DNA of 64,000 nucleotides from Candidatus Saccharimonadales bacterium (GTDB taxonomy: Bacteria > Patescibacteriota > Saccharimonadia > Saccharimonadales > EFPC-124): contig DATIBO010000006.1 in NCBI GenBank assembly GCA_035457485.1, positions 626,659 through 690,658 of the forward strand. The letters are read 5' to 3'. The notes below the pieces were generated by a model. The model made no database searches. It was given only the letters and a program-made list of their open reading frames with translations, and was not told where the DNA came from. The translations under genes were made by a program, and so were the position numbers. Positions within the stretch are counted from its first letter, which is position 1, and each line of letters begins with the position of its first letter. This document shows, piece after piece, positions 1 through 64,000 of the stretch.

Positions 1-525
1 GATAAAGAGATTGCCGCTCAAACACACGACTGGAAGCACATCGTCAACCTAGGATTGGATCCAAAAGATCTACCTGAGTTTACAAGTCTGGCGTATAGAC
101 TGTGCAACGAACGAATTCCGCATGCACCGTTCCATAGGGGCGCAGAAGAAATGCTGTCCAATCTTAGATCTAAGGGCAAAATTTTAGGTATTTTCACTAC
201 AATGGATCGGCCTTTGCTTGAACCTGTTATTAAACAAAAACTTTTGGATGAAAAATTCGATGTAATTGTAGCCGGCACAGATGTAGAAAACCGCAAACCG
301 CAGCCAGATGGCGTCTTGTACGCACTTAAAAAACTTGGACACCAACCTAGCGAAAAAATAGTTTACATCGGCGACAAAGATACGGATATTTTATGCGGTC
401 GTAACGCCGGGGTTGAAACCATTCTATTTTTTCCGTCGCATCATGGTGAAGTTTACGATCGCGCGCCACTAGAGGCTAGTGAACCACACCACGAAATCAG
501 CGACTGGAATGAGCTATTGGTTTAA
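1..525 (+). CDS. HAD-superfamily hydrolase/phosphatase, 5' end outside window
   Basis: Frame 1 is open from nt 1. HAD C-terminal motifs are visible (..ENRKPQPDG.. and ..YIGDKDTDILCGRNAG..). Confidence 0.65.
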   Translation, partial: DKEIAAQTHDWKHIVNLGLDPKDLPEFTSLAYRLCNERIPHAPFHRGAEEMLSNLRSKGKILGIFTTMDRPLLEPVIKQKLLDEKFDVIVAGTDVENRKPQPDGVLYALKKLGHQPSEKIVYIGDKDTDILCGRNAGVETILFFPSHHGEVYDRAPLEASEPHHEISDWNELLV

Positions 526-1022
526 GCTTCGACTAGGTAATGTAGTTGAACCGTATCGTCTTTTAAAGTTGTGGCTTGCACAAGCCGTAACTTTTTAATG
601 TCAGCCATCTTAATAAACGGAATACCATCACCCAAAAAAGTTGGCATTACGTTTATAAAAATTTCATCAACCAAATTAAGCTCAATAAACTTACTATACA
701 CATACGAACCGCCGCAGATTGCTAGGGACTGTACGCCTTCGTTCTTAAGGCGTTCTACTAAATCTTCAAAGCCTGAGTTTACAAATTCAACCCCATCGAC
801 TGGCTCATGAGCTTCGTCGCTCAAAACAATTAATCGTCGGCCTTTAAGACCAACACCAAAAGTTTTAAAAGTATTTAAACCCATTACCAGCGTGCCGATT
901 TCTTTAGTTTTTTTGGTAAAAAACACTTTGTCGGCGTGGGTTGTCCATGCTGTAGCTAGGTGATTTTTATCGGCGCCAATCCTACCATCAGCAGACATTG
1001 CAACCAAAAGGCTTACCTTCAT
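522..1022 (-). CDS. Dihydrofolate-reductase-family protein (RibD C-terminal-domain type)
   Basis: 166 aa. MKVSLLVAMSADGRIG.. and ..LAICGGSYVYSKF.. fit the DHFR-like/RibD_C fold. ATGA start/stop overlap with dcd at 1019-1022. Confidence 0.55.
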   Translation of the reverse strand: MKVSLLVAMSADGRIGADKNHLATAWTTHADKVFFTKKTKEIGTLVMGLNTFKTFGVGLKGRRLIVLSDEAHEPVDGVEFVNSGFEDLVERLKNEGVQSLAICGGSYVYSKFIELNLVDEIFINVMPTFLGDGIPFIKMADIKKLRLVQATTLKDDTVQLHYLVEA

Positions 1023-1660
1023 ATCGCGTGCTCCTGCTTAAGCTGCATAATCTCGCCACGTTTAATCAAATCAATTTCAATTTCCTTCTCTTTTGGTAGC
1101 GCACCTATTAGCTCGCCGTCAATAATATCTTTTTTATGATAACGGCTTGGTCTAGGTTCAACTGGCGCCTCGAGCTCTTCGAGTGTAATTTGGCAAATTC
1201 GCTCACCAGGATAAAGGCGGATTGTTTGTGATTTTGTATTGTTGCGAATTGGAATAATCAACTGACCCTCGTAGCCAGCGTCAATCAAGCCGCTTAAATC
1301 AACTGCTAAACCACGGCGATTTGTGCTTGATCGCGGGTATAAAATCGCTAGTAAATCGTTAGGGATTTTGACAGATTCTAGTGTCGAGACCGTAACGTGT
1401 TCGCCTGGCAGCAGATCGAAAAACTGACCTTTCTCGAGCTCAATAACGTCAAATTTATTAGTCTCCTCGGCAAACGGATCCAAGCTTATAGATTCACGGC
1501 CACCAGGAGTGGCTTTCCAGGATTTTGGTACCAGAAATGTAAAACCTAAACGCAAATCGATCGAGTGCGGATGAAGCTGAAACTGATCTAAGCTTGGCGC
1601 GAACGACAAATCGCCGTCTTTTAATCTTTTCAAAATTGTGGGTTTGGTAAGTATGGCCAT
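1019..1660 (-). CDS. dcd: dCTP deaminase (dUTPase-fold)
   Basis: 213 aa. N-terminal ..ILKRLKDGDL.., ..HPHSIDLRLG.. and ..IDAGYEGQLIIPIRN.. are typical of dCTP deaminases. Confidence 0.8.
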   Translation of the reverse strand: MAILTKPTILKRLKDGDLSFAPSLDQFQLHPHSIDLRLGFTFLVPKSWKATPGGRESISLDPFAEETNKFDVIELEKGQFFDLLPGEHVTVSTLESVKIPNDLLAILYPRSSTNRRGLAVDLSGLIDAGYEGQLIIPIRNNTKSQTIRLYPGERICQITLEELEAPVEPRPSRYHKKDIIDGELIGALPKEKEIEIDLIKRGEIMQLKQEHAI

Positions 1661-1667
1661 GTTTCTC

Positions 1668-2504
1668 CTATAGAACTATCTTTAAACCTTTAATCGGCTC
1701 GTTTGGGGTATACTGCTTTTTAAAATCAGACATGATTTCATCAACTAACTTTACGTCCTTTTTTTCGGCGCGTTCAAAACTGTTTTTAGGTAATTTTACT
1801 ATGATATTTTTTTGTTTAACTTTTCGATTGATCATTTCTTTTGCTGCATCATAATGAATATCATAAACGTGCGCATTAGAAATTGAGTGAGTGTACACGC
1901 CAGGTTTTACCCCCAGGCGCTGCGCCAAAATAGCCAACAATAATGCAAATCCTGCCACGTCGTGAGGGAATCCTAAAATCATATCGTTTGACCGCACGAT
2001 ATTATGCAAATTGAGCCTACCACCAATTATGTTAACCGTAAAAGTATATGGGCAAGGTACATTACTTTTTTTGGCACCACCCAAGCCGTCATCACTTGGA
2101 TCCCAGGTTACAACCACGCCATGACGAGAGCTTGGATCTTTTTCGAGCAACTGAATTAATTTTCCTAGCTGATCACGGCCAAAGTGGCGACGCCATCTGT
2201 ATCCATAAGCTACGGTTACGACATCATTTGGATTCGTGAAATCGTCCCAGATCCCCGTAAAATCACGCAAAAAATCAGCGGGCTTGCGCGATCCCGAGAT
2301 AAACCAAACCTGTTCTGCGATGAATAGTTTTAATGGCACCGCCCGCACGGCCAAAATTGGAAAGCCTTGCTTTTGAACGTCAATAGAGAAAGAAACGCCC
2401 GGCAAAGACTTGGTTTTATGACCAGTACGCTGGTTAACCTCTTCTACGCCGTTATCGATAATTTCAGACAAGATATTTTTATAAATATCATCAAAAACTG
2501 CCAT
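1668..2504 (-). CDS. thyA: Thymidylate synthase (ThyA type)
   Basis: ..VPCPYTFT.. (catalytic Cys region) and ..RSNDMILGFPHDVAGFALL... Start trimmed to ATG 2504, which has GGAGGG 6 nt upstream. The 22 extra codons in the ORF track are rejected. Confidence 0.85.
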   Translation of the reverse strand: MAVFDDIYKNILSEIIDNGVEEVNQRTGHKTKSLPGVSFSIDVQKQGFPILAVRAVPLKLFIAEQVWFISGSRKPADFLRDFTGIWDDFTNPNDVVTVAYGYRWRRHFGRDQLGKLIQLLEKDPSSRHGVVVTWDPSDDGLGGAKKSNVPCPYTFTVNIIGGRLNLHNIVRSNDMILGFPHDVAGFALLLAILAQRLGVKPGVYTHSISNAHVYDIHYDAAKEMINRKVKQKNIIVKLPKNSFERAEKKDVKLVDEIMSDFKKQYTPNEPIKGLKIVL

Positions 2505-2521
2505 TGCTTTCCCTCCATTAC

Positions 2522-2537
2522 GTATATGGTAATATAC
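2522..2537. promoter_or_regulatory. Palindrome carrying face-to-face -10 elements of the divergent thyA / dCMP-deaminase promoters
   Basis: GTATATggtaATATAC. The + strand reads TGgTAATAT (2527-2535), 6 nt before ATG 2542. The - strand reads TATATT upstream of the thyA SD. Confidence 0.45.
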
Positions 2538-2541
2538 ATTC

Positions 2542-3036
2542 ATGAAACAAACTAGTGGCACGCTTGGCATAAATATGCCCTATATTCCCGATGGTCGAGA
2601 AATTATTTATCTGGAACATAACGAATATTTAGAAATGGCTAAAGATTTTGCCTTAAAAAATAGCAAAGACGACAGCTTAAAAAATGCCAGCGTCATAGTC
2701 AGGGATGGTGTGGTTTTGGGGATTGGAGCCAACGGATCGGATTATCATAAATTTAACGAGTGTATGCGCCGAAAACTCAACATCCCGACAGGCGAAGGTT
2801 ACGAGCTTTGCGAAGGGTGTCATCCTAAAAATCACGGAGAACCGCAGGCAATAAAAAATGCTATAGAAAACGGAAATAATTTAGCTGGTGCAGATTTATA
2901 TTTATGGGGCCATTGGTGGTGCTGCGAACCTTGCTGGAATGAAATGATTGCGGCTGGAATCAAAAACGTTTATCTTTTAAAGGACAGTCACGTATTTTTT
3001 AATAGAGAAGATCCTAATAACATTCTGGGGAAATAA
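2542..3036 (+). CDS. Deoxycytidylate (dCMP) deaminase
   Basis: Zinc-deaminase motifs ..NHGEPQAI.. and ..CCEPCWNEM... Stop overlaps the tmk start (TAATG). ATG 2542 lies 6 nt after an extended -10, so the mRNA is possibly leaderless. Confidence 0.75.
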   Translation: MKQTSGTLGINMPYIPDGREIIYLEHNEYLEMAKDFALKNSKDDSLKNASVIVRDGVVLGIGANGSDYHKFNECMRRKLNIPTGEGYELCEGCHPKNHGEPQAIKNAIENGNNLAGADLYLWGHWWCCEPCWNEMIAAGIKNVYLLKDSHVFFNREDPNNILGK

Positions 3037-3716
3037 TGGCAGGAAAATTTATCGTAATTGACGGCACAGACGGATCAGGCAAGGGTACACAGTTTGAGCT
3101 TTTGAAAGAGCGCATGGTAAAAGAAGGTTTGGACTTGGAAACTGTAGATTTTCCGCGTTATGACGAACCATCTTCTTATTTTGTGACTAGGTATTTAAAC
3201 GGAGCATACGGCAGCAAAGAAGACGTAGCTGCTAAAGAGGCTTCTCTTTTTTATGCGCTTGATCGCTACGAAGCCAAGGCAGGAATCAAAGAGGCGCTTA
3301 GTGTGGGCAAAACTGTTTTAGCGAATCGTTTTACCAGCTCAAACATGGGCTTGCAGGGCGCAAAAATAAAAGACGCTAGTGAGCGCATTAAGCTTTTTGA
3401 ATGGCTCGACGAGCTTGAGCACGAGATTTTAAAAATTCCGCGCCCCGATTGCGTAATTGTTCTAGATGTACCTGGTGCCGTTGCCCAAGCAAACGTAGAC
3501 AAAAAACAAGAACGCACATACACAAAAAAGAAACGCGACATTCACGAAGCAGATGCCACCTATCTACATACCGCAAACGAAACGTACAAACAACTTTGCG
3601 AACTTTATCCAAAACAATTTGTAAAAATTGACTGCATGAGGAACGACACGCAAATGAGATCTGAGAGCGAAATTCACAACTTGATTTGGCAAGTCTACCA
3701 ACAAAAAACCGCCTAA
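3036..3716 (+). CDS. tmk: Thymidylate kinase
   Basis: P-loop ..IVIDGTDGSGKGTQ.., ..DRY.. motif, length 226 aa. Confidence 0.85.
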   Translation: MAGKFIVIDGTDGSGKGTQFELLKERMVKEGLDLETVDFPRYDEPSSYFVTRYLNGAYGSKEDVAAKEASLFYALDRYEAKAGIKEALSVGKTVLANRFTSSNMGLQGAKIKDASERIKLFEWLDELEHEILKIPRPDCVIVLDVPGAVAQANVDKKQERTYTKKKRDIHEADATYLHTANETYKQLCELYPKQFVKIDCMRNDTQMRSESEIHNLIWQVYQQKTA

Positions 3717-4696
3717 CTTACGAGTGACTCTTTGCGCTCGCTTTCGCGAGCCTCGAGCCAAGCCTGAACCAGTTCTGGGTATTCCAATGTTTGCACCTCG
3801 TCATAGTAGCTACTTGTTCGCGTTCTTTTTAACGCCTCGGGCATTTGCGGCTCAGACGGTTCGTCGTGCCATTTCTCTCGGTAAACAAATAGATTCGAGT
3901 GAATAAGCTCGATCGCCTCAGGGCGCTCCTCGACCGTATCGTTTACAAACTTAAAGTAGCCTTCCTCAACCATATACGAGTTCCTCGAAATATGACCTTT
4001 GATTTTTCTTTTAATAAGCTCGCTGACTAGCGGATTTAATTTATTTAAATCGTAAATATACTCTGAGCGCTTTTTAATAAAAATTGTATCTTTAGTTAAA
4101 TTATCATAAATCTCAGCTTTTAAGGTGTTGCGAGTCATACAGATCAATCCAGCCTCAAGTGCCTCAGGACTAATTGCATGAAAGTACATTGTGCAATTTT
4201 CGGGTGCAAGATCGTACGTGTCGACATTAAACTGAAACTCTTCATCACTACTCATATGAAGATCTAAAACAGCAAGCAACTGTTCGAGCTCGGTTTGCAT
4301 ACTATCGGCCGCATCCCAATTACCACCTGGGTGGTTAGTTCGGTCAAGATCCAACGTTTTAAAATCGCGCTCTTCGAAAAAGCTAATAAAACGCTCAGCA
4401 ACCGAAGCGCCTTTTTCAATTGAAGGCAGCTTTGCTATTGCCGCGGCTCGCTTGGCGTCTAGTTCATCTATGAGCTCACGTGCAGCTAAATGATTCTCGA
4501 AAGCAGCCAGATTTTCTACATCATCCATACTAGGTCGTGAATAATACTGCGGGTCTGCCGCGATAAATCGCAAACGAATCTCAGTTGGAGAATCACGAAA
4601 ATAATTAACCTCGCGAAACTGCTCGCGTCTAATAGCGGTCGTTTCGACGATTGAGTCTCTGACTTGTTTTAATCTATCTGATCTAAAAAATTCCAT
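3713..4696 (-). CDS. Hypothetical acidic cytoplasmic protein (327 aa)
   Basis: ATG 4694-4696 is preceded by AGGAGA at 5-nt spacing. The 44-codon upstream extension in the ORF track runs into GC-rich islet A and is rejected. No family recognised. Its stop overlaps the tmk stop (convergent 4-nt overlap). Confidence 0.6.
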   Translation of the reverse strand: MEFFRSDRLKQVRDSIVETTAIRREQFREVNYFRDSPTEIRLRFIAADPQYYSRPSMDDVENLAAFENHLAARELIDELDAKRAAAIAKLPSIEKGASVAERFISFFEERDFKTLDLDRTNHPGGNWDAADSMQTELEQLLAVLDLHMSSDEEFQFNVDTYDLAPENCTMYFHAISPEALEAGLICMTRNTLKAEIYDNLTKDTIFIKKRSEYIYDLNKLNPLVSELIKRKIKGHISRNSYMVEEGYFKFVNDTVEERPEAIELIHSNLFVYREKWHDEPSEPQMPEALKRTRTSSYYDEVQTLEYPELVQAWLEARESERKESLVS

Positions 4697-4722
4697 ATCT
4701 TTCTCCTGGGTGTTGTAGGCCA

Positions 4723-4750
4723 CCGCCACTCTTGGATCGCAAGAGGGCGG
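4723..4750 (-). terminator. GC-rich hairpin between the islet-A ORF and the downstream gene (no U-tract)
   Basis: CCGCC(a)CTCTT ggatcgc AAGAGGGCGG: 10 bp with one bulge. Confidence 0.35.
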
Positions 4751-4794
4751 CAGCCAAATTGACTCAGTGCCGGGGTCGCCGGATGTGAGTCGGA

Positions 4795-5181
4795 CTACAG
4801 GTGACCATCCGCGCCCAACGCACGCCACGGATTGCCTCCGTAGGGCTTGCGAACCAGGGCAGCGTCTGGGGAGTCGGTGCTAGGCTTTTCGAGCTTGCTG
4901 GGGTTCGAGAAGCTGATGACCTGCTCAGCATTCGGCCGGTCCGACGTCTCATCAGGGGTCGGCGGCCGCGAGATCGTGTTGATCCGCTGGATCAGGCGAC
5001 CGATTGCAGCACGCTCGCGATTACTCGGCTCGTCCTGCAACAGGTAGCGCAGGCGCTCGAGCATGGTCGCCAGCTCGTTGATCACACCCAGCGACAGCAT
5101 CTTCTTAGGGTCGCGGTCGGCAGGTACGATCAGATCCAGGCGTGCGACAATCTCGTCGAGAGTAGCGTCGACGGTGTCCAA
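4795..5181 (-). CDS. GC-rich islet A ORF, hypothetical 128-aa protein
   Basis: TTG start with GAGGAG 5 nt upstream. Codon third positions are mostly G/C. The opposite-strand ORFs are Arg-rich shadows. No family recognised. Confidence 0.5.
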   Translation of the reverse strand: MDTVDATLDEIVARLDLIVPADRDPKKMLSLGVINELATMLERLRYLLQDEPSNRERAAIGRLIQRINTISRPPTPDETSDRPNAEQVISFSNPSKLEKPSTDSPDAALVRKPYGGNPWRALGADGHL

Positions 5182-5302
5182 CTTAACTCCTCAAGCACTT
5201 GTAGTTCGATGGCAGTTCAAGTTAGCCATCGCGGGTCACACAGACCCGCCTAAGGAGCAACATCGGCCAGTTGAGCTGCTCCTTAGGCCGGCCAACCAGA
5301 AT

Positions 5303-5329
5303 TAAAAAACCGAGCGATTGAGCTCGGTT
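5303..5329 (-). terminator. Rho-independent terminator on the minus strand, with no annotated upstream gene
   Basis: AACCGAGC gattga GCTCGGTT with an A6 run on + (a T-run on -). It lies upstream of the islet-A ORF. Confidence 0.55.
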
Positions 5330-5516
5330 CCGATAATCTGATTAACTAAAGTGAACGGCTCAACCACGAGGATACGCAAAAATGAGGCTAATAATCGCCA
5401 TCTGTCCGCGCACCACTGATTGATAAAATTTATTCACACTTTGTTTATACAGGTAAAGAATGTTTTTGTCAAAAGTCTACACACAACATACGTCTAAATC
5501 GCGGTGGTTAATATCG

Positions 5517-5545
5517 TTGACTTACACACAATATTCCTGTATATT
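5517..5545 (+). promoter_or_regulatory. Sigma-70-type promoter of the rplJL operon
   Basis: TTGACT (5517-5522), 17-nt spacer ending in TG, then TATATT (5540-5545). Confidence 0.55.
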
Positions 5546-5551
5546 TAAGAG

Positions 5552-5727
5552 GAACATTGCCACAGACAGTAGCTGCCCACAAAGCTTAATCCGCTACCGA
5601 GGAATGACACAAAAATCATTTTTACGTTTTAAAGTCTTTGGTAATGCGAGAATCAAAGACTTTTTTGTTTCTCAAGCATTTTAACAATCTGGCCGATCAC
5701 AAATAAAATAACAGGAGTTTAACGACT
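5552..5727 (+). promoter_or_regulatory. Candidate L10 leader with terminator-like attenuator
   Basis: About 175 nt of leader before rplJ. Hairpin AAAGTCTTTG (5631-5640) / CAAAGACTTT (5654-5663) runs into TTTTTTGTTT. Confidence 0.4.
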
Positions 5728-6261
5728 ATGGCGATTTCACGTCAGACAAAAGAAACTCAGGTAGCTGAACTTGCTGAACTTTTAGCTAGCGCTAAACTTA
5801 CAGCTTTTGCAGCTTACCAGGGTCTTTCTGTAAAAGAACTCCAAACTCTGCGTCGCTCGGCTCGCGAAGCTGGCGTTACAATTAAAGTTGTTAAAAACCG
5901 ACTTGTGCGCATCGCTCTTAGCCAAACCGAGAACCTAAAAAACGTTGAAGCAGGCGCCCTAAAAGGTCAATTGCTTTACGCCGTAAGCAGCGAAGACGAA
6001 GTTGCACCCGCACAGGTGTTAGCTAAATTTGCTAAAGACCACGAAGCCCTACAACTGTTAGGCGGTATCGATGCCACTGGTGTCGTACTCGACCAAGCAG
6101 ACGTAAAGGCTTTGGCGGATCTTCCGAGCAAAGATCAACTTCGCGGAATGCTTGTTGGCACATTGGCCGCACCACTCAGTGGTTTCGTCAATGTTTTGGC
6201 CGGCAACGTTCGTGGCGTGCTAAACGTTTTGAACGCTCGCGCAGAAGCTTTGGAAAATTAA
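5728..6261 (+). CDS. rplJ: 50S ribosomal protein L10
   Basis: 177 aa. ..KVVKNRL.. and position upstream of rplL. Confidence 0.95.
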   Translation: MAISRQTKETQVAELAELLASAKLTAFAAYQGLSVKELQTLRRSAREAGVTIKVVKNRLVRIALSQTENLKNVEAGALKGQLLYAVSSEDEVAPAQVLAKFAKDHEALQLLGGIDATGVVLDQADVKALADLPSKDQLRGMLVGTLAAPLSGFVNVLAGNVRGVLNVLNARAEALEN

Positions 6262-6270
6262 TCAGTAATT

Positions 6271-6520
6271 CGCAAAAGCTTTTGAATATTTTTTCCTCGG
6301 AACTGCGGTTCTTGAATGTGTTCTATAACACATTCTGCGCTTCCGATGTTCCTTGAAAATAAATATTCAGCGCTTTTGATCTACGACCAACCGAAGATCT
6401 AAAGGATTTTCACAAATGATAAGTCGAGAGATTTTAATTACTATTTTTAAAGCACCTCGGAAGCGAAAAATATGTTAAAAAACATATTTTTTGACCCGCA
6501 AGTGCTGCGAAAATATAATT
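6271..6520. repeat. Two related palindromic hairpin elements in the rplJ-rplL spacer
   Basis: GAATGTGTTctatAACACATTC (about 6314-6335), nested in a roughly 110-nt imperfect hairpin. AAAATATGTTaaaaAACATATTTT (about 6467-6490). Both are preceded by CCTCGGAA. Confidence 0.5.
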
Positions 6521-6575
6521 AAAGATCGCGCAAACTGAGACTTAAAATTCTCAAAATAACTAAGGAGACCATAAC

Positions 6576-6983
6576 ATGGCAGATGAAAACAAAGTGGTAG
6601 AAGTACCAAAAGAATTCGAAAAACTAGTTGCTGAACTAGACAAAATGAGCGCACTAGAAATTAGCAAATTTGTTAAATTCCTAGAAGAATACTGGGGTGT
6701 TAGCGCAGCTGCTCCAGCAGTAGCTATGGCTATGCCAGTTGCTGGCGAAGCTGCTGCCGCTGCAGACGAAAAAACCGAGTTCACTGTAACTCTTAAAGAT
6801 GCAGGCGCACAAAAAGTTGCTGTAATCAAAGCTGTTAAAGAACTAACAGGTCAAGGTTTAGGCGAAGCTAAAGGTCTAGTTGACGGCGCTCCAAGCGTTA
6901 TCAAAGACAAAGTTAGCAAAGACGAAGCTGACGCAGCTAAAAAAGCTCTAGAAGAAGCTGGTGCTACTGTAGAAGTAGCCTAA
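6576..6983 (+). CDS. rplL: 50S ribosomal protein L7/L12
   Basis: Ala-rich hinge, ..[27 protein letters not shown]... SD is TAAGGAGA. Confidence 0.95.
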
Positions 6984-7014
6984 GACTTTTAGGCAATCGG
7001 CCAGATGCAAAACG

Positions 7015-7036
7015 CAGCCCCAATGGGGCTGTTTTT
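7015..7036 (+). terminator. Rho-independent terminator after rplL
   Basis: CAGCCCC aat GGGGCTG followed by TTTTT. Confidence 0.8.
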
Positions 7037-7102
7037 GTATTTAAAATCAGTCGGCTCGGTTTTAGCACTTGCGAGGTTATTGATAAAACCCAAAAGCAAT
7101 AG

Positions 7103-7223
7103 TATAATAGGCTCGATGAAAAGCTGTTTCTTTGTTCTCGAAATTCGCATGCCTCGTAACGCGGCTACAGCTTAAAATATCCCTCAAAATTGTAAGCCAG
7201 CCGCAAATAGCGGCTATTTTTAT
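7103..7223 (+). promoter_or_regulatory. TATAAT promoter plus structured leader with terminator/antiterminator geometry
   Basis: TATAAT at 7103-7108. AGCCGC (7199-7204) can pair with GCGGCT at 7161-7166 or at 7210-7215. The latter is followed by ATTTTTA and the SD of the M20 gene. Confidence 0.35.
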
Positions 7224-7231
7224 GGAGCAAT

Positions 7232-8383
7232 ATGTCACAAGAAAAATTTGTTGAATTACTATCGCAGTTAGTTGCAATTGAATCAGTTGCCAGCAACAAG
7301 CAGGCGTTGCACAACGCCGTAGATTTTATAGGGGACCTCATTAAAGATGTGCCTAATGTAACAATCGAAAAACACCAAAGTAACGGTGTGCCGAGCTTGC
7401 TTGCCTACAAAGGCAATAGGACTGCAAAGTTTGATATTTTGCTAAACGCTCATGTCGATGTTGTTCCTGCTGATCCAAGTTCATTTAAAGTAGCTGTAAA
7501 AGACGGTCGAATTTACGGCCGCGGCGTTCTCGACATGAAAGGGACTGCAATTGCACTCGCACAAGTCTTTAAGCAAGCAGTAAACAATGTACCGTACAAC
7601 TTAGGTCTACAAATAGTAAGCGATGAGGAAGTTGGCGGTCAGGATGGCGTGAATTACTATCTAAAAAACGGTCTTGAAGCAGATTTCGTTATCCTTGGTG
7701 AATACAACAACACAAAAAACACAATTTACAACGCAGCGCGCGGCATTTGTTGGATTGAAGTTGGTTTTAAGGGTGAATCTGCTCATGGCGCCCACCTCTG
7801 GCACGGCAGCAATGCAATAGTAAAAGCAAGTGAATTTGTTACAGGCATTCTTAAATGTTACCCAACGCCAAAGGCTGAAACCTGGACAACCACAGCTAAC
7901 ATTGCGACGATTAGCACCGAAAATGAAACCTATAATAAAGTACCCGACAAAGCAAAAGTTAAAATCGACTTTAGATTCACACAAGAGGATCCAAATTTTA
8001 AAGACAAACAAAGTGTAAAAGATTTTGTCAAAAGCATCCACCCAGAGGCCGAACTATTACAGTTTGTGAATTTTGAGCCATCAGTGCATGTAGAAGAGTT
8101 GAATCCGTACGTACAGGGGTTAAGTAGTGCACTTCAGAAGGTAACTGGCAGCCCTGTGAGCTACAAAAGTAGACCGGGCGGCAGCGATGGGCGGCATTTT
8201 GCAGCCAAAAACATCGATGTCGTAGAATTTGGCTTGTACGGTGAAGGTTCACACAGTCCAAATGAGTACATAGAAACAAGTTCGTTTACGGAATATGTTT
8301 CGGTTTTAAACAATTTTTTACAAAATCCTAAGTCACAAGTAAAGGTTGAACAGAATGAACGAAGCTCAGTCGCTTCTAGATAA
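7232..8383 (+). CDS. M20-family metallopeptidase (ArgE/DapE-like)
   Basis: ..NAHVDVVPA.., ..GRGVLDMKG.., ..SDEEVGG... Confidence 0.75.
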   Translation: MSQEKFVELLSQLVAIESVASNKQALHNAVDFIGDLIKDVPNVTIEKHQSNGVPSLLAYKGNRTAKFDILLNAHVDVVPADPSSFKVAVKDGRIYGRGVLDMKGTAIALAQVFKQAVNNVPYNLGLQIVSDEEVGGQDGVNYYLKNGLEADFVILGEYNNTKNTIYNAARGICWIEVGFKGESAHGAHLWHGSNAIVKASEFVTGILKCYPTPKAETWTTTANIATISTENETYNKVPDKAKVKIDFRFTQEDPNFKDKQSVKDFVKSIHPEAELLQFVNFEPSVHVEELNPYVQGLSSALQKVTGSPVSYKSRPGGSDGRHFAAKNIDVVEFGLYGEGSHSPNEYIETSSFTEYVSVLNNFLQNPKSQVKVEQNERSSVASR

Positions 8384-9443
8384 ATTAGTAGGCGCTAAAT
8401 CAGTCACTGGCGACCGCGATGGCACAAAGCTGGCCATGGATGTTGTTGAAGAGCGCCTTAAAAAAATTGGTATGCAGATTTATCGCACTAGCTTCGACGG
8501 CTATGAGGCGTTGGTTGCCACTACTCAAAAAACGAAAACTCCAAAAGTTATGCTAGCGGGCCATATTGATGTAGTTCCGGCTAGCGACGATATGTTTAAA
8601 ATGCAGATTGCTGGCGACAAGATTATTGGCCGCGGCGTTTGGGACATGAAATCCGCCATTGCCGGATATATTTTGGCAGCCGAAAGCCTAAAAGATAATT
8701 TGCTGGACTACGATTTTGGAATAATGTTAAGCAGCGACGAAGAGGGGCCTGATAGAGGAATCGAAGACTTAATCGGAGAAGGTTATTTCCCAACAGATCA
8801 GGCGATCTTATTCGATGGCGCCGAAAATTGGCAGCTTGAGAAAGCCGCTAAAGGGATCACAGCTTACACAGTAAAGATCAAAGACAAAACTGGTCACGGA
8901 TCACGACCATGGCTAGTTAATAGTGCCTCGATGCGGCTGATTGAGCTCTTAAAAGAAGTTAAGGACCTATTTGCTGACGCTGGCAAGTTAACTAACACTT
9001 TAAACTTAAGCGGCCTAGAATCGGGTAAAATTGGTGTGGCCTACAATCAAATTCCGGCCGAAGCTACCGCGATGTTCGAGTTTAGAGCCGTAAGCGCCAC
9101 TGAGCGCGACAGATTAAAATCTGCAATCGAAAAAATCTGCCAAAAATACGACGCCCAATACGAAATATTTTTTAGCACCGAAGCGCTCTTCCATGACGAA
9201 AGCGATCCGCACTATATTCAATTTGCAAAAAGTGTTAAAAAAGTTACCGGGATAGAAAACAAAGGGTTTGTAAGCTCAGGAGGAAGTAGCGCCCGGTACT
9301 TTATTGACAAAGGAACTGGCTGCATAGTCACTTGGCCGGTCGGCGGGGGTCATCATAGTGAATCAGAGTGGATTGATGTCCAATCTCTAGACCACATCGC
9401 ACCCGTAATCACTGACTATCTACAAAAAATGGCCAAAGTTTAA
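8355..9443 (+). CDS. M20-family metallopeptidase (ArgE/DapE-like), second copy
   Basis: ..GHIDVVPA.., ..GRGVWDMKS.., ..SDEEGP... ATG 8355 is preferred over TTG 8346. Overlaps the upstream gene. Confidence 0.75.
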   Translation: MNEAQSLLDKLVGAKSVTGDRDGTKLAMDVVEERLKKIGMQIYRTSFDGYEALVATTQKTKTPKVMLAGHIDVVPASDDMFKMQIAGDKIIGRGVWDMKSAIAGYILAAESLKDNLLDYDFGIMLSSDEEGPDRGIEDLIGEGYFPTDQAILFDGAENWQLEKAAKGITAYTVKIKDKTGHGSRPWLVNSASMRLIELLKEVKDLFADAGKLTNTLNLSGLESGKIGVAYNQIPAEATAMFEFRAVSATERDRLKSAIEKICQKYDAQYEIFFSTEALFHDESDPHYIQFAKSVKKVTGIENKGFVSSGGSSARYFIDKGTGCIVTWPVGGGHHSESEWIDVQSLDHIAPVITDYLQKMAKV

Positions 9444-9537
9444 TCTGTTACTATTTTTGCGATTGACCAGATTACTGTATAATGTTATGCTGCCGTTAAG
9501 TGGTGTAAAAACTGAAACAAATAGGATTAGAAATTTT

Positions 9538-10047
9538 ATGACTGAGTTACCTGAAAAACAGATCAAAAGACTAAGATCTTTGATCCAGGACGCCGAAACA
9601 AATTTAGCAGCCGCTAAAGAACTTTTAGTAAGCTTAGTGGGTGAAGATCCAATTGCCCACACTGCGAACACGACCGAAGCAGCTGGTAAAATTATCGAAG
9701 GGGTCTTTGATGGCCAAACCATGCTTGATGCCGACGGTAAATCTTACCCAGTACCAGCAAACTACGCCAGCAAATCTAAGTTGGTTGAAGGCGATATATT
9801 AAAGCTCACAATCACCGAAGATGGTGGCTTTTTGTACAAACAGATCGGTCCAGTTGCGCGCAAACAAATCATCGGCACTCTACTCCAGCGCGATGGCGCT
9901 TTTGTAGTTGAAGCCGCGGGCCGCGACTACAAGGTTTTGCTAGCAAGCGTTACTTACTTTAAAGCCAAACAAGGCGACCAAGTTAGCATTATTGTACCAG
10001 AGGACAACCGCGAAGCTGAGTGGGCGGCGATTGAAGCAGCTCTGTAG
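9538..10047 (+). CDS. Hypothetical protein (170 aa)
   Basis: ATG 9538 is preferred. An upstream extended -10 (cTGTATAAT) lies inside the longer ORF-track version. No family recognised. Confidence 0.55.
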   Translation: MTELPEKQIKRLRSLIQDAETNLAAAKELLVSLVGEDPIAHTANTTEAAGKIIEGVFDGQTMLDADGKSYPVPANYASKSKLVEGDILKLTITEDGGFLYKQIGPVARKQIIGTLLQRDGAFVVEAAGRDYKVLLASVTYFKAKQGDQVSIIVPEDNREAEWAAIEAAL

Positions 10048-10188
10048 TACAGAGTCACCGATCATGACGGGTTTTGCTTGGTTAACACGATCTGTTTGCG
10101 TTGGAGCAACAAAACCGAGCAGACTTCAATAATAGCTGGCGTCGCATGCGCGGTTAGCTTATACTAAAAGCAATAAGATCGAGGGGAA

Positions 10189-11685
10189 ATGGGACAAGCG
10201 CTTTATCGTAAATACCGTTCGCGCTCACTAGCCGAAGTTATTGGCCAAGAGCACATTACCGAAACGCTAGGCAACGCCATAAAATCTGGCCGTATTAGTC
10301 ATGCTTATTTATTTACAGGCCCTCGTGGAACCGGCAAAACGAGCGTGGCGCGTATTTTGGCTCATGAAATTAACAAGTTGCCATACTCTGACAAAACTCA
10401 ACTAGATATTATTGAGATAGACGCCGCAAGTAACCGCCGAATTGACGACATACGTGAGCTACGCGAAAAAGTTCATATTGCACCTGTAAACGCTCCTTAC
10501 AAAGTTTACATAATTGACGAAGTCCACATGCTAACAGGGGAGAGTTTTAACGCCTTGCTAAAAACTCTTGAGGAACCCCCCGAACATGTGGTATTTATTT
10601 TAGCGACCACCGAATCCCACAAACTGCCTGCGACCATAATTAGCCGTACACAGCGCTTCGCGTTTAGGTTGGTAGACCGAGCAAAGGTTATTGGACACTT
10701 AAAAAACATAGCTCAAAAAGAAGGCATCAAGATCACAGACGATGCTCTTCAGATTATCGCCGAGCATGGCGGCGGATCTTTCCGTGATAGCATAAGTCTT
10801 CTTGATCAAATTTCAAACATTACAGATGACGACATTACGGCACAAAGTATCGAGCAGGCTCTGGGTCTGGCTGCGAACAGTGCGGTTCAATCTGTTTTAA
10901 ATTGCTTGCTAACAGGTGATCACTTGACTTTGGGACAGATCTTAGACGATATTGACGCGCAAGGAGTTGCTCCAGCGGCTTTCGTCAATCAGTTGTCGAA
11001 ACAGATCACCAACCAAGCAACAAGCCACCCGCAGCTTTATGATTTACTCGATAAACTACTCGACGTGCCACGAGCGTACAACCCGCGATTGAAAATGCTA
11101 GCGATTTTGCTAAGTTTCGCAGCTCAGGGCAAGCAAGGTAAGCCCGCAAAAACAATGGCAACGCAGGTTACGCCAGCTGTTTTGCAAACGATCGAAAAAA
11201 TTGAAAAGCCTAAAGCTAACGAGACACCGCAACCAGCACAAGCGGAACCAGATCAAAAACGACCAACTGCGCCACAGATAAAACTAACTTCAGACAAGAA
11301 TAACAACCAACGAGACGCTACCGCCAAAACCATAAAGCTAGATGACATTACCGCTGAGCAATGGCAGCAAATTACCGATGCCGTTAAAAAAGTTAACATA
11401 CCCCTGCACTCGGTTTTGAAACACGCGGTACCGCTTTTTGACGCGCAGAATCAAAAATTAACTCTAGCTTTTAAGTGGCAATTACATCGCAAAAAACTTG
11501 ATGACGTTAAACAAAAGATGGTAATTAGCCAAATTGTTACCGAGATTTTTAACGGCGACATAGAGGTAACGACATCACTCAACAAAGAAGCGTCTATGCC
11601 TATTACGAGTGATGACCCGACAGTTATGAGCGTGGCTGATATTATGGGTGGCGGTGAAATTGTAAATTTGGACGGGAACTCATAG
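10189..11685 (+). CDS. dnaX: DNA polymerase III gamma/tau subunit
   Basis: ..YLFTGPRGTGKTS.. Walker A, ..IIDEVHML.., ..SRTQRF... Confidence 0.9.
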   Translation: MGQALYRKYRSRSLAEVIGQEHITETLGNAIKSGRISHAYLFTGPRGTGKTSVARILAHEINKLPYSDKTQLDIIEIDAASNRRIDDIRELREKVHIAPVNAPYKVYIIDEVHMLTGESFNALLKTLEEPPEHVVFILATTESHKLPATIISRTQRFAFRLVDRAKVIGHLKNIAQKEGIKITDDALQIIAEHGGGSFRDSISLLDQISNITDDDITAQSIEQALGLAANSAVQSVLNCLLTGDHLTLGQILDDIDAQGVAPAAFVNQLSKQITNQATSHPQLYDLLDKLLDVPRAYNPRLKMLAILLSFAAQGKQGKPAKTMATQVTPAVLQTIEKIEKPKANETPQPAQAEPDQKRPTAPQIKLTSDKNNNQRDATAKTIKLDDITAEQWQQITDAVKKVNIPLHSVLKHAVPLFDAQNQKLTLAFKWQLHRKKLDDVKQKMVISQIVTEIFNGDIEVTTSLNKEASMPITSDDPTVMSVADIMGGGEIVNLDGNS

Positions 11686-13062
11686 ATGGCCGATTTTAAA
11701 AAACAGGATTTTAAGAACAAAAAACAACCGACACAGGGAAAGATTCAGCCTCAAAACCTCGATGCAGAGATTAGCTTGCTCGGCGCGGTTTTAATTGACG
11801 AAGAAGTTTTGACGCGCGTTAGTGATAAAATTCATGCTGACGATTTTTATGATCCACGCCATGAGCTGATTTTTGGGGCGATGATTGGTCTTTACGAACG
11901 CCACAAACCAGTGGATCTATTAACGCTTTCTAATGAACTCAAAAAGAAAGACGAACTTGAGAGTGCTGGTGGGACCGAGTATTTAACAGAACTCAGCAAC
12001 CAAGTACCAACAGCCGCACACGCCGAAAGTTATGCCGAAATTATCTCGCAGAATGCCATGCGCCGTAGATTGATCACTGCTTCGGGTGCAATCGCCGAAC
12101 TTGGTTTTGACGAAAGTAAAAACACTGGCGAGCTTTTAGAGCAAGCCGAGGCCGAGCTTTTTGCGGTTTCCGACAAGACTCTGCGTCAGGAATTAGCAAG
12201 TTTAGAGCAAATCTTAACTGAAAGCTTTGATCGAATCGAAGAGCTTCATAGTAACAAAGACGGACTGCGCGGCGTGCGAACTGGGTTTCGCGACCTTGAC
12301 AACCTGACCGCCGGCTTGCAGCGCAGCGATCTTGTAATTTTAGCCGCTCGACCAGCCATGGGTAAAACAACCCTCGTCACAAACTTAGCGTATAACGTTG
12401 CCACGATCGAAAAAAAGTCAGTTTTGTTCTTTAACCTCGAGATGAGTAAGGAACAGTTGGTTGACCGTATGTTGGCCGACGCAGCCGGGGTAGACGCCTG
12501 GAACATTCGCACTGGTAAGTTAACCGATGAAGATTTTGAAAAAATCAGTCACGCCATGGGAGAGATGGCCGAAGCGCCAATTTACATTGACGATACGCCA
12601 GGCTTGAGCGTTCTTGAGCTCCGTACCAAAGCTCGCCGAGCAGCGCATGAACATCCGCTTGGCTTGATTATTATCGACTACTTACAACTTATGTCGGGTA
12701 GCGGCCGCAGCGGCGATAACCGCGTGCAAGAGGTGAGCGAAATCTCGCGAGGCTTAAAATTGGTTGCCCGCGAACTTAACGTGCCGGTGATCGCACTAAG
12801 TCAGCTTTCGCGTTCTGTCGAAACCCGCACACCACCAGTGCCCCAGCTTAGCGACTTACGTGAATCTGGATCCATCGAGCAAGACGCTGACATCGTAGCC
12901 TTTATTTACCGCGAAGCCTATTACAACCCAGAGACTGAACGCCAAAACGTTACAGACCTGATTTTGGCTAAGCATCGTAATGGTCCCACTGGCAAAGTTG
13001 AGCTTTACTTCCACCCAGAACGTTTGCGATTTATGACGCTAGACAAACAACACCATCAATAA
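11686..13062 (+). CDS. dnaB: Replicative DNA helicase
   Basis: ..ILAARPAMGKTT.. Walker A, ..IIIDYLQLM.., ..SQLSRSVE... Confidence 0.95.
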   Translation: MADFKKQDFKNKKQPTQGKIQPQNLDAEISLLGAVLIDEEVLTRVSDKIHADDFYDPRHELIFGAMIGLYERHKPVDLLTLSNELKKKDELESAGGTEYLTELSNQVPTAAHAESYAEIISQNAMRRRLITASGAIAELGFDESKNTGELLEQAEAELFAVSDKTLRQELASLEQILTESFDRIEELHSNKDGLRGVRTGFRDLDNLTAGLQRSDLVILAARPAMGKTTLVTNLAYNVATIEKKSVLFFNLEMSKEQLVDRMLADAAGVDAWNIRTGKLTDEDFEKISHAMGEMAEAPIYIDDTPGLSVLELRTKARRAAHEHPLGLIIIDYLQLMSGSGRSGDNRVQEVSEISRGLKLVARELNVPVIALSQLSRSVETRTPPVPQLSDLRESGSIEQDADIVAFIYREAYYNPETERQNVTDLILAKHRNGPTGKVELYFHPERLRFMTLDKQHHQ

Positions 13063-13074
13063 ATTCTATAACGA

Positions 13075-13117
13075 AGCCCTCGTTCAGTTCGCCACTATCT
13101 GCGAATGAACGAGGGCT
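13075..13117. terminator. GC-rich hairpin between convergent dnaB and the islet-B ORF
   Basis: GCCCTCGTTCA (13076-13086) pairs with TGAACGAGGGC (13106-13116), 19-nt loop, no clear U-tract. Confidence 0.45.
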
Positions 13118-13129
13118 CACCACCTTCAA

Positions 13130-13567
13130 CTAAGAGTTTGAGAAATCGCCCAGCCGAGTACGCTGACCGCAGCACTCTCCGAGCGCCTCGGCGATCACGT
13201 CCTCGACGCGCGAGACCAGCAGCGATACCTGAGCGAAGCTGTACCGGTGGACTTTGCGAGCCTGGAAGTACATCGTCTCGGGCATCTCAACGCCCGCCTT
13301 GATCTCGATCCGAGAACCCTGGGCGATGACAGAGATGTGAAGCGTGCCACTGCCGAACGGGGCAGCTCCATGCATCTTCTGTAGCGTCAGCAGGATTCCA
13401 GCGTCGAACAGGTCGACCGGATAGTCTGCAGCGTCCGCCTGATTGATACTGGAGTACTCGTAGTTCGCGAAGAACTGCTGGAGCGCATTGATGATGCTCC
13501 GCCGCTGATCAGCGCTCAGCGATTGACCCCCTCGGACAAGCACGCTGCATTTTGGCCACACGTTCAC
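13130..13567 (-). CDS. GC-rich islet B ORF, hypothetical 145-aa protein
   Basis: GTG start with AAAAGGAGG 5 nt upstream. TGTTATAGT extended -10 (rc of 13599-13607). G/C-rich third codon positions. No family recognised. Confidence 0.55.
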   Translation of the reverse strand: MNVWPKCSVLVRGGQSLSADQRRSIINALQQFFANYEYSSINQADAADYPVDLFDAGILLTLQKMHGAAPFGSGTLHISVIAQGSRIEIKAGVEMPETMYFQARKVHRYSFAQVSLLVSRVEDVIAEALGECCGQRTRLGDFSNS

Positions 13568-13671
13568 GTGGTCCTCCTTTTGTAGGTGACTTAAACTAAC
13601 TATAACATAAAAACCAAAAAAATAAAGCTAACACCATACAGCAACGTACGCTATACTAAACCTAAAGCAAT

Positions 13672-15141
13672 ATGAAAATCCTTCCTGTTTCAGAATGGAC
13701 ATTCTACAAATACCGTTTTCAACTGGGGTATGGTTTTTTAGCCCTAGTTGTAGCGCTTTATATTTTACTTTTTAGCGGGTTGATTCCACCTGGCTTAAGT
13801 ACCACCGAAACTCAAAGCCTAATAACTTCTACAGATCTGAAACTTAACGAGCTGCCAACTGCAATCGTTGACCTACCTTATCATTTGCTGCAAAAAGCAA
13901 GCGTAGAACTCTTGGGAGTGACGCCATTCGGAGTCCGCTTGCCATCCATGTTGTTTGGAATTTTAACGGCTATATTTACAGCTTTGGTTTTACGTCGATG
14001 GATGCCGTCGAATGTTGCACTAATTAGCAGCTTACTAATGCTGACCTCTGGATGGTTTATTGGTACGGCACGTTTGGGCGCACCTTTTATTACGATTGCG
14101 TTTTTTTCAGCCCTAGTCCTGCTCTCAGCCACTTACATATCACAACAAACCAAACACTGGAAACGCTGGAAGGTTGTTTTAGCATTTACAGCCGCGCTTT
14201 CGCTTTACAGTCCGTTTATGATTTATCTGTTTGCCGCCGCAATTATTGCATCTTTTGCTCAACCGCATTTACGATACTTAATTAGGCGCAGCAGCAAGTT
14301 TCACCTAACGCTAGGAACACTTATTTTTGCATTAACACTCGTGCCTTTAGGATGGGGTTTGTACAGGGACATTTCCCAAATCTGGACTTTGGTAGCTATA
14401 CCGCAAGATTTACCTGGACCAGTTCAGTTCTTCCAAAATCTCGTCCAGGCGGCAAGCAATTTTGTAAATCCGTTTAATATTAGCTTTGGCGAATTTGTAA
14501 CACCATTAGTCAGCTTGGCGGCAGCACTATTCTTGGTTGCCGGAATCGTTCGAATTCTGCGCGATTTTCATGCGATCAGAACATATTTACTGTTAATTTG
14601 GGCTGCTTTGCTAATACCAATTATGGGCTTTAACCCCAACAATCTGACTGTTCTAATGATTCCATCATTCATCGTAATTGCAATTGGAGTCCAGCCTATA
14701 ATCAGTTATTGGTATAAGATCTTCCCGCTCAATCCATATGCCCGAGTTTTTGGGTTAATTCCTCTGTCTTTATTACTACTTACGGTTATACAATTTAACG
14801 ACCAACGTTACACTTTTGGAATGCTGTACAGCGAGAGCGCCCAACAAACATTCAATAGTGATCTGTTCCTGGCGCAAAACGAGTTGAGCAAGATGCCAGA
14901 AGATCAGCTTGTATTCGTGGTTGTACCCGAAATAGACAAAAAACTCTATCAAATTGAGGCATCAAACAGACCAAACACAACAGTGGTGAATCCTGCCGAG
15001 GTTAATCTACAAAACGGCAAGTGGATTATCGCCGAATCTCAGATAAATAGCGTGGCAACTTTACCGGCACCAGTTGCGACTTCGGTTCTGGTTAACGATA
15101 ATGCTACCGAGGCTTTGCGTTTTAGAGTATTTGATAGATAA
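13672..15141 (+). CDS. Polytopic membrane protein, GT-C-type (PMT/ArnT-like) glycosyltransferase candidate
   Basis: 489 aa with about 11-13 hydrophobic segments followed by a C-terminal soluble region. The family call rests on architecture only. Confidence 0.45.
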   Translation: MKILPVSEWTFYKYRFQLGYGFLALVVALYILLFSGLIPPGLSTTETQSLITSTDLKLNELPTAIVDLPYHLLQKASVELLGVTPFGVRLPSMLFGILTAIFTALVLRRWMPSNVALISSLLMLTSGWFIGTARLGAPFITIAFFSALVLLSATYISQQTKHWKRWKVVLAFTAALSLYSPFMIYLFAAAIIASFAQPHLRYLIRRSSKFHLTLGTLIFALTLVPLGWGLYRDISQIWTLVAIPQDLPGPVQFFQNLVQAASNFVNPFNISFGEFVTPLVSLAAALFLVAGIVRILRDFHAIRTYLLLIWAALLIPIMGFNPNNLTVLMIPSFIVIAIGVQPIISYWYKIFPLNPYARVFGLIPLSLLLLTVIQFNDQRYTFGMLYSESAQQTFNSDLFLAQNELSKMPEDQLVFVVVPEIDKKLYQIEASNRPNTTVVNPAEVNLQNGKWIIAESQINSVATLPAPVATSVLVNDNATEALRFRVFDR

Positions 15142-15177
15142 TATAACCTGATGAAAGCTGTTAATTAGGAGTTGTAA

Positions 15178-15465
15178 ATGTTTAACCAAGCTAAAGCAAT
15201 TATGAAAATCAAAAAAGCTCAAAAAGAGCTTGCAAACGAAGTTATCGAAGTCGAAGCAGGCGATGGAGCAGTTTTAGTCCGCATTACCGGTGAGCAAAAA
15301 ATTAAAGAAGTCAAAATCGACCCTGAGCGCGTCGATCTAGAAGACATTGCAGAGCTGGAACGATGGATAGCTACCGCAGTAAAAGAGGCAATTAGTCGAT
15401 CTCAGCAAGTTGCCGCCGAAAAAATGAAACCACTTATGGGAAGTTTGGGTAACTTGGGCCTTTAA
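15178..15465 (+). CDS. ybaB: Nucleoid-associated protein YbaB/EbfC
   Basis: 95 aa. ..GDGAVLVRITGEQKIKEVKIDP... Sits upstream of recR with a 1-nt overlap. Confidence 0.85.
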   Translation: MFNQAKAIMKIKKAQKELANEVIEVEAGDGAVLVRITGEQKIKEVKIDPERVDLEDIAELERWIATAVKEAISRSQQVAAEKMKPLMGSLGNLGL

Positions 15466-16070
15466 TGTCCGCGATCTTGCCAAAGGCCTTAACAAAACTA
15501 ATCGACGAGCTAGGTGCGCTACCAGGAGTGGGGCAGCGCACCGCAGAACGCTATGCCTATGCTTTGTTGCGGCGCGAACCGGGAGTTTCACAAAAACTAG
15601 CAGATGCAATGTCGGGTTTGCATAGCGGTGTTTCTTACTGCCCTAAGACTTTTGTGTTAATCGAAAAGGGGCAAGAGCTTTCACCTTTGTATAGTGATCC
15701 TGGCCGAGATAAAACCATTGTTGCGGTAGTCGAAGAGCCGCTAGACGTTGTGGCTTTAGAGCGAACTGGTCAGTTCAAAGGTACTTACCATGTTTTGGGC
15801 GGCGTTATTTCTCCGATTGACGGGGTTGGCCCTGAGCAATTAAAGATCCCGGAGCTATTAAAACGAATTGATGACGACGGCATAAGCGAGCTTATTTTAG
15901 CGATGAACGCCAGCGTAGAAGGTGAGTCGACGGCACTATATTTACAGCGACACATTGGCGATAAGGTCAGGATTACTCGGCTTGCACGCGGCCTACCGGT
16001 TGGAGTCGATCTTGAGTATGCAGACCAAATTACTTTAAGCCACGCCTTGGAAGGCAGGCAGAGTATGTAA
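15465..16070 (+). CDS. recR: Recombination protein RecR
   Basis: ..LPGVGQRTAERYA.. HhH motif, Toprim region ..VVEEPLDVVALE... Confidence 0.9.
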   Translation: MSAILPKALTKLIDELGALPGVGQRTAERYAYALLRREPGVSQKLADAMSGLHSGVSYCPKTFVLIEKGQELSPLYSDPGRDKTIVAVVEEPLDVVALERTGQFKGTYHVLGGVISPIDGVGPEQLKIPELLKRIDDDGISELILAMNASVEGESTALYLQRHIGDKVRITRLARGLPVGVDLEYADQITLSHALEGRQSM

Positions 16071-16076
16071 TGTAAA

Positions 16077-16103
16077 GTCCCCGCCGACATAGCCGACGGG
16101 GAC
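16077..16103. terminator. GC-rich hairpin between convergent recR and the islet-C ORF
   Basis: GTCCCCGCCG acatagc CGACGGGGAC (10 bp, one mismatch). Confidence 0.4.
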
Positions 16104-16122
16104 ATCTGCAGGGCCGTGCCCG

Positions 16123-16680
16123 TTACCAGCGATCGCGCCAGCGCTCGACCACGGTCGGGAAGACCTCTTCGAACCCACGACCGTCTTGAAGCCAGGCGAT
16201 TGCCTGTCCGATCAGCAGATCGGCGTGTTCTTGACGGTTGTTGGGTATGCCTTCGGGCACACGGATCTCATTGTAGAGACCCGTTTCCAGAAGACGCCGA
16301 GCGATGGCGCGGCTGTCCACAGTCGTGCCAACATGCCAGGCCTGACCGAATCTGACCAGCCAGTTCAGCAGAAGCTCGCGATCGATCAGGTGGAGTTTGT
16401 GGAACTCATCGAGAAGATCCGAGATCGCCAGAGCCTTAGGTATCGACTGGCGAACCCGCTGCTCCAGATCTCTGGTTTCTCGACCCTGGCGGTACTGAGC
16501 CATGGCCTCCTCGTGAGTCGAGTTCGGGTGGACGACGACATCGACACCATTGAAGTCCGAAACCACCGCGGTCCTGCGATTGCGAGCCTCGAGGAGTAAC
16601 TCCTCTATGTGCTCTTCAATCGGAATCCAGGGGGAAGTTTCGACCCTCGTGGGCCCTTGCTCTTTTCGTCTGAACCACAT
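16123..16680 (-). CDS. GC-rich islet C ORF, hypothetical 185-aa protein
   Basis: ATG with AAAGGAGAGG upstream. TGATAAAGT extended -10 (rc of 16708-16716). The antisense 137-aa ORF is a shadow. No family recognised. Confidence 0.55.
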   Translation of the reverse strand: MWFRRKEQGPTRVETSPWIPIEEHIEELLLEARNRRTAVVSDFNGVDVVVHPNSTHEEAMAQYRQGRETRDLEQRVRQSIPKALAISDLLDEFHKLHLIDRELLLNWLVRFGQAWHVGTTVDSRAIARRLLETGLYNEIRVPEGIPNNRQEHADLLIGQAIAWLQDGRGFEEVFPTVVERWRDRW

Positions 16681-16811
16681 GGTCCTCTCCTTTGAGACGA
16701 TACATATACTTTATCATAAAAACCCAAATTGTAAACTTTTGATAAAGAGGTTATGCTCACAAAAGGACCGCGCTACACTCTCGAGCTGGCGTGGCTGCCT
16801 AAGTGACAGTC

Positions 16812-16846
16812 GAGTGGCGCCTGGGGCACAACCCCGGGCGCCACTC
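16812..16846. other. ORF-less GC-rich hairpin stub
   Basis: GAGTGGCGCCTGGGG cacaa CCCCGGGCGCCACTC (15 bp including one G-U), extendable by GTCG/CGAC. Embedded in a roughly 95-nt GC-rich patch between two AT-rich promoters. Confidence 0.5.
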
Positions 16847-16882
16847 ACGACGAAAACGACATTATCTGTTAGAATAGTCTTG

Positions 16883-17890
16883 ATGAACCAAGAAGCCCTA
16901 AACAAAATCGATGATCATATTAAAAACTCGACCAGCGTGTTGGTTATTCAAGCTGAAAATCCAGACGGAGACAGTTTAGGCAGCTCACTTGCCCTAGAGG
17001 GAATCCTGAGCGAAATGGGCAAAAAAGTCCAAATGTACTGCCCAGTAGAAATTCCAAAGTATCTACGTTATGCAACTGGTTGGGACAGGGTAGTTAGCGA
17101 CTTTCCAACAAACTTTGACCTTAGCATAATCGTTGATACTAGCAGTGCAACCTTGCTTGAGCGCGCAATTGTCCCCGAAAATCTCGCGCAACTTACTAAA
17201 CATCCGATAGTTGTAATCGATCATCACCTGACTGAGAGTGATCTACCGTTTGACTTTACCGAAGTCAACAACTCTAAAGCTGTAGCTACTAGCGAAATTA
17301 TTTTTGACCTAGCCGAAAAGCTAAGCTGGCCGCTGCCATCTGATGCGTGCGAAAGTATGTTGGTCTCAATTATGTCTGATTCACTCGGCTTAGCCAGCGA
17401 AGGCACTACGGCGAATAGCGTTTTTACAGTTGCGAAGCTAATGGAAAAGGGCGCAAAGATCAGCGACATAGAAAACCGGCGTCGTGACTTTATGAAAAAG
17501 TCCCCAGAGATTTTAGAATACAAAGGCAAACTGATCCAACGGATTGAATACCACGCGAACGGCGCTCTGGCCTTGGTTCATATTCCATGGGACGAAATTG
17601 AAGAGTACAGCGATCAGTATAATCCATCTGTTTTGGTTTTAGACGAAATGAGATTAGTTGAAGGCGTGCGTTTGGCTGTGGCATTCAAAAGCTATCCTGA
17701 CGGTAAGATAACTGGTAAGCTTCGAGCAAATGCCGATGCCAAAATCGCCGAAACCGTAGCCAAATTTTTTGGTGGCGGTGGTCATCCTTATGCGGCCGGC
17801 TTTAGGGTTTACGGTAATTACGAAGAGATTAAAATTGAGCTAATTGGCGCAGTAGACAAGGCCTTAAAGGATCACGATGCCAACAAATAA
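16883..17890 (+). CDS. DHH-family phosphoesterase (NrnA-like oligoribonuclease/pAp phosphatase)
   Basis: ..NPDGDSLGSS.., ..VVIDHH.., ..GGGGHPYAAGF... ATG 16883 lies 7 nt after TGTTAGAAT. The 111-codon upstream extension in the ORF track is rejected. Confidence 0.8.
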   Translation: MNQEALNKIDDHIKNSTSVLVIQAENPDGDSLGSSLALEGILSEMGKKVQMYCPVEIPKYLRYATGWDRVVSDFPTNFDLSIIVDTSSATLLERAIVPENLAQLTKHPIVVIDHHLTESDLPFDFTEVNNSKAVATSEIIFDLAEKLSWPLPSDACESMLVSIMSDSLGLASEGTTANSVFTVAKLMEKGAKISDIENRRRDFMKKSPEILEYKGKLIQRIEYHANGALALVHIPWDEIEEYSDQYNPSVLVLDEMRLVEGVRLAVAFKSYPDGKITGKLRANADAKIAETVAKFFGGGGHPYAAGFRVYGNYEEIKIELIGAVDKALKDHDANK

Positions 17891-17951
17891 TCACTCGATG
17901 TCTAGGTGTTGCGTTGCTCAAATACTCTATAATTAATTTAAAGAGGTTAAG

Positions 17952-19355
17952 ATGCAACTTTATAACACACTCACAAAAAAACTCGAAGAATTTACTCCAC
18001 AAAGCCCCGAACAGGTTAGTTTATATACTTGTGGACCGACCGTTTACGATTATCCACAGATAGGCAACTGGATTGCTTACGTTCGATGGGACACGTTGCA
18101 GCGCGTACTAAAAGAAAACGGCTACAAAATTAACTGGGTAATGAATATCACCGATGTTGGCCACTTAGTTAGCGATGCCGACGAAGGCGAGGACAAACTA
18201 GAAAAAGGCGCTCGACGTGAAGGTAAGACCGCGTGGCAGATAGCTAAGTTCTACACCGAAGACTTTGAAAAAGGACTAAAAGAACTAAATATCGAGCAGC
18301 CAACTCACCTAGAGCCGGCAACAAGACATATTCAAGCTCAAATTGATCTCGTAAAGGCGCTACAAGAAAAGGGCTACACTTACGCGATTGATGATGGTGT
18401 ATATTTTGACACGAGCAAAGTTAACGATTATGGCAAACTAGCCCGACTAAACTTAGACAGCTTAAAAGAGGGGGCTCGCGTAGAGGCCAACCCGCAAAAG
18501 CGCCAACCTTCGGACTTTGCATTATGGAAGTTCACTCCAGAAGGCGTGAAGCGTGACATGGAATGGGATAGTCCTTGGGGGAAAGGGTTTCCGGGCTGGC
18601 ATATTGAATGCTCGGCAATTGCTATGGAATTTTTGGGTGACACTTTAGATATTCACGCTGGCGGAATAGATCATATTCCCGTTCATCACACAAACGAGAT
18701 CGCACAGTCCGAAGCCGCAACCGGCAAACCTTTTGCTAAATATTGGCTACACGGCAGTTTTTTAAATATTGATGGATCGAAAATATCCAAAAGCTTGGGC
18801 AATAGTATCACTCTGCAAGACATTATCCGACAAGGTTTTAGTCCGTTAGATCTTAGGATGCTTTACTTGCAGAGCCACTATCGCACTCACTCTAACTTTA
18901 CTTTGGGCGGACTAAAGGCAGCTCAACAACGCCGATTAGGCCTGCAAGCTTTTGCAGATCTGCGTTATCAACTTAAGGATGGCGGCAGCGTACAGGCGGC
19001 CGACTTTGATCAAGTAAGGCAGGTTGTGCTAGAGGAACTGAGCGACGATCTCCATACGCCGCAAGCCCTCGCGGCTTTGAGCGATCTACAAAATGGTGCA
19101 GACACGGGTCTTATTGATCCAAGCGCAGCAGAAAGTTTTGTTGATTTTTTGAAGTTTCTAGATCGTGTACTTGGGTTGAATCTGCTTGAAAGTGAAGACA
19201 TAACTGATGAGCAAAAACGGTTAATTAAAGATCGTGAACAAGCTAGAGCAAACAGAGATTTTGCTTCGAGTGATAAGTTGCGCGATAAACTCGAGAACCA
19301 GAACCTGACTGTTCGAGATACGCCGATGGGATCAATCTGGCAACGGGCTAGTTAG
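17952..19355 (+). CDS. cysS: Cysteine--tRNA ligase
   Basis: ..CGPTVYDY.., ..WHIECS.., ..KISKS.. (KMSKS-type). Confidence 0.9.
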   Translation: MQLYNTLTKKLEEFTPQSPEQVSLYTCGPTVYDYPQIGNWIAYVRWDTLQRVLKENGYKINWVMNITDVGHLVSDADEGEDKLEKGARREGKTAWQIAKFYTEDFEKGLKELNIEQPTHLEPATRHIQAQIDLVKALQEKGYTYAIDDGVYFDTSKVNDYGKLARLNLDSLKEGARVEANPQKRQPSDFALWKFTPEGVKRDMEWDSPWGKGFPGWHIECSAIAMEFLGDTLDIHAGGIDHIPVHHTNEIAQSEAATGKPFAKYWLHGSFLNIDGSKISKSLGNSITLQDIIRQGFSPLDLRMLYLQSHYRTHSNFTLGGLKAAQQRRLGLQAFADLRYQLKDGGSVQAADFDQVRQVVLEELSDDLHTPQALAALSDLQNGADTGLIDPSAAESFVDFLKFLDRVLGLNLLESEDITDEQKRLIKDREQARANRDFASSDKLRDKLENQNLTVRDTPMGSIWQRAS

Positions 19356-20544
19356 TAACCGGAAAGTAGCCGTCCTTTGCGGCCTCAGCGGCAGTGCAAT
19401 AGTAGCCTAAGTCACGGATCTGCGGCCCCTTATAATTCGCATTATCGGGAGTAATAAAAACTGGAGAAGAGTTACTTACCGTTGCAATTACCGGCAGACC
19501 GTCACACTCACTGATAGTTAATGCAAATGCACTGCCCCGACCAAAGATTGTATCGGGATCAGAAAGGTAACTCTTGGGGGTTTCAGCTTTGTTCACATCC
19601 GAGATTGTGATCTTAAAGATAAACTCATATTCTTCAGAAGGTGAAGCCGGAGCAGCAAACATTTTAAACGTAGCGCCGTCTGCACTTTCTTCCGTCACCT
19701 CAAATATCAGCTGAGTGCCAGCGAGATTCGCGTTATCAACGTTACTGGTTAAAATTTTGTCCAAGAACTCGTAGCAAGCTGGCGATTGGGTTTTAACTGC
19801 CAAATTTTTAAAGAGTTCGGTTGTATCCAAACTCCATTGATACGATTGGTATTTTTCATTGTAAACATAATTTGGTTTTAAGGTATTCAAATAGTTACCA
19901 GCTTTGCCGTAATAATTGTTAAGGTCCGCCTGGCAACCAACAAACTCTGGGGATTTCGTTGGTTCGCCGAGCTCAGTTAGTAGATCTTCTAAAAAATCTA
20001 AAACATTTTTGTCCATACCGTAACCTATCTGGTTGATTAAACCAAGGGTGTTGACTTGATATTCATTACCTGTATAGATTGGCGCGTGATTTGGAGCGAT
20101 TTCATCCAGCTGAGCTACAGAACTCTCTACCTCCTGAGCATTAACGTCAGCAACGGTGTAGAACTGACCTGAGGTGGTTTTTATAAAACTACCTTTTACA
20201 GTTGGTAAACCATGCCCACCCATAACTTCAAATCGTCCATTTTTCCAACTTTCACTGCCCTTAATCATACTAATGACAGATGGGGAGTATTCTTGAACAG
20301 CTGTCGCAGAAGGCTCGGCAGGTTTCATTATTTTAGATATAAAAAAGTAGGCAAGCACTCCAAGTAAAGCCACAATCAAAGCTACAGCCAATATAATTAG
20401 CCACGTTTTTCGTTTCTTTGGCTGATCAGATTTAGACTGACTCTGCGATACATCATTAATAATGGGCTGGTCAGGCATAGGGCCAAATCTTGGTGGCGGT
20501 GCCTGGCTAGGGGAATCCTGGTCGTTAAACTGCTGCGGAGGCAT
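19348..20544 (-). CDS. Membrane-anchored extracytoplasmic protein, unknown function
   Basis: Pro/Gln-rich N-terminus, one TM (..WLIILAVALIVALLGVLAYFFI..) and a large external domain ending ..YYCTAAEAAKDGYFPV. Overlaps the cysS 3' end by 8 nt (convergent). Confidence 0.6.
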   Translation of the reverse strand: MPPQQFNDQDSPSQAPPPRFGPMPDQPIINDVSQSQSKSDQPKKRKTWLIILAVALIVALLGVLAYFFISKIMKPAEPSATAVQEYSPSVISMIKGSESWKNGRFEVMGGHGLPTVKGSFIKTTSGQFYTVADVNAQEVESSVAQLDEIAPNHAPIYTGNEYQVNTLGLINQIGYGMDKNVLDFLEDLLTELGEPTKSPEFVGCQADLNNYYGKAGNYLNTLKPNYVYNEKYQSYQWSLDTTELFKNLAVKTQSPACYEFLDKILTSNVDNANLAGTQLIFEVTEESADGATFKMFAAPASPSEEYEFIFKITISDVNKAETPKSYLSDPDTIFGRGSAFALTISECDGLPVIATVSNSSPVFITPDNANYKGPQIRDLGYYCTAAEAAKDGYFPVTN

Positions 20545-20552
20545 ACAGCTCC

Positions 20553-21665
20553 TTAGTCTTTAAGTTTGAAATCCTCGGAAGAAATGGCGGCTTTATGTTT
20601 GTGTTTTAGGTAATGCAAAACTAAAATTCGTAAACAGCCTGCAAGCGGAATCGCCAGAATACCACCGAGTGGGCCAAGCAATGCAAATCCTAGGATAACC
20701 GCGACAAACACCCCAAGAGCACTTAAAGCGACTGTGCGCGACTGCACGATCGGCTGAATAAAGTTGTTCTCGATCTGCTGATAGACTACAAAGTAAACTA
20801 AAAAGCTGACAGCTGCACCCACGCTACCATTTAGAAGCAGGACAAGCAGAATGATGATTGATCCAACAGTGGCGCCAATCATCGGAATAAGACTCGTCAT
20901 GAACACCACGCCGGCCATCGGTAATGCGATTCCAGGCGACAAACCAAAGACTGTGACAATAATCACCAAAGCAACCAGCGAGAATACCCCGCTTATAAAC
21001 GCCACCAGGACCTGACCATTAACGTAACTGCCTACAACTTTGTACATGCTAGCAATAACTTCTTTGTGCATGGCAAGTTTTTGTTTGTCTACATAGAGAG
21101 ACCACGCTCGTTCAGCCCAGCGTGGAGCTTCGATTAACATCAAAAACGTAAGAACTAAAACTGTTACAAAAAGAGCTAAGCCACCAAATATACTGGTTAC
21201 CCCGGTTATAACCGAAACACCCAAACCGCCTGCTACGTTAAACACCTGACCTTTTAGGTTTTGCGCCAAGCTCGCAAGTTCATCCTGAAGCTCATACCTG
21301 GCTATGAGTTCGGCTACAGGACCTTGGTTTTGACTAATTGCCGAGACGTAGTTTGGCAAACTAGAAATAAAATTAGTCGTTTGCTCGATCATGGGTGGCA
21401 AAACGATATAAAAGAACAGCGAAATTATTCCAAGGAGCACCAAAAATACGATTGCAGTAGCATAAATTCGATTTTGTTTTGGCATGTATCTACTAAGGGC
21501 GTGCACAGATGGGTTAAGCGCCAACATCAGGACAAACGCAACTAAAATAATGGTTAATGCAGGTAGCAATTTGTATAGCAAAAACAGCCCCAATAAAAAG
21601 CCGGTAGCAATTACTAAAAAGCGAATAAAGGTAAGGTTGTCGATTTCAAGTTTAAGCTGCTTCAT
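20553..21665 (-). CDS. AI-2E family transporter (PerM-like)
   Basis: 370 aa, about 8 TM. C-terminal ..GPLGGILAIPLAG.. is typical of the family. Confidence 0.7.
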   Translation of the reverse strand: MKQLKLEIDNLTFIRFLVIATGFLLGLFLLYKLLPALTIILVAFVLMLALNPSVHALSRYMPKQNRIYATAIVFLVLLGIISLFFYIVLPPMIEQTTNFISSLPNYVSAISQNQGPVAELIARYELQDELASLAQNLKGQVFNVAGGLGVSVITGVTSIFGGLALFVTVLVLTFLMLIEAPRWAERAWSLYVDKQKLAMHKEVIASMYKVVGSYVNGQVLVAFISGVFSLVALVIIVTVFGLSPGIALPMAGVVFMTSLIPMIGATVGSIIILLVLLLNGSVGAAVSFLVYFVVYQQIENNFIQPIVQSRTVALSALGVFVAVILGFALLGPLGGILAIPLAGCLRILVLHYLKHKHKAAISSEDFKLKD

Positions 21666-21683
21666 ATCTTTATTATGACGGTA

Positions 21684-22280
21684 TTACTGCTGATTAACAA
21701 GCTCGGCGGACTGCTGTTTTAAAGATTTTTTAACAAAATAAAGTGCGAAACACATTACCCAAATCTGGACAGAAAAAACTGCGACTCTTTGCAGTACCCC
21801 CTTAAAACCTGGGTTAAAAATCACCGCAGGCAGGATACTTAAAAAAGTCACAAAGATTATGCCTAAACTAAAAAACTTCCATTTTTGAGATTTTATAAAC
21901 TTTAAAGATAAAATTATTAAGCCAAATAACGATATAAAAAGTGCGCCAGCAAAAAGTCTATGTAACATACCCGGCCAGAATTCTGTGCTAGTAGGGAAGA
22001 GTGCCGTTGCTACACCAGTTACGCCGGCCAAAAGTGTTACCATGCCAAGTCGTCTGTGCTTTGCGATTAAAGCTAGAGCAAAAATAATCACCAAAGCACT
22101 ACTTACTGTTTCGTTGAGTCGCTCCATCCATCCGTGGCTGCCAACTGTCATAAAGCTAATAAAGTCGCTACTGGCGCTATAACCGGGGATTGCTTGCCCA
22201 ATTATCAAGCAGGCCGTCATGAAAATGATTGGCCCGACAATTCCGCAACAAAGTAAAATAAAATTAGTATTAGTTTGCAT
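21684..22280 (-). CDS. Polytopic membrane protein (DUF998-like?)
   Basis: 198 aa, about 6 hydrophobic segments. The family guess is weak. Confidence 0.45.
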   Translation of the reverse strand: MQTNTNFILLCCGIVGPIIFMTACLIIGQAIPGYSASSDFISFMTVGSHGWMERLNETVSSALVIIFALALIAKHRRLGMVTLLAGVTGVATALFPTSTEFWPGMLHRLFAGALFISLFGLIILSLKFIKSQKWKFFSLGIIFVTFLSILPAVIFNPGFKGVLQRVAVFSVQIWVMCFALYFVKKSLKQQSAELVNQQ

Positions 22281-22321
22281 AGCCCTTATGCTATATTAAT
22301 TATATAAACAAGGATTTTACA

Positions 22322-22585
22322 ATGGAACCCGAAAATAAGCCAGATTCAAACACTCAGCCAACAACACCTCCGCCAGCGACACCGCCAACCGATCCAACTC
22401 CAGTTGAACCGCCCGTAACCCCTGTTGGACCAATGCCAATGTCGACAGGCAGTTCTAATACCCCGCTAAATCCAGATACAGCAACCGTTGGAACAGGCAA
22501 AAAATCGTCGGTCATGGTTTGGCTGTTGATAATCTTGGTTTTGGCGATTGCAGGCTTTTTGGTGTATTGGTTCCTTCTTCGATAG
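22322..22585 (+). CDS. Small Pro/Thr-rich protein with C-terminal TM anchor
   Basis: ..PTTPPPATPPTDPTPVEPPVTPVGP.. followed by ..VMVWLLIILVLAIAGFLVYWFLL... Confidence 0.45.
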   Translation: MEPENKPDSNTQPTTPPPATPPTDPTPVEPPVTPVGPMPMSTGSSNTPLNPDTATVGTGKKSSVMVWLLIILVLAIAGFLVYWFLLR

Positions 22586-22602
22586 GTGATAACATAGCCT
22601 AA

Positions 22603-23280
22603 ATGAGGCTAAAATTCGTTCACAAAAAATCTGAGACTAAGCGGGTTTATTCTTACTTTTTTGAGCCTGATACCCAGCAAGATTGGATCGCAGGACAATC
22701 TATTAAGTTAGAATTTCCACAAATCTTAGACTCCACAGAACGACGTTTTACGATATCCTCGGCGCCTAGCGAAGAGTCTATTCGAATAACTACAGCAAGC
22801 AGCGGTAGCGATTTTAAAAATGAGCTTCACAAATTAGATGCCGGCGACCAAGTTATCGCCAATAGCATAAACGGTGATTTTATTTGGCGCGAGACCAGTT
22901 TGCATACAGTGTTTTTAGCGGCCGGGATCGGCGTAACCCCATATCGAGCAATCCTAGCTGACCGTGTTTTAAGTGGTAAACAAATCCCATCAACCTTAAT
23001 ATATGCCAACCGCGACCCTGAGGAACTGGTTTTTAAACAAGAATTTGACGAGTGGCAAAGTTTGCACCCAGAATTCAAAGTTATCTACCAAATAGAAAAG
23101 CGACTCGATCTAGGATTTATCAGCCAACACTGCGACATGGCAAACAGCTTATTTTACGTTTCTGGCCCCGGAGGGATGGTAGACGACATTGTTGACGGTC
23201 TAAAATCGCACGGTATAACAGATGAGAACATCATAAAAGATTGGTTTGTGGGGTTGGACAGTAAATATCCTGTACATTGA
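22603..23280 (+). CDS. Ferredoxin-reductase-type FAD/NAD(P)-binding oxidoreductase
   Basis: ..RRFTISS.. (RxYS-like FAD motif) and ..AAGIGVTP.. (NAD motif). Confidence 0.6.
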   Translation: MRLKFVHKKSETKRVYSYFFEPDTQQDWIAGQSIKLEFPQILDSTERRFTISSAPSEESIRITTASSGSDFKNELHKLDAGDQVIANSINGDFIWRETSLHTVFLAAGIGVTPYRAILADRVLSGKQIPSTLIYANRDPEELVFKQEFDEWQSLHPEFKVIYQIEKRLDLGFISQHCDMANSLFYVSGPGGMVDDIVDGLKSHGITDENIIKDWFVGLDSKYPVH

Positions 23281-23403
23281 CCTTGGTCTATTTTTGTGCT
23301 AATATAGCAGTATTGTTTTAATGAATCCGGGTTAGTTGACCTTTTTACTCGATTTCATTGCAGCAATCGAAGTAAACAACTAAAACAATAAGGATTCATT
23401 TTA

Positions 23404-24633
23404 ATGTCTTATTTTAATTCTGGCCGAAGCCGTTTTAACGGTGGCCGCAGTAAATTTGGTGGTAATAGTGGTGGCCCGCGCCGTGGTGGTTATAGCCAAG
23501 GTGGCGGTCGTCGCAATGGCGCCAACAAACAATATATCGACCCAAGCAGGTTTATTAAAGCTGCTAAACAAGTCGAGGAAGAAGTTTATGTTCCAAAGCA
23601 CAGCTTTGCAGACTTTAATATTAACCCATTGATCAAAAAGAATATTGAGATCAAGGGTTTTACAACTCCTTCGAAAATTCAAGATCAGGCAATTCCGTTC
23701 GGCCTTGATGGCAAAGACGTTATTGGTATTGCTAACACTGGTACGGGTAAGACCACCGCTTTTGCGTTGCCTGTTATCAACCAGCTTATGGAGTACCCGC
23801 AAGCTAAGGCCTTGATCTTGGCTCCAACTCGTGAGCTTGCTATGCAGATCGAGGAAGAATGCCGTTCATTCGCTAAAGGCAGTGGCCTACGTGGGGCTTT
23901 GGTTATTGGTGGTGCTCCTATGTACCGCCAGACTCGCGACTTGCAAAACAACCCTAATATCGTAATTGGTACGCCGGGTCGGCTAAAAGACCACTTTAAC
24001 CGCGGCAACATTGACCTTTCTAAGTTCACTATTGTGGTGCTAGATGAGGTTGACCGTATGGTTGATATGGGTTTCATCAACGACATACGTATGTTGCTTG
24101 GTGAGGTTTCTGAAGTTCGTCAGTCGTTGTTCTTTTCGGCAACTATGGATGCGAAAATCGAAAGCCTAATTAACACCTTTATGACAGAGCCCGTTAAGGT
24201 ATCGGTTCGTACAAGTGCAACAAGTGATAACGTCGAGCAAAACGTCGTGCATCACACTAAAAACGACAAGTTAGAAAAGCTTCACGACATCTTGAGCAAA
24301 GAGCATGTTTCTAAAACTTTGGTGTTTGACGAGACTCAACGCAACGTGGAAAAGCTAAGCCAAGAACTTTACAACCGTGGATTCAGTGTTGAGTCATTGC
24401 ACGGTGGTAAAAGTCAAGGTCAACGCCTGCGTGCACTAAAACGCTTTAAAAACAACGAAGTTACAGTGCTTGTTGCAACCGACGTCGCTGCTCGTGGTAT
24501 TGACGTAGCCGACATCACACACGTGATCAACTACACAACTCCAAACAGTTACGACGATTATACACACCGTGTTGGTCGTGCTGGACGCGCCGGTCGTAAG
24601 GGTTACGCGCTGACTTTTGTTGAAAAATACTAA
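23404..24633 (+). CDS. DEAD-box RNA helicase with N-terminal RGG-rich tail
   Basis: ..ANTGTGKT.., ..VLDEVDRM.. (DEVD variant), ..FSATM.., ..HRVGRAGRAG... Confidence 0.85.
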   Translation: MSYFNSGRSRFNGGRSKFGGNSGGPRRGGYSQGGGRRNGANKQYIDPSRFIKAAKQVEEEVYVPKHSFADFNINPLIKKNIEIKGFTTPSKIQDQAIPFGLDGKDVIGIANTGTGKTTAFALPVINQLMEYPQAKALILAPTRELAMQIEEECRSFAKGSGLRGALVIGGAPMYRQTRDLQNNPNIVIGTPGRLKDHFNRGNIDLSKFTIVVLDEVDRMVDMGFINDIRMLLGEVSEVRQSLFFSATMDAKIESLINTFMTEPVKVSVRTSATSDNVEQNVVHHTKNDKLEKLHDILSKEHVSKTLVFDETQRNVEKLSQELYNRGFSVESLHGGKSQGQRLRALKRFKNNEVTVLVATDVAARGIDVADITHVINYTTPNSYDDYTHRVGRAGRAGRKGYALTFVEKY

Positions 24634-24658
24634 TTCGCGCGCGCTGAAACCTCCAATT

Positions 24659-24689
24659 AAAAAGAGCCTCGACTGTTGAGGCTCTTTTT
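24659..24689. terminator. Bidirectional rho-independent terminator (helicase / typA)
   Basis: AAAAAGAGCCTC gactgtt GAGGCTCTTTTT. Confidence 0.8.
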
Positions 24690-24695
24690 AATGAG

Positions 24696-26522
24696 TTATC
24701 TAGGCTGCCGCTTACGCATGTTCGGGTTAAGCTCTCGCTTGCGTAGGCGTAGGTTTTTAGGGGTAACTTCTAGCAGCTCATCGTTTTCGATGAAATCTAG
24801 GCATTGTTCTAGGCTTAGTTTTGTGAACGGCGTTAACTGAACTACGCCGTCGGACGAACTGCTGCGCATGTTGGTAAGGTGTTTGGTTTTACAAACGTTA
24901 ACTTCTAGGTCGTCGCCACGGTTGTTAAGACCTACTATTTGACCAGCGTATACTTTTTCGCCAGCGCCAACGTAGAGTTCGCCACGGGCCTCGGCCATTT
25001 CTAGCGCGTATGGTGTAGTGGTACCGTTTTCGTAAGCGATTAACGCACCGTTGCGCAATTGCTGCAGCGGAGCACCAAGCGGCTGATAGCCTACCATAAG
25101 GCTATTCATAACGATCGTACCCTTGGTTTGAGTAATTAAAATGTTACGAAGGCCCAAAAGCGCGCGCGTAGGTAGTTCGTAAACAAGCTTAGTTACACCT
25201 TTTGAGCTAGAACTAAACTGTTCTTTTAACGCAGCGCGTCGAGCACCAAGCTCCATCTGCACAGAACCCACATGTTCAGCAGGAACCTCGATAATTAGTT
25301 CTTCTACAGGCTCAAGGGTTTGGCCGTTTTCTTCTTTTGTCACAACTTGTGGGCGACCAACTTCAAATTCAAAGCCTTCGCGGCGCATGGTTTCTATAAG
25401 GACACTCACATGTAGCTCACCACGCCCTGCCACCTTAAAGCCAATTCCTGCATCTGTTACACGCAAACCTACGTTAGTTTCGAGCTCTTTGTTTAAGCGC
25501 TCACCAATCTGACGACTTGTGTTGAATTGACCTTCTAGGCCCTTAAACGGACTGGTGTTTGGTCCAAGAAATACCTCTAGAGTAGGAGCTTCAACCTCTA
25601 TAATCGGCAGAGCCTCAGGCGCTACAGCATCGGCAACGGTCTCGCCAATCTGCACATTTGGCATACCGGTAAGCTGCACAATGTCTCCAGCAACGCCTTC
25701 CGGTACTTCAAAGCGACTAACACCATGGCTCATGAATACGAGTTCTACTTTGCCCTTAACTTGGCTGCCGTCTTTTTTACAAACCACAACCTGATCGCCA
25801 GATTTTACATGACCACGAGTGATACGGCCAATAGCGTATTTACCCTTGTAGGTGTCCCACGCCAGTGCCGTAACAAGCATCTGAAATGGCTTGTTGGCAT
25901 CGATGACTGGGGCTGGGATTTTCTCTATGACAGCATCGAAAATCGGTTCTAGATCAGCATCTTCGTCTGGATTGGCAGGCATGGCACTCCAAGATTTGCC
26001 GGCGCGACCGATAGCATAGTAGATAGGGTAGTGAAGCTGGTCTTCGTGTACCGCGAGTTCCAAAAACAGATCAGCAAGTTCGTCTTCAACTTCGGCAACA
26101 CGGCTGCCTGGCTTGTCGATTTTGTTGATGATAACAATTGGTTTTAGGCCGCTCGCTAGTGCCTTGCCAAGTACAAACTTAGTTTGTGGCATTGGACCTT
26201 CTTGGGCGTCAACAATAAGCAAACAGCCGTCGGCCATATTAAGCGTACGTTCAACCTCACCGCTAAAGTCAGCGTGCCCGGGAGTATCAATGATGTTAAT
26301 GCGATAATCACCATGCTGCACGGCTGTAACTTTTGCCGTAATTGTAATGCCGCGCTCGCGTTCTTGATCGCCGCTATCCATGATAAGCTCTTGGCTCATC
26401 TCGGCTTGGTTGTCGCGGAAAGTTTTAGATTGTTTAAGTAACCCATCTACCAAGGTTGTTTTACCGTGGTCAACGTGGGCAATAATAGCAATATTTCGAA
26501 TTTTCGATTGATCTTGAGCCAT
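24696..26522 (-). CDS. typA: Translational GTPase TypA/BipA
   Basis: ..[17 protein letters not shown].., ..DTPGHADF.., ..NKIDK... 608 aa. Confidence 0.9.
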
Positions 26523-26624
26523 AAAAAACGCGCCTACCTTAGCGCCGAAAGTAATTTATAAAAATTATAACATACATCTGTTATTTTTACTAGCCCAAAT
26601 TGCTTATGCACAGTGATATTGTTG

Positions 26625-26653
26625 TTGACATGCCATATCAGTGTGAGTATATT
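26625..26653 (+). promoter_or_regulatory. Promoter placed for a leaderless transcript
   Basis: TTGACA, 17-nt spacer, TATATT, then 7 nt to ATG 26661. Confidence 0.5.
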
Positions 26654-26660
26654 GGATGGT

Positions 26661-27134
26661 ATGAGTAGTAGTACGAAGATTTCACGAGGAGCGGCGATTG
26701 AGATTTTAAAAGGTAAAGTTTTTGGCGAAAAGCCAACTACGGACACCGTCTATTTTGCTGACCTTATCACGCGGAATCATCGCGAAAATTTGTCTAAAGA
26801 TACAAACCGCAGCTGGACAAACAGTATTACACAAAAGCTGGTATACCATGAGTTCGTTACCAAAGTTTACGAAGATGCAGAAAACCCCAGAAGCAAGATT
26901 GTAGGCATAAAGTTGACGCAAAGAGGCAAAGCAGCCATAAGCGAATCGACAACACAGCAAATCCCTAATCCCTCGTCGTCAGGGCGCATAGTCAAAGATA
27001 AAGGCATTCTAAACATTGACGAAGCTGTTATAGCGATAGAGGAATGGCGCATTAAAAACCCTTGGGCAACGCGAATTGGACATGCGTCTGGCTGGGAAAT
27101 TATTTTCAACCAGAAAGGGGCAAGCGACCAGTGA
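26661..27134 (+). CDS. Hypothetical protein (157 aa)
   Basis: Start chosen at the ATG 7 nt after the -10. No family recognised. Confidence 0.5.
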   Translation: MSSSTKISRGAAIEILKGKVFGEKPTTDTVYFADLITRNHRENLSKDTNRSWTNSITQKLVYHEFVTKVYEDAENPRSKIVGIKLTQRGKAAISESTTQQIPNPSSSGRIVKDKGILNIDEAVIAIEEWRIKNPWATRIGHASGWEIIFNQKGASDQ

Positions 27135-27201
27135 TACTGATATCGTGCTGAGATCAGAGCATATAAGATATGCTGTGATCTCGGCGTGACGTCGAGTATA
27201 T

Positions 27202-27301
27202 GGAGGGGTACTCAAGTGGTTTACGAGGACAGACCGAGGATCTGTTAGAGAACAGCTTGCACAGCATACTCTCGAGGGTTCGAATCCCTCTCCCTCCGCC
27301 A
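27202..27301 (+). tRNA. Class-II (long variable arm) tRNA; my fold gives anticodon GAG (Leu), identity ambiguous
   Basis: Acceptor GGAGGGG/TCCCTCC, T-arm GAGGG-TTCGAAT-CCCTC, encoded G73-CCA. Anticodon arm ACAGA-CCGAGGA-TCTGT (C at position 33). About 28-nt variable region, 100 nt in total. Confidence 0.7.
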
Positions 27302-27508
27302 CTTTTCCTAACAAAAAAACGCCCTTACGGACGCTTTTTTGGCTTGCACAGCATACGAGCTTTTGGCTCGTTTAGCCGAATTGACGGCTATTACTACATT
27401 TTACCGCAGTGAATGCAATAATAACAGCTACTTCACAATTAATCAAAAATACTCGCTCGTGCCATAGACAATCTAAGCAACCTAGAGTAAACTCCGAGCA
27501 ACCCTATT

Positions 27509-27724
27509 ATGAAAACCAAAGTCATAAAATTTATTTTTGGTACGCTGCTGATTTTAATTGGCGCGACTTTAGTTTACGCGAGCCTTTGGGGTCGCATATT
27601 GCAAGGCGATTGGTCTTTAATCACATTGACTACATCTGGAATAATTATTGTAATTGCCGGTTTAATTTTAGCCAGCGGCAAAACTTTTAAAGAACTGATG
27701 GATTCGATAACTAACACCTTGTAG
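27509..27724 (+). CDS. Small two-TM membrane protein
   Basis: 71 aa with two hydrophobic helices. Confidence 0.4.
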   Translation: MKTKVIKFIFGTLLILIGATLVYASLWGRILQGDWSLITLTTSGIIIVIAGLILASGKTFKELMDSITNTL

Positions 27725-27828
27725 TCACTTAACGCACCCGAGGACTTGCATTCGCATACGCTGTTCAAAGCCAAGGCAGCGGTATACAATTTACTGTAGA
27801 CGGTAAAATAATTTTTGATTGGACATAA

Positions 27829-28431
27829 ATGGATAAAATAACATTAAAACAAATCCTAACTGGGATAGTCGTACTTTTGCTAGTAGGTAACCTTGGCTTT
27901 GGCTTGTTTTCGCTTATTCCACAAAAACAAGTCGCCTCAGACGACTATTCAATTAGCGTTGGTCCACAGTTTTTTGTAGCGATGAATCCAAAGAGTTTTA
28001 CTATCAACGTAGAGCAAGCCGGTAAACCAGTTGTAAATAAGCAACTACGTATCAGTTTCGAGGGTTTAAATCGTAAAACCAAACAAACAGGCCAACTTGC
28101 AAGCTTTTTGGCTACAACTGATCAAAACGGCAAGATAGTTACCGAAAGAATCACCGCAATTGCAGAATCGCGCAATTACGACGGACTTGTGTTCCACGAG
28201 ATGAAGATTTTTACTAGCGGATCAAGCTCGAGCCAACCAATTTTAGTTCAAGAATACAACGCAATTGGCACATTTCGTGCGCAGCTATTTTACGGACCAC
28301 AATTTTCGTGGACCGTAGGGTCTTTGGTGATTACTGCATTGGTTTGCTTGGTTGTTGTTCCGTGGCTTGGCTACATTAACGCCAAAGAAAAACTCGCTAA
28401 AAACAGTGGGCGTGTGGCTAGCAAAAAGTAG
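27829..28431 (+). CDS. Membrane-anchored protein with N- and C-terminal TM segments
   Basis: 200 aa. ..ILTGIVVLLLVGNLGFGLF.. and ..LVITALVCLVVVPWLGYI... Confidence 0.5.
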   Translation: MDKITLKQILTGIVVLLLVGNLGFGLFSLIPQKQVASDDYSISVGPQFFVAMNPKSFTINVEQAGKPVVNKQLRISFEGLNRKTKQTGQLASFLATTDQNGKIVTERITAIAESRNYDGLVFHEMKIFTSGSSSSQPILVQEYNAIGTFRAQLFYGPQFSWTVGSLVITALVCLVVVPWLGYINAKEKLAKNSGRVASKK

Positions 28432-28457
28432 CACCGTGATACTTCCACGAACTGCGT

Positions 28458-29235
28458 TTAGTCAGCGCTAAAAAAATTTCGCACTGCTTCGGCAATAAGA
28501 GCAGGCTCGCCTTTATTTATTCCGAAGTGATCCAGCCCTTTGAACTCTTTTAGATCCGAGTCGCTCATTACATTGCGTAACTTTTCAAGCGCTTGCTTTG
28601 TACTTTTAGGACTTTTGCCGCCAAAAAGTATCAACGCTTTCGCTTTGATCTGTTTATAATTAGAATGCGTACTGTCTAGTTTGGCAACTTCTTTGTGTTC
28701 CAATAGGTTAGCGGGTAACTGAGTAATGATCTCGCTTAGATCATCTTTCTGCATAATACGCGGTAATAACATCTTGAGCACCCAACTTGGGTTTAAGCGT
28801 GCCATCGGATCCATTGCCCTAATAAAAACAATAAACGCTTCGAGAGGCTTGTCTTGCTTAAGTTTTTGCTCGTATGCACCCATCCAGTCCATCGATATTG
28901 ATCCATCTACTGATACACCTGGTTCATACAATACGACTTTTTTAATATCACTGTTACTGCGCAAAAAATTCTAAACAAACTAGACCACCAAAACTATGAC
29001 CGACTAAGTACTGCTCATTAACAGCTTCCCTCACTGACGTAATAAAAACGTCAAGTCTATACGCTGCAAAAAGCTAGCGCTATAATTAGAGCAGTCATGT
29101 GTGTGCTGGTGGGGGATCATCTTCTTACATGCAGACTTTTACAAATTATGCCGCTACTAGGCGGTACTTTGCACCAAGGGTATACCGAACCTTTGGTTAC
29201 AAGTTTGACTCTGATTGGGATTGCGATCGAACGGT
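28458..29235 (-). pseudogene. Decayed alpha/beta-hydrolase gene (paralog of 60521-61306)
   Basis: The 168-aa ORF matches the C-terminal two thirds of the intact paralog (KVVLYEPGVS vs KLVVYEPPFS). The nucleophile elbow ..YLVGHSFGGLVCLEFFAQ* is encoded just upstream in another frame. The frame change falls in the A6 run 28963-28968. More stops lie further upstream. The upper boundary is approximate. Confidence 0.6.
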
Positions 29236-29338
29236 TTAAGCAATCTTTTACGGAGCGAGCATTAAAAAATAAAATCCGTTCGCTGAGGCTTCGGCCAAGG
29301 CTTGTTTTTACAAAACTATAAAGACAAGAGGTTGCATT

Positions 29339-29602
29339 ATGCAAAAGCGAACATTAAACGAAAAAGTTAATATAACCGGATGGTATTTCCGAAATCGCAA
29401 GGGCTTAAGCACTTACCCAAAGCGCATGGAGTACCAAGGTAGTACCTACACTTTCAATGAATCGGGTTTACAATACCTGATAAAAAAAGGGGAGAGGAGC
29501 TTGAGGATTTTCGATGTCACAGATGGTGCGTCGAAATTTCGGCTAATAAGTGACGAGGCTCAAATAGATTGGACCTTAGTTGCGATAAGCGAAAGTGTTT
29601 AA
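29339..29602 (+). CDS. Hypothetical small protein (87 aa)
   Basis: SD AAGAGG upstream and a terminator immediately downstream. No family recognised. Confidence 0.45.
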   Translation: MQKRTLNEKVNITGWYFRNRKGLSTYPKRMEYQGSTYTFNESGLQYLIKKGERSLRIFDVTDGASKFRLISDEAQIDWTLVAISESV

Positions 29603-29604
29603 AC

Positions 29605-29634
29605 AAAAGACCACTGAGTAATCGGTGGTCTTTT
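29605..29634. terminator. Bidirectional rho-independent terminator
   Basis: AAAAGACCAC tgagtaatcg GTGGTCTTTT. Confidence 0.75.
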
Positions 29635-29671
29635 TAATTAAAGGCTCTCTGGCAAACAGAGCGCTTCTTGT

Positions 29672-30097
29672 TTATCTTGCTATTTTTTTGTAGCTGGCTT
29701 TTCCAAATGCGATGATCGGGTAGCCGATGAAGCCGAATATTCCGATAAGGAAGAATCCAAAGGCGCCATCTTTGCCGAAGGCCTTTGCTACATCAATGGA
29801 GACGATGAAGTGGATAACGATGTTAACCAGTGGGATGAAATAAAGGATTAACCACCATCCTGGTCGATTGGCTACCTCAAGTAAAACCCAGATGTTATAA
29901 AAAGGAACGATCGAAGCCCAGCCAGGTTTGCCAGCTTTCACGAACACCTTCCATACTGAGACAATCATAAAGATAATGAACGCGAGGTAAAAAATCGTTC
30001 CCACTGGGCTGTAGCTTGGAGCTGCATAATACGAGCTATCAAGGTAGCCGTCGTTGTATAAAGTAGTGTCGTAAGTTGATGCTAAAAAGCTTTTCAT
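29672..30097 (-). CDS. Small polytopic membrane protein (DUF5684-like)
   Basis: Start trimmed to ATG 30097 (AAGGAAAATT upstream). ..WASIVPFYNIWVLLEVANRPGWW.. motif. Confidence 0.5.
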   Translation of the reverse strand: MKSFLASTYDTTLYNDGYLDSSYYAAPSYSPVGTIFYLAFIIFMIVSVWKVFVKAGKPGWASIVPFYNIWVLLEVANRPGWWLILYFIPLVNIVIHFIVSIDVAKAFGKDGAFGFFLIGIFGFIGYPIIAFGKASYKKIAR

Positions 30098-30186
30098 AAT
30101 TTTCCTTTTATTATGCTTATGTATTAATACTAAAAGATAAACTCTGCTTTGTAAATAAATTACAACGTTAACTCCTGCTATTTTAT

Positions 30187-30918
30187 TTGACAAACAACCC
30201 CAACTTAGTCAATCATGTGCTTGTGAAAGAAAAACAGCGTAGAACTTTTACCATAATTATTGCAGTTTTAGCTATTTGCCTGGGCCTGTTTTTCAGCAAT
30301 CAGCCTCCGCAAAGTAAGGTTGAGAGCGAACAAATATCAATAAATAGCGAGAATGCGCTGGTAGCTCTAGAAAAACTGCAAGTCAAAGGGCGCGCACCAA
30401 AAACTGATTACTCACGTGATCAGTTTGGTGATGGCTGGGACAGCTTAGATGGATGCGATGTCAGAAATCTAGTTTTAAAGCGTGATCTAACAGAATCTAA
30501 ATTTGATCAAGATGGATGTACTGTTTTGTCAGGGAAGTTACATGATCCGTACTCTGAAAAGCAGATAGACTTTACGAAAGGCGAGGCGACAAGTCAGCTC
30601 GTTCAGATAGACCACGTAGTAGCCTTATCTGATGCGTGGCAAAAAGGCGCCCAGGACTTAAGTGCTCAAAAACGCCAGGAACTTGCTAACGATTCGCTAA
30701 ATTTACTAGCGGTAGATGGTAAATTGAACCAGCAGAAAAGTGATAGCGACGCAGCTAGCTGGCTACCACCCAATAAAAATTATAGGTGCGCTTACGTTGC
30801 CAGGCAGATCGCAGTTAAGACTAAGTACTTACTCTGGGTTACGTCGGCCGAATACACAGCTTTGAAAAATGTTTTACAAGGATGTCCAGATCAGGTTTTG
30901 CCAGTCGAGTCAGGATGA
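30187..30918 (+). CDS. Membrane-anchored extracytoplasmic DUF1524 (His-Me finger/HNH-like) nuclease
   Basis: N-terminal TM. ..QIDHVVALSDAWQKGA.. ..NLLAVDGKLNQQKSDSD.. ..WLPPNKNYRCAYV... Start codon uncertain (TTG 30187). Confidence 0.7.
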   Translation: MTNNPNLVNHVLVKEKQRRTFTIIIAVLAICLGLFFSNQPPQSKVESEQISINSENALVALEKLQVKGRAPKTDYSRDQFGDGWDSLDGCDVRNLVLKRDLTESKFDQDGCTVLSGKLHDPYSEKQIDFTKGEATSQLVQIDHVVALSDAWQKGAQDLSAQKRQELANDSLNLLAVDGKLNQQKSDSDAASWLPPNKNYRCAYVARQIAVKTKYLLWVTSAEYTALKNVLQGCPDQVLPVESG

Positions 30919-32351
30919 AAACAACCACTCATGCTTCATGGCAAATTGCGGCCATGAGCTGGGGAGTAATTTGCGGCGCTGCGCTTTCGTGTTTTGTAAA
31001 CGTCGAAATTAATCTGTTGATCGTGGTTATTGGCATATTGGGTTGTATAGTATGTGTTGCGTTTAGGTTCGTCCTACTGTTGCCATTGGCTTTTGCTGGC
31101 GGCTTGCTTTTAGGAATGGCAGTGAACAACTTTCAATCTAATCAGATTGAAAAATATCAACCTATATACGGAAAACAGGTCTTAGTAACTGGCATTGTAT
31201 CCGAAGATGTTTCCAAGAACGAAAAAGATGAGCAACAGATTAAACTTACCCAAGTATCGGCAGCGGGTCAAAATTTAAGCGGTGTAATTTGGCTAAGTAC
31301 GCGCGATGGCAACTTAATAAAACGTGGTGATTTTATAGCAGCACAAGGCAAACTTGACCACGGATTTGGCAATATTCCGGCCTCAATCTTCAAAGCCAAA
31401 ATTATAAAGGTAGAGCAACCTGTGCCGGGTGACTTAGCGCGCATCGCCCGAGATTGGTTCGCGGATGCAGTTCGCATAGCGATACCATCGCCACAGGTAG
31501 ACCTTGGGTTGGGTTATCTGCTTGGGCAGCAGAATGAGCTTCCACACGACTTGAATGAAAAACTTAAGCTCCTCGGGTTAACACATGTCGTCGTAGCAAG
31601 TGGCTACAATCTTACAATTTTGGTAAGGTTTGCTCGCAAAAGTTTTTTAAATATCTCTAAACGATTGTCGGTGCTAGTAACCTCCGCTATGATAATCGGA
31701 TTTGTTTTAATGACCGGCTTTAGCCCAAGTATGAGTAGAGCTGCAATTGTGACAGGCCTGTGTTTAGCGGCCTGGTATTATGGACGCAATATTCATCCGC
31801 TAGTTTTGCTACCATTTGTAGCCGCAACAACCCTATTATTAAATCCCGGTTCAATTAACGGCGACTTAGGCTGGTACTTATCGTTTGGGTCATTTGCAGG
31901 GGTTATTATTTTAGCACCACTCGTCAATTCGTTCTTTTGGCGCAACAAAGATCCTGGCATTTTACGCGAAATTTTCGTTGGTACTCTGTGCGCCCAGATT
32001 GTAACGTTGCCAATTATCCTGCTTTATTTTGGCCAATATTCACCACTGGCACTTTTTGCGAATGTGATGATTCTACCTCTCATACCCCCCGCGATGCTGT
32101 TTATATTTTTGGCTGGGATCTCAGGAATATTGGTACCAAATTTTGCGGAGATTTTAGGCTTACCGGCATTCTGGATATTAAAATATATGACCAGTATCGT
32201 CGACTGGATAGCAAGCATACCATTCGCAAAAGGTGAGGTACACTTTAATGTCCTCTCGCTGATTTTTAGCTATACAGTTATCGTAATCTTAACTTTATTC
32301 TTATGGCGCGCTACAAAATTCAACTTTTACAAAAGTAGTGTCTTGGAATAG
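30915..32351 (+). CDS. comEC: Competence channel protein ComEC/Rec2, lacking the C-terminal metallo-beta-lactamase domain
   Basis: ..GLTHVVVASGYNLTIL.., N-terminal OB-like region, about 10 TM. The protein ends right after the TM core (478 aa from ATG 30915). ATGA overlap with the nuclease gene. Confidence 0.8.
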   Translation: MKTTTHASWQIAAMSWGVICGAALSCFVNVEINLLIVVIGILGCIVCVAFRFVLLLPLAFAGGLLLGMAVNNFQSNQIEKYQPIYGKQVLVTGIVSEDVSKNEKDEQQIKLTQVSAAGQNLSGVIWLSTRDGNLIKRGDFIAAQGKLDHGFGNIPASIFKAKIIKVEQPVPGDLARIARDWFADAVRIAIPSPQVDLGLGYLLGQQNELPHDLNEKLKLLGLTHVVVASGYNLTILVRFARKSFLNISKRLSVLVTSAMIIGFVLMTGFSPSMSRAAIVTGLCLAAWYYGRNIHPLVLLPFVAATTLLLNPGSINGDLGWYLSFGSFAGVIILAPLVNSFFWRNKDPGILREIFVGTLCAQIVTLPIILLYFGQYSPLALFANVMILPLIPPAMLFIFLAGISGILVPNFAEILGLPAFWILKYMTSIVDWIASIPFAKGEVHFNVLSLIFSYTVIVILTLFLWRATKFNFYKSSVLE

Positions 32352-32440
32352 TTTTCCACAATTTAAAAATTGGCATTGACAGCCGAGGCAACCTTTAACA
32401 AAATACGGCTATCACAAAACTAACCAAAAAGTTTAACGAC

Positions 32441-33919
32441 ATGACCAGAGCTGCCGTAGTATTTTTATTTGTATTTTTAAGTTTGGCTTTAACTGAACCA
32501 GCGACCGCACAATCAGAGCCCAGTCTTTTAATTAGCGAGTTTCAAACTGGTAGCGATAAAGTTGGTGAACGACCCGCGAGCTGCCTAGAAAGCGAATACG
32601 ACGCCGGCAAATTAGAGTTCGTGGAGCTTTATAATCCAAGCGATTACGCGCTTGATCTAACAGGAATAAAATTGGAATTCGTGACCGAGTCTGGTCTCAC
32701 AGTGCGCCACGTGGCTACCTTACAAGGCCAGGTCCAGGCGAAAAGTTTATTTTTAATAACCTACAAATGCTACCTGCAAGATTTGGCGGATATGTTTTTT
32801 AACGGGTCAACTCAAAAGGATATTTTTCCTAAAACCAGTGGTGGATATCTAAGGTTGGTTGATCAAAGTGGGTCACTAATAGATCAAGTTAGTTGGGCTA
32901 AAGCAACCGCAATTAGCGGATGGTGGCACGAGCCAAAAGCGATTAGCCACGACTACTCTATAAACAGGGTTTTTAGCAACAACTCTTTTAGCACCCAAAT
33001 CACACCCACCACACCAAAAGCTGCGTTCGCTCAAAATAATCCTCAGACCGAGCCAGAAGAAGAACCTGAGCCAGAACCATCCCCAGAAACTACAGAGCCG
33101 GAGACAGAAGCTAATAATCTTTGCGATGGTATAGTTTTGAGCGAGATCCTGCCCAACCCCACGGGTGAAGATTCGGGCGCAGAGTTCATTGAAATACACA
33201 ACCCAACAGACAAGCCAATCCATTTACTAGGCTGTGCTCTAAAACTCGAAAACAGCACAAAGCAGTTTAATTTGCCCGATCTTCAAATTGCTCCAGATCA
33301 GTATATAGCTTTTTATAACTCGGAGACAAAACTTTCGTTAACAAACTCAAATAGTGTAACTGTTTGGTTGGTTACACAAACCAGCGAACAATCAGTAAAG
33401 TATGCGGATAACTTGGGTTCGGACATCTCGTGGTCGTTTATTGACGGTGCTTGGAAACAAACGCAAACGCCGACGCCAAATCACCCGAACAAGCTACTAG
33501 TCCTAGCGGAAGCCACAGAGCAACATTTAGCCCAATGCGAACCCGGTAAAATACGTAACCCCGAGACCAATCGCTGCAAAAGCACTCAATCACAACCTGT
33601 AATTACGCCATGCGCTCCTGGACAAGAACGCAACTCGAACACTAACAGATGCAGAACAATTGCGGCCGCCAGCACGCAGCCAAAACCTTGCCCAGAAGGC
33701 CAGGAAAGAAACACGGATACAAACCGCTGTCGTAAGATTTTAGGAGCCAGCACAAACTTACCCAGCGTTAAAGACATTCCTTCGGTGCCATCACAAAATT
33801 CAACAGTGTTTTGGGTAATTGGTGCACTATTTGCCGCGGGCGTAGTTTACTGCATTTATGAGTGGAGGCAAACGGTTGCAAGAGCATTAAATAATCTTAA
33901 AACAAGGCTAAGTAAATAA
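32441..33919 (+). CDS. Secreted, C-terminally anchored protein with two lamin-tail (LTD) domains and three Cys-bracketed repeats
   Basis: Signal peptide. LTD signatures ..LLISEF..EFVELYNPSDYALDLTG.. and ..VLSEILPNP..AEFIEIHNPTDKPIHL... Three C-x2-G-x2-RN-x2-TNRC repeats, then a C-terminal TM. Confidence 0.75.
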   Translation: MTRAAVVFLFVFLSLALTEPATAQSEPSLLISEFQTGSDKVGERPASCLESEYDAGKLEFVELYNPSDYALDLTGIKLEFVTESGLTVRHVATLQGQVQAKSLFLITYKCYLQDLADMFFNGSTQKDIFPKTSGGYLRLVDQSGSLIDQVSWAKATAISGWWHEPKAISHDYSINRVFSNNSFSTQITPTTPKAAFAQNNPQTEPEEEPEPEPSPETTEPETEANNLCDGIVLSEILPNPTGEDSGAEFIEIHNPTDKPIHLLGCALKLENSTKQFNLPDLQIAPDQYIAFYNSETKLSLTNSNSVTVWLVTQTSEQSVKYADNLGSDISWSFIDGAWKQTQTPTPNHPNKLLVLAEATEQHLAQCEPGKIRNPETNRCKSTQSQPVITPCAPGQERNSNTNRCRTIAAASTQPKPCPEGQERNTDTNRCRKILGASTNLPSVKDIPSVPSQNSTVFWVIGALFAAGVVYCIYEWRQTVARALNNLKTRLSK

Positions 33920-33953
33920 TGTTGGTGGTAACCGGCAAGCCTCAGGTACCCAC

Positions 33954-35858
33954 TTAAGTAGCTCTAAAGGCCATAACTTTATAAACCTCAGATGGAGGAT
34001 CGCAACCCAAAATACCTAAAACATTCACCCACGAAATTGCCAAGGTGTTAGCTGCACTCACTCTGGCTCCAATCATTCCACAACCGTTAGTTAACGAGGG
34101 TTTGTTTACAATAACCGTGTCGTCTGTGGTCAATCCATTTACGGTAAATGTTTGCTCGCTAGTGGATGCTGCTGGAACGTTTGCAGGATTAATAGTCGGC
34201 GCATAGTACCTAATCTGTGTAATCGCAGTTCCCGAAGCACCCACAGTCAACCCAGAAGAGACTTCTGCGTTTGTCGTCTGTGTTCTATTGGCAGAAGTGT
34301 CTACATTAAACACGTTAGTGCTGGATGAGTTTTGAACAGTGAAAGCGTTGGTTCCGTTGGTATCGTTCCTGAAAATCGTATTATCACCAGTAAATACTTG
34401 AGAATCTCGACTAAGAAGCGCAACGTTACTACTCAGGCGTGCATCCGCTAAAGTTCCGCTAGAAATATTGCTCGCATTTAAGCTAGTTAATGCGGATCCA
34501 TTGAGGGCGGGGAGCAAACCAGATCCATCGAGCTGAACAAGTTGTCCGGCGGCGTTAAAGCTATTTCCCTGCAATGTCACATTAGTGCTCAACCTTGCGT
34601 CGCCAACAGTACCCGTTGCCAAACTAGAAGCATTAAGATTAGTAAGGTTCTCACCGGAGATTACAGGCAAAACCCCGCCCGCGGTGGTTTGAACCAATTG
34701 GCTCGTGCCGTTAAAAGTATTGCCCTGCGTAGTAACATTTGAGCTCAGCCTAGAATCATTCAAGGTACCACTGCTAATATTACTAGCATTCAATCCCGTT
34801 AGACTACTGCCAACCCCAACAAAATTACCGGCGATTACTGTTCCGCTAACATTTATGTGACCAGTTTGAGGGGTGCCGGGCGTAACGGCTTGCAGATCAA
34901 CACAGTCAGTACACCCAACAGGTAGGTTAGTAAGATTGGCGCCCGAAACCGCAGGTAATGCACCTGAGCCATCTAGCTGCACAAGCTGATTGACACCATT
35001 AAATGTGTTGCCTTGAACGGTCACGGTTGAGTTTAATCTTAAATTAGACAAAGTTCCTGTGGTGATCTGAGATGCATTAATACTGGTCAAGTTTGCGCCC
35101 GAAAGAACTGGCAATTCGCCGCTACCATTTGTTTGCACCAGCTGACTATTGCCGTTGAAGTTGTTGCCCTGTAATGTAACACTCGAACTAAGCAATCCAT
35201 TGGCGACAGTACCTACTAAATTACCCGCGCTCAAAGAAGTTAAGCTTGAACCGTTTCCTTGAAAGCTGCTAGCAACTACTCCATTTACATAAACATAGCC
35301 AGATTCCTGAGTGGTGGGCGAAACTTGGAGCGAGACACATGAGCCATTGGGACAAGAGGCTACGCCGTTTGTTCCATCTTGGCCAGCGGGTCCTTGCGCG
35401 CCAGCTACACCCTGAACACCTTGGATTCCTTGAGGTCCTTGAATTCCGGCAATTCCATCGGTTCCATCGGTTCCATCCAACCCGTCATCTCCATCCTCGC
35501 CATCTACTCCATTGATGCCATCCAGCCCTGGTACTCCCTGTGAACCCGCCGGGCCGATCGCTAAAGTTGCATCTTGATTACTGTTGCCCAGTTCCTGAAC
35601 TTGCAAAGTCGGATCATCCAACGTGGTCGTATCTAGCTGGGCAACCTGTTCGATACTTGCAGGATTGTTCGAGACTTGCTCTGCCAGATTTTTATAAACG
35701 CTAAAAAGCACATCCATACTGGTAGATTTGCGGTAAACATCAAACGTCAGTAGCAAAATTGCCACCACTACTGCCGCACTGAGCAAGCCAAAAAGAACGT
35801 TTTTACGCCTTTTTGCCGCTGATTTGCTACTGATATTGGATTCGCTCGTTGAGCGCAT
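33954..35858 (-). CDS. Membrane-anchored collagen-like fibre protein with tail-fibre-type repeats
   Basis: N-terminal TM. About 20 G-X-Y triplets (..GPAGSQGVPGLDGINGVDGEDGDDGLDGTDGTDG..). Four ..QGNxFNGxxQLVQ..SG.LP..SG.NLT.LNAS.. repeats and a C-terminal globular domain. Confidence 0.75.
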   Translation of the reverse strand: MRSTSESNISSKSAAKRRKNVLFGLLSAAVVVAILLLTFDVYRKSTSMDVLFSVYKNLAEQVSNNPASIEQVAQLDTTTLDDPTLQVQELGNSNQDATLAIGPAGSQGVPGLDGINGVDGEDGDDGLDGTDGTDGIAGIQGPQGIQGVQGVAGAQGPAGQDGTNGVASCPNGSCVSLQVSPTTQESGYVYVNGVVASSFQGNGSSLTSLSAGNLVGTVANGLLSSSVTLQGNNFNGNSQLVQTNGSGELPVLSGANLTSINASQITTGTLSNLRLNSTVTVQGNTFNGVNQLVQLDGSGALPAVSGANLTNLPVGCTDCVDLQAVTPGTPQTGHINVSGTVIAGNFVGVGSSLTGLNASNISSGTLNDSRLSSNVTTQGNTFNGTSQLVQTTAGGVLPVISGENLTNLNASSLATGTVGDARLSTNVTLQGNSFNAAGQLVQLDGSGLLPALNGSALTSLNASNISSGTLADARLSSNVALLSRDSQVFTGDNTIFRNDTNGTNAFTVQNSSSTNVFNVDTSANRTQTTNAEVSSGLTVGASGTAITQIRYYAPTINPANVPAASTSEQTFTVNGLTTDDTVIVNKPSLTNGCGMIGARVSAANTLAISWVNVLGILGCDPPSEVYKVMAFRAT

Positions 35859-35921
35859 GGTATTTGTTTTAGTTACTTAACTTACATATATAAGTTTAGT
35901 TAAGTTTTCTCAAAAATACCA

Positions 35922-36941
35922 CTATTTTTCGTCAGATTCTGGCTCTAAAATCTTTTTACTTTTAATCTCGTAACGCCTACCCGTCATACTAGACTCAACG
36001 TAGTCATCGTTTAATAGATTCACAAATTTATTAAGGTCTTTAACATCCATGATGATAATGGCGCCCGAATCATCAGTCATAAGCTCAACACCGAGTTCTT
36101 CGGCGTGATTCAAGAGATCTTCTTGCTTCACAGACTGCGGATCAATTTTTTGCAATTTGTTGATCAGCGTTTTACTAGCTTTAACCATGGTCTGAAGATC
36201 AAGCTCGTCTGCAAAGCTTAAAGTGAAGTTGGCGTTAATTTCATCGACTTTCTTTTCGGCAATCGCATTCTTTTTAGCATTATAATTAAATAAACGCTCA
36301 AGCTTGCTTTGATTAAAAACATAGACGTCCTGCTCGAGTAATAGAATCTGGTTATCAGCCGGAATCCGCAACGCGGCGCCCGGATCAAGTGCTTCAAAAG
36401 TTTGTGCACCGATAGTCCAACCGCCAATGCCTTTAACAACATTAGCCGCGGAGAGCGACTTAATTACGTAAAAAGATTTCTCCATTTCGGGATGACTGCA
36501 ACGTGCGATCAAGCCGCGCATACGACGCAAGTCGTGATCGTCTTCGTTGAACATTTCCATTTCATGTTCTTGGCCACCAAGCCAGCGCATCGCCTCAACC
36601 ATCTTTTCGATATTATCGAGCTGAGTTCTTTGTAAAACGTTATCTTCCTCTTCTGCCTCTTCGAAACCGCGCACGACTAAGCCTTCGCCTGCGCCAGTCA
36701 TAACAAACTCTAAAATATTGTCTAAGAGTAGGGGAATCAACTGTTTGCCTACCTCAGGTTTATGCTGAGTCCGATACAAAACATTGTTTTTACTAAGCAA
36801 GAACAACTCAATTTTTAGGTTGTCTTTGTACATAAAAAGGTTGTTAGCCCAGTTAAATATATCTGTCTGCTCACGCTCCACGGGTGCAGCATTTTCAGTA
36901 GTTTCGGTTGTCGCGCTCGGCGTGATAGATGTTTGTTCCAT
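35922..36941 (-). CDS. Hypothetical cytoplasmic protein (339 aa); possible DUF4868/KwaB-like, unverified
   Basis: Clean ORF with GAAGGG SD. The family suggestion rests only on length and overall pattern recalled from memory. No KwaA-like membrane partner is adjacent. Confidence 0.55.
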   Translation of the reverse strand: MEQTSITPSATTETTENAAPVEREQTDIFNWANNLFMYKDNLKIELFLLSKNNVLYRTQHKPEVGKQLIPLLLDNILEFVMTGAGEGLVVRGFEEAEEEDNVLQRTQLDNIEKMVEAMRWLGGQEHEMEMFNEDDHDLRRMRGLIARCSHPEMEKSFYVIKSLSAANVVKGIGGWTIGAQTFEALDPGAALRIPADNQILLLEQDVYVFNQSKLERLFNYNAKKNAIAEKKVDEINANFTLSFADELDLQTMVKASKTLINKLQKIDPQSVKQEDLLNHAEELGVELMTDDSGAIIIMDVKDLNKFVNLLNDDYVESSMTGRRYEIKSKKILEPESDEK

Positions 36942-37092
36942 TTATACCCTTCAAGTTAAAGCCGCCCGGATTCTGGCGGCGATTTGCATAAAACCATTTT
37001 ACATAAAATTTATGGTTATGCGACAGGTTTTGTAAAAATCGAACGAAAAATAGTATATAGTTAAGATATCAAAATAACTCTCAGGAGGGGCA

Positions 37093-38913
37093 ATGATTGT
37101 AAGGAACCTGCTAAAAAGAGTGGGCGTTATTGTGGTTGCAGTAACTATAGTGGCAAGCAATTTTGCCTTCGAGACTCCAGTCAGGGCGCTTGCAACTACT
37201 GATAGCGTAGACGAAATCCACTTTTCTTATGGCGAAAATGCAGGCGAAGTGATTTTTAACTGGCGCGGATCTGAAACCGCCTTTTTTTATGGTCTAGACT
37301 CCAACTACGGTCAACAAGCCACAGCCTATCAATCGGCAATTAGCCCATGGGACACAACCGGTCCATTCTACGAAGTTAAAATTAGCGGCCTAAATGACAA
37401 CACCGAGTATCATTATAAAATCGGCGAAAGCGGCCTAGACCACGCCTTTAAAACACGGTCAACTGGTGATTTTAGCTGGGTGGATGTGGGCGACACAGTG
37501 AGCTCTCACTGCTTTAGCTATATGCCAGCCATGCACCAACTAATTACTAATCAGCAACCAAATGTCGTTACGCATGGTGGTGATATATCGGTTCTGGATG
37601 GTTGTGGCGTAGAAGCAGTTAACTCATACTACACCGATCAAGAAGTTTGGTCGCATTTTGCGGCTTTTCAACCCGCTTGGGGTAACCATGAGTACGCCGA
37701 GGCCAAGCCCGAGGCACCTGCAGGAACTCCACGCGATAGCCTCGCAAACTACAAAGGCCGAAGTTACATAACAAACGCACAAACAGTACCTAACGACACC
37801 GAAACAAAGACTAGCAACCCGGGTTGTGGTGGCGATCAAGGTAGTGTCGTGAACACCTGTCTAGGCGAAGACTGGGGCTGGTTTGACAGTGGCAAGGTAA
37901 GATTTATTTCGTACCCCGAGCCGTGGCCGGGCGCGATCGAAGATTGGAAAGTCAAAGCCGATATACTAATGCAGCAAGCTCAAAGCGATGCAAACGTCGA
38001 CTTCATAATCACTTACGGGCACCGCCCTCCTTACACAAACTCAACCGAGGGCCCAAACCTAACAGTTTGTGCAGCCATTGATTACTTGGCCCAAAAATAC
38101 AGTCCGCGCGCCGACAATCAAGGCGGGAAATATATCTTAAATGTTGGGCACCATGCGCACGGCTTAGAAGCTTACGGCAAAGTTAACGGCCTAATGCACG
38201 TGTTGAGTGCAGCTGGCGGTCAAGGCTTTACACCAACCGCTAACACAACGCCTCCATCCGAATTCCGTGTGCGCAGGTTAGGAATTTTAGCCGGCAATTA
38301 TAACGCCCAAAATGGAACATTAGGAATTAGGTTTGTGTGCGGACCAGATTTTCTATGGATCAAGGATGTGTGCGAGTATGGCAGTACAATTTGGAGCATG
38401 CAATTCACGAAATCCACAGCCCCAGTACCAACCCCCACAGAATGGGTTAGCAATGTTGGCGTAGAAACCAACCTAACAGGCTGGACGGGTAAATACGGCA
38501 GTAGCAACTACGTAAATATTGACCGTTCCACTGAGCAAGCTCACAGCGGCAGCGCGTCCGTAAAAGTTTCGGCCAGCACTGGCGCAAACAATTTATCCAG
38601 TGGCTTTAACGACAGCCCTAAAATAATTGCCAGCACTACCGCAAACATCGGATACACTCAAAGCGTATGGATAAAACCCGGGTACGTTGGCCAAAAAATC
38701 ACATTACGTCTACGTGAGTGGCGACCAAACTGGGCCATGGCAGGTGAGGTGAGCCAAACTATTACTGCAAGTAGTACTGATTGGCAGCGGGTTAGCCAGA
38801 CATATACCACAAAAGAGTCCGGCAATAGCTTAGCTTACATTGTTTACGCCAACGCAATCTCTGCAGGGCAATACTTTTACGTCGACGATCTTTCCTTAAC
38901 TTCGCCAAATTAA
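37093..38913 (+). CDS. Secreted purple-acid-phosphatase-like metallophosphoesterase with C-terminal carbohydrate-binding (CBM4/9-like) module
   Basis: Signal/TM. ..GDTVSSH.., ..GGDIS.., ..GNHEY.., ..GHRPPY.., ..GHHAHG... C-terminal ..AHSGSASVKV.. ..YFYVDDLSL... Confidence 0.7.
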   Translation: MIVRNLLKRVGVIVVAVTIVASNFAFETPVRALATTDSVDEIHFSYGENAGEVIFNWRGSETAFFYGLDSNYGQQATAYQSAISPWDTTGPFYEVKISGLNDNTEYHYKIGESGLDHAFKTRSTGDFSWVDVGDTVSSHCFSYMPAMHQLITNQQPNVVTHGGDISVLDGCGVEAVNSYYTDQEVWSHFAAFQPAWGNHEYAEAKPEAPAGTPRDSLANYKGRSYITNAQTVPNDTETKTSNPGCGGDQGSVVNTCLGEDWGWFDSGKVRFISYPEPWPGAIEDWKVKADILMQQAQSDANVDFIITYGHRPPYTNSTEGPNLTVCAAIDYLAQKYSPRADNQGGKYILNVGHHAHGLEAYGKVNGLMHVLSAAGGQGFTPTANTTPPSEFRVRRLGILAGNYNAQNGTLGIRFVCGPDFLWIKDVCEYGSTIWSMQFTKSTAPVPTPTEWVSNVGVETNLTGWTGKYGSSNYVNIDRSTEQAHSGSASVKVSASTGANNLSSGFNDSPKIIASTTANIGYTQSVWIKPGYVGQKITLRLREWRPNWAMAGEVSQTITASSTDWQRVSQTYTTKESGNSLAYIVYANAISAGQYFYVDDLSLTSPN

Positions 38914-38944
38914 CAAGTTACGAACGGTGGGTTATAATTAGCTT

Positions 38945-40045
38945 ATGCTTATTGCTCAAGCTCAAGATTTGCGACTTTACTTGTTTGCAGCCATATTTGG
39001 TTCTATGGCGGTCGGCTCTGCTGCCGGTTTCTTGTTGGCGGATTACCGACCCGGATTTAGGTTTACAGTGAGTCTGGCTTTAGTAACCTCATTGCTAAGT
39101 GTGTTCGCAATCCCGTTTTTCGTACGCACCATAAAACTTTTTACAGATGAAGTTAAAAAAGCATACGTCATGTTGTGTGTTGGGCTCGGAATCTTTGCAG
39201 TCGCGCAAATTCAGATTCCAGTGGTTAATATTTTAAATGCAGTTTTCTGGCTAGAATCTGGTGGTGTTGCAACAATTTACGTTTTTAGCGCAGTCTTCGT
39301 GTTGCTGGCTATGCGAAAATTCGCAAAAATCCTTGGCGTAAAATCAGTTTGGTCATCTGTTACTTTAGGTGTTGCAGTGGCAATCTCAACTAGTCTTATG
39401 ATCTCATTTTTGCCACATGTAAGCACCGGCGCTAGCGAATTGGTGTTTGACGTTTTCCAGTCCGTTACTGTTTGTAACGTGGTTTTTGTATTTTTTGCTG
39501 GCATGCTGGGCTTGCAGATTCTGCCAAAAATGTCGGTTGCTTACAAAAGCGCGGTAGAGTGGCTAACAGTTGCATTTTATATTTTAGCTTTTGGCGGACT
39601 TCACTTTTTAATTGTTAGGTTGTTTTTAACCGAAGCCGATTGGTATTTAGATTTCAGTCTTACCATTATTCCGTTCACAGCTGGAGCTTTTGCGTTTTTA
39701 ATCGCCGGTTACAAAGCGAGTTTGCTAAATGTAATCAATCAGCCTCAACAAAGTAATCAAGTTTCAGAAATCGAAATGGTAACTTTTTTAGCCTCCTTCG
39801 CTTCGCAACCATCTAAGATCGAATCAGTTTTAGACGACATAAGCTCTGTGTCTGCTCAAGTCAAACCTGGAGAAAAATTGTCTGCAGCGCAGATCGCCGT
39901 GCTTAAAAATGCATACTTAAAACTGCAAAATTACTTAACCACAAGTGACCCCATACGTGTTTATTCAAAACAAGAATTGCAAGGCATAATTAAGGCTAAA
40001 TTCGGCAATAAAGCATTTGATAATTTTAATTTAGGAGCAGAGTAA
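38945..40045 (+). CDS. Polytopic membrane protein with C-terminal helical soluble domain (paralog of 44694-45770)
   Basis: About 8 TM followed by a roughly 90-aa soluble tail. See the permutation finding. Confidence 0.6.
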   Translation: MLIAQAQDLRLYLFAAIFGSMAVGSAAGFLLADYRPGFRFTVSLALVTSLLSVFAIPFFVRTIKLFTDEVKKAYVMLCVGLGIFAVAQIQIPVVNILNAVFWLESGGVATIYVFSAVFVLLAMRKFAKILGVKSVWSSVTLGVAVAISTSLMISFLPHVSTGASELVFDVFQSVTVCNVVFVFFAGMLGLQILPKMSVAYKSAVEWLTVAFYILAFGGLHFLIVRLFLTEADWYLDFSLTIIPFTAGAFAFLIAGYKASLLNVINQPQQSNQVSEIEMVTFLASFASQPSKIESVLDDISSVSAQVKPGEKLSAAQIAVLKNAYLKLQNYLTTSDPIRVYSKQELQGIIKAKFGNKAFDNFNLGAE

Positions 40046-40052
40046 CTACACA

Positions 40053-41300
40053 ATGAAAACTTTAAGTACTGCGAAACCATTCTGGAAAATTCTTATAAAA
40101 ATTGTTCTTGTAGTAATTGGCTTAGTTTTAGTTTTTGCAATCGGCGTGGCGATTTTTAAAAACGCAAAAATTGCTATTTTACAGGCTCAACTTGCACCGT
40201 TTTATAAAACCGATGGATTGCCGCTTCAAGGTGAATTAGGCGAGATCGTTAGGCAAGAACCAATGGATCTACAAATTTCGGGCGGGACGGCTACACGAGT
40301 CTTATATCGAACTCAGGATTCCAACGGCAACAATACCTTTAGCTCGGGTATGATTTTCGTTCCGAACAATCAAGGGCAGAATAGGCCGATTGTAGCCTGG
40401 GCTCACGGCACATTAGGAATGGGGGAGGCATGCGCTCCAACAAGATCGCAGGATCCGATGCAGAATATTTCCTGGGTCAACCAGATGCTTGAAAACGGCT
40501 GGATTGTAACGGCAACCGATTACGCAGGACTTGGCACAGATGGAATCGAGCAGTACCTAGTTGGCGCCGGTGAAGCTCACGATGTCTTAAATAGTGTGCG
40601 TGCAGCTCGTAATTTAAGTGGATCGAACGCGGGCAACACATTTGCCGTTTGGGGCCACTCGCAAGGTGGGCACTCGTCGTTGTTTACGGGCAGCATGGCA
40701 AAAAGTTACGCACCTGAACTTAATTTAGCGGGAACAGTTGCATCCGCACCAGCTGCCGAACTTTCGGTCATGTTAGATCAGCAAGACAATAACGTTTTAG
40801 ATTGGGTCATCGGGCCAGAAATCCTAACATCTTGGCCAACTGCCAATGATCAGCTATCGGCAGATCAGCTTACCACAAAAGTGGGCGACAAAAACTATCA
40901 AAAAATAGCCGATCAATGTATTGATGATGCAACTCTGGACGGATTAATTAGGAATAGCCTGAAGCAACAGTTCTTTGCCACAAGTCCCACAGATGTCCCA
41001 GCCTGGAGTGAAATGGCTCAAGCCCAAACTGCACCAACGCTAGAGCCAAGCCAGCCCTTAATGGTGGCTGAGAGCACGACAGATTTAGTGATCGAGCCGG
41101 GAGCCACAGCACTATACATTCAACGCGCCTGCAACGCCGGTGGAAACCTAAATTCATTATGGGTTGCAAATGTTCAACATATGCAAATTCCCGAAGTAAT
41201 TTATCCTAATGTAATCGCTTGGATCAACGACCGCTTCAACAACCGACCAAATAACAATACTTGTGATCAGCAACTACCGGTCCAACCTTTAAATAACTAG
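40053..41300 (+). CDS. Secreted lipase/esterase (LIP-family-like alpha/beta hydrolase)
   Basis: N-terminal TM/signal. ..VAWAHGTLGMGEACAPT.. and nucleophile elbow ..WGHSQGGHS... Confidence 0.6.
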   Translation: MKTLSTAKPFWKILIKIVLVVIGLVLVFAIGVAIFKNAKIAILQAQLAPFYKTDGLPLQGELGEIVRQEPMDLQISGGTATRVLYRTQDSNGNNTFSSGMIFVPNNQGQNRPIVAWAHGTLGMGEACAPTRSQDPMQNISWVNQMLENGWIVTATDYAGLGTDGIEQYLVGAGEAHDVLNSVRAARNLSGSNAGNTFAVWGHSQGGHSSLFTGSMAKSYAPELNLAGTVASAPAAELSVMLDQQDNNVLDWVIGPEILTSWPTANDQLSADQLTTKVGDKNYQKIADQCIDDATLDGLIRNSLKQQFFATSPTDVPAWSEMAQAQTAPTLEPSQPLMVAESTTDLVIEPGATALYIQRACNAGGNLNSLWVANVQHMQIPEVIYPNVIAWINDRFNNRPNNNTCDQQLPVQPLNN

Positions 41301-41406
41301 AGTTGCTTGCACAAAAATCAGCCTAAGTTCATAATAGTCAGGATGCAGTCGCAAAAAAGCTTCTATCAAGTTTTAATTAACGTAATAATCGCCAACATTC
41401 ACCAAC

Positions 41407-42669
41407 ATGACGGTTTGGTTTGCAGTGACGTTTTTTGCCTATCTAGAAACTCAGTCGGTTTTTGCAACCGCAATTGTATCAGGAATTTACCTTGTAGTTA
41501 CTGCGCTGTCAGGCTTTTGGCTTGGCAGCCTAGTTGACCACCACAAAAAGAAGCAAATTATGCTGGCATCGAGCTTGGTTTCGTTAGTTTTCTACATGAT
41601 AGCAACAGTTGTGTTCGCGCTTGCACCAGAAGGAACTTTTAAGCACATCGAAAGTTTTTGGTTGTGGGCGCTGATAATCTCACTTTTGCTTGGCGTAATG
41701 GCAGGCAACTTGCGAACAATAGCCTTGCCAACTTTGGTAACAATTTTAATTCCTGCAGATCGACGCGATAAAGCCAACGGATTAGTCGGCGCATCGACAG
41801 GCATTTCTTTTTTGGTAGTTTCGGTAATAAGCGGTTTTATGATTGGGTTTTGGGGTTTATGGTCGGTCTTGGCACTTTCGATCACCCTGACGATCGCCGC
41901 TTTTATTCATTTGCTAAGCGTTAAAATCCCCGAAAAAGGCGTTGCGCACCTAATTGGAGATGGTGAGTTGCCAAGCAAAAAGGTCGACATAAAAGGCACA
42001 TTTAGAGTAGTCGTTGCGATACCTGGCTTAATGGCACTTATCATTTTCAGCACTTTCAACAACTTTTTAGGCGGCGTATTCATGCCACTAATGGACGCTT
42101 ACGGACTTTCTATGGTTTCTGTTCAGGTTTGGGGATTATTATGGGGAGCGATTAGCGTGGCCTTTATCGCTGGCGGAATTTTAGTTGCTAAAAAGGGCCT
42201 AGGTAAAAATCCGCTGCGAACTTTACTTTTGGCAAACATAGCAATTTGGGCTATCTCGAGCGTGTTTACAATTCAGCCGTCTATTATTTTGCTTTCGGCA
42301 GGAATGTTTGTGTACTTGCTGTTAGCTCCGGTCATTGAAGCGTCGGAACAAACGCTCTTGCAACGTGTAGTTCCACTCGAACGCCAGGGTCGTGTATTTG
42401 GTTTCGCCCAAAGCATCGAACAATCGGCGTCACCATTAACCGCATTTTTAATCGGTCCGATCGCACAGTTCATTTTTATTCCGTTCATGACTGTCGGTGC
42501 CGGCGTAGAGCTCATTGGTGGATGGTTTGGATCTGGTCCAGCACGCGGAATAGCCTTAGTGTTTTGCGTAACTGGACTGATTGGTTTAGTGATTTCGCTT
42601 TTGGCGATGACGTCAAAGTACTACCGACAGTTGTCTAGTGCGTACGAAAAAGCCGGGGAAACTAAATAA
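41407..42669 (+). CDS. MFS transporter (EntS/MFS_3-like); the N-terminus appears frameshifted
   Basis: 12-TM-type profile. ..GSLVDHHKKKQIM.. matches the loop 2-3 motif. The likely true N-terminus MQSQKSFYQVLINVIIANI is encoded from ATG 41343 in another frame. Confidence 0.65.
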   Translation: MTVWFAVTFFAYLETQSVFATAIVSGIYLVVTALSGFWLGSLVDHHKKKQIMLASSLVSLVFYMIATVVFALAPEGTFKHIESFWLWALIISLLLGVMAGNLRTIALPTLVTILIPADRRDKANGLVGASTGISFLVVSVISGFMIGFWGLWSVLALSITLTIAAFIHLLSVKIPEKGVAHLIGDGELPSKKVDIKGTFRVVVAIPGLMALIIFSTFNNFLGGVFMPLMDAYGLSMVSVQVWGLLWGAISVAFIAGGILVAKKGLGKNPLRTLLLANIAIWAISSVFTIQPSIILLSAGMFVYLLLAPVIEASEQTLLQRVVPLERQGRVFGFAQSIEQSASPLTAFLIGPIAQFIFIPFMTVGAGVELIGGWFGSGPARGIALVFCVTGLIGLVISLLAMTSKYYRQLSSAYEKAGETK

Positions 42670-42670
42670 T

Positions 42671-43477
42671 TTAAGCTGGACGCAGAGCAAGCGTTGCGGT
42701 TGCCCAACGTCGAGCTTGAGTGGATGTTGCGGTAAAGGGACCTTGCGATCCAGTTCCCGGAGTTATCCTATCGTAACAAGCAATAGCCGCGTTGTTAGCA
42801 GAACCTGAAGCTGTACAAACCGTAACTTCGTCACCAAAGCCTGTGGGTTCAGTCCAGTCAGCCGCGGTTAAAGTTGTACCAGCAGTAGTTGGAAGTCCGT
42901 GCACTGTTACTAACATTGCCCCCGTTGTGGCAACAGTAATCGCGGGCGCTGTCACAGAAGTGCTCGTCGAGTCTAACTGAGAAAACACCGTGGTTGCGTC
43001 GAGTGGAGTAGTTTGGTTAACGCCACTATATGCTCTAACCTGACCCGAGTAGTTTGCAGACGAAACCGAGGTAGATGTCACATTAGTGCCAGCGTCGCCG
43101 ACCTGGGCGATACGTGTAAACACACCTATCGTAAACGCTGAAGTTCCAGCTCGCTGCTCACCAACTTTTGTCCAGCCAGTAATTGCATTAAATAAGGTTG
43201 CGGAGTTCGAGGTCTGCGAGACAACCAAAACCAAAAGATCGCCTGTTTGAACAGTTCCGGGAATCGGAACATCTAAGCTACTTACAGTGAGGGCGTTGTT
43301 ACTTCCGCTTGTTCTAAAGGCAATCACTGCTGCGCTGCCAAAAATCGTCACCCACGAGCTGCCGTTCCAATATTTAATATCACTGGGCTCTACCCAAGCA
43401 GACCCACTCCAATACGCAGTTTTGTTCTTAGTAAGCGCAACCCAACTCGTGCCGTTCCATACCTGAGGTGTTGCCAT
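42671..43477 (-). CDS. Phage minor-tail/fibre-like protein
   Basis: N-terminal ..VWNGTSWV.. ..YWSGSAWV.. ..YWNGSSWV.. repeats and a Thr/Ser/Ala-rich beta-type remainder. 3-nt gap to the upstream fibre-like gene. Confidence 0.5.
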   Translation of the reverse strand: MATPQVWNGTSWVALTKNKTAYWSGSAWVEPSDIKYWNGSSWVTIFGSAAVIAFRTSGSNNALTVSSLDVPIPGTVQTGDLLVLVVSQTSNSATLFNAITGWTKVGEQRAGTSAFTIGVFTRIAQVGDAGTNVTSTSVSSANYSGQVRAYSGVNQTTPLDATTVFSQLDSTSTSVTAPAITVATTGAMLVTVHGLPTTAGTTLTAADWTEPTGFGDEVTVCTASGSANNAAIACYDRITPGTGSQGPFTATSTQARRWATATLALRPA

Positions 43478-43480
43478 GAC

Positions 43481-44584
43481 TTAGGGTTGAATCCAGAGGT
43501 CGCCGGTAGTCGGATTTGATGGCTGAGACGCCCCATAGCTTACTTTGCGATCAACGTTTGGCGCCGAAATTACACCGCTAGCACTAACCGATGCTAAAAC
43601 CGTGTTATCAGACTGCGTCCATTCAGTAAGATTAGCGCTTTGAGTATTGGATCGTTGCTGTACTCTAAACGGAACTGAGTTATCTGCGGCTGCACGCGAC
43701 CTAAGTTCGCCCTTTTCGTTATGGTAACCCGTACGAATGCCGTTGTAATAAAAAGCCATAGAGTCAGGAGTTGAGCCCGATGCTGTGTAGTTAAGATCAA
43801 TACGCGCAAATCCATTAGTTGTAGCATTGCTTGTAACTGTTCCTGCGTTTTCGCCCGCAAGCAACATCACGCTTGAAGTATCAGCCTTTAGATTCAATGC
43901 TGTTTGGGTAGCGGTGCTAATCGGCTTATTGGCATCACTTGTGTTGTCGACATTTCCTAGTCCAACGTCGCTCTTAGTTAGAGCTAAGTCGGTCTTAAGT
44001 TGAGCAGGCGTGCGACTAGCCCAAGCGCCAGCCTTTCGCTGAATGACATCGTCGTTAGTCGGAGTAAGCGCCGCTATATCAGTAAGGTCAGAGTCGAGCG
44101 GTTGTTTTCCGGCAAGATCAGTTGTTAAGCTGGCGACCTTACTTTGAGCAATATTCGCACTACCCGAGATATTAGTATCTGTAATCGTAGAGTTGGCAAT
44201 TTTTGCGCCAGTTACAGCGCCCGCCGAGATGAGAGGAGCGGCTGCCGTCGTTCCTACTCCGCCCAAGTCGCCGGCTAGTCTAACCAGACCATTTGTACTG
44301 GTTGTGGCATCAGGAGCTCCGCTACTTGCAACGTTATCTACGTAGTCTTTGTTTGCGGCCTGAGTAGCGGTGGTTGGAGTTGGGACAATAGGGGACGAAG
44401 AAAAAGTTTTAACACCGGCGACAGTTTCGCTACCTGTATTATGAACAACTGCACTATCATCGGCCTTATTGGAGACTGCGGAAGGCCGCAAAGTTCCATC
44501 AGAATTGAGCGACACCAAAAGAAAGTCGTTTAAAACACTTCCCCACGTACCGTTATCTGAACCTGGAGTAGGTAGTCTACTCAT
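43481..44584 (-). CDS. Phage tail-fibre-like protein
   Basis: ..LPTPGSDNGTWGSVLNDFL.. and ..VAGVKTFSSSPIVPTPTTATQAANKDYVDN.. are tail-fibre-type motifs. ATG 44584 is preferred over TTG 44596. Confidence 0.6.
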   Translation of the reverse strand: MSRLPTPGSDNGTWGSVLNDFLLVSLNSDGTLRPSAVSNKADDSAVVHNTGSETVAGVKTFSSSPIVPTPTTATQAANKDYVDNVASSGAPDATTSTNGLVRLAGDLGGVGTTAAAPLISAGAVTGAKIANSTITDTNISGSANIAQSKVASLTTDLAGKQPLDSDLTDIAALTPTNDDVIQRKAGAWASRTPAQLKTDLALTKSDVGLGNVDNTSDANKPISTATQTALNLKADTSSVMLLAGENAGTVTSNATTNGFARIDLNYTASGSTPDSMAFYYNGIRTGYHNEKGELRSRAAADNSVPFRVQQRSNTQSANLTEWTQSDNTVLASVSASGVISAPNVDRKVSYGASQPSNPTTGDLWIQP

Positions 44585-44693
44585 TATTGAAACCAACTAA
44601 GCACATACCCCTATTCTACAGTACTAATGCTTATAAGTTAAAGCTTTTTTCAACTTTGGCGCATACAAAGTAATGCGTTAAACTAAACTTAGT

Positions 44694-45770
44694 ATGTATT
44701 CTGATGCAGTAGCGCCAAACCCGACCAAACAGCAAGTTGAGAGAATTTTACAGCTGGCAAAACTAGGCTCAAGCCCAGAGGCGGTCGATCAAATGCTGGA
44801 GTCTTTACGCGAAGTTACGGCGCAGTGGGATGGTCAGTCACCGCTTGATCCAAGTAATCAACTTCGCCTGCAATCACTCGAAAACGAACTGCGCGATTAC
44901 CTAATAACCAAGGATCCGCTGCGCAAACTCACACCCGAAACGATAGATAACTATTTAAAATCGCCTGAAAAAACCAGCACCGCAACGCTTACGCAAGTCA
45001 TTGTAATTGTTCTTTTGTCATTTTTTAATGCGGTCAGCGCCTTGATTTTGCCAGTGCTCGGGCTAGTTCCCTGGCAAAACGGCTTTTTACTAATGGTACC
45101 ACTATTTTTCGTAACTCTTCATATCGGCATCGCGTGGCTTTATTTTTCGGCGCTAAGCAATTTTAAGCAAGAATTTAAAAATGCTTTTGTACTTATTTGC
45201 ATGGGCATTTTGCTTTTGAGCGTAGTTTTTTCGCATTACGTGATAATTGAGCTGCTCGGCCTGGGTAATCTCTTGCTATTTAGATATGGCGGCATCCTTG
45301 CGCTTGTTACCGCCAGCTTTGGATTAATCTACTTTGGCTTACGCAAATACGCCGGCCTGCTTAAAATTAATAACTTTTTTACATCACTTAAATGGCTGGG
45401 CTTGGTTTCGGTTGCAGTTATTGCAGCCGCCGTTCTCGCTCCACATCCAGGTCAACAAAGTTTTGAACCCTTCTTTGACTTTGCGCTCGCAAGTATGTGG
45501 CTTTTTACAATGTTTGTTGGTTTCAGCGCAGGAGTCGCTCGACAAATTAGCAAAAATGTTACGATTGCTTATGCAAAATCCATGAAATGGCTATATATTT
45601 ACCTGATTCTGGGCTTCGTGGGCTCATTCGGCGGCACCATCGGCTTGCCTCTAGTGGGTGAGCTAAATGGCGGCTTTTTGTATGTTCTGATCGGAGTGAT
45701 GGGTGTAATTCCGCAGCTATTCCTTCTTTACACCGGCTACTTGTTTAAAAAAGAAACCAGTTTAACGTAA
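44694..45770 (+). CDS. Polytopic membrane protein with N-terminal helical soluble domain (paralog of 38945-40045)
   Basis: About 90-aa soluble head, then about 8 TM. The TM core aligns with 38945-40045. Confidence 0.6.
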   Translation: MYSDAVAPNPTKQQVERILQLAKLGSSPEAVDQMLESLREVTAQWDGQSPLDPSNQLRLQSLENELRDYLITKDPLRKLTPETIDNYLKSPEKTSTATLTQVIVIVLLSFFNAVSALILPVLGLVPWQNGFLLMVPLFFVTLHIGIAWLYFSALSNFKQEFKNAFVLICMGILLLSVVFSHYVIIELLGLGNLLLFRYGGILALVTASFGLIYFGLRKYAGLLKINNFFTSLKWLGLVSVAVIAAAVLAPHPGQQSFEPFFDFALASMWLFTMFVGFSAGVARQISKNVTIAYAKSMKWLYIYLILGFVGSFGGTIGLPLVGELNGGFLYVLIGVMGVIPQLFLLYTGYLFKKETSLT

Positions 45771-45777
45771 GGAGCCC

Positions 45778-46176
45778 ATGAACAGAGATATATTAGAGTT
45801 TAACAGAAATTTGCCAGCTGGTCGTCGAGAAATTTGCGACTTGCTTAGCACTGAAATCCAGAGCTTTTTTAAAGACTTGCCAGATGCTGAAAATAAATTA
45901 TGGCACGGAGCGCCGGTTTGGTTCTTAAACGGTAACCCTATTGTCGGTTATGATTCCCTAAAGAACTGCGTAAGACTTTTGTTTTGGAGCGGTCAGTCCT
46001 TTAACGAACCCAGTTTACAGCCCGAGGGCAGTTTTAAGGCGGCAGAAGTGCGTTATGAAAACTTAGACAAGATAAAAGTGGACGAGCTGGCAGCCTGGCT
46101 TAAAAAGGCAAAAGATATTCAATGGGACTATAAGAACATAGTTAAGCGCAGGGGAGTACTTGAGCGCCTCAGTTAA
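45778..46176 (+). CDS. DUF1801 (YdhG-like) domain protein
   Basis: 132 aa. ..KLWHGAPVWFLNGNPIVGY.. pattern. Confidence 0.45.
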   Translation: MNRDILEFNRNLPAGRREICDLLSTEIQSFFKDLPDAENKLWHGAPVWFLNGNPIVGYDSLKNCVRLLFWSGQSFNEPSLQPEGSFKAAEVRYENLDKIKVDELAAWLKKAKDIQWDYKNIVKRRGVLERLS

Positions 46177-46268
46177 CAACATTTACATTAAGTAAAATTA
46201 TGCTATAGTTAGTCGGTCATGGAGGAGCGCATGTTTTACGTGCGCCTGACAATCGAAATGGAGTGCAG

Positions 46269-47135
46269 ATGCCTCTCATCGAGGACATCGGGAACTGGAT
46301 CCAGGGAGCAGCGGCCACGTGCCTCGACTTCCTGGGCAAGATCCCGCGCGCTGTGTTCGGCGACGCCGTGGATTCGGAGTACGGCCGATGGGCTGCGACG
46401 CTCGTGTTCATCGCGATCGTCTCTTACGCCATCACCGGCATCCGATCGGTGTCGACGCTGTTCGTCGCCAAGTTCGACCTGGGGTTCAGCCAGGCGAAGA
46501 TCGACGACTACAACGACAAGCGCGGCGAGAACGACGAGAAGTACGTGTTCGACTGGGGCAAGGCGCGACGACAGCAGTCGCGCAGCCTGTCGTTCCTGTG
46601 GCCGGTCGGTCTGATCGCGCTGGGCAGCATGTACTACTGGGTGCGCTACGACCTCACCAGCAAGGGCTACTTCCTGCTGGCGATGGCGTGGTTCGCCTTC
46701 TACCTGCTGGTCATCAAGCCGTGGTGGATCAACACCAAGCTCCGCAGCGACCGCAACCTGGTCGACTCGGGCGTGATCACCCGCGACAAGGCGCCGTACT
46801 ACCACTTCAGCACCCGGCAGGGCATCCAGCACTACATGGGCTGGGGCCTTTACGGGCGCAAGAAGCAGCGCAGCCCGATCTTCATCGGCGGGCTCCGCTA
46901 CGTGCGATGGATCCTGGCGCCGTTCGCCTGGGTCCGCAAGCGCATGATCACGCCGTTCCTGTGGATCTGCGTCCTGGCAGCGGCCTGGATGATCACCGCT
47001 CCGCTCATCGTGTTCTGGCTGGGAACCCGTTTCGACCGGCGCCGCTACTGGCTCCGGCCGCCGTGGGCCCCGGACTACGCGATCGAACCGACGATCCACG
47101 AGTTCGTCGCCACAAGCGACAGCTCGAGCAGCTGA
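46269..47135 (+). CDS. GC-rich islet D ORF, hypothetical 4-TM membrane protein
   Basis: ATG 46269 with GGAG 5 nt upstream (the ORF track uses GTG 46263). Nearly all codons end in G/C. TM segments ..WAATLVFIAIVSYAITGI.., ..LSFLWPVGLIALGSMYYWV.., ..GYFLLAMAWFAFYLLVI.., ..FLWICVLAAAWMITAPLIVFWL... Three other long ORFs here are shadows. Confidence 0.6.
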   Translation: MPLIEDIGNWIQGAAATCLDFLGKIPRAVFGDAVDSEYGRWAATLVFIAIVSYAITGIRSVSTLFVAKFDLGFSQAKIDDYNDKRGENDEKYVFDWGKARRQQSRSLSFLWPVGLIALGSMYYWVRYDLTSKGYFLLAMAWFAFYLLVIKPWWINTKLRSDRNLVDSGVITRDKAPYYHFSTRQGIQHYMGWGLYGRKKQRSPIFIGGLRYVRWILAPFAWVRKRMITPFLWICVLAAAWMITAPLIVFWLGTRFDRRRYWLRPPWAPDYAIEPTIHEFVATSDSSSS

Positions 47136-47154
47136 TCACACTCCTCCAACAACC

Positions 47155-47190
47155 CGTGGCGGCCGAGGCACCAAGCCCTCGGCCGCCACG
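47155..47190 (+). terminator. GC-rich hairpin after the islet-D ORF (no U-tract)
   Basis: GTGGCGGCCGAGG caccaagc CCTCGGCCGCCAC: 13-14 bp, perfect. Confidence 0.5.
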
Positions 47191-47256
47191 CGGCTTCAAA
47201 GAAATTATCATTACACGCGTTTCTTTTTACGAAAGCCGATCTACTCGCTCTGCACT

Positions 47257-49767
47257 TTAATTTGAATAGCTCCGCCTAAGGTACGTTTGGTAGATTGGCG
47301 CAAATTGACACTCAGGAGTAGATTTTGCGCAAACCGAAGAATCAAAGGCAGAATATGATCTAAATATTGTAGATTTATCCGTTAACGTCTGGTCAATAAC
47401 GTTTTCGGGTTTTGATGCAACAGGGTAGCCGACATAGAACTGGGCGGCGGTCTCACCGTATTCTGATTTATACTTTTCAAAAGCTGTAGTGGCTATTTTT
47501 CCCGACTCAAGATGGTCGCTGTGATCAGGTGGCGTGGCATTTTTATCGGTTGATTGCAACCGAACAATCGAAGGAGAGTAGAATTGCATTAACCGACCAA
47601 GTGCATTCGTTAAATCATCCAGCGAGTAAACAGATTGTTTATCCACAGATTTAACAGTTGAGATGACCCCGCGATCAAGCTTAGCTAGACTTTGTTGCTC
47701 AGAAGACTTGAAACCCTGTCCATTGACATTACCATCTGGCAAGCGCATAAAAATCAAAGAAACATTCGGGTTATCTTTGCTTGTCGCGGCTCTAATAAAT
47801 TGTTGATCTCCCAGTTTTATAATATGCGTCGACCAAGATCTAGGACTCACGCCGAGCATAGTTGAATAAGCAGCTATTGCACCTTCTTCGCGCCGCAGCC
47901 AATAAAACTGGTCAGCGCCAGCATCCCCGGCGGTTAAATAAATAGTTCTTACGCAATGCCCAGATTTTATATCGTCGAACGTGGCCGGATTCATAAAAAG
48001 TAAATCATCATCTTGATGGGCTACCACTTGCAAAGTCGTTGATGCCGAGCAAAAAGCATCGTTAAAGTCACTCAATAAAATTGGCTTGATTGTAGCCGCG
48101 TCCTGTCCAACATGCGGGCCATTGGTAATTCCATTGTTATACAGCAACAGCAGCTCTTTAGGCTTATCGACCGTTCCATTAATTACCACACTTTTGCTCG
48201 GGCGACCATAAACTTCGGTAATCGTGTCGAGTCCACACGAAGGAGCGTCCGCGAGCGGGCTTTCTAACGACAGAATATACGCAAAAGAACTCTCTTTTAG
48301 ATCTTTTTGCCAATTTTTGCTCGATAGTAAATCACGCGGCTGAGTACAGTCCATAAGCGGTAAGATCGCCTGATTTTCATTGCTTAAAAGCCTGATCGGA
48401 ACAACACGCCAGTAATTGCCGACCAAAACGTCAACTTTATAAGATTTTAGTGCGCTGACAATTCTTTTATTATAAGTTGCTACTGGGTTTAACGCTTGTT
48501 GTTCACTGCGATAGGTTTTTACAGACGTAGGTAGAGCAATTATAATTCCGGCTAAGATTATAATTCCGGTTATAACTACAATTTTAGGGTTAAGCGTGCG
48601 CCGGCTCAAAACACTAGCAAGCGCCACAAAACCAGCAAAAAGAGCAATTCCTAAATATCTAAAGTCCACCGGGAAGTAGTGGTCACTTACAATATATGAT
48701 CCGATCGCTGCAACAAGCGTCCAGACTAAAATCACAGGCAATGCGTACGTTTTTGGGTCAATTTTAACTTTAAAACTACGCCAAAATACAACCGCCATTG
48801 CCCATATAGCCGCTATGAAAATTAAAAAGTTAACAATGTAACTTGCGATGTAGATCGACCCTGCGCTGCGCCAAACTTGCCCCATTATGTCAGCTAAAAT
48901 TCGTGGATCACTAGCAGGCAACACGCCAAAGTTAACAGATAAAGCCACAAAGACATAAATTACACCGCGCGCTAATTCCTTAAAGTCAGTTATAAACCCA
49001 TACGGGCTTATGCCGGTATGTGATATATCTGTAAACAACTGGAGAACCCATAAAATTATAGTGGCAACAACTATGGCCGCGACAGTTGCAAGCAGCCAGC
49101 GAATAGCGATTCGCATCATCGGCCTAGCGTGCATTACCCAGTAGCAAACCGTAGCCAAAAGCGCACCACCCAGACTTATACTTACAAAAAGACGATCACT
49201 TGCAAATAAAATTGATAGCAACACAACACCAAACCAAAAACTCGATTTTTTATAAGTTCCGCGCAAAATCAAAACAATTGACAAAATATATAGTACATAC
49301 TCAAGATTTCGGGTAGTGATCATAGCCATATTAACTGGCAAAAGTGCGCCATCGTAAGGTTGAGCAGGAACTAAAATTAGGGTAGATGCCAAGGCCAGAC
49401 AAAGCGTGCCAAAAACGAGCATGCGATTTTCGATCCTATATATAAGGTACGCCAACGCAATTACAGTTAAAAGCACACTCATTAGAGTAACCAGCAGGAA
49501 CGCAAGGTTTGTAAAACCTAAAATTTTAGCAAATAAAAACAATGGCCACTTAAATAAAAACGAATGTTGGTAAGGCACAAACGCCTCTTTAAAAGTATCT
49601 GGACTTTCAAACAGGTATGAATTAACTAGTTGATCAGCATTTTGACTATTAAGTTGCGCACCTAAACTTGCCCACAAAATTGTCGTACAAATAAGCACAG
49701 CTAAGCCACCGCCAGCATAAAGTGCTGGTAAAACAAAGTTCTTTAAAAAATTATACTTCTTGTTCAT
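47257..49767 (-). CDS. Fusion protein: polytopic GT-C-like membrane domain plus C-terminal PIG-L/LmbE-family deacetylase
   Basis: About 13 TM in the N-terminal 440 aa. C-terminal ..VVAHQDDDLLFMNP.., ..IYLTAGDAG.., ..PPDHSDH.. (PIG-L zinc motifs). Confidence 0.7.
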   Translation of the reverse strand: MNKKYNFLKNFVLPALYAGGGLAVLICTTILWASLGAQLNSQNADQLVNSYLFESPDTFKEAFVPYQHSFLFKWPLFLFAKILGFTNLAFLLVTLMSVLLTVIALAYLIYRIENRMLVFGTLCLALASTLILVPAQPYDGALLPVNMAMITTRNLEYVLYILSIVLILRGTYKKSSFWFGVVLLSILFASDRLFVSISLGGALLATVCYWVMHARPMMRIAIRWLLATVAAIVVATIILWVLQLFTDISHTGISPYGFITDFKELARGVIYVFVALSVNFGVLPASDPRILADIMGQVWRSAGSIYIASYIVNFLIFIAAIWAMAVVFWRSFKVKIDPKTYALPVILVWTLVAAIGSYIVSDHYFPVDFRYLGIALFAGFVALASVLSRRTLNPKIVVITGIIILAGIIIALPTSVKTYRSEQQALNPVATYNKRIVSALKSYKVDVLVGNYWRVVPIRLLSNENQAILPLMDCTQPRDLLSSKNWQKDLKESSFAYILSLESPLADAPSCGLDTITEVYGRPSKSVVINGTVDKPKELLLLYNNGITNGPHVGQDAATIKPILLSDFNDAFCSASTTLQVVAHQDDDLLFMNPATFDDIKSGHCVRTIYLTAGDAGADQFYWLRREEGAIAAYSTMLGVSPRSWSTHIIKLGDQQFIRAATSKDNPNVSLIFMRLPDGNVNGQGFKSSEQQSLAKLDRGVISTVKSVDKQSVYSLDDLTNALGRLMQFYSPSIVRLQSTDKNATPPDHSDHLESGKIATTAFEKYKSEYGETAAQFYVGYPVASKPENVIDQTLTDKSTIFRSYSAFDSSVCAKSTPECQFAPIYQTYLRRSYSN

Positions 49768-50179
49768 CGCTCTGGGTCTGCTTGAAAAGCTTGCGATAAA
49801 TTAAAAAATTCCAACAGGTTATCACTACAATACACAAAGTCCGGCTAACATATACCGGCAATCTGTCCCCGACAAAACCTACCACACTTAAAGTAAAAGC
49901 ATAGTTCCAGGCCACCAAGGCTCCGTAGCCAACAACTTGTCTAGCAAGCCCTTTAACGGTTTTGTCGTAATTATTAAAAGTCACGATCTTTTGCAGAGTG
50001 AAGGCAACTATAAAGCCAACCCAAAAGCTGATAGCCACCGCAATTACTGACGACAAGTCAAAAACAGTGGTTAAAAGCATTAGGCTAGCGATTTCGGTTA
50101 TATAAGCAGTGCCGCCAATTACTACGTAGCGCATAAAACTTTTAGCCCACAGACGCTGCAATGTCACTACACCAATCAT
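49751..50179 (-). CDS. GtrA-family membrane protein
   Basis: 142 aa, 4 TM. ..RYVVIGGTAYITEIASL... Overlaps the downstream fusion gene by 17 nt. Confidence 0.6.
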   Translation of the reverse strand: MIGVVTLQRLWAKSFMRYVVIGGTAYITEIASLMLLTTVFDLSSVIAVAISFWVGFIVAFTLQKIVTFNNYDKTVKGLARQVVGYGALVAWNYAFTLSVVGFVGDRLPVYVSRTLCIVVITCWNFLIYRKLFKQTQSDEQEV

Positions 50180-50391
50180 TTTTTATCCATAAAAGCTAAA
50201 GCTTCCTTTTTGGCTAGTATATCAATAATTAATTAGGCAAAACAATGGATGTCATTAATTGAGTATGTGTGGAATAATTGTTTTGTGCCCGTTAAGATTA
50301 TTGTTGGACATCCATATTCTGACAGCCGACATCGATCACCTGATATACTACTTAATAGACCAAGCTATAACCACACGAAAATTACAAAATC

Positions 50392-51210
50392 ATGAGTAGT
50401 CTGAATTTTAAAACTTTAAAACCGACGACTTCGTTAAGTAATTTTATAGACTGCATAAGAATTGCCGAGTTTACTGGCGATAATCCTAGCCCACAAATAA
50501 ATATTTGTCCTAACGGGCTACCTGGGATCGTATTTCATGCAAATTCGATCGAATCACTGCAGACCAGTCAAGGCGTACTAACTGACTTGCCAGAACTTTT
50601 TTTATACGGTCAAGTAACCGAGCTTAGCAAAATGACCTTTAAAACAAGTCACTTTACGACTTTTCAGGTTTTACTAAAACCATTTAGTCTAAAATCACTA
50701 TTTAAAATCAATGCCGCAAAGCTCACAAACAATTTTTTAGACTTAAAAAAGTTTAATAATTCACCGATTGTGCAATTGCAAAGTGCAAAAAATAATGATC
50801 AAGTTATAAAAATTTTGACTGATTTTTTGCAAAACCTCAGTCAAAGCGTTCAACAGGACAGCGAAATTTCGCAAATCACCGATTTTATCGATAGCAACTT
50901 AAGCCAAGTTTCAGTAGCGGATCTAACAGATACGTTTAATATTTCTGAGCGTCAACTACAAAAAAAGTTCCAACAGTTTATTGGATTGCCACCTGTTCAA
51001 TACATTAGGATTCGCAGGTTCAATAGAGCCATGCAAATGATGGACTCAGGAGAATATGAACTGTTGTCGGATATTGCCTTCGCTTTGGACTTTCATGATC
51101 AATCCCATTTTATTCGAGACATAAAAACCTTTTCGGGGAAAACGCCCAAAAGCATTACGCAAAAAACCACCGAGTTTTATCACGACCAAGTCGGCGCTAC
51201 ATTTTTATAG
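50392..51210 (+). CDS. AraC-family transcriptional regulator
   Basis: C-terminal double HTH ..ISERQLQKKFQQFIGLPPVQYIRIRRFNRA.. ..FHDQSHFIRDIKTFSGKTP... Confidence 0.8.
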   Translation: MSSLNFKTLKPTTSLSNFIDCIRIAEFTGDNPSPQINICPNGLPGIVFHANSIESLQTSQGVLTDLPELFLYGQVTELSKMTFKTSHFTTFQVLLKPFSLKSLFKINAAKLTNNFLDLKKFNNSPIVQLQSAKNNDQVIKILTDFLQNLSQSVQQDSEISQITDFIDSNLSQVSVADLTDTFNISERQLQKKFQQFIGLPPVQYIRIRRFNRAMQMMDSGEYELLSDIAFALDFHDQSHFIRDIKTFSGKTPKSITQKTTEFYHDQVGATFL

Positions 51211-51278
51211 GCGGGTTTTTACAATTATTTTTTACTTTGCAATGATATTATTTGTCTGTCAAATTAAGCAGGACACTT

Positions 51279-52241
51279 ATGATATTAGGGAAACTTAAAA
51301 AAATCAGCCTTAAAAAATGGCTATTGTTTAGCGGAATAGGTCTAGTCACTTTGTTTGTTCTTTTTATGTTTGCAGGAATCTGGGGTGCGTCTGGCCAGAT
51401 TTTGTCACCACAATTTTTAGGACTCAAAAAAGATCTAGCATTTTGTCCAACTGACGCTCAAGTAATTTGGGGTGAGAACTGCGGCAATCTGCGCCAAACA
51501 AAACAGTTTGCTTTTAGCGAAGTCAACATTGTGACCGGTGATTATAGCTTGCCTGGCTGGCTGATAAAAACCAACGACAACAGTAAAGGGCAGGCGAAAG
51601 GCGCAATCTTATTAGTTCACAGCGGCGGCAGCGATCGACGCGAAGACACGAAACATATTGGATTCTTTTTAAACCAAGGTTTGGATGTTTTAACATTTGA
51701 CATGAGCTGCCACGGCGAAGCACCCTGCCCAGGCCAAGGTTTAACCTACGGATACCGCGAATCGCAAGATATTGCAGCCGCATATAATCTTTTGGCCGAA
51801 AATCACGAAAAGGTCTACGTAATGGGATCGTCGATGGGCGCAACGTCCGTTTTGGCTGCATTGCCGCAACTTGACAACGTGAGCGGCGTAATCGCTGAAA
51901 ATCCAATGTTTAGTTTTGAGCGCTTAATTAGCGAGGCTCCAGAGGCGAAGTCAATGCCAAAGTGGTTTAGCCAGATGTTAATAAATTTGGTCAAGCTACG
52001 TGGAGGATTTGACGACAGCCGAACTCCAATCACGGGCTTATCGTCGCGATCAGATGTACCAATTTTGTTTATGCACAGCAAGCAGGATAAAATCGTAAAC
52101 TACACCCAAACCCAAGAGCTTGCCAACACTTACCAAGGACCAAAAACTATTTGGATCACCGAAACTGGTAACCATTCCGAACTTTGGAATGCTGATCAAA
52201 AAGCCTTTGAAAACACTTTAGAAAATTTTATAAAACTGTAG
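51279..52241 (+). CDS. Alpha/beta hydrolase with N-terminal TM anchor
   Basis: ..VMGSSMGA.. nucleophile elbow, ..LFMHSKQDKIV.., ..GNHSE... ATG 51279 is preferred over TTG 51252. Confidence 0.65.
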   Translation: MILGKLKKISLKKWLLFSGIGLVTLFVLFMFAGIWGASGQILSPQFLGLKKDLAFCPTDAQVIWGENCGNLRQTKQFAFSEVNIVTGDYSLPGWLIKTNDNSKGQAKGAILLVHSGGSDRREDTKHIGFFLNQGLDVLTFDMSCHGEAPCPGQGLTYGYRESQDIAAAYNLLAENHEKVYVMGSSMGATSVLAALPQLDNVSGVIAENPMFSFERLISEAPEAKSMPKWFSQMLINLVKLRGGFDDSRTPITGLSSRSDVPILFMHSKQDKIVNYTQTQELANTYQGPKTIWITETGNHSELWNADQKAFENTLENFIKL

Positions 52242-52262
52242 AATAAGCTTAAGGAGATTAAT

Positions 52263-52823
52263 ATGCGTAAAATTGTAATGTTCAACCGGGTAACCTTAGA
52301 TGGATTTTTTGCCGGGACCCACGACGAAATTGACTGGTTTGTTCAAGACCCAGAGGTAGACAAAACTCTGCACGACAAAATGAACCCCGACACAGTACTT
52401 TTTGGCGGTCGAACTTTTGAGATGTTTGAAGATTTTTGGCCGCATGTTGCAATGGACCCAAATGCTCACCCTGGCCAAAAAATGATGGCCGACGAACTAA
52501 CGAACATGACTAAAATTGTGTTTTCTAAAAGCTTAAAAAATACCGATTGGGCAAACACCGAGATTCATCACGACAATTTGATCGAAGAAATTAAAAAGCT
52601 TAAAAAAGGTGACGGTGCAGATATTGTGATCTTTGGAAGTGGAACAATCGTACAGCAACTTGCCGAGCAGGGCTTGATTGACGAATACTTTTTTGTAGTA
52701 ACCCTAGTAGTTTTAGGTGCTGGCAAACTTTTGTTCGACGGAGTAAAGAGGTCAGGTATGAAACTATTAGACACTAAAAGCTTTAATTCGGGCAACGTTT
52801 TGTTGCATTATAAAAAGGCCTAG
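52263..52823 (+). CDS. Dihydrofolate-reductase-family protein (RibD_C type)
   Basis: ..FNRVTLDGFFAG.., ..IVIFGSGTIVQQL... Confidence 0.6.
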   Translation: MRKIVMFNRVTLDGFFAGTHDEIDWFVQDPEVDKTLHDKMNPDTVLFGGRTFEMFEDFWPHVAMDPNAHPGQKMMADELTNMTKIVFSKSLKNTDWANTEIHHDNLIEEIKKLKKGDGADIVIFGSGTIVQQLAEQGLIDEYFFVVTLVVLGAGKLLFDGVKRSGMKLLDTKSFNSGNVLLHYKKA

Positions 52824-52824
52824 G

Positions 52825-53277
52825 ATGCGTAATGTTATAAAAACTCAGGTCGCAGTACCGCAAGCTCAATTGGCAAAATTATTGGCAGATCCGCAGAATA
52901 ACCCAAAATGGATGGTTGATTTAGCAAGCTTTAAGCCAGGTAGTGGAAAACCTGGCGAGATTGGATCCACGTACAAATTGGCTTTCAAAAGCGGTGATAG
53001 GATTATGGAATTTGACGCTAAAGTCACAAAACGAGACCTACCAAACGAGCTGAAGGTTGAAATGAAAAATCCGACAGTTGATCTTGATGCAGTTGCGCGT
53101 TTTACTAAAATCTCGGATTCAATCACCGAATATACATCGGACCAAACATTTACCTTCAAAGGCCTTATGGGTAAAATTTTCGGAATGCTCGGTAGCTCAT
53201 CTATAAAAGAGCAACAAAAACGCGACATGTTGGGTTTTAAAGAATTTGCCGAAAAAACCTACAAGAGGAGTCAATAG
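52825..53277 (+). CDS. SRPBCC-superfamily protein
   Basis: 150 aa. Size and pattern are typical of polyketide-cyclase/START-like proteins. Weak call. Confidence 0.45.
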   Translation: MRNVIKTQVAVPQAQLAKLLADPQNNPKWMVDLASFKPGSGKPGEIGSTYKLAFKSGDRIMEFDAKVTKRDLPNELKVEMKNPTVDLDAVARFTKISDSITEYTSDQTFTFKGLMGKIFGMLGSSSIKEQQKRDMLGFKEFAEKTYKRSQ

Positions 53278-53293
53278 CCCAAGGTTCGTGTGT

Positions 53294-53761
53294 TTATACG
53301 TAAATCAGCTTGATAAGAGTGGAAAATAAAATAACAAATACCGCAACCTCTACAATAACGCCCCATGGCCGCTCGCACCACTGAATTGCGCGATGAAACT
53401 TAACATGGAAAACACGTAAAATTCCATGAGCTTGCCTATCTTGTTTTTCGTAAGCGAGCCAGTTATAAATACCGACTGCATCTGGCGATGCAGCGATTAG
53501 CCCCGTTAGCAATGCGAACCACTCGGCGTTGGCGACAATTAGACCTACCACGATTAAGGTTGTAAGCAGTGTAAGTGTGGCCACCACGAACGACATTTTA
53601 TGTTTTAGCGCCTCGCCGTAACCCTTTTGGCCTGCGTAGCCAAAGTGGGGAAGAGCATCCATAAAAAAGTGCGAGGCGAAAGCCAGCACGACTGCGACAA
53701 AAGGGTTGGTGATGGTCAAGCCTATAATAGCACCAGCTAAAACGTGATTAGTAATTGTCAT
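53294..53761 (-). CDS. Membrane protein (YdjM/metal-dependent-hydrolase-like?)
   Basis: ..THVLAGAIIG.. and ..HFFMDALPHF.. in a 4-TM protein. Weak family call. Confidence 0.4.
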   Translation of the reverse strand: MTITNHVLAGAIIGLTITNPFVAVVLAFASHFFMDALPHFGYAGQKGYGEALKHKMSFVVATLTLLTTLIVVGLIVANAEWFALLTGLIAASPDAVGIYNWLAYEKQDRQAHGILRVFHVKFHRAIQWCERPWGVIVEVAVFVILFSTLIKLIYV

Positions 53762-53773
53762 AGATTAATAATA

Positions 53774-54247
53774 CTAGATCAGCGTTAAAAGTAGCACCGC
53801 AAGCGAAACTGGCATTCCAAAATCCCAAACTAAAATAAAGGTATTATTTGGAGCGAAGTTCTTTTTAGCAAAAATTTCACGCAAATGATTTAGACCAGCT
53901 AAAAACAAAAAGGTGATTATTGGGATGGAAACTGCGATCCACGCCTGCAAACCGTGATACGTAGCGTAAAAACAGGCCAAACCTAAACCCAGCGACACGA
54001 AAGAGATTTCGTATTGAAAGCCGTTAGTTTTCCAGCCAATTGAGCTAGCTGTACGTTTTGCAAAAAACGAGTGCATTACAAACGAACTTGCAAAAACAAA
54101 ACCAGCAAAATATAACATCCAGCGTATGTAGCCTTCGGCAATAGTTTCGTTTGCAATTGCTCCAGGAGCATCTGATCCGCTAAGCGCCATAATCCATGCC
54201 AGCACAAAAACGCCCGGCAGAATCAAACCAAAAATTTTATCACTCAT
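53774..54247 (-). CDS. Polytopic membrane protein, unknown function
   Basis: 157 aa, about 5 TM. Confidence 0.45.
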   Translation of the reverse strand: MSDKIFGLILPGVFVLAWIMALSGSDAPGAIANETIAEGYIRWMLYFAGFVFASSFVMHSFFAKRTASSIGWKTNGFQYEISFVSLGLGLACFYATYHGLQAWIAVSIPIITFLFLAGLNHLREIFAKKNFAPNNTFILVWDFGMPVSLAVLLLTLI

Positions 54248-54370
54248 ATTACCCCCTGTTTAAGCCTATTTTAACATAGTTAATAGAGCTTTCGCGTGAC
54301 TATAAAACTACACTTTACAATGATAGAATATGAATATTGAACATATGTTCAAAAACACAAGAAAGGTAAT

Positions 54371-54835
54371 ATGAAAAATACATCAACTAAATTTAATTTT
54401 GGTCGTGGCGCTTGGACATTCTTGGCTGCCTATATCGCAATAACAATTCTAGCCTTTGGACTGTACTTGATCTTAGCGGCTATTATGGGCGTGCCTACAT
54501 CCGATCCATTTGATATTCGCAATGACCCGGCCTACACATTGGCTGAAAAACTATATCCAATTCTTAACATTTTCGTTTGGGTTGGTTTTGCCTGGATTTA
54601 CTTTAAAAAAATTGTGAATCCAACAATCAAGCAAGCTTGGCAATTGGGGCTATTTTGGTTGGCAATTTCAGTACCACTAGACTTAATCTACTTCGTGCTG
54701 ATTCCAAACCCGCTCCAAGTTAGCGCGTACGGCTTTTACGTGGAACAATTCCCTTGGATTTACTTGACCTACATTGTGGTTGCAGGCTCACCTGCGCTTT
54801 ACGTTTGGCTCAAGCAAATCTGCTCTAAAAAATAG
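54371..54835 (+). CDS. Polytopic membrane protein, unknown function
   Basis: 154 aa, about 4 TM. Immediately upstream of tetR. Confidence 0.45.
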   Translation: MKNTSTKFNFGRGAWTFLAAYIAITILAFGLYLILAAIMGVPTSDPFDIRNDPAYTLAEKLYPILNIFVWVGFAWIYFKKIVNPTIKQAWQLGLFWLAISVPLDLIYFVLIPNPLQVSAYGFYVEQFPWIYLTYIVVAGSPALYVWLKQICSKK

Positions 54836-54837
54836 TG

Positions 54838-55392
54838 ATGAAGTCCGAACTAACTAAACAAAGAATAATTGAACACAGCCTAGAACTGTTTGTTAAAAAC
54901 GGATATGGAAGTACTACTATTCGCAGCTTGGCCAAAGAACTAAACATAAGTACTGGACTTTTGTTTCATTACTTTCCAAGCAAACAAGCACTGCTTGAAA
55001 CACATTTAAAAATTGCTATGGGCGGGCTCAGATCTGCACTAGAAATTCTGGAGCAAGAAAGTTCGCCAATTCAAGCTTTTGATTCTATTGCAAAATTAAC
55101 ACTCGAAGCTCTCGAAAAATCAATCCCACGAAATCTGTACGTCTTAATGAATCAGCCGATACGCAAAGAGTTTCTACCAAAGGACTTCATAAAAATCAGA
55201 CAGCAGCTTCTAACAAAAAGTGCTGATATGATTAAACTTGGCCAGGCAGATGGGCAGATCAAACAAGGCGATCCGTTAGAACTCGCTTTGATTTTTTGGG
55301 GAACAATTCAGGGTGCGGCTCAAATCTTGGCGTCGCAGCCTGAACTACCAGTTCCTAGTCGTGACTTGATAGTAAATATCTTAAAAGACTAG
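54838..55392 (+). CDS. TetR-family transcriptional regulator
   Basis: ..GYGSTTIRSLAKELNISTGLLFHYFPSKQAL.. HTH. Confidence 0.75.
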   Translation: MKSELTKQRIIEHSLELFVKNGYGSTTIRSLAKELNISTGLLFHYFPSKQALLETHLKIAMGGLRSALEILEQESSPIQAFDSIAKLTLEALEKSIPRNLYVLMNQPIRKEFLPKDFIKIRQQLLTKSADMIKLGQADGQIKQGDPLELALIFWGTIQGAAQILASQPELPVPSRDLIVNILKD

Positions 55393-55397
55393 CAATA

Positions 55398-56192
55398 TTA
55401 TTCTGTAACAAAACCGCCGCTCATGTTAATTGTTGTAGCGGTAATTGCTCGTGCGTTGTCAGACGCCAAAAAGGACACAGTTTCTGCAACTTCAGACAAA
55501 GTAGGCAAGTGGTTAACCAATGTACCTTGAGCCATTGAGTTCGCAAAAGCTTCGGGTGTCATTCCAGCCGAGTCAGCCATACCCTTAAACACTTCCTTAG
55601 TGTAAGAACCTGCCGCGATTGCATCGCTCATTGCGTGCGGACGAACACAAACCACGCGAATATTTTTTGGACCAAGTTCGGCCGCAAGAACACGCGTAAA
55701 CACTTCTTTGCCAGAGCTGGCAACTGCGTGACCTAAAATGCCCGCAAGCGCTAACTTGGAACCTGGTTCAGACATATTAATTATTACACCTTGCCGTTCG
55801 CCGCCCATGTGCGGAGCAGCAGCTTTACTGGTGTTAAATTGAGCTTTCAAAAAGCCGTCAACCGGACGAATAAACTCTTCCCAGCTTAGGTCTGCAAGTT
55901 GGGTGCCTTGATCATGCATAAGCCCAACTGCATTAAACATTATATCTATATGACCCGCTTTTTGAGCGATGCTTTTTGCGTGAACCGCAACCGCCTTTTC
56001 GTCTAAAACATCAACCACCGCAGTCTCGACTTTACCGCCCGCGGCAGTAATTTCACCTGCGACTTTATCTAGCTTCTCTTGACTATGATCTGCTAAAAAA
56101 ACTTGCGCACCTTCCCGTGCAAAAACTCGCGCAGCAGTGCTGCCAAGCGCGCCTGCGCCACCATATATAACTACAATTTTATCTTTGTGCAT
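55398..56192 (-). CDS. Short-chain dehydrogenase/reductase-family oxidoreductase
   Basis: Rossmann ..VVIYGGAGALGS.., ..NAVG.., ..IRVVCVRPHAM... Confidence 0.7.
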   Translation of the reverse strand: MHKDKIVVIYGGAGALGSTAARVFAREGAQVFLADHSQEKLDKVAGEITAAGGKVETAVVDVLDEKAVAVHAKSIAQKAGHIDIMFNAVGLMHDQGTQLADLSWEEFIRPVDGFLKAQFNTSKAAAPHMGGERQGVIINMSEPGSKLALAGILGHAVASSGKEVFTRVLAAELGPKNIRVVCVRPHAMSDAIAAGSYTKEVFKGMADSAGMTPEAFANSMAQGTLVNHLPTLSEVAETVSFLASDNARAITATTINMSGGFVTE

Positions 56193-56309
56193 CTTATCCC
56201 TCTTTACTACTTACAATTGCAGCATATATTACGCAAAAACAAAATGCAACTTTTTGGTTGCATATTTTTTATAAATGTAGTAATATAAGTTTAGGTAATA
56301 AAATTTAGG

Positions 56310-56753
56310 ATGAATATGAAGAACGAAATTGTTAAAGAAATTATTGTTAAAGCTAAGCGAGACAAAGTATACAACGCCATCGCAGATCCAAAACAAATCA
56401 TCAACTGGTTCCCAGACGCTGTAGAAGAAGCCGGATTTGAGCCAGGCGAGCGCCCGTTTTTGCGCTTTGGTGATTTTAAAACCCGGATTTACATTGAAGC
56501 CGCTAAACCTTTTGAGTATTTTGCATACCGTTGGGTTCCAGGTGGAGTGGCGGTAACTGGCGACGTTTTAAAACAGACCAACACTTTGGTAGAGTTTTTC
56601 ATTGATGAAACTACAGACGGCACGAAAGTTACATTAAAAGAATCCGGCTTTGCCAAATTGCCAGCCGAATCCGCAAAAGCTGCGCTCGATATGATGCAAG
56701 ATGGCTGGACGGGCATGATGGGCAAACTAGAAAACACCTTAAATCAAGGATAA
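56310..56753 (+). CDS. SRPBCC/AHSA1-domain protein
   Basis: 147 aa. ..WFPDAVE.. ..GWTGMMGKLE... Coupled to the downstream ArsR gene (1-nt overlap), a common pairing. Confidence 0.6.
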   Translation: MNMKNEIVKEIIVKAKRDKVYNAIADPKQIINWFPDAVEEAGFEPGERPFLRFGDFKTRIYIEAAKPFEYFAYRWVPGGVAVTGDVLKQTNTLVEFFIDETTDGTKVTLKESGFAKLPAESAKAALDMMQDGWTGMMGKLENTLNQG

Positions 56754-57067
56754 TGATGGTTGCCGCACAGGTATTTAATGCTTTGGGCGACCCGACCAGA
56801 CTCGAGATTGTTCAACGACTGTCGAATGGTACATCGTACACAATTACGTCAGTTTCCGAGGGACTTAAAATAAGTCGGCAAGCGATCCGCAAGCATCTGC
56901 AGGTTCTTGCCGACGCCAAGCTTATAAGGCTTAGCCACAAGGGTCGCGATACTCAAGTTGAACTCGAGAAGCAAACACTCGAACAAGCCGCTGCGTTTAT
57001 TGTGCAAATAGAGAAGCAGTGGGACGTACGACTAGACTCTCTACGCAATTATGTAGAGAAACAGTAA
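56753..57067 (+). CDS. ArsR/SmtB-family transcriptional regulator
   Basis: ..FNALGDPTRLEIVQRL.. ..ISRQAIRKHLQVL... Confidence 0.8.
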   Translation: MMVAAQVFNALGDPTRLEIVQRLSNGTSYTITSVSEGLKISRQAIRKHLQVLADAKLIRLSHKGRDTQVELEKQTLEQAAAFIVQIEKQWDVRLDSLRNYVEKQ

Positions 57068-57092
57068 ACGAGTCTGCGAGAACAACAAAACG

Positions 57093-57524
57093 TTAGCTAG
57101 AACTAGGTGGAGCTAGAGCTTTATCTAAAAGTCTTAAAAACTGTTCGCGTTCTTGAGCGGTCAAATTCGTCAAACCGCTCGGTTGCGCTAATGAAAGGTC
57201 ACGCAGAATTCGCTGCCGCAGAGTACGGCCTTTTGTAGTTACACTCAGCATTTTAATCCGCCTATCATTAGGATCATCTTTACGCTCCACTAACCCTTGA
57301 GCTTCGAGTCGATCGGCGATACCTGTAACATTAGAGGCGTCGCAAGACATTTGGCACGAAAGCACGTTCATGGGAATAGCGCTGTCAGCTGGCAACAAGC
57401 AAAGGGTTTGCATTTGAGCAGTAGTAAGACCATAGACACCCTCGCTAATACGCGCAAAATCATGACGTGCACGATTTGCTAGCTGTATTAAAAGCCAATA
57501 GATGTTGTCTTCGCCGTTATTCAT
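57093..57524 (-). CDS. MarR-family transcriptional regulator
   Basis: ..LTTAQMQTLCLL.. ..VTGIADRLEAQGLVERKDDPNDRRIKML... Confidence 0.8.
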   Translation of the reverse strand: MNNGEDNIYWLLIQLANRARHDFARISEGVYGLTTAQMQTLCLLPADSAIPMNVLSCQMSCDASNVTGIADRLEAQGLVERKDDPNDRRIKMLSVTTKGRTLRQRILRDLSLAQPSGLTNLTAQEREQFLRLLDKALAPPSSS

Positions 57525-57548
57525 GTCATTATTTTACTTCATAACCTA

Positions 57549-57583
57549 GATAGTTGACAACCTCAACTATCGACGTTTACAAT
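57549..57583. promoter_or_regulatory. Candidate MarR operator overlapping the MFS promoter
   Basis: GATAGTTGA caacc TCAACTATC (57549-57571), a perfect 9-bp inverted repeat. It contains TTGACA (57554-57559). TACAAT lies at 57578-57583. Confidence 0.5.
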
Positions 57584-57614
57584 AATCGTGATTACAAACT
57601 ATACGGGGACATAC

Positions 57615-59036
57615 ATGAAAGAAAAACCTAAGATGGTCTTACTACTACTTGCGTTGTCGCAGTTTTTAGTAGTTCTAGACAGTGCAATCATAAACGTAGC
57701 GCTGCCGGCAATAAAACAGGCGCTTAATTTTGACACTAGTTCGTTACAGTGGGTGATTACAGCCTACATTCTGACCTTTGGTGGCTTTTTGATGCTCGGC
57801 GGTCGAACTGCCGACTTATTTGGCCGCCGCAAAGTACTGGTAGGTGGAATGATCGGCTTTACAGCCTTATCCCTGCTACTCGGCTTAACTCAGGACTCAA
57901 CGACTCTAATTGTTCTGCGCGCTCTACAGGGTCTAACTGCAGCGTTTATGTCGCCGGCGGCCTTGTCGATCTTGCTGACAACTTTCGCCAAAGAAGAAGA
58001 GCGCAACAAAGCATTGAGCATTTGGAGCATAGTTGGATCGGGTGGCGCGGCAGTAGGCGTGTTTTTGGGCGGCCTAATCACACAAACCTTAGGCTGGGAA
58101 TGGTGCTTCTTTGTCAATGTTCCAGTTGGAATTATTACGATCTTGGGTATTTTAAAATATGTCCCAGTCGATCAAAAAGGCACAGCCAGCAAGCATTTGG
58201 ATTTACCAGGCGCAGTTTTAATTACGCTGGGTTTAATGACTTTGGTGTTTGGATTAACCCAGGCTCCAGAGTCAGGTTGGTTTAGCTCTGCCGTTATTAC
58301 TCCATTAGTTGCGAGCGCAGCAATGATAGCACTATTTATCTGGAACGAAACTCGCGCTAAACACCCTCTAATCCCACTGGCCATTTTTAAGCAGCGCAAC
58401 ATCACGGGCGCAAACCTGGTTATGCTGACTTTTGTAGCTGGCGGCCTTGGATTGTTCTTTTTTGCTTCGCTTTTTGTGCAGAACATTTTAAACTATTCGC
58501 CAATTTTAAGCGGTTTGTGCTTTTTGCCGATTCCTATATTAATTGGCGTTGTTTCGACTCATGCTCCAAAGCTAATCGGCCGATTTGGAATTAAACCCTT
58601 GTTAATTGTTGGGGCTGGCCTGGTTGCCCTTGCAATGTTTATTTTAAGCTTCTTAACTGCCGAATCTTCATACTGGCTACATTTACTACCAGCTTTCGTT
58701 CTTATGGGAGTAGGTATGGGCTTGTCGTTTGTGTCCATAACGATTTCGGCAACCGCAGGAGTTCCTCCTGAACAGGCTGGACTCGCATCAGGTTTGATTA
58801 ACACATCTAATCAGGTAGGCGCCGCCTTGGGCGTTGCGGTTTTGGCGGTTGTTGCGAGCGCCACGGCTAATGCAGGTTTAGCTGCTGGGCAAGCCCCAGT
58901 AATCGCCACGATGCACGGATACCAGCAAGCATTCTTTTGGGCCTCAATCTTTTTGATTATTGCTCTGATTATTGCTTCTCTGGTTATACAATCACCAAAG
59001 AATACAAAGTCTAGTGCGCCCATAAGCACTCACTAA
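57615..59036 (+). CDS. MFS transporter, DHA2 (EmrB/QacA, 14-TM) type
   Basis: ..LDSAIINVALPAI.., ..GGRTADLFGRRKV... ATG 57615 is preferred over GTG 57588. Confidence 0.8.
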   Translation: MKEKPKMVLLLLALSQFLVVLDSAIINVALPAIKQALNFDTSSLQWVITAYILTFGGFLMLGGRTADLFGRRKVLVGGMIGFTALSLLLGLTQDSTTLIVLRALQGLTAAFMSPAALSILLTTFAKEEERNKALSIWSIVGSGGAAVGVFLGGLITQTLGWEWCFFVNVPVGIITILGILKYVPVDQKGTASKHLDLPGAVLITLGLMTLVFGLTQAPESGWFSSAVITPLVASAAMIALFIWNETRAKHPLIPLAIFKQRNITGANLVMLTFVAGGLGLFFFASLFVQNILNYSPILSGLCFLPIPILIGVVSTHAPKLIGRFGIKPLLIVGAGLVALAMFILSFLTAESSYWLHLLPAFVLMGVGMGLSFVSITISATAGVPPEQAGLASGLINTSNQVGAALGVAVLAVVASATANAGLAAGQAPVIATMHGYQQAFFWASIFLIIALIIASLVIQSPKNTKSSAPISTH

Positions 59037-59096
59037 GCCGATAAGCGCCCTGACAAGGCGCTTATTTTTTAAAGCCTCATCTGCTAAAGTGGATCT

Positions 59097-59666
59097 ATGA
59101 GCAAAATTATTCTTGAAATTACAATGTCACTCGACGGATTCGTTGCTGGGCCAAGCATTAGCGCTGAACACCCATTAGGCAAAGGCGGCGAACGACTACA
59201 CGATTGGCTTTTTAGCGCCAAAACAGAAGTAGATGAAGCAGTACTTGCAACTATTCATAAAAATATGGGCGCGGTTGTAGTGGGCGGGAACACTTACGTG
59301 ACTGCGATCGATGACGCTTGGGGTGGCAAAACACCTTTTGAAATTCCCGCATTCGTAGCAACTAACAAACCGATTAACGAACAAAAAGATGGTTTTACCT
59401 ACGTTACTGATGGGCTTGAAGAAACTATTAAGCGGGCAGTAAAAGCTGCCAACGGCAAAGACGTTTGGGTTATGGGCGGCGGTGGAACAATCGCAGCCTG
59501 CATTGAAGGTGGCTGGTACGATGAATTTTATTTACACGTGGCGCCAGTTTTGTTAAAAAACGGTTTAAAGCTCTTTGATCACCTAAACGATCGGCAAGTA
59601 GATTTTAAAAATCTTGGGGTTAGCCAGAGTCCGCAGGCGACTCACATGGTTTTGGGTAAAATCTAG
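59097..59666 (+). CDS. Dihydrofolate-reductase-family protein (RibD_C type)
   Basis: ..ITMSLDGFVAGP.., ..VWVMGGGGTIAACI... Confidence 0.6.
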   Translation: MSKIILEITMSLDGFVAGPSISAEHPLGKGGERLHDWLFSAKTEVDEAVLATIHKNMGAVVVGGNTYVTAIDDAWGGKTPFEIPAFVATNKPINEQKDGFTYVTDGLEETIKRAVKAANGKDVWVMGGGGTIAACIEGGWYDEFYLHVAPVLLKNGLKLFDHLNDRQVDFKNLGVSQSPQATHMVLGKI

Positions 59667-59671
59667 CAAGC

Positions 59672-60070
59672 TTATTCGCTAGTTTTGCCGTCAAATTCTT
59701 CTTCGTTGGCTTCGGCAAGTGCTTTGGTTTGTCTTACTATTCCGTCTTTATGGTGTGGCGGTGAGTAAATCGTGTAAAGTTTAAGAGCGTTCGTGTCGGA
59801 GGTGTTTACAACATTATGTTTGGCGCCAGCTGGCACAATAACTGCAACACCGTCAGTGACATTGTACTCTGTGTCATCTATCATAACTTTGCCATCACCG
59901 GACTCAAACCTTAAGAACTGATCGTTGTCAGGGTGAACTTCGAAGCCGATTTCTTCGCTTGGACCCAAGCTCATAAGTACAAGCTGCATGTTTTTGCCTG
60001 TATATAAAACTCGACGAAAATCAGTGTTTTCTTGAGTTAGACTTTCAATATTTTGGGAAAATCCTTTCAT
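59672..60070 (-). CDS. Cupin-domain protein
   Basis: 132 aa. ..GFEVHPDNDQFLRFESGDG.. ..IVPAGAKHNV... Confidence 0.55.
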   Translation of the reverse strand: MKGFSQNIESLTQENTDFRRVLYTGKNMQLVLMSLGPSEEIGFEVHPDNDQFLRFESGDGKVMIDDTEYNVTDGVAVIVPAGAKHNVVNTSDTNALKLYTIYSPPHHKDGIVRQTKALAEANEEEFDGKTSE

Positions 60071-60105
60071 AAAGACTCCTTTGGATTATATTACAAATAC
60101 TGAAA

Positions 60106-60501
60106 CTACTGATTCACCACCATCCACAGATGACCGTCAAGATCTTTAAATTGGCCGGCGTAGCCCATAAACTGCTGACTCGGTTCAATTACAATCGTAG
60201 CGCCAGCTTTTTTAGCTTTTGCAATCATATCGTCAACGGTGGCCTTTTCATCCACCATAAAAGTTTGCATGACTTCGGACACACCGTTCGCTGCCACCTG
60301 ATTTCCATGGGTCACAAATGCAAATCCATCGCGCGGAACTAACATAAGAACTGTATTACTAGTCAATCTCAATTCAAGCGGCTCGGGAAGCTCGTTACTT
60401 TCTGGGTTGCGTGCCAACTTAAATCCTAGTGATTTATAAAACTCAAACGCCTTAGCGCGATCATCCGTGGGAAGAGCGACGATTAATTCTTTAATGCTCA
60501 T
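60106..60501 (-). CDS. VOC/glyoxalase-family protein
   Basis: 131 aa. beta-alpha-beta-beta-beta-type pattern ending ..DLDGHLWMVV... Confidence 0.55.
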   Translation of the reverse strand: MSIKELIVALPTDDRAKAFEFYKSLGFKLARNPESNELPEPLELRLTSNTVLMLVPRDGFAFVTHGNQVAANGVSEVMQTFMVDEKATVDDMIAKAKKAGATIVIEPSQQFMGYAGQFKDLDGHLWMVVNQ

Positions 60502-60520
60502 TATGTTCCTTTCGTTAACC

Positions 60521-61306
60521 TTATTTTAAACTGTTTGTTATCGCTAATGCTAGTGGCTTAGGGTTAACGTTGTGAGTTTGACCCAGCAAAGTTAAATACG
60601 CCGCTTGGGGTAAAATCTGCGCTAGTTTTTTTGCCGATTCACGCAAACTAACAGGGCTTTTACCGCCATCGATAACAGTTGTCGGAATATTAACCAGCCA
60701 ATCTTTTGTTGGCAAAACTCTATCCTTTACAATTTCAGCGTCATAGGCCAGAGTCGGAGCCAGCTTAACTACTTTTTTCCAAATTGGTGTTAATTTGATG
60801 ATCTTAACCATAAAGCTTGGCATCCCGGCAGTTTTCATAAATAAAGTAGCCGCCTCGGAGTATTGTCTCTTAGCTATATGCTTTTTAACATCTATAACAT
60901 AGCGCTTCCACTGATTTATTTCATCGCTTTGAGTACTGAATGGTGGCTCATAAACAACAAGTTTATTAACAGCAAGACCTGCAGCAATAGCTTTCATCGA
61001 CAAAAACCCGCCAGAAGACATTCCGTAAAGATATACTGGTTCACCGATCTTCGCAACAAGTGCTTTAAGATCGTCAATTTCACATTGCACCGAATAGGGC
61101 TCAGTATTGCCGCCGCCACTGTCACCACGGCCGCGCCTGTCATAGCAGTAAACCGTAAAATTTGAGGCTAGCAAAGCCGCTAACGGCGTACCGCATGAAC
61201 TTGTTTTTCGGTCACACAGCCCCCCGCCAACCAGAACAAGTGGCGAGCCCGACCCAACTTTTTCGTAGGCGATTTTTGTGCCATCTTTTGAGGTGACAAA
61301 ATTCAT
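60521..61306 (-). CDS. Alpha/beta hydrolase
   Basis: ..YLYGMSSGG.. nucleophile elbow, ..DRRGRGDS... Intact paralog of the pseudogene at 28458-29235. Confidence 0.7.
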   Translation of the reverse strand: MNFVTSKDGTKIAYEKVGSGSPLVLVGGGLCDRKTSSCGTPLAALLASNFTVYCYDRRGRGDSGGGNTEPYSVQCEIDDLKALVAKIGEPVYLYGMSSGGFLSMKAIAAGLAVNKLVVYEPPFSTQSDEINQWKRYVIDVKKHIAKRQYSEAATLFMKTAGMPSFMVKIIKLTPIWKKVVKLAPTLAYDAEIVKDRVLPTKDWLVNIPTTVIDGGKSPVSLRESAKKLAQILPQAAYLTLLGQTHNVNPKPLALAITNSLK

Positions 61307-61307
61307 A

Positions 61308-62768
61308 TTATTTCTCCTTGTTCTTATATATAAAATGTACTAGAACGGCGAGACCCGCAAATATCGCCGCTCCGATTGCAGCAACCGTGCTAAAACTTTT
61401 AGCAAAGGCGTTCTGAGCGGCAACTATAACATCATGCTGCGCGGAACTATTGATTATAGATATAGCATCCAGACCGGAGCCGCCCGGGACAGAAATTTGA
61501 TTGCTAAAAATCACTGCAGCTAAGCTACCTATAAGCGCCACACCAAGAGCCACACCCAGTTGGTTGCTCGTCTCTGAAATTGCCGCCGCCGAACCAGACT
61601 TCTCGGGGCTGACTGCGCTCAAAATGATGCCTGTGCCAAGAACTAGCGTCGGGGCAACACCTATCGTCGCTAGGACAAATCCAGCTATCGCCAAAGGAAA
61701 CCAACCAACAGGACTTATGAATATCAACATAAAGCCAAGCGCCGCGATTACCAAGCCGACTACTATTAAAGTCTCTTGCCTTATGCGTTGCGCCAAAATA
61801 GGAGTTATTATTGATGCAAAAAGCATTCCGACCGCTTGAGGCACTCCCCAGAGTCCCGTTATAAGGGGCGAGAAGCCCTGGACTAACTGCAAATACTGAT
61901 TCAAAAGAAGTGCAGTGCCACCCATAAGTACAGCGACTACAAGCATAACAAATACGACGGTACTAAATGTAAGGTTTTTAAATAGTGAAACGTCCAAAAG
62001 CGGGTGATCAATTATTTTTTGTCTGCGTACAAATGTAAAGCCAAAAATTATCCCAACAACTATCCCAAGAAGCGAGTACATTCCCAGTTCTTGAAAGGCG
62101 AGATTTTTTAAGCCAAAAACTAACGGCATGATTGTTAATAAGGAAAGCCCGACGCTAATAAGGTCTGTTGACTTACCTTTATGTGTCTTAAACTCAGGAA
62201 GTAAAAAAGGACCTGCAATTAGCAAAGTAATCATTGGTGGAATTGCCAATAAAAATACCGATCCCCAGTAAAATTTCTCAATAAAATAACCGCCCAGTAA
62301 CGGCCCTATGATCATGCCGACCATGAAGCAGCTCATCCATACCCCAATCGCCATCGAGCGCTGTTTTTTATCTGTAAATAAGTTACTAATTAGCGCTAAA
62401 GTCGATGGCATTAGCGTGGCGCCAGCGATTCCCATAAGCACCCTAGCGAAAATCAGCAATCCTACAGTGGGCGCAAAGGCTGCCAAGGCTGATGCCATTG
62501 CAAAAAACATAGCCCCAATCAGTAAAAGTTTGCGACGACCGATGCGATCACCCAGGTTGCCCATGGTAATAAGCAGACTGGCGAGCACGAAACCATAAAT
62601 GTCTACGATCCAAAGCTGTTCGATACCTGTAGCGTTCAAGTCTTTACTCAAATAGGGTAGTGCCAGGTAAGTGACACTTGTTTCGACAGCTAGCACCAAG
62701 GTAGGCAAAGCTAAGACAGCAAGCCCAAGCCACGTGCGCAAGTTATTTTCAGGCCGGTTTTTATCCAT
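61308..62768 (-). CDS. MFS transporter, DHA2 (14-TM) type
   Basis: ..VETSVTYLALPYL.., ..GNLGDRIGRRKLL... Confidence 0.8.
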   Translation of the reverse strand: MDKNRPENNLRTWLGLAVLALPTLVLAVETSVTYLALPYLSKDLNATGIEQLWIVDIYGFVLASLLITMGNLGDRIGRRKLLLIGAMFFAMASALAAFAPTVGLLIFARVLMGIAGATLMPSTLALISNLFTDKKQRSMAIGVWMSCFMVGMIIGPLLGGYFIEKFYWGSVFLLAIPPMITLLIAGPFLLPEFKTHKGKSTDLISVGLSLLTIMPLVFGLKNLAFQELGMYSLLGIVVGIIFGFTFVRRQKIIDHPLLDVSLFKNLTFSTVVFVMLVVAVLMGGTALLLNQYLQLVQGFSPLITGLWGVPQAVGMLFASIITPILAQRIRQETLIVVGLVIAALGFMLIFISPVGWFPLAIAGFVLATIGVAPTLVLGTGIILSAVSPEKSGSAAAISETSNQLGVALGVALIGSLAAVIFSNQISVPGGSGLDAISIINSSAQHDVIVAAQNAFAKSFSTVAAIGAAIFAGLAVLVHFIYKNKEK

Positions 62769-62785
62769 AGGGGCATACTAACATA

Positions 62786-62815
62786 CTTCCATAATGGAAG
62801 CAAATATGTTATACT
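62786..62815. promoter_or_regulatory. Palindrome plus extended -10 in the hxlR / MFS divergent region
   Basis: CTTCCATaATGGAAG (62786-62800). TGTTATACT (62807-62815) lies 6 nt before ATG 62822. Confidence 0.4.
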
Positions 62816-62821
62816 CAGAAC

Positions 62822-63253
62822 ATGAAACGATTGGATAGAAAATCTGACTGCGCAATCAACTACACACTCGAAGCCATCGGGGACCCTTGGTCGCTTCTAA
62901 TAGTGCGTGACATCGTTTATTTCGGCAAAAAAACATACGGCGAATTTTTAGCCTCAGAAGAAGCAATCGCAGAAGCACCTCTGGCTCGTCGTTTGGCGGC
63001 ATTGCAAGCCCACGGGATTCTGACAAAAAAACGCTCACAAACCGACAAGCGCAAAGAGGAGTACAGTTTAACTCAAAAAGGAATCGACCTAATTCCTTTA
63101 ATTATCGATTTTGCCATTTGGGGAGCAAAACACGACACGCATACTGGCGCTGATCAAGAATGGATTAACAAAAGTTCAACAAAACGCGAAGAAGCTTTGC
63201 AGGATTTACAGCTTGCCGTAAAAGACGGCCGCGCCTTTTTTAAAAATCAGTAA
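62822..63253 (+). CDS. HxlR-family transcriptional regulator
   Basis: ..CAINYTLEAIGDPWSLLIVRDI.. ..YSLTQKGIDLIPLI... Confidence 0.75.
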   Translation: MKRLDRKSDCAINYTLEAIGDPWSLLIVRDIVYFGKKTYGEFLASEEAIAEAPLARRLAALQAHGILTKKRSQTDKRKEEYSLTQKGIDLIPLIIDFAIWGAKHDTHTGADQEWINKSSTKREEALQDLQLAVKDGRAFFKNQ

Positions 63254-63276
63254 AAATTTTATGCTAAATTATTAAT

Positions 63277-63468
63277 ATGGTGAAACACCAGAAGGGAAAG
63301 GTGAGGGTTCAAAACGCTGGTCTACTCGATATGACCGGTGTGAGCCTCACCGAACTCGCTGCACTGGAGGAGCTCCCTCCGCAGCTGCGAGGCGCGGCGC
63401 AAAAGGCGATAGCCGATGTGGCTAACGCTAGCGAGGCGCTCTCGGCGTTCCAATCCTTCACGAGCTAA
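63277..63468 (+). CDS. GC-rich islet E small ORF (63 aa as listed; 55 aa from GTG 63301, 45 aa from ATG 63331)
   Basis: Ala/Leu/Glu-rich peptide with G/C-ending codons. The first 8 codons are AT-rich native leader. A 56-aa Arg-rich minus-strand ORF overlaps it and is judged a shadow. Confidence 0.35.
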   Translation: MVKHQKGKVRVQNAGLLDMTGVSLTELAALEELPPQLRGAAQKAIADVANASEALSAFQSFTS

Positions 63469-63497
63469 TCGCTCGCGACAACTGGTATCCATCTATA

Positions 63498-63528
63498 GGT
63501 GGGCTGCGCGGGAAACCTGCAGTCCACC
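63498..63528 (+). terminator. GC-rich hairpin after the islet-E ORF
   Basis: GGTGGGCTGC gcgggaaacct GCAGTCCACC (10 bp including one G-U). Confidence 0.45.
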
Positions 63529-63568
63529 GCCAACCATAGCAGCGATAAGAAAACTAGTAAGGGAATAA

Positions 63569-64000
63569 ATGCAAAAAATCATACCATGCCTATGGTTCAA
63601 TATGAACGCTGAAGAGGCTGTGAACTACTACCTAAGTGTATTTAAAAATTCCAAAATCATTCGCATGGACAAATATCCTGATGAATCCTTAGACGAGCAT
63701 TTTAAAGGTATGGCCGGCAAAGTGATCAACGGTGAGTTTGAATTAGACGGTATGCGTTTCACATGTTTAGATGGAGGTCCAGCCTTTAAAATTAGCGAGG
63801 CTGTGTCGTTTATCGTTACCTGCAAAGACCAAGCTGAAGTTGATTATTACTGGGAAAAACTATCTGCAGTACCCGAATCGGAACAATGCGGCTGGTGCAA
63901 AGACAAATTTGGCGTAAGCTGGCAAATTATACCAACTCGTTTAGGCGAGCTACTCAGTCATCCTGACAAGACCAAGGCAAACAAAGCCATGCAAGCAATG
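63569..64000 (+). CDS. VOC-superfamily protein (PhnB / 3-demethylubiquinone-9 3-methyltransferase-domain type), 3' end outside window
   Basis: Not in the ORF track because it has no stop inside the window. ATG 63569 with SD AAGGGA. MQKIIPCLWFN..AEEAVNYY.. ..CGWCKDKFGVSWQI.. Open to nt 64000 (144 codons). Confidence 0.65.
   Translation, partial: MQKIIPCLWFNMNAEEAVNYYLSVFKNSKIIRMDKYPDESLDEHFKGMAGKVINGEFELDGMRFTCLDGGPAFKISEAVSFIVTCKDQAEVDYYWEKLSAVPESEQCGWCKDKFGVSWQIIPTRLGELLSHPDKTKANKAMQAM

Follow-up and report, generated by a model that had tools for sequence, protein, structure and literature searches.

The three genes described here are best explained as a clade-conserved envelope block of Saccharimonadia, and not as a self-contained machine for DNA uptake. 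They lie in a 64-kb stretch (hereafter, the window) of a Candidatus Saccharimonadales genome (GCA_035457485.1, contig DATIBO010000006.1) and encode a nuclease of the DUF1524 family, the channel protein ComEC, and a surface protein with lamin-tail domains (LTD). An earlier note had read them as a candidate self-contained module for the capture and uptake of DNA, in which the nuclease may compensate for a domain missing from ComEC, the LTD protein may serve as a DNA receptor, and the imported DNA would be scavenged. That interpretation is partly supported. The ORF list and the Pfam and NCBIfam searches confirm the three co-directional genes and their domains (Table 1), and the trio co-occurs well beyond this genome, but the receptor role is poorly supported, and the self-sufficiency and the scavenging are not supported. 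What exceeds chance at this locus is the gene order kept across species, rather than the 4-bp overlap between the first two genes.

Table 1. Features of the three-gene block, in window coordinates.
Feature	Position	Strand	Basis
DUF1524 (GmrSD_C) His-Me finger nuclease, predicted membrane anchor, 243 aa from TTG 30187	30187-30918	+	ORF; Pfam E=5e-23
Nuclease, predicted signal-anchor TM helix, residues 20-38, after KEKQRR	30244-30300	+	Hydropathy 2.21 over 19 residues
Nuclease, catalytic core: D142-H143 (30610-30615), N172, N181 (30727-30729)	30610-30729	+	30-sequence alignment
Nuclease, K184 and D188, just 3' of the catalytic core	to 30750	+	30-sequence alignment
ATGA, overlap of nuclease stop and ComEC start	30915-30918	.	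Sequence
ComEC/Rec2, two-domain 'DC' form, 478 aa	30915-32351	+	Pfam; TIGR00360
ComEC, OB-fold DUF4131, residues 33-147	31011-31355	+	Pfam
ComEC, Competence channel, residues 202-465	31518-32309	+	Pfam
LTD surface protein, predicted anchored, 492 aa	32441-33919	+	Pfam LTD, two stretches
LTD protein, signal peptide	32441-32512	+	
LTD protein, LTD1, then acidic Pro/Glu linker	about 32522-32995	+	
LTD protein, LTD2	about 33122-33475	+	
LTD protein, three CxxGxxRNxxTNRC repeats	33536-33733	+	
LTD protein, TM helix, then basic cytoplasmic tail with YEWR motif	33800-33856	+	

The only Pfam domain of the nuclease is GmrSD_C/DUF1524 (PF07510, E=5e-23, residues 93-227), and the identical (100%) NCBI entry, from Candidatus Saccharimonadales, is named 'HNH endonuclease family protein'. 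The start of the gene is uncertain: TTG 30187 doubles as the -35 hexamer of a promoter-like match, while GTG 30217 and GTG 30223 are alternatives, the latter being the choice of NCBI (231 aa). The motif QIDHVVAL...NLLAVDG..N is of the D-H...N...N His-Me type and its catalytic residues are intact, as the nuclease reading of the earlier note implied, with D142, H143, N181, K184, and D188 invariant among 30 aligned homologues and N172 conserved in at least 90%. Cysteines C90, C111, C201, and C233 are also invariant, and the ectodomain is probably disulfide-stabilised. Hydropathy gives a single N-terminal TM helix, and a basic motif with a hydrophobic stretch occupies the N-terminus in 28/30 homologues; the predicted topology is N-in, with the catalytic domain outside. 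In the AF2 model (pLDDT 87), residues 12-37 form a helix; further on, short strands surround the catalytic His and another helix starts at residue 178, and these two features are the ones expected of a His-Me core. Compared with the PDB by fold, the model comes nearest to Vvn and Vibrio cholerae endonuclease I, with probabilities of 0.92-0.99; the likeness is weak (E=8e-3, TM about 0.36-0.44) and unaccompanied by a Pfam Endonuclease_1 match (PF04231), and the independent ECOD assignment of a homologue from a relative is to the same fold (1oup). A PDB search by sequence returned chance-level matches only. Judging from these features, the nuclease is very likely an extracytoplasmic DNase, in activity as in location.

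The start of ComEC at 30915 is supported by the NCBI protein (478 aa, with identity and coverage both at 100%) and by the alignment of homologues, so the overlap with the nuclease gene reported earlier is real. The protein has about 9 hydrophobic segments, an almost complete Competence domain (PF03772, E=1.5e-40, model positions 2-268 of 270), and a DUF4131 domain (PF13567) that, with 34.0 bits, exceeds its gathering score of 31.6. It passes TIGR00360 (61.7, cut-off 36.5) but fails the three-domain model TIGR00361 (38, cut-off 190), Pfam detects no Lactamase_B in it, and it stops 13 residues past the Competence domain. The earlier note was right that the protein ends after the channel core, without the metallo-beta-lactamase (MBL) domain, but not in treating this as a peculiarity that calls for compensation. 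None of the best 120 homologues, all of 420-517 aa, has Lactamase_B, and the short ComEC of the cultivated relative Southlakia epibionticum is required for natural transformation (PMC10633639). Nor did the complete genome of a cultivated relative reveal an MBL-bearing ComEC fragment; the one MBL-fold hydrolase listed, of 211 aa, is unrelated. More broadly, Lactamase_B is found in only 52% of ComECs (PMC6299819). A ComEC without MBL is the lineage-wide norm here, and is very common in bacteria generally. The two-domain 'DC' ComECs of Cyanobacteria, Bacteroidetes, Alphaproteobacteria, and S. epibionticum (SEML1_0777) likewise combine DUF4131 and Competence without Lactamase_B and show no architectural difference from the window protein; only the upstream nuclease gene sets this clade apart.

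The conservation of the block is informative, with some restrictions. Of 80 related loci compared at species level, 20 have the nuclease gene directly 5' of comEC, usually with the LTD gene after comEC, but these 20 are essentially monophyletic on the ComEC tree and the adjacency may therefore count as a single evolutionary event. Look-ups that started from the nuclease found the same adjacency in all six cases (6/6), and the flanks of the block vary between loci. Roughly 70% of the sampled Saccharimonadia have the nuclease gene away from comEC, the common order outside the clade being ComEC-YebC-LTD-RuvCAB with the nuclease unlinked. The LTD gene is downstream of ComEC in about 60/80 loci, and sits within yebC-ruvCAB in most genomes. 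An apparent second LTD gene 3' of the first in many loci proved to be RuvC, mis-clustered by single linkage.

Spacing, unlike order, says little. Nuclease and comEC overlap or are separated by 0-2 bp in about 11 of the 20 related loci. This is a point in favour of a pairing of the two, but one that loses its weight in genomes as compact as these, where genes often overlap or nearly touch: of 26 neighbouring pairs with a shared direction in the window, 7 overlap or abut, which makes the 4-bp overlap unremarkable, and tight junctions also join the LTD gene to the functionally unrelated ruvC. In the window, 89 bp separate the end of comEC from the LTD gene. Between 29300 and 34300 we counted 7 promoter-like matches (8.5 expected from shuffled sequence) and 6 terminator matches (6.0 expected); operon boundaries cannot be inferred from these counts since they are no higher than in shuffled sequence.

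The third protein was correctly described earlier as carrying two lamin-tail domains (Pfam LTD, PF00932, two stretches, E=1.5e-20) between a signal-like N-terminal segment and, near the C-terminus, a TM helix that hydropathy places at residues 454-472. It matches weakly the N-terminus of ExeM (NCBIfam), and its AF2 model (pLDDT 83) matches the Ig-fold of lamins A/C, B1, and B2 (probability 1.0, target-normalised TM 0.55-0.67). Its proposed role as a dedicated DNA receptor fared less well. The ectodomain is net acidic (-20 overall), and neither Pfam nor NCBIfam finds an HhH or other DNA-binding family, whereas a ComEA-type receptor presents an HhH on a membrane-anchored protein. ExeM, in which a nuclease is fused to an LTD, keeps most of its ability to degrade DNA when the LTD is removed (PMC6085458), and the window protein lacks the nuclease domain. 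Its closest counterparts are SEML1_0775 of S. epibionticum and the Saccharibacteria LTD family, which likewise have two LTDs, TNFR-like Cys repeats, and a C-terminal TM helix, and are encoded downstream of comEC; yebC stands between comEC and the LTD gene in S. epibionticum and most relatives, with ruvC next, whereas the window gene comes directly after comEC.

S. epibionticum is the only genetically tested species in the sampled set. There, the syntenic LTD homologue SEML1_0775 is essential in Tn-seq while comEC is dispensable, which indicates a key role of the LTD protein independent of ComEC. The DUF1524 gene of this species (SEML1_0519), flanked by genes for a NUDIX protein and an M1 peptidase and unlinked to comEC, is non-essential in co-culture. 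The dispensability of this gene and of the com genes argues against obligatory DNA scavenging, and the authors of the Tn-seq study found the com genes unneeded for nucleotide supply (PMC10633639). The LTD protein more likely has another role than DNA uptake; its main function would be exerted without ComEC, in the cell envelope or where the cell meets its host, and its linkage to comEC would be inherited synteny from the ComEC-YebC-LTD-RuvCAB order.

For the other two genes, we tentatively propose that an entry nuclease comparable to EndA, but belonging to another His-Me family, works with a ComEC that lacks MBL; we find this reading plausible though short of probable. ComEC is the ordinary two-domain form typical of the lineage, a channel that would import single-stranded DNA for natural transformation. 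The nuclease, if its conserved residues are a guide, would be an active non-specific His-Me finger DNase; placed beside ComEC, it would nick or cut the duplex that type IV pili bring in and break down the strand that is not transported, which is the job of the MBL domain in three-domain ComECs and of EndA in pneumococcus. Co-transcription with comEC, possibly with translational coupling, would keep the two proteins together. The functional link between nuclease and ComEC is one that we infer, and the supply in trans of the activity that ComEC lacks is a reasonable hypothesis. EndA of Streptococcus pneumoniae is also a small nuclease of the His-Me superfamily with an N-terminal anchor, acting outside the cytoplasmic membrane (PMC8579336), and the window nuclease is predicted to have both the membrane anchor and the extracytoplasmic catalytic domain. 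Its proposed job would be comparable, as the incoming duplex would be processed so that ComEC receives a single strand. The two differ in family, since EndA belongs to PF01223 and has a DRGH motif, neither of which was found by Pfam or in the motif of the window protein; in genomic context, as the window gene is predicted to be operonic with comEC; and in partner, as the pneumococcal ComEC keeps the MBL domain that the window ComEC lacks. A second entry nuclease of the His-Me type with a link to competence is NucM of Moraxella catarrhalis (PMC6384898).

The nuclease might instead be a surface DNase for nutrition or attack on the host, acting independently of ComEC and cutting up DNA from the environment or the host, so that the fragments and nucleotides could be salvaged or serve as a source of phosphate; the adjacency would then reflect historical gene order, with no coupling of mechanism. 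Such a role fits the predicted features of an extracytoplasmic non-specific nuclease, has precedents in Vibrio Dns/Xds and Shewanella ExeM, and would suit Saccharibacteria, which lack de novo nucleotide synthesis (PMC10633639). The window also encodes a secreted-looking metallophosphoesterase (37093-38913) and a dCTP/dCMP-to-dTTP conversion cluster, most of the class has its nuclease gene at a distance from comEC, and the tight spacing carries no weight. Yet the three-gene order is kept in many species while both flanks change, and a sole supply route would probably not be dispensable, as the DUF1524 gene is in the relative, although redundancy is possible. We consider this explanation rather unlikely. 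The self-contained module of the earlier note, with the LTD protein as receptor, the nuclease replacing the MBL domain, and ComEC importing DNA mainly as a source of nucleotides, draws on the conservation of the block, on the frequent position of the LTD gene 3' of ComEC, on the fusion of LTDs to extracellular nucleases such as ExeM, on the lack of an annotated ComEA in the genome tables of the relative, and on the pilin genes that adjoin ComEC in about 11 related loci. It is made improbable by the Tn-seq contrast between LTD and comEC, the dispensable com genes, the acidic ectodomain, the activity of ExeM without LTD, and the embedding of the LTD gene in yebC-ruvCAB. In addition, our search for competence genes, which covered the 64-kb window of an 889-kb genome, found no ComEA, ComF, DprA, pilins, or MBL proteins there, which places pili, ComFC, and DprA outside the window.

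Two further readings concern the nuclease. The enzymes with the nearest solved folds, the endonuclease I family (Vvn, Vibrio cholerae Dns/EndA, E. coli EndoI), are extracytoplasmic, disulfide-containing, sequence-independent His-Me nucleases; they are soluble periplasmic or secreted proteins, and the window nuclease is predicted to be anchored. This family lowers transformation and is not known to aid it (PMC5714182), which, like the weakness of the fold match, counts against the entry-nuclease reading. The window nuclease could be a barrier that destroys incoming DNA at the surface and so limits transformation, expressed together with ComEC to brake or filter uptake. However, the structural likeness is low (TM about 0.4), the nuclease belongs to another Pfam family, and an operon that pairs a channel with its own antagonist is hard to rationalise. 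We regard such a barrier as very improbable. Finally, the DUF1524 (GmrSD_C) domain is shared with the type IV restriction enzymes GmrSD and BrxU, and a KwaB-like gene 5 kb downstream could suggest a small anti-phage defence neighbourhood. This possibility is effectively refuted: the nuclease has no DUF262 (GmrS) NTPase/ParB-like domain, its predicted signal anchor and invariant cysteines speak for a place outside the cytoplasm, its conserved partner is ComEC and not a defence gene, and it matches no PADLOC model, on which ground the defence reading was rejected.

If the EndA-like reading is true, it would give the large DUF1524 family its first role other than restriction. The disposal of the second strand by MBL-less ComECs is a stated open question of the field, and no separate strand-degrading nuclease other than EndA is known (PMC8579336); a nuclease adjoining an MBL-less ComEC is a concrete candidate for this task, in a lineage that now has transformation assays and gene deletions. 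A wider conjecture, which we think doubtful, is that stand-alone membrane-anchored DUF1524 nucleases are the strand-degrading partners of MBL-less ComECs, being operonic with them in one clade of Saccharibacteria and unlinked elsewhere. If true, it would provide a second known answer, after EndA, to the removal of the non-transforming strand, and the first function assigned to DUF1524 beyond GmrSD restriction. For the biology of Saccharibacteria, the LTD result calls for caution: a gene may keep its place near comEC across species and still have no part in DNA uptake.

Some observations concern the rest of the window. A GC-rich islet at 46.2-47.2 kb, of the kind for which the earlier note sought a route of entry, gave no Pfam match in any frame and no plasmid match. 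The dCTP/dCMP-to-dTTP conversion cluster lies apart from the block, and the KwaB-like gene was the sole match when PADLOC was run on the nuclease, the LTD protein, and their neighbours.

The three genes described in the earlier note, encoding a DUF1524 nuclease, ComEC and a surface protein with lamin-tail domains (LTD), were recovered with the proposed domains and in the same direction by ORF calls and Pfam, and NCBIfam agrees with the Pfam domains. The source genome is Candidatus Saccharimonadales (TM7/Saccharibacteria); each of the three predicted proteins has a 100% identical NCBI counterpart, and these counterparts all come from one 889-kb contig. The ATGA shared by the nuclease stop and the ComEC start is present in the sequence, and both the NCBI model and the conservation of N-terminal residues support this ComEC start. 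The true start of the nuclease is less certain: the TTG at 30187 coincides with a promoter-like match (TTGACA-N18-AATCAT), in which it is part of the -35 hexamer, NCBI places the start at a GTG (30223), and a very short leader at 30187-30223 is possible. The genes flanking the trio are unrelated: one side carries a divergent gene for a DUF5684 membrane protein, the other a convergent one for a collagen-repeat protein together with a KwaB-like gene. Overall, the analysis confirms the observation and supports its interpretation in part.

Coordinates of the features discussed (window positions, unless a related locus is named)
Feature	Coordinates	Strand	Content
DUF1524 nuclease	30187-30918	co-directional	GmrSD_C/DUF1524, Pfam E=5e-23
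ATGA overlap	30915-30918		nuclease stop/ComEC start
ComEC	30915-32351	co-directional	Pfam DUF4131 + Competence, without Lactamase_B
LTD protein	32441-33919	co-directional	two LTD stretches (Pfam)
LTD family repeat, TM helix and YEWR motif	33536-33919		CxxGQERNPxTNRCR in the alignment of homologues, 1-6 copies; weak Pfam TNFR_nem match
dTTP conversion cluster	522-3716		DHFR, dCTP deaminase, ThyA (thymidylate synthase), dCMP deaminase, Tmk (thymidylate kinase)
Collagen-repeat protein	33954-35858	-	634 aa, long Asn/Gly-rich repeats
KwaB-like gene	35922-36941	-	Kiwa defence
Metallophosphoesterase	37093-38913	+	606 aa, purple-acid-phosphatase-like
MFS transporter (third)	41407-42669		
Phage-like protein	43481-44596	-	lower-baseplate N-terminal domain (BppL_N) + DUF5907 repeats
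GC-rich islet	46200-47200		60-67% GC vs 42-45% in flanks
Accessory-looking stretch	50392-62768		small-molecule functions
LexA-domain protein, locus L083	2901-3341		upstream of block
LexA-domain protein, locus L084	3542-3976		upstream of block
Short ComEC, locus L082	7127-8050		307 aa, then 244-aa ORF

ComEC genuinely lacks a metallo-beta-lactamase (MBL) domain: the protein stops 13 residues past the Competence domain, its C-terminus is conserved, and the next gene starts just 89 bp further on. The protein passes the NCBIfam N-terminal ComEC model and scores 38 against a cut-off of 190 on the full-length ComEC_Rec2 equivalog, the outcome to be expected of a ComEC with no C-terminal domain. In the cryo-EM structure of the Moorella ComEC, the MBL domain lies over the channel mouth. 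The earlier note was right that this domain is absent here, but such an absence is not unusual: the best 120 homologues are all 420-517 aa long and none has Lactamase_B, a domain present in only 52% of ComEC-type proteins across bacteria, with whole phyla dominated by the DUF4131+Competence profile (PMC6299819). The cultivated relative Southlakia epibionticum has an equally short ComEC (SEML1_0777, 482 aa), which is not needed for growth and is required for natural transformation (PMC10633639). How ComECs lacking the MBL domain handle the second strand has explicitly been called an open question, and no separate strand-degrading nuclease other than EndA, the pneumococcal DNA-entry nuclease, is known (PMC8579336).

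The catalytic residues of the nuclease are intact. In an alignment of 30 sequences, with homologues at 54-72% identity, D142, H143, N181, K184 and D188 never vary and N172 hardly does, which matches the D-H...N...N signature known from His-Me fingers. At the N-terminus, one hydrophobic helix follows a basic motif, and the C-terminal domain has four invariant cysteines; together, these features indicate a type II signal anchor and a disulfide-stabilised catalytic domain predicted to lie outside the cytoplasm, with an ectodomain of about residues 45-243. AlphaFold models the nuclease with confidence (pLDDT 87). The PDB entries closest to this model are two non-specific nucleases that are secreted or periplasmic, Vibrio cholerae endonuclease I and Vvn; the match probabilities are high, but the E-values are weak and the TM-scores lie around 0.4. 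An independent ECOD assignment of the Southlakia homologue gives the same 1oup fold. We ruled out a GmrSD-type restriction enzyme, because Pfam finds no DUF262 partner domain in the protein and PADLOC gives no match for it.

We then scanned the ComEC loci of Saccharimonadia (one genome per species, 80 loci) using tblastn and ORF clustering, and found two architectures. The majority one is ComEC-[pilin]-YebC-LTD-RuvC-RuvA-RuvB, without a nearby nuclease; S. epibionticum has this order and its DUF1524 gene (SEML1_0519) is located elsewhere. The architecture of the window, with the nuclease directly upstream of ComEC and usually the LTD gene immediately next, occurs in 20 loci. When we started instead from nuclease homologues on long contigs, ComEC was adjacent in 6/6 cases and an LTD or LTD-like gene was also present in five, with entirely different flanks in each. 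The block is therefore kept well beyond this genome, whereas its surroundings are not. The nuclease-linked loci, window included, form essentially one clade in a neighbour-joining tree of ComEC, and the adjacency may reflect one ancestral event.

Some lineages show other neighbours. Type IV pilin genes (N_methyl motif) lie directly beside ComEC in about 11 of the 80 loci, downstream in L008, L017, L021, L026, L033, L043, L049, L055 and L067 and upstream in L031 and L066, a more direct competence-related linkage in those lineages than the LTD gene. One subclade encodes a LexA DNA-binding-domain protein of about 145 aa immediately upstream of the block, which could be its regulator; the corresponding cluster (c23) is also present in L040, L045, L046, L063 and L077. 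In L082, the ComEC gene beside the nuclease could be split or frameshifted, or reflect an assembly error.

The reading that we tentatively rank first, at somewhat less than an even chance, is an EndA-like arrangement of the DUF1524 DNase with the two-domain ComEC. The membrane-tethered, extracellular DNase would be co-expressed with ComEC and would process incoming duplex DNA such that one strand enters the channel, while the LTD protein would have a different, essential role at the surface. In the main rival, which we consider rather unlikely though a serious contender, the nuclease is a surface DNase that serves nutrition or targets the host and is mechanistically independent of ComEC. About 11 of the 20 nuclease-linked loci have overlapping or abutting junctions, but genomes as compact as these commonly show short gaps and overlaps: in the window, 7 of the 26 co-directional gene pairs either overlap or directly abut, and in other loci the LTD gene is packed against ruvC just as tightly. 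No component of the trio is new in kind, all being already annotated. In the literature searched, DUF1524 is treated solely in the GmrSD context and no paper connects it with ComEC; the operonic pairing of this nuclease with a ComEC lacking the MBL domain appears unreported, and it bears on the acknowledged question of the second strand.

The earlier note also suggested that the LTD protein may act as a surface DNA receptor; to a dedicated role of this kind we give a low probability. Its architecture is conserved across the family: signal peptide, LTD, acidic linker, LTD, Cys repeats (three CxxGxxRNxxTNRC copies here, one to six in relatives), TM helix, and a basic cytoplasmic tail with a conserved YEWR motif. 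Its structure model is of good quality (pLDDT 83) and resembles lamin Ig folds, at a match probability of 1.0. The idea stays alive because the Southlakia tables contain no annotated ComEA, leaving place for another receptor. Yet the ectodomain is net acidic (-20 overall), Pfam and NCBIfam detect no DNA-binding family, the role of bacterial LTDs is unresolved, and ExeM without its LTD still degrades DNA (PMC6085458). Moreover, SEML1_0775, the homologue at the syntenic position, counts as class II essential while comEC is non-essential, so its key role is independent of ComEC.

Nor is the block a self-contained uptake module, since the window holds no pilus, ComEA, ComF, DprA or MBL genes. All five genes of the proposed dCTP/dCMP-to-dTTP conversion cluster were found, but the DNA scavenging rationale built on them is weak because a Tn-seq study concluded that nucleotide supply does not require the com machinery (PMC10633639). 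The clearest GC-rich islet is sharp, about 1 kb long, and has long ORFs in three frames, which have no Pfam match; blastn found no match in a plasmid collection.

Among the other genes of the window, the KwaB-like one is supported by Pfam, PADLOC and, below cut-off, NCBIfam, with no evident KwaA-like membrane partner; the collagen-repeat gene follows it on the same strand. If the metallophosphoesterase, which lies 3 kb from the trio, is secreted, nucleotides or phosphodiesters could be its substrates. The BppL_N/DUF5907 protein resembles a tail fibre or receptor-binding protein, with no further phage genes recognised nearby. Finally, the accessory-looking stretch holds more small-molecule functions than is usual for a reduced genome, with AraC and TetR regulators, two MFS transporters, an SDR, alpha/beta hydrolases and two extra RibD_C/DHFR-like paralogues; a third MFS transporter lies outside it.

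Follow-up and report, generated by a model that had tools for sequence, protein, structure and literature searches.

A modular collagen-like protein of Saccharimonadales, probably a membrane-anchored surface fibre, with shaft and tip parts shared with phage tail fibres

The fibre gene described here lies in the window, the whole 64-kb stretch of DNA that was analysed, and its product is built from distinct modules. We consider it probable that this protein is a modular, membrane-anchored cell-surface fibre of Saccharimonadales, which holds a conserved end domain out to bind an external ligand. Saccharimonadales are an ultrasmall group living attached to other bacteria, the bacterium studied here being a soil member, and an attachment fibre or adhesin is a plausible role for the protein. 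It belongs to a widespread fibre family that is undescribed in the searchable literature; our search found no paper on collagen-like or tail-fibre-like surface proteins in Saccharibacteria or Patescibacteria. The fibre family bears on how ultrasmall episymbionts recognise and hold their hosts. Type IV pili and a few adhesins have been implicated in host attachment in one cultured species, and the adhesins reported as essential in a cultured saccharibacterium are made of other domains, namely VCBS, dockerin and FN3 (PMC10633639).

The 634-aa ORF was confirmed in the ORF listing, and its product is identical in sequence to NCBI HSE29684.1, named 'collagen-like protein' from Candidatus Saccharimonadales bacterium. 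The start codon is supported by the conservation of M1 and the region after it in orthologs. No paralog of the gene was detected within the 64-kb window, and a promoter and terminator scan gave counts not above those of shuffled sequence. The parts of the gene, from the N-terminus of the protein to its C-terminus, are as follows.

33954..35858 (-): whole coding sequence of the fibre gene, 634 aa and a stop codon
35799..35858 (-): residues 1-20, N-terminal segment, basic (6 K/R against 1 D/E)
35739..35798 (-): residues 21-40, predicted single transmembrane helix (Kyte-Doolittle and AF2 helix)
35556..35738 (-): residues 41-101, stalk next to the membrane, predicted to be helical, heptad pattern weak
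35358..35555 (-): residues 102-167, collagen-like run (22 G-X-Y triplets without interruption)
35453..35477 (-): tandem repeat with a period of 9 bp, 2.8 copies of TTCCATCGG without mismatch
35172..35357 (-): residues 168-229, Cys-headed block 1 (C169-x4-C174 followed by VSLQ...QESG)
34914..35171 (-): residues 230-315, unit 1 (52 aa) and unit 2 (34 aa) of the shaft
34728..34913 (-): residues 316-377, Cys-headed block 2 (C316-x2-C319 followed by VDLQ...PQTG)
34416..34727 (-): residues 378-481, unit 3 and unit 4 of the shaft, both 52 aa
34245..34415 (-): residues 482-538, proximal beta module, five predicted strands (486-528), pLDDT 64-86
33957..34244 (-): residues 539-634, distal beta-sandwich tip of roughly 90 aa, the most conserved part

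This layout agrees with the sequence-only reading in its main lines. The collagen-like fibre with an N-terminal membrane anchor proposed there was borne out by a hydrophobic 19-mer together with the G-X-Y run, the approximately 20 triplets claimed were counted as 22, the two-level repeat was recovered as two Cys heads each followed by two QGNxFN units, and the C-terminal sequence matches the one quoted. The 19-mer, the most hydrophobic of the protein, begins at residue 21 (Kyte-Doolittle 2.8), and an AF2 helix covers residues 15-64 with pLDDT 81-87 across residues 21-40; a hydrophobic N-terminal segment is also present in most family members that carry the collagen run. Residues 21-40 are predicted to be an uncleaved signal anchor of type II topology, and residues 1-20 are predicted by the positive-inside rule to be cytoplasmic. 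Inspection of the N-terminus (MRSTSESNISSKSAAKRRKNVLFGLLSAAVVV...) revealed neither a G|FTLIE-type motif nor Glu5, and the protein does not qualify as a type IV pilin. In the AF2 model, the stalk helices reach residue 92 (pLDDT 52-76), and 13 of the 18 heptad a/d positions counted in the stalk are hydrophobic; residues 41-101 are a weak candidate for a trimerising coiled coil. The collagen run was matched by Pfam PF01391 (Collagen) over residues 102-160 with 37.3 bits against a cutoff of 27.2. It is strongly acidic, with 10 D/E, no K/R and only four prolines, and its AF2 monomer pLDDT is below 55 throughout; the stability of so short, proline-poor and purely acidic a run is uncertain.

The two Cys heads, CPNGSCVSLQ at residue 169 and CTDCVDLQ at residue 316, open the two shaft blocks, and the QGNxFN units start at residues 230 and 282 after the first head and at 378 and 430 after the second, with a period of 52 aa; the second unit is only 34 aa long, being truncated by the second head. 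Residues C169, N171, G172 and C174 of the first head are invariant across orthologs, and the Cys pairs that open the blocks probably staple the chains together. The shaft units share 56-68% protein identity with one another and only about 50-60% DNA identity, which marks them as old duplications. Across the family, the consensus of the unit reads QGNTFNGASQLVQLtgsGxLPALSGsNLTnLNASNISSGTlaDARLSsNVTL. S, T and N are abundant in the shaft, which holds 24 N-X-S/T sequons against 13.4 +/- 3.0 expected. Searches for solved structures of the shaft matched collagens only (whole-protein phmmer) or nothing, even at E up to 10 (double-unit profile).

The tip was modelled as a confident beta-sandwich (pLDDT >90). 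The AF2 model of the full-length protein, a monomer, has low confidence over the collagen run and the shaft and was left out of fold inference. Identity of the tip to orthologs is 59-92%, compared with 18-42% for the anchor and stalk. All orthologs share Cys593 and Cys619, positions held by hydrophobic residues in phage homologs. The tip also carries the motifs V-A-A-N-T-T-A-E-Q-T-F-T-V-x-G-L ... R-V-S-A-A-N-T-L, whose alignment columns are near-invariant in the tip family. At E up to 1e-3 this family comprised 8832 representative clusters (50% identity), and the tip domain marks a large protein family (>8,800 clusters) without a Pfam model. Pfam gave no match over the tip domain in the six carriers scanned, and no model in Pfam, NCBIfam or PADLOC covers the shaft or the tip.

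Taken together, we propose a fibre in which the basic N-terminus would lie in the cytoplasm and one transmembrane helix would anchor the chain. The helical stalk and the 22 G-X-Y triplets would join three chains into a collagen triple helix, whose length would be about 19 nm in the canonical case, and the cysteine pairs that open the shaft blocks would staple the chains. The four 52-aa repeat units would form an extended shaft, with the beta module and the roughly 90-aa beta-sandwich domain at its far end. Such a fibre would keep the end domain away from the cell, where it could bind an external ligand, most likely a surface component of the partner or host bacterium, given the lifestyle of the organism. 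Its length evolves as triplets, 52-aa units and entire Cys-headed blocks are gained or lost in frame, and the tip stays nearly constant.

The protein is one member of an unnamed 52-aa-repeat fibre family of Saccharimonadales and other Patescibacteria that was defined in this analysis, and it carries the full family signature: an N-terminal hydrophobic anchor, a G-X-Y run, a C-x(2-5)-C-x(1-3)-[LR]Q head and QGNxFN units spaced by 52 aa. Among 8000 scored candidates, 982 relatives were found at E up to 1e-3, the exact 52-aa spacing was observed for 125 units in 55 proteins, and the genome matches were mostly Saccharibacteria. Ten orthologs with the same tip have 9-25 triplets, 2-10 units and 1-3 Cys heads in 415-885 aa. 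As the sequence-only reading had anticipated, fibre length is variable, since it differs between orthologs at the same chromosomal locus: two relatives with the same neighbours have fibres of 795 and 832 aa, compared with 634 aa here. In addition, other members of the family retain the anchor, the collagen run, the Cys head and the units and have exchanged the tip for different ends. These alternative ends include one terminating in ...GFRVAR, which we take to be FGE-sulfatase-like (PF03781 is the precomputed annotation for P0058), a tail collar domain (PF07484, in P0031) and an SO2946-like_C domain (in P0037) with a weak match to the ConA-like Laminin_G_3.

This exchange of tips bears on the most serious alternative, which we regard as unlikely but deserving of weight, that the protein serves the cell envelope as a structural coat or spacer, such as a hair-like nap or an S-layer-like palisade, and not as a specific adhesin. 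The fibres would then keep a constant spacing or make up a protective brush, with the C-terminal domain acting mainly as a folding and trimerisation nucleus. High conservation of the tip would indeed suit a nucleus of folding or trimerisation no less than a binding site, and the combination of a best-conserved tip with a length free to vary fits a registration domain such as the trimer-promoting BclA CTD (PMC10470788); the sequon-rich shaft could bear glycans, as in the BclA nap. However, paralogous members exchange the tip for other ends, which is expected of binding modules and not of a generic folding nucleus, and phage proteins of the receptor-binding or depolymerase type also end in the tip fold.

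A second alternative concerns the source of the length variation, for which the sequence-only reading had pointed to a tandem 9-mer in the collagen-coding DNA. The repeat itself is real and perfect at 35453-35477, but it has fewer than three copies (2.8) and is of a kind common in collagen-coding DNA. It codes for D-G-T-D-G-T-D-G, that is (D-G-T)x2-D-G, within the collagen run, and each 9-bp unit gained or lost would lengthen or shorten the run by one triplet without a frameshift. The 9-bp unit is also written GGAACCGAT, with two full units in this sequence. If the repeat slipped often, the gene would be a contingency locus with fibre-length variation within the population, which we consider improbable. 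No other perfect period-9 repeat of 22 nt or longer exists in the 64-kb window, and the 25 nt of this one record one or more in-frame duplications of 9 bp; the triplet number of orthologs ranges widely, and in BclA and Lcl, both trimeric collagen-like surface proteins, it is known to differ between strains (PMC10470788, PMC6460258). On the other hand, of the 11 further collagen tracts of the family that were checked, 2 contained comparable perfect 9-bp repeats (27 and 37 nt), and the repeat is thus an ordinary feature of such DNA. The remaining collagen DNA and the 52-aa units have diverged (about 50-60% nt identity) and offer no long repeat substrate, and one triplet would shift the length by less than 1 nm. 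No second strain was found: the protein cluster of HSE29684.1 has one member, on one contig, and an exact-anchor scan of metagenome contigs that allowed 0-30 nt between the 9-mer flanks returned no match, not even the source itself. Moreover, the 9-mer fails as the source of fibre length at the ortholog level, where the differences are mostly of whole 52-aa units, Cys-headed blocks and many triplets.

The kinship with phage fibres suggested earlier was confirmed for both the shaft and the tip. The shaft half-unit, roughly 29 aa with the pattern F.G.G..LT.LNASNI.SGTL...RL....V, occurs at 36-40% identity in tail-fibre genes of the isolated Synechococcus phages S-SRM01 and S-CREM2 (tblastn, 'tail fiber protein' at E 1e-8 and 40% identity, and 'long tail fiber protein' at E 2e-8, respectively); the QGNxFNG..QLVQ half of the unit is not in these cyanophage proteins. 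The tip is a domain of phage structural modules. Its sequence homologs are phage proteins of 99-134 aa, two of which adjoin P22-type coat genes, and members of its family occur as small proteins in phage structural modules and as the C-terminal ends of tail-fibre- or depolymerase-like proteins. The domain forms the end of the pectate-lyase-like beta-helix protein P0301, and also of a 201-aa protein encoded within the head-tail module of Ralstonia phage PQ43W. No significant match came from PHROG scans of the tip homologs. Against BFVD, the best structural matches of the tip were small Caudovirales proteins (E 2e-9, rmsd 0.9 A), with the fold also found within proteins named tail fibre, tailspike, pectate lyase, SGNH hydrolase and Mtd-N; the full-length AF2 model again matched by its tip only. 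Matches of the tip model to the PDB (Foldseek) were marginal, the best being KP32gp38 depolymerase (E 0.057), with phi92 endosialidase and the R2 pyocin fibre also matched, and may serve as a lead only.

These phage relatives of shaft and tip, together with matches of HSE29684.1 to PHROG tail-fibre families, could be taken to mean that the gene encodes a virion component of a phage or prophage and not a cellular protein, a reading to which we assign very little probability. The PHROG matches cover essentially the collagen run only, and the N-terminus is a predicted membrane anchor, not a virion-attachment domain. The neighbouring genes are cellular, coding for BipA, ComEC, a GmrSD_C protein, an LTD protein, a KwaB-like protein, a metallophosphatase, a lipase and an MFS transporter, and no phage genes were present among the ten neighbouring ORFs scanned. 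The gene order around the fibre is kept in two relatives (L007 and L086), which indicates a stable chromosomal position, and more distant orthologs are also set among housekeeping genes. A prophage origin of the locus was rejected on this gene context. The common tip and shaft modules indicate parts shared with tail fibres, not membership among them.

The KwaB-like gene lies 63 bp upstream of the fibre gene on the same strand, matches KwaB over its full length (PADLOC E 1e-15, and Pfam too) and has no adjacent KwaA-like gene, and the adjacency to the fibre gene is preserved in L007 and L086; even so, a phage-defence unit in which the fibre replaces KwaA as envelope sensor or decoy is most improbable, because the adjacency is confined to these two closest relatives and thus looks like shared ancestry and not functional linkage, all other fibre-family loci fetched (P0004, P0005, P0006 and P0009 included) being without a KwaB-like neighbour. 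KwaB-fibre linkage as a general association was rejected on the same ground.

Returning to the anchored surface fibre, we tentatively suggest a broader possibility, one we hold as less probable than the fibre itself, that Saccharimonadales and other Patescibacteria possess a large family of 'cellular tail fibres', in which phage receptor-binding modules are displayed on an anchored collagen stalk with interchangeable tips and are used for host recognition and holding. If so, host range would be written partly in the tips, as in phages, and the family would be an example of cells and phages using the same binding-module toolkit. If the fibres mediate host attachment, they would be candidate determinants of host specificity for environmental Saccharimonadales.

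The proposed fibre can be compared with several known systems. Bacillus BclA, the exosporium nap glycoprotein, and C. difficile BclA consist of a collagen-like filament with a distal globular C-terminal domain, as proposed for HSE29684.1. The BclA CTD has a C1q/TNF-like fold, whereas the structural neighbours of the tip are phage beta-sandwich domains, not C1q/TNF, and the protein does not classify as a BclA-type exosporium fibre. The earlier analogy with spore-surface fibres fails on this point, as no BclA_C was detected in HSE29684.1 (Pfam at E up to 1 returned Collagen and two chance-level matches). Spore formation is not known in Saccharimonadales. In addition, BclA is joined to the basal-layer protein BxpB through a short domain at its N-terminus and lacks a 52-aa repeat shaft, whereas HSE29684.1 has such a shaft and would be attached by a transmembrane helix. 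As summarised in PMC10470788 (citing Sylvestre 2003), BclA forms a trimeric filament in which the triplet number varies by strain and sets filament length.

Streptococcal Scl1 and Scl2 and Legionella Lcl are likewise surface collagen-like proteins with polymorphic triplet numbers, and in Lcl this number tunes binding (PMC6460258). The NCBIfam models for Scl1/Scl2 (NF038330 and NF038329; 43.6 versus 325 bits and 37.5 versus 400 bits) and Lcl (NF046116, 37.6 versus 500 bits) reach the G-X-Y run of HSE29684.1, with scores far below their cutoffs, the Lcl alignment covering this run only and leaving the Lcl C-domain unmatched. Scl proteins have a C-terminal LPXTG anchor and an N-terminal variable globular domain, and HSE29684.1, in which inspection of the sequence revealed neither an LPXTG motif nor a C-terminal hydrophobic tail, is of opposite polarity; its shaft and tip are unrelated to Scl and Lcl.

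With the tail fibres of Kyanoviridae (S-SRM01 gp051 and S-CREM2 gp217), HSE29684.1 has the roughly 29-aa half-unit in common, and phage tail fibres and the HSE29684.1 family are both modular with exchangeable C-terminal end domains. Phage fibres carry a virion-attachment domain, whereas HSE29684.1 has a membrane anchor instead and is encoded by a cellular gene. In phage fibres it is usually the tip that varies most; in HSE29684.1, unlike the usual pattern of phage receptor-binding proteins, the tip is the conserved part.

In the animal type II transmembrane collagens and receptors (collagens XIII, XVII, XXIII and XXV, MARCO/SR-A and ectodysplasin A), a cytoplasmic N-terminus is followed by an anchor, a helical stalk, a triple helix and a distal trimeric binding domain; ectodysplasin A, for example, has about 19 triplets and then a TNF-type tip. 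The order of parts is the same in HSE29684.1, with no sequence relation beyond G-X-Y. HSE29684.1 is bacterial, is without a hydroxyproline system, and has shaft and tip modules unrelated to those of animal collagens. We read this likeness, by analogy of part order, as convergent architecture.

The fibre gene (33954..35858, minus strand) encodes a protein of 634 aa that is identical to the public protein HSE29684.1, recorded on an 889-kb contig as 'MAG TPA: collagen-like protein [Candidatus Saccharimonadales bacterium]'; 'collagen-like protein' is its sole existing annotation. The ORF, triplets, Cys-headed blocks and repeat units were all recovered by direct parse, and the layout described in the sequence-only reading was accurate:

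residues 1-20, basic N-terminus (6 K/R vs 1 D/E)
residues 21-40, hydrophobic segment, the protein's top 19-mer (Kyte-Doolittle 2.8)
residues 41-101, linker/stalk
residues 102-167 (window 35358-35555, minus strand), collagen run of 22 G-X-Y triplets without interruption
window 35453-35477, minus strand, perfect 9-bp tandem repeat, TTCCATCGG x 2.8
residues 168-229, first head, with the start C-PNGS-C-VSLQ
residues 230-281 (52 aa, full) and 282-315 (truncated), units of the first block
residues 316-377, second head, with the start C-TD-C-VDLQ
residues 378-429 and 430-481, units of the second block, both full
residues 482-634, C-terminal region

The collagen run scored 37.3 bits against Pfam Collagen (cutoff 27.2) and thus falls within the Pfam definition. 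Identity from unit to unit was 56-68% in protein and only about 50-60% in DNA; given this low DNA identity, the units are old duplications, none of them fresh.

In the full-length AF2 monomer, a single long helix spanned residues 15-64 (pLDDT 81-87 over the hydrophobic segment), more helices followed as far as residue 92, and a beta module (486-528) preceded the confident tip, a beta-sandwich at residues 539-634. Confidence was low in the collagen and shaft regions, as we would expect for a single chain of an obligate oligomer. The hydrophobic helix comprises 20 residues with no obvious signal-peptidase site downstream, which, together with the basic N-terminus, suggests an uncleaved signal anchor whose N-terminus lies inside. 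The stalk has a weak heptad pattern. All charged residues of the collagen run are acidic (10 D/E, 0 K/R), with Pro in 4 of the 44 X/Y positions and Asp or Gln in most Y positions; a stable bacterial triple helix would not usually be so acidic and Pro-poor. The stability of the run probably depends on flanking trimerising elements. Immediately after the last triplet, the pair C169-x4-C174 is invariant among orthologs and is a putative inter-chain staple, comparable to the cystine knots that close the ends of some animal collagens.

By sequence, no solved structure was detectable for the shaft, even with a profile at E<=10. In the phage collection, the shaft matched tail-fibre genes of cultured Synechococcus myophages, namely S-SRM01 gp051 (annotated 'tail fiber protein', flanked by the long-tail-fibre distal subunit and by the gp37-gp38 adhesin tip complex) and S-CREM2 gp217 (annotated 'long tail fiber protein'). 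When its sequence was read, gp051 shared the second half-unit alone, F.G.G..LT.LNASNI.SGTL...RL....V, and the QGNxFNG..QLVQ...G.LP half was not common to these cyanophage proteins. Thus, the earlier term 'tail-fibre-type repeats' holds for one half of the unit. Residues 170-530 also contain 24 N-X-S/T sequons, compared with 13.4 +/- 3.0 when the sequence is shuffled at constant composition. The excess stems largely from N-L-T, N-A-S and N-V-T, which every 52-aa unit conserves; the sequons could represent a structural Asn/Thr pattern or candidate glycosylation sites.

Of the 8000 candidates scored in the protein search, 982 were relatives at E<=1e-3. In the species-representative genomes, repeat carriers were mostly Saccharibacteria/Saccharimonadales MAGs, one with at least six repeat loci, and some matches were found in Elusimicrobia, Bacteroidota, Parcubacteria and others. 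The family repeat comprised 125 units at exact 52-aa spacing in 55 proteins, with the consensus QGNTFNGASQLVQLtgsGxLPALSGsNLTnLNASNISSGTlaDARLSsNVTL. Many other members have the same hydrophobic N-terminal segment, collagen run, Cys head and units and end in another domain: a phage tail collar (PF07484, in relative P0031), an SO2946-like_C domain with a weak ConA-like Laminin_G_3 match (P0037) or, in some, an ending ...GFRVAR that we take to be FGE-sulfatase-like (PF03781 is precomputed for P0058). Some relatives have neither anchor nor collagen run and resemble true phage fibres; P0007 has a Phage_fiber_C match, and PF13884 is precomputed for P0096.

Ten orthologs, defined as proteins with the same C-terminal region, ranged over 415-885 aa, 9-25 triplets, 2-10 units and 1-3 Cys heads, and the fibres of three close relatives at the syntenic locus measured 634, 795 and 832 aa. 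These results indicated that fibre length is evolutionarily labile, changing by whole triplets, 52-aa units and Cys-headed blocks. The most distinctive claim of the sequence-only reading was that the 9-bp repeat is prone to slippage. Its location and perfection were confirmed; it encodes D-G-T-D-G-T-D-G, is the only perfect repeat of period 9 in the window to reach 22 nt, and is non-random, the trace of one or more earlier in-frame duplications. The idea was reasonable, since triplet number is well documented to be polymorphic between strains in BclA (PMC10470788) and Lcl (PMC6460258). However, the repeat has 2.8 copies, similar repeats occurred in 2 of 11 other collagen tracts of the family, and the surrounding DNA has no long repeat substrate, which leaves the slippage claim weak. 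One triplet gained or lost corresponds to a length change of <1 nm. Searches gave neither a second strain nor read data. The evidence supports between-species variation, as opposed to rapid within-population variation.

With the last 165 residues as the query, the tip search gave 50 small proteins (94-197 aa, mostly 99-134 aa) with 44-60% identity over the final 80-100 residues; V-A-A-N-T-T-A-E-Q-T-F-T-V-x-G-L and R-V-S-A-A-N-T-L, among others, were strongly conserved. These small homologs sit in phage structural modules: two immediately downstream of a P22-type coat gene, one near an Sf6-type terminase, and the proteobacterial ones in regions that weakly match P22-like virion proteins. The head-tail module of Ralstonia phage PQ43W encodes a 201-aa protein that ends in the domain. 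AF2 with the tip alignment gave a confident beta-sandwich (pLDDT >90 over about 90 residues). Among predicted viral structures, its top matches were small, uncharacterised proteins of Caudovirales (E 2e-9, rmsd 0.9 A), and the fold recurred within large proteins that bear the names tail fibre, tailspike, pectate lyase, SGNH hydrolase, collagen triple helix repeat and Mtd N-terminal domain; PDB matches were only marginal (phage depolymerase, endosialidase and pyocin-fibre domains). An exhaustive profile search at E<=1e-3 gave 8,832 representative clusters (50% identity), in which the domain stands alone (~100-130 aa), is repeated in 3-6 tandem copies (proteins of 350-590 aa, e.g. P0171 and P0174) or forms the C-terminus of longer proteins, including beta-helix/fibre proteins such as the pectate-lyase-like P0301. 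Pfam has no model for it. The tip was the best-conserved part of the orthologs (59-92% identity, vs 18-42% for anchor and stalk). C593 and C619, invariant in orthologs and replaced by hydrophobic residues in phage homologs, may form an internal disulfide.

We propose that three chains would each have a membrane-anchored N-terminus and would be joined through the stalk and a collagen helix of ~19 nm if canonical (66 residues x 0.286 nm). The chains would go on as the repeat shaft, whose unit number would set its length, and would display the conserved beta-sandwich distally. The tip would bind a ligand, most plausibly a host or partner-cell surface component. Binding is pointed to because paralogs share the chassis but carry other end domains, because the modules are common to phage receptor-binding proteins, and because relatives in culture live attached to other bacterial cells (PMC10633639, PMC11665869). 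The chief alternative is a nap or spacer without specificity, its tip being mainly a folding nucleus; the unusually high tip conservation suits this alternative equally well. Overall, we consider a surface ligand-presenting fibre fairly probable; the structural part of this reading is much firmer than the putative adhesin part, and all of its functional statements are inferences.

The window is ordinary chromosome. The scanned neighbours encode BipA, a DUF5684 protein, a GmrSD_C protein, ComEC, an LTD-domain protein, a KwaB-like protein, a metallophosphatase, a secretory lipase and an MFS transporter, and no phage family match was found among these ORFs. Two relatives retain the fibre among the same neighbours, in the order KwaB, fibre, 223-aa ORF, LTD, ComEC, GmrSD_C, DUF5684 (locus L007) and partial KwaB, fibre, LTD, ComEC, GmrSD_C (locus L086), and more distant orthologs have housekeeping neighbours, e.g. 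sigma factors, DnaG, PolA and IF-2. Given these cellular neighbours, conserved order and housekeeping context, a prophage tail-fibre gene was rejected, and the fibre gene is cellular and vertically inherited. Other features of the window were as follows:

5542-5676, plus strand, ribosomal protein L10 leader (RF00557, 67.7 bits), an ordinary housekeeping element
32441-33919, plus strand, 492-aa protein, convergent with the fibre gene and adjoining ComEC
35922-36941, minus strand, full-length KwaB-like gene (Kiwa defence, DUF4868), same strand as the fibre gene and 63 bp upstream of it
37093-41300, plus strand, run of probable secreted/surface proteins just past the KwaB-like gene
within 37093-41300, plus strand, metallophosphatase (606 aa) with a purple-acid-phosphatase N-domain and a signal- or anchor-like hydrophobic N-terminal segment
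within 37093-41300, plus strand, 366-aa protein with no family match
within 37093-41300, plus strand, secretory-lipase-family protein
46000-48000, local G+C peak (0.53 vs about 0.44 elsewhere), coinciding with long ORFs overlapping on both strands (46236-47260)

The KwaB-like gene matched Pfam (9.1e-11) and PADLOC (1e-15) models. No KwaA-like membrane partner adjoins it, the next upstream gene being divergent, and its pairing with the fibre was found only in the two closest relatives and was absent at the other fibre-family loci fetched. The position of the 492-aa protein is kept in both relatives; its sequence suggests a signal-peptide-like hydrophobic N-terminal segment, a C-terminal hydrophobic segment and three Cys-rich repeats (C-x-PG-x-(E/I)RN-x-(E/N/D)TNRC), and Pfam matched it twice to the Lamin Tail Domain and gave a weak TNFR-like match. 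With about 51-53% identity to L007 and L086, vs 71-90% for the cytoplasmic KwaB and 58-77% for GmrSD, it has diverged more than its cytoplasmic neighbours. At gathering thresholds, no Rfam RNA family was found at the G+C peak.

The fibre family is widespread in an important, poorly understood group and suggests testable host-recognition candidates. We found no paper on such fibre proteins in Saccharibacteria or Patescibacteria, and we place the protein with the bacterial collagen-like surface fibres, as a variant not previously described in the literature searched. It falls far below the curated models for Scl1/Scl2 and Lcl, has no LPXTG signal and is without the BclA-type C-terminal domain; unlike a phage tail fibre, it is not encoded in a phage. 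In its order of parts, and by analogy only, it is similar to the type II transmembrane collagens of animals and to ectodysplasin A, in which an N-terminal anchor and stalk are followed by collagen and a distal binding domain.

What the first reader, a model, noticed from the sequence alone, without database searches (positions are those of the whole stretch)
42671..44596. Orphan pair of phage-tail-fibre-like genes with no other phage genes nearby
The gene at 43481-44584 begins ..LPTPGSDNGTWGSVLNDFL.. and contains ..GVKTFSSSPIVPTPTTATQAANKDYVDN.., both typical of tail-fibre proteins. The next gene, 3 nt downstream, opens with three W(N/S)G(T/S)(S/A)WV repeats like actinophage minor tail proteins. 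One line I counted (43021) is 30/60 G+C, above most neighbouring lines. The flanks are an MFS transporter and a membrane-protein paralog. There is no capsid, terminase, integrase or tape-measure gene in the window. Inference: these are domesticated receptor-binding proteins, possibly of phage origin, reused for attachment to another cell, or the last remnant of a prophage.
Basis: partly seen in the sequence, partly recalled or inferred. Interest (0 to 1): 0.6.

Follow-up and report, generated by a model that had tools for sequence, protein, structure and literature searches.

The report
Chromosomal phage-fibre-like gene pair in Saccharimonadales
A tiny parasitic bacterium (Candidatus Saccharimonadales) carries a conserved two-gene cassette built from phage tail-fibre parts, kept under selection among housekeeping genes and not a dead prophage; it probably makes a fibre plus a lectin-like tip for gripping another cell.

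Summary
Two minus-strand genes 3 nt apart (A, 44584-43481, 367 aa; B, 43477-42671, 268 aa) carry the quoted motifs. No phage hallmark gene was found in the 64 kb window.

A is a mosaic of phage fibre modules. It matches DUF5907, a BppL_N-like motif and PHROG tail-fibre families, and 314 phage records, mostly actinophage minor tail proteins. B has no sequence match in phages, but its confident AlphaFold model (pLDDT 90.6) matches predicted mycobacteriophage minor tail proteins.

The pair is not a decaying remnant:
- GC3 is typical of the genome.
- ORFs are intact in about 33 B protein clusters, and synonymous sites are saturated while pN is 0.23-0.34.
- In 7 of 7 relatives examined, the pair lies between truB and rpsO.
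- A and B are about as conserved as TruB.

Across Saccharibacteria, fibre genes with this N-terminus are nearly always followed, tightly coupled, by a variable beta-sandwich or lectin-like partner gene. One paralog lies between secY and infA.

Best reading: a domesticated two-component fibre (shaft plus tip subunit), probably for host-cell recognition. This is functionally like Bdellovibrio MAT fibres. Neither protein has a signal peptide, so export and the adhesion role remain unproven.

The parts
44613..44641 (-). Promoter-like site TTAACT-17-TAGAAT, about 29 nt upstream of the ATG of gene A, in the divergent intergenic region
   Evidence: Consensus scan and sequence. It is a consensus match only, and the number of such sites in the region is no higher than in shuffles.
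43481..44584 (-). Gene A: 367-aa mosaic phage-tail-fibre-like protein (NCBI VLA77_03865, 'hypothetical protein')
   Evidence: The start at ATG 44584 agrees with orthologs that begin M[AS]RLP.
44480..44584 (-). A residues 1-35: conserved N-terminal adaptor motif MxRLPxPGxDxGxWGxxLNDFL..DGTLK, shared by the whole Saccharibacteria fibre family
   Evidence: Nearly invariant columns in A2. Present in nearly all A-family genes of about 40 Saccharibacteria loci. 64-73% identical to N-termini of proteins in 6 records of Streptomyces phages (BRock and others). Absent from ORFs of 80 IMG/VR loci.
44396..44452 (-). A residues 45-63: BppL_N-like motif (VVHNTGSETVAGVKTFSSS), followed by the PTP..ANKDYVD helix
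   Evidence: Pfam PF18338, 25.6 bits against a cut-off of 25.8. phrog_38418, E 6.6e-19.
44150..44314 (-). A residues 91-145: DUF5907 repeat
   Evidence: Pfam PF19264, 30.8 bits against a cut-off of 27.
43856..44116 (-). A residues about 157-243: shaft module DLTDIAALTP..RKAGAW..RTPAQLKTDL..DVGLGNVDNTSDANKPIS, the part most widely shared with phage fibres
   Evidence: PHROG tail fiber and minor tail hits on residues about 197-250. More than 577 IMG/VR stretches and 314 phage records. Some orthologs carry a different module here.
43484..43894 (-). A residues about 231-367: C-terminal beta-rich domain ending GDLWIQP, the part that always co-occurs with gene B
   Evidence: 61-77% identical in every B-partnered fibre, even when the shaft differs. 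40% identical over residues 159-365 to a Streptomyces phage pSs2407 protein encoded between the major tail and tape-measure genes. AF2 pLDDT about 70-83 for this region.
42671..43477 (-). Gene B: 268-aa partner protein (NCBI VLA77_03860, 'hypothetical protein'), no Pfam, PHROG, NCBIfam or PADLOC family
   Evidence: AF2 model has pLDDT 90.6 and pTM 0.82.
43349..43459 (-). B residues 7-43: three W(N/S)G(T/S)(S/A)WV repeats, predicted as short beta-hairpins
   Evidence: The same repeats precede the B domain in a Kelch-propeller fusion protein, P0154.
42674..43321 (-). B residues about 53-268: beta-sandwich domain, a widespread unnamed extracellular or phage module
   Evidence: Foldseek against BFVD gives 74 hits at E<=1e-3, including mycobacteriophage minor tail proteins, with TM 0.55-0.68. 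No PDB match. A profile search finds 3507 representative proteins, where the domain is combined with Kelch, PKD, CBM_4_9, BNR_assoc_N and T9SS sorting domains.

Best explanation
The pair is a domesticated, chromosomally fixed two-gene 'fibre cassette' of Saccharimonadales.

Gene A encodes a phage-tail-fibre-type protein with three parts:
- a short N-terminal adaptor that is constant across the whole family;
- exchangeable shaft modules;
- a C-terminal domain.

Gene B is tightly linked 3 nt downstream. It encodes a small protein with three WxGxxW hairpins and a lectin-like beta-sandwich.

Most likely mechanism (inferred): A trimerises into a fibre. Its N-terminus docks on a conserved cellular structure. 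B binds the A C-terminal domain as the distal tip subunit, as T2/S16 gp38 does on gp37, or alternatively acts as its assembly partner. The complex then recognises a surface polymer of another cell, most plausibly the actinobacterial host of this epibiont.

Shown: homology of A to phage fibres, fold similarity of B to phage minor tail proteins, absence of phage context, conservation, purifying selection, the specific link between the A C-terminus and B, and the family-wide pattern of a fibre gene plus a variable partner gene.

Inferred: trimerisation, the A-B complex, surface display, and the host-binding role.
For: A is made of phage fibre modules. Its N-terminus matches proteins in Streptomyces phage records, and its C-terminal domain matches a Streptomyces phage pSs2407 protein.

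The B model is confident, and its fold matches phage minor tail proteins.

There are no phage genes in the window or within 6-10 kb of the pair in relatives.

In 7 of 7 relatives examined the order is truB-A-B-rpsO, with a 3-15 nt gap between A and B.

GC3 is native. pS is 0.67-0.86 (saturated) against pN 0.23-0.34. A and B are about as conserved as TruB.

B occurs only alongside the residue 231-367 type of A C-terminus.

Across about 40 Saccharibacteria loci, nearly every fibre gene is followed at -4 to +16 nt by a partner gene. The partner is B-type, remote B-like, LamG_3 or other.

Elsewhere the B domain is combined with extracellular glycan-related domains.

A paralog is embedded between secY and infA.

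Precedent: Bdellovibrio MAT fibres are phage-like, mosaic and surface displayed, and they bind prey glycans (PMC10769870). Cultivated Saccharibacteria are epibionts of Actinobacteria (PMC10633639).
Against: Neither protein has a signal peptide, transmembrane segment or sorting motif. The ORFs cannot be extended upstream to supply one, so export is unexplained.

The A monomer model is poor (pLDDT 64), and no multimer or A-B complex could be modelled.

No A-B fusion protein was found.

The mirror-tree correlation between the A C-terminus and B is weak (r = 0.25).

B has no detectable sequence homolog in isolated phages or in IMG/VR, so its phage origin rests on predicted folds only.

The actinophage bias of the hits is partly a database effect.

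The host of this MAG is unknown.
Confidence: 0.5

Rival explanations
1. A and B form a surface or secreted fibre, but not for host recognition. They might instead serve self-aggregation, biofilm or matrix binding, or glycan capture. The B-type beta-sandwich would be a general carbohydrate-binding module.
For: B-domain relatives occur in many non-epibiotic bacteria, in large extracellular proteins with PKD, CBM_4_9, BNR_assoc_N and T9SS domains. DUF5907-type fibre modules also occur in the chromosomes of free-living Bacteroidota.
Against: It shares the unexplained export problem. The N-terminal adaptor together with a variable tip partner is the layout of specificity-determining receptor-binding systems. 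Several modules are shared specifically with phages of Actinobacteria.
Confidence: 0.2
2. The pair supplies fibres to a phage-derived particle encoded elsewhere. That could be a resident or helper phage, or a tailocin- or GTA-like structure. A and B would then assemble in the cytoplasm and be released by lysis, as true phage fibres are.
For: The lack of signal peptides fits cytoplasmic assembly. All parts of A have phage homologs, and the N-terminal adaptor is the region that docks phage fibres to virions (the docking role is general phage knowledge).
Against: No structural, lysis or packaging gene lies in the 64 kb window or near the pair in 7 relatives. Many paralogs are scattered in housekeeping operons such as truB-rpsO and secY-infA. 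The N-terminal motif and the B domain are absent from 80 IMG/VR loci. These genomes are only about 0.8-1.1 Mb.
Confidence: 0.15
3. The pair has an intracellular anti-phage role. The fibre-like proteins would act as decoys that dock on the baseplates of infecting phages and poison assembly, or would act as sensors.
For: The proteins appear to be cytoplasmic. The window region holds defence-type genes, namely KwaB and a GmrSD_C protein. The family is diverse, as expected under an arms race.
Against: There is no PADLOC match and no effector domain. The stable position in housekeeping operons, with TruB-like conservation, is unlike defence islands. A lectin-like partner is not needed for a decoy.
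Confidence: 0.08
4. The pair is the last decaying remnant of a prophage, with no current function.
For: The genes are phage-like and no other phage genes are present.
Against: ORFs are intact in about 33 B clusters with no frameshifts. Synonymous sites are saturated while pN is 0.23-0.34. GC3 is native. The position is the same in 7 of 7 divergent relatives. There is no integrase, tRNA or repeat boundary.
Confidence: 0.02

Closest known systems
Bdellovibrio bacteriovorus MAT (mosaic adhesive trimer) fibre superfamily (PMC10769870)
   Same: Both are chromosomal, multi-paralog families in a bacterium that lives on other bacteria. Both are related to phage tail fibres, with a conserved N-terminal end for retention on the cell and variable C-terminal binding ends.
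   Different: MAT proteins have a signal peptide and a conserved beta-rich N-terminal domain of about 130 aa, and many end in an S74 chaperone-protease. A has no signal peptide, only a roughly 35-aa adaptor, and no S74 hit. Its binding head appears to be a separate downstream gene product. The lineage is different (monoderm Patescibacteria).
Actinophage minor tail proteins / tail fibres (SEA-PHAGES annotations; PHROG tail families; Pfam DUF5907, BppL_N)
   Same: There is sequence homology of the A modules. The A N-terminus matches proteins in Streptomyces phage records, and the A C-terminal domain matches a Streptomyces phage pSs2407 protein. The fold of B matches mycobacteriophage minor tail proteins.
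   Different: The pair is not in a phage genome and has no structural module nearby. No phage record covers 80% or more of A. B has no BLAST-level phage homolog.
Two-gene phage receptor-binding modules: fibre plus downstream tip adhesin or chaperone (T4/T2/S16 gp37-gp38, lambda Stf-Tfa, Mu/P2 fibre-Tfa). Named from general knowledge.
   Same: A small gene lies immediately downstream of the fibre gene. It co-varies with the type of fibre C-terminus. It has an N-terminal attachment-like segment followed by a beta-sandwich head.
   Different: There is no homology to the Tfa/Caudo_TAP or gp38 families. B is conserved rather than hypervariable within its orthologs. No complex has been shown.
'Tail fibre-like protein' noted next to the pam pilus operon of CPR bacteria (bioRxiv 10.64898/2026.03.03.709456)
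   Same: It is the only mention I found of tail-fibre-like genes as conserved chromosomal genes of Saccharibacteria/CPR.
   Different: That paper only records co-localisation. No accession could be compared, so identity with the A family is untested. The window pair is not next to pilus or ATP synthase genes.

Membership tests
Pfam DUF5907 (PF19264) repeat proteins | Score at or above the Pfam gathering threshold | tested here: met
   A residues 91-145 score 30.8 bits against a cut-off of 27. The same domain is precomputed for many homologs.
Caudoviricetes tail fibre / receptor-binding protein (virion component) | Sequence or structural homology to virion fibre proteins | tested here: met
   For A: PHROG tail families at E 1e-8 to 1e-19 and 314 phage records. 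For B: Foldseek against BFVD, E 3e-11 and TM up to 0.68, to phage minor tail proteins.
Caudoviricetes tail fibre / receptor-binding protein (virion component) | Encoded within a phage or prophage structural module (capsid, terminase, portal, tape measure, baseplate nearby) | tested here: not met
   None was found in the 64 kb window. None lies within 6-10 kb of the pair in 7 relatives, where the neighbours are truB, rpsO, pnp, holA and fpg.
Caudoviricetes tail fibre / receptor-binding protein (virion component) | Homotrimeric fibre incorporated into virions | not testable with these tools
   Only a monomer prediction was possible. Its pLDDT of 64 and pTM of 0.23 are as expected for an isolated chain of an elongated protein.
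Bdellovibrio MAT fibre superfamily | N-terminal signal peptide | tested here: not met
   There is no hydrophobic N-terminal stretch. Maximum KD(19) is 1.23 for A and 1.47 for B, against 2.80 for the TM anchor of the neighbouring collagen-like protein. The ORFs cannot be extended upstream.
Bdellovibrio MAT fibre superfamily | Conserved beta-rich N-terminal domain of about 130 aa after the signal peptide | not tested
   No MAT sequence was available for comparison. The conserved N-terminal part of A is only about 35 aa, so membership is unlikely.
Bdellovibrio MAT fibre superfamily | Mosaic architecture: constant N-terminal end with variable shaft and tip among many paralogs | tested here: met
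   Alignment A2 and about 50 family members in Saccharibacteria loci.
Phage tail fibre assembly protein / tip adhesin (Tfa, gp38) as identity of gene B | Homology to known Tfa/Caudo_TAP or gp38 families | tested here: not met
   B has no Pfam, PHROG or NCBIfam hit and no PDB sequence or fold match.
Phage tail fibre assembly protein / tip adhesin (Tfa, gp38) as identity of gene B | Encoded immediately downstream of the fibre gene and specific to the type of fibre C-terminus | tested here: met
   The gap is 3-15 nt in all 8 loci. Every B-partnered fibre shares the residue 231-367 domain.
Degenerate prophage remnant | Signs of decay or foreignness: frameshifts, truncations, atypical codon composition, integrase/tRNA/att boundaries | tested here: not met
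   Orthologs are intact. GC3 is 0.40-0.42, within the genome range of 0.36-0.48. pN is far below saturated pS. There is no tRNA or integrase.
Known anti-phage defence systems (PADLOC) | Match to a defence-system protein model | tested here: not met
   No PADLOC hit for A or B.

The most novel reading that the evidence does not exclude
Saccharimonadales have turned the phage receptor-binding module into their own host-recognition organelle. The components would be a family-wide N-terminal adaptor, swappable shaft modules, and a separately encoded, exchangeable lectin-like tip subunit. The cassette is hard-wired into core operons (truB-rpsO, secY-infA). It trades modules with phages that infect the same actinobacterial hosts. 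It reaches the surface by a signal-peptide-independent route that is not yet known. If so, these cassettes would be the host-range determinants of a major group of uncultivated epibionts.
Probability: 0.3. Interest if true: 0.8.

Novelty: new variant of a known kind. Interest (0 to 1): 0.6.

Why it matters
How ultrasmall Patescibacteria choose and grip their hosts is largely unknown. Type IV pili, a T4SS and a few adhesins have been implicated (PMC10633639; PMC11665869).

A large, modular, phage-derived family of fibre-plus-partner cassettes sits in conserved housekeeping positions. It gives a concrete, testable candidate for host-range determinants. It could also allow host prediction for uncultured Saccharimonadales by matching tip domains to those of phages with known hosts.

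The finding extends the Bdellovibrio MAT precedent to a second, unrelated bacterium-dependent lifestyle. It also raises a specific puzzle: how are these proteins exported without signal peptides?

Finally, gene B defines an unnamed beta-sandwich domain with thousands of relatives and no solved structure.

Tried and rejected
- **A model.** The monomer model was too poor for a meaningful fold search. The BFVD list is phage-fibre-flavoured but weak.
- **B in phage collections.** tblastn of B and of a remote B-domain relative (P0161) against isolated phages found no hits. B is not in IMG/VR. A B-profile search and an N-terminal motif search in ORFs of 80 IMG/VR loci found no hits.
- **A-B fusions.** A search for Rosetta-stone fusions found none.
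- **Co-evolution.** The mirror-tree test of the A C-terminus against B was weak and inconclusive (r = 0.25; B against TruB r = -0.12).
- **dN/dS.** It could not be estimated properly because dS is saturated. Only the bound pN << pS is reported.
- **Paralogs.** A search for paralogs of A or B elsewhere in the window found none.
- **Other libraries.** PADLOC and NCBIfam gave no hits for A or B.
- **Literature.** Searches for Saccharibacteria or Patescibacteria with tail fiber/fibre, minor tail protein or DUF5907 found only one passing mention.
- **Rejected: recent horizontal transfer.** The G+C excess lies at codon position 2.
- **Rejected: prophage remnant.** See the rival explanations.
Full report
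**What is there.**
The window comes from a Candidatus Saccharimonadales MAG. Both proteins are 100% identical to NCBI entries VLA77_03865 and VLA77_03860, on a contig of 889,392 bp.

Two minus-strand ORFs lie 3 nt apart:
- Gene A runs 44584->43481 (367 aa).
- Gene B runs 43477->42671 (268 aa).

A promoter-like site lies about 29 nt upstream of A. The 3' end of B abuts the 3' end of a convergent MFS gene. The pair therefore looks like a self-contained two-gene operon.

**No phage context.**
Pfam annotation of the window shows nucleotide metabolism, replication and translation genes. It also shows ComEC, a lipase, transporters, a KwaB homolog, a GmrSD_C protein and envelope proteins. There is no capsid, terminase, portal, integrase or tape-measure gene and no tRNA. 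A few short ORFs remain unannotated.

**Gene A is a mosaic of phage fibre modules.**
- It passes the Pfam threshold for DUF5907 and scores just below it for BppL_N.
- It hits PHROG tail-fibre and minor-tail families.
- tblastn finds 314 phage records, dominated by Gordonia, Arthrobacter, Rhodococcus, Mycobacterium and Streptomyces phages annotated 'minor tail protein'. None covers 80% or more of A.
- The shaft module (residues about 157-243) is the widely shared part.
- The C-terminal domain (residues about 231-367) is 40% identical to a protein of Streptomyces phage pSs2407, encoded between the major tail and tape-measure genes.
- The roughly 35-residue N-terminus is 64-73% identical to the N-termini of proteins in 6 records of large Streptomyces phages.
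- The monomer AlphaFold model is poor (pLDDT 64), as expected for one chain of an elongated multimer.

**Gene B.**
B has no Pfam, PHROG, NCBIfam or PADLOC family. It has no BLAST-level homolog in isolated phages or IMG/VR.

Its family is small: 33 clusters, 54-73% identical, all about 265-276 aa.

The AlphaFold model built from these sequences is confident (pLDDT 90.6, pTM 0.82). It shows three short hairpins from the WxGxxW repeats, followed by a beta-sandwich of about 215 residues.
- Nothing in the PDB resembles it.
- 74 predicted viral structures do at E<=1e-3. They include minor tail proteins of mycobacteriophages Hawkeye, DroogsArmy, Gaia, Shauna1 and PP, with TM 0.55-0.68.

A profile search of 1.84 billion representative proteins finds 3507 relatives of the sandwich domain. 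They often lie in large extracellular proteins, alongside Kelch, PKD, CBM_4_9, BNR-associated and T9SS sorting domains. Some relatives lie in phage-like proteins. The domain is therefore a common but unnamed module, plausibly for binding glycans or surfaces.

**Domesticated, not decaying.**
- GC3 of A and B (0.40, 0.42) is typical of the genome's genes (0.36-0.48). The higher total G+C comes from codon position 2, which reflects amino-acid composition.
- Orthologs are intact.
- Synonymous sites are saturated (pS 0.67-0.86), while pN is 0.23-0.34.
- In all seven relatives examined, the order is truB - A - B - rpsO - pnp, in one orientation, with 3-15 nt between A and B. Only housekeeping genes lie around the pair.
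- Among four of these genomes, A and B are 53-67% identical, and TruB is 52-69% identical.
- The window genome is the exception. The same cassette, with its own promoter-like site, lies between an MFS gene and a membrane-protein gene, so it has been relocated.

**A family-wide two-gene architecture.**
The A family is very large: more than 5800 hits, mostly from Saccharibacteria MAGs, with several paralogs per genome.

I called ORFs in about 40 Saccharibacteria loci. Nearly every gene with the MxRLPxPG..WG..LN N-terminus is followed, at -4 to +16 nt on the same strand, by a partner gene. The partner types are:
- B-type;
- remote B-like sandwiches, in L024, L057 and L072 by profile, and in others by the shared 'VxVPxxxxxGDxLV' first strand;
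- LamG_3 lectin-like proteins, in L023, L027 and L172;
- other unknown proteins.

B occurs only with fibres that carry the residue 231-367 C-terminal domain, whatever the shaft. Orthologous fibres at the truB locus differ in their shaft modules. One paralog lies between secY and infA inside the ribosomal protein operon.

**Mechanism.**
The layout has a constant N-terminal adaptor, exchangeable shaft modules, and a C-terminal domain matched to a separately encoded beta-sandwich. This is the layout of phage receptor-binding modules with a tip adhesin or chaperone. The closest cellular precedent is the Bdellovibrio MAT fibre family, whose members are surface displayed and bind prey glycans (PMC10769870).

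Cultivated Saccharibacteria are epibionts of Actinobacteria (PMC10633639), and several A modules are shared with actinophages. The best reading is therefore a fibre for recognising the host surface.

The main weakness is export. Neither protein has a signal peptide, TM segment or sorting signal. MAT proteins have signal peptides, and the neighbouring collagen-like fibre has a TM anchor. Assembly in the cytoplasm for a particle encoded elsewhere, or an intracellular anti-phage role, cannot be excluded. Nothing positive supports either.

**Literature.**
I found no paper that describes this family in Saccharibacteria. One 2026 preprint mentions a 'tail fibre-like protein' co-localising with a CPR pilus operon and does not analyse it further.

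**Verdict.**
- 'Prophage remnant' is rejected.
- 'Domesticated RBP-like proteins' is supported.
- 'Used for attachment to another cell' is plausible but unproven.

I rate this a new variant of a known kind: phage-derived mosaic fibres of bacteria that live on other bacteria. It is of moderate to high interest.

Noticed in passing
window 46263-47135 (+): A 290-aa predicted membrane protein (NCBI VLA77_03880) has GC 0.644 and GC3 0.928, in a genome whose genes have GC3 0.36-0.48. Its amino-acid composition is not that of a high-GC organism. It has no Pfam hit and no homolog among 5.8 billion proteins except itself. It is present in two assemblies of the region (the NCBI contig and a Logan contig); whether they derive from separate read sets was not checked. 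The region has open frames on both strands. Its origin is unexplained: chimeric assembly, or very recent transfer from an unknown donor.
   Followed up: partly
L171 10001-11671 (relative of the window genome, contig ERR9924904_3881): A 556-aa paralog of gene A with the same N-terminal adaptor is inserted between secY and infA, inside the ribosomal protein operon.
   Followed up: partly
L172 10001-18274 (GCA_035247965.1): Another fibre cassette. It has a 543-aa fibre with a Phage_phiTE_241_C end, followed 3 nt downstream by a 227-aa Laminin_G_3 protein. Then come a 154-aa protein and a 1793-aa glycine-rich CLIPPER-domain protein.
   Followed up: partly
window 33954-35858 (-): A 634-aa protein with an N-terminal TM anchor, collagen Gly-X-Y repeats and about seven copies of an 'L(T/S)xLNASxISSGTL..RLSSNVTxQGNxFNG..QLVQ' repeat. 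It appears to be a second, membrane-anchored fibre, and it is unrelated in sequence to gene A.
   Followed up: partly
window 35922-36941 (-): A KwaB (DUF4868, Kiwa defence) homolog with no obvious KwaA gene next to it. Its neighbours are the collagen-like fibre gene and a secreted metallophosphatase gene.
   Followed up: partly
window 37093-38913 (+): A 606-aa metallophosphatase-type protein with a hydrophobic, signal-peptide-like N-terminus. Its C-terminal domain (residues 460-598) weakly resembles the NCBIfam 'GTA/phage head spike fiber' domain (E 6.5e-5, below the cut-off).
   Followed up: no
window 38945-40045 (+) and 44694-45770 (+): The two membrane proteins on either side of the region are distant paralogs (23% identity). 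Their soluble and membrane parts are in swapped order, so they are circularly permuted.
   Followed up: partly
window 30187-30918 (+) and 30882-32351 (+): A GmrSD_C restriction-endonuclease-domain protein overlaps by 37 nt the start of a ComEC competence channel gene.
   Followed up: no
window 7232-8383 (+) and 8346-9443 (+): Two tandem, overlapping M20 peptidase paralogs. The L10 leader RNA lies at 5542-5676.
   Followed up: no
L173 5791-6738 (Streptomyces phage BRock, KX925554.1): The phage gene that shares the N-terminal adaptor of gene A is a collagen-repeat protein. It lies inside the phage's tRNA array, not in the tail module. Its annotated start overlaps a tRNA-Lys gene, and the match to MARLP begins 210 nt downstream of that start.
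   Followed up: no
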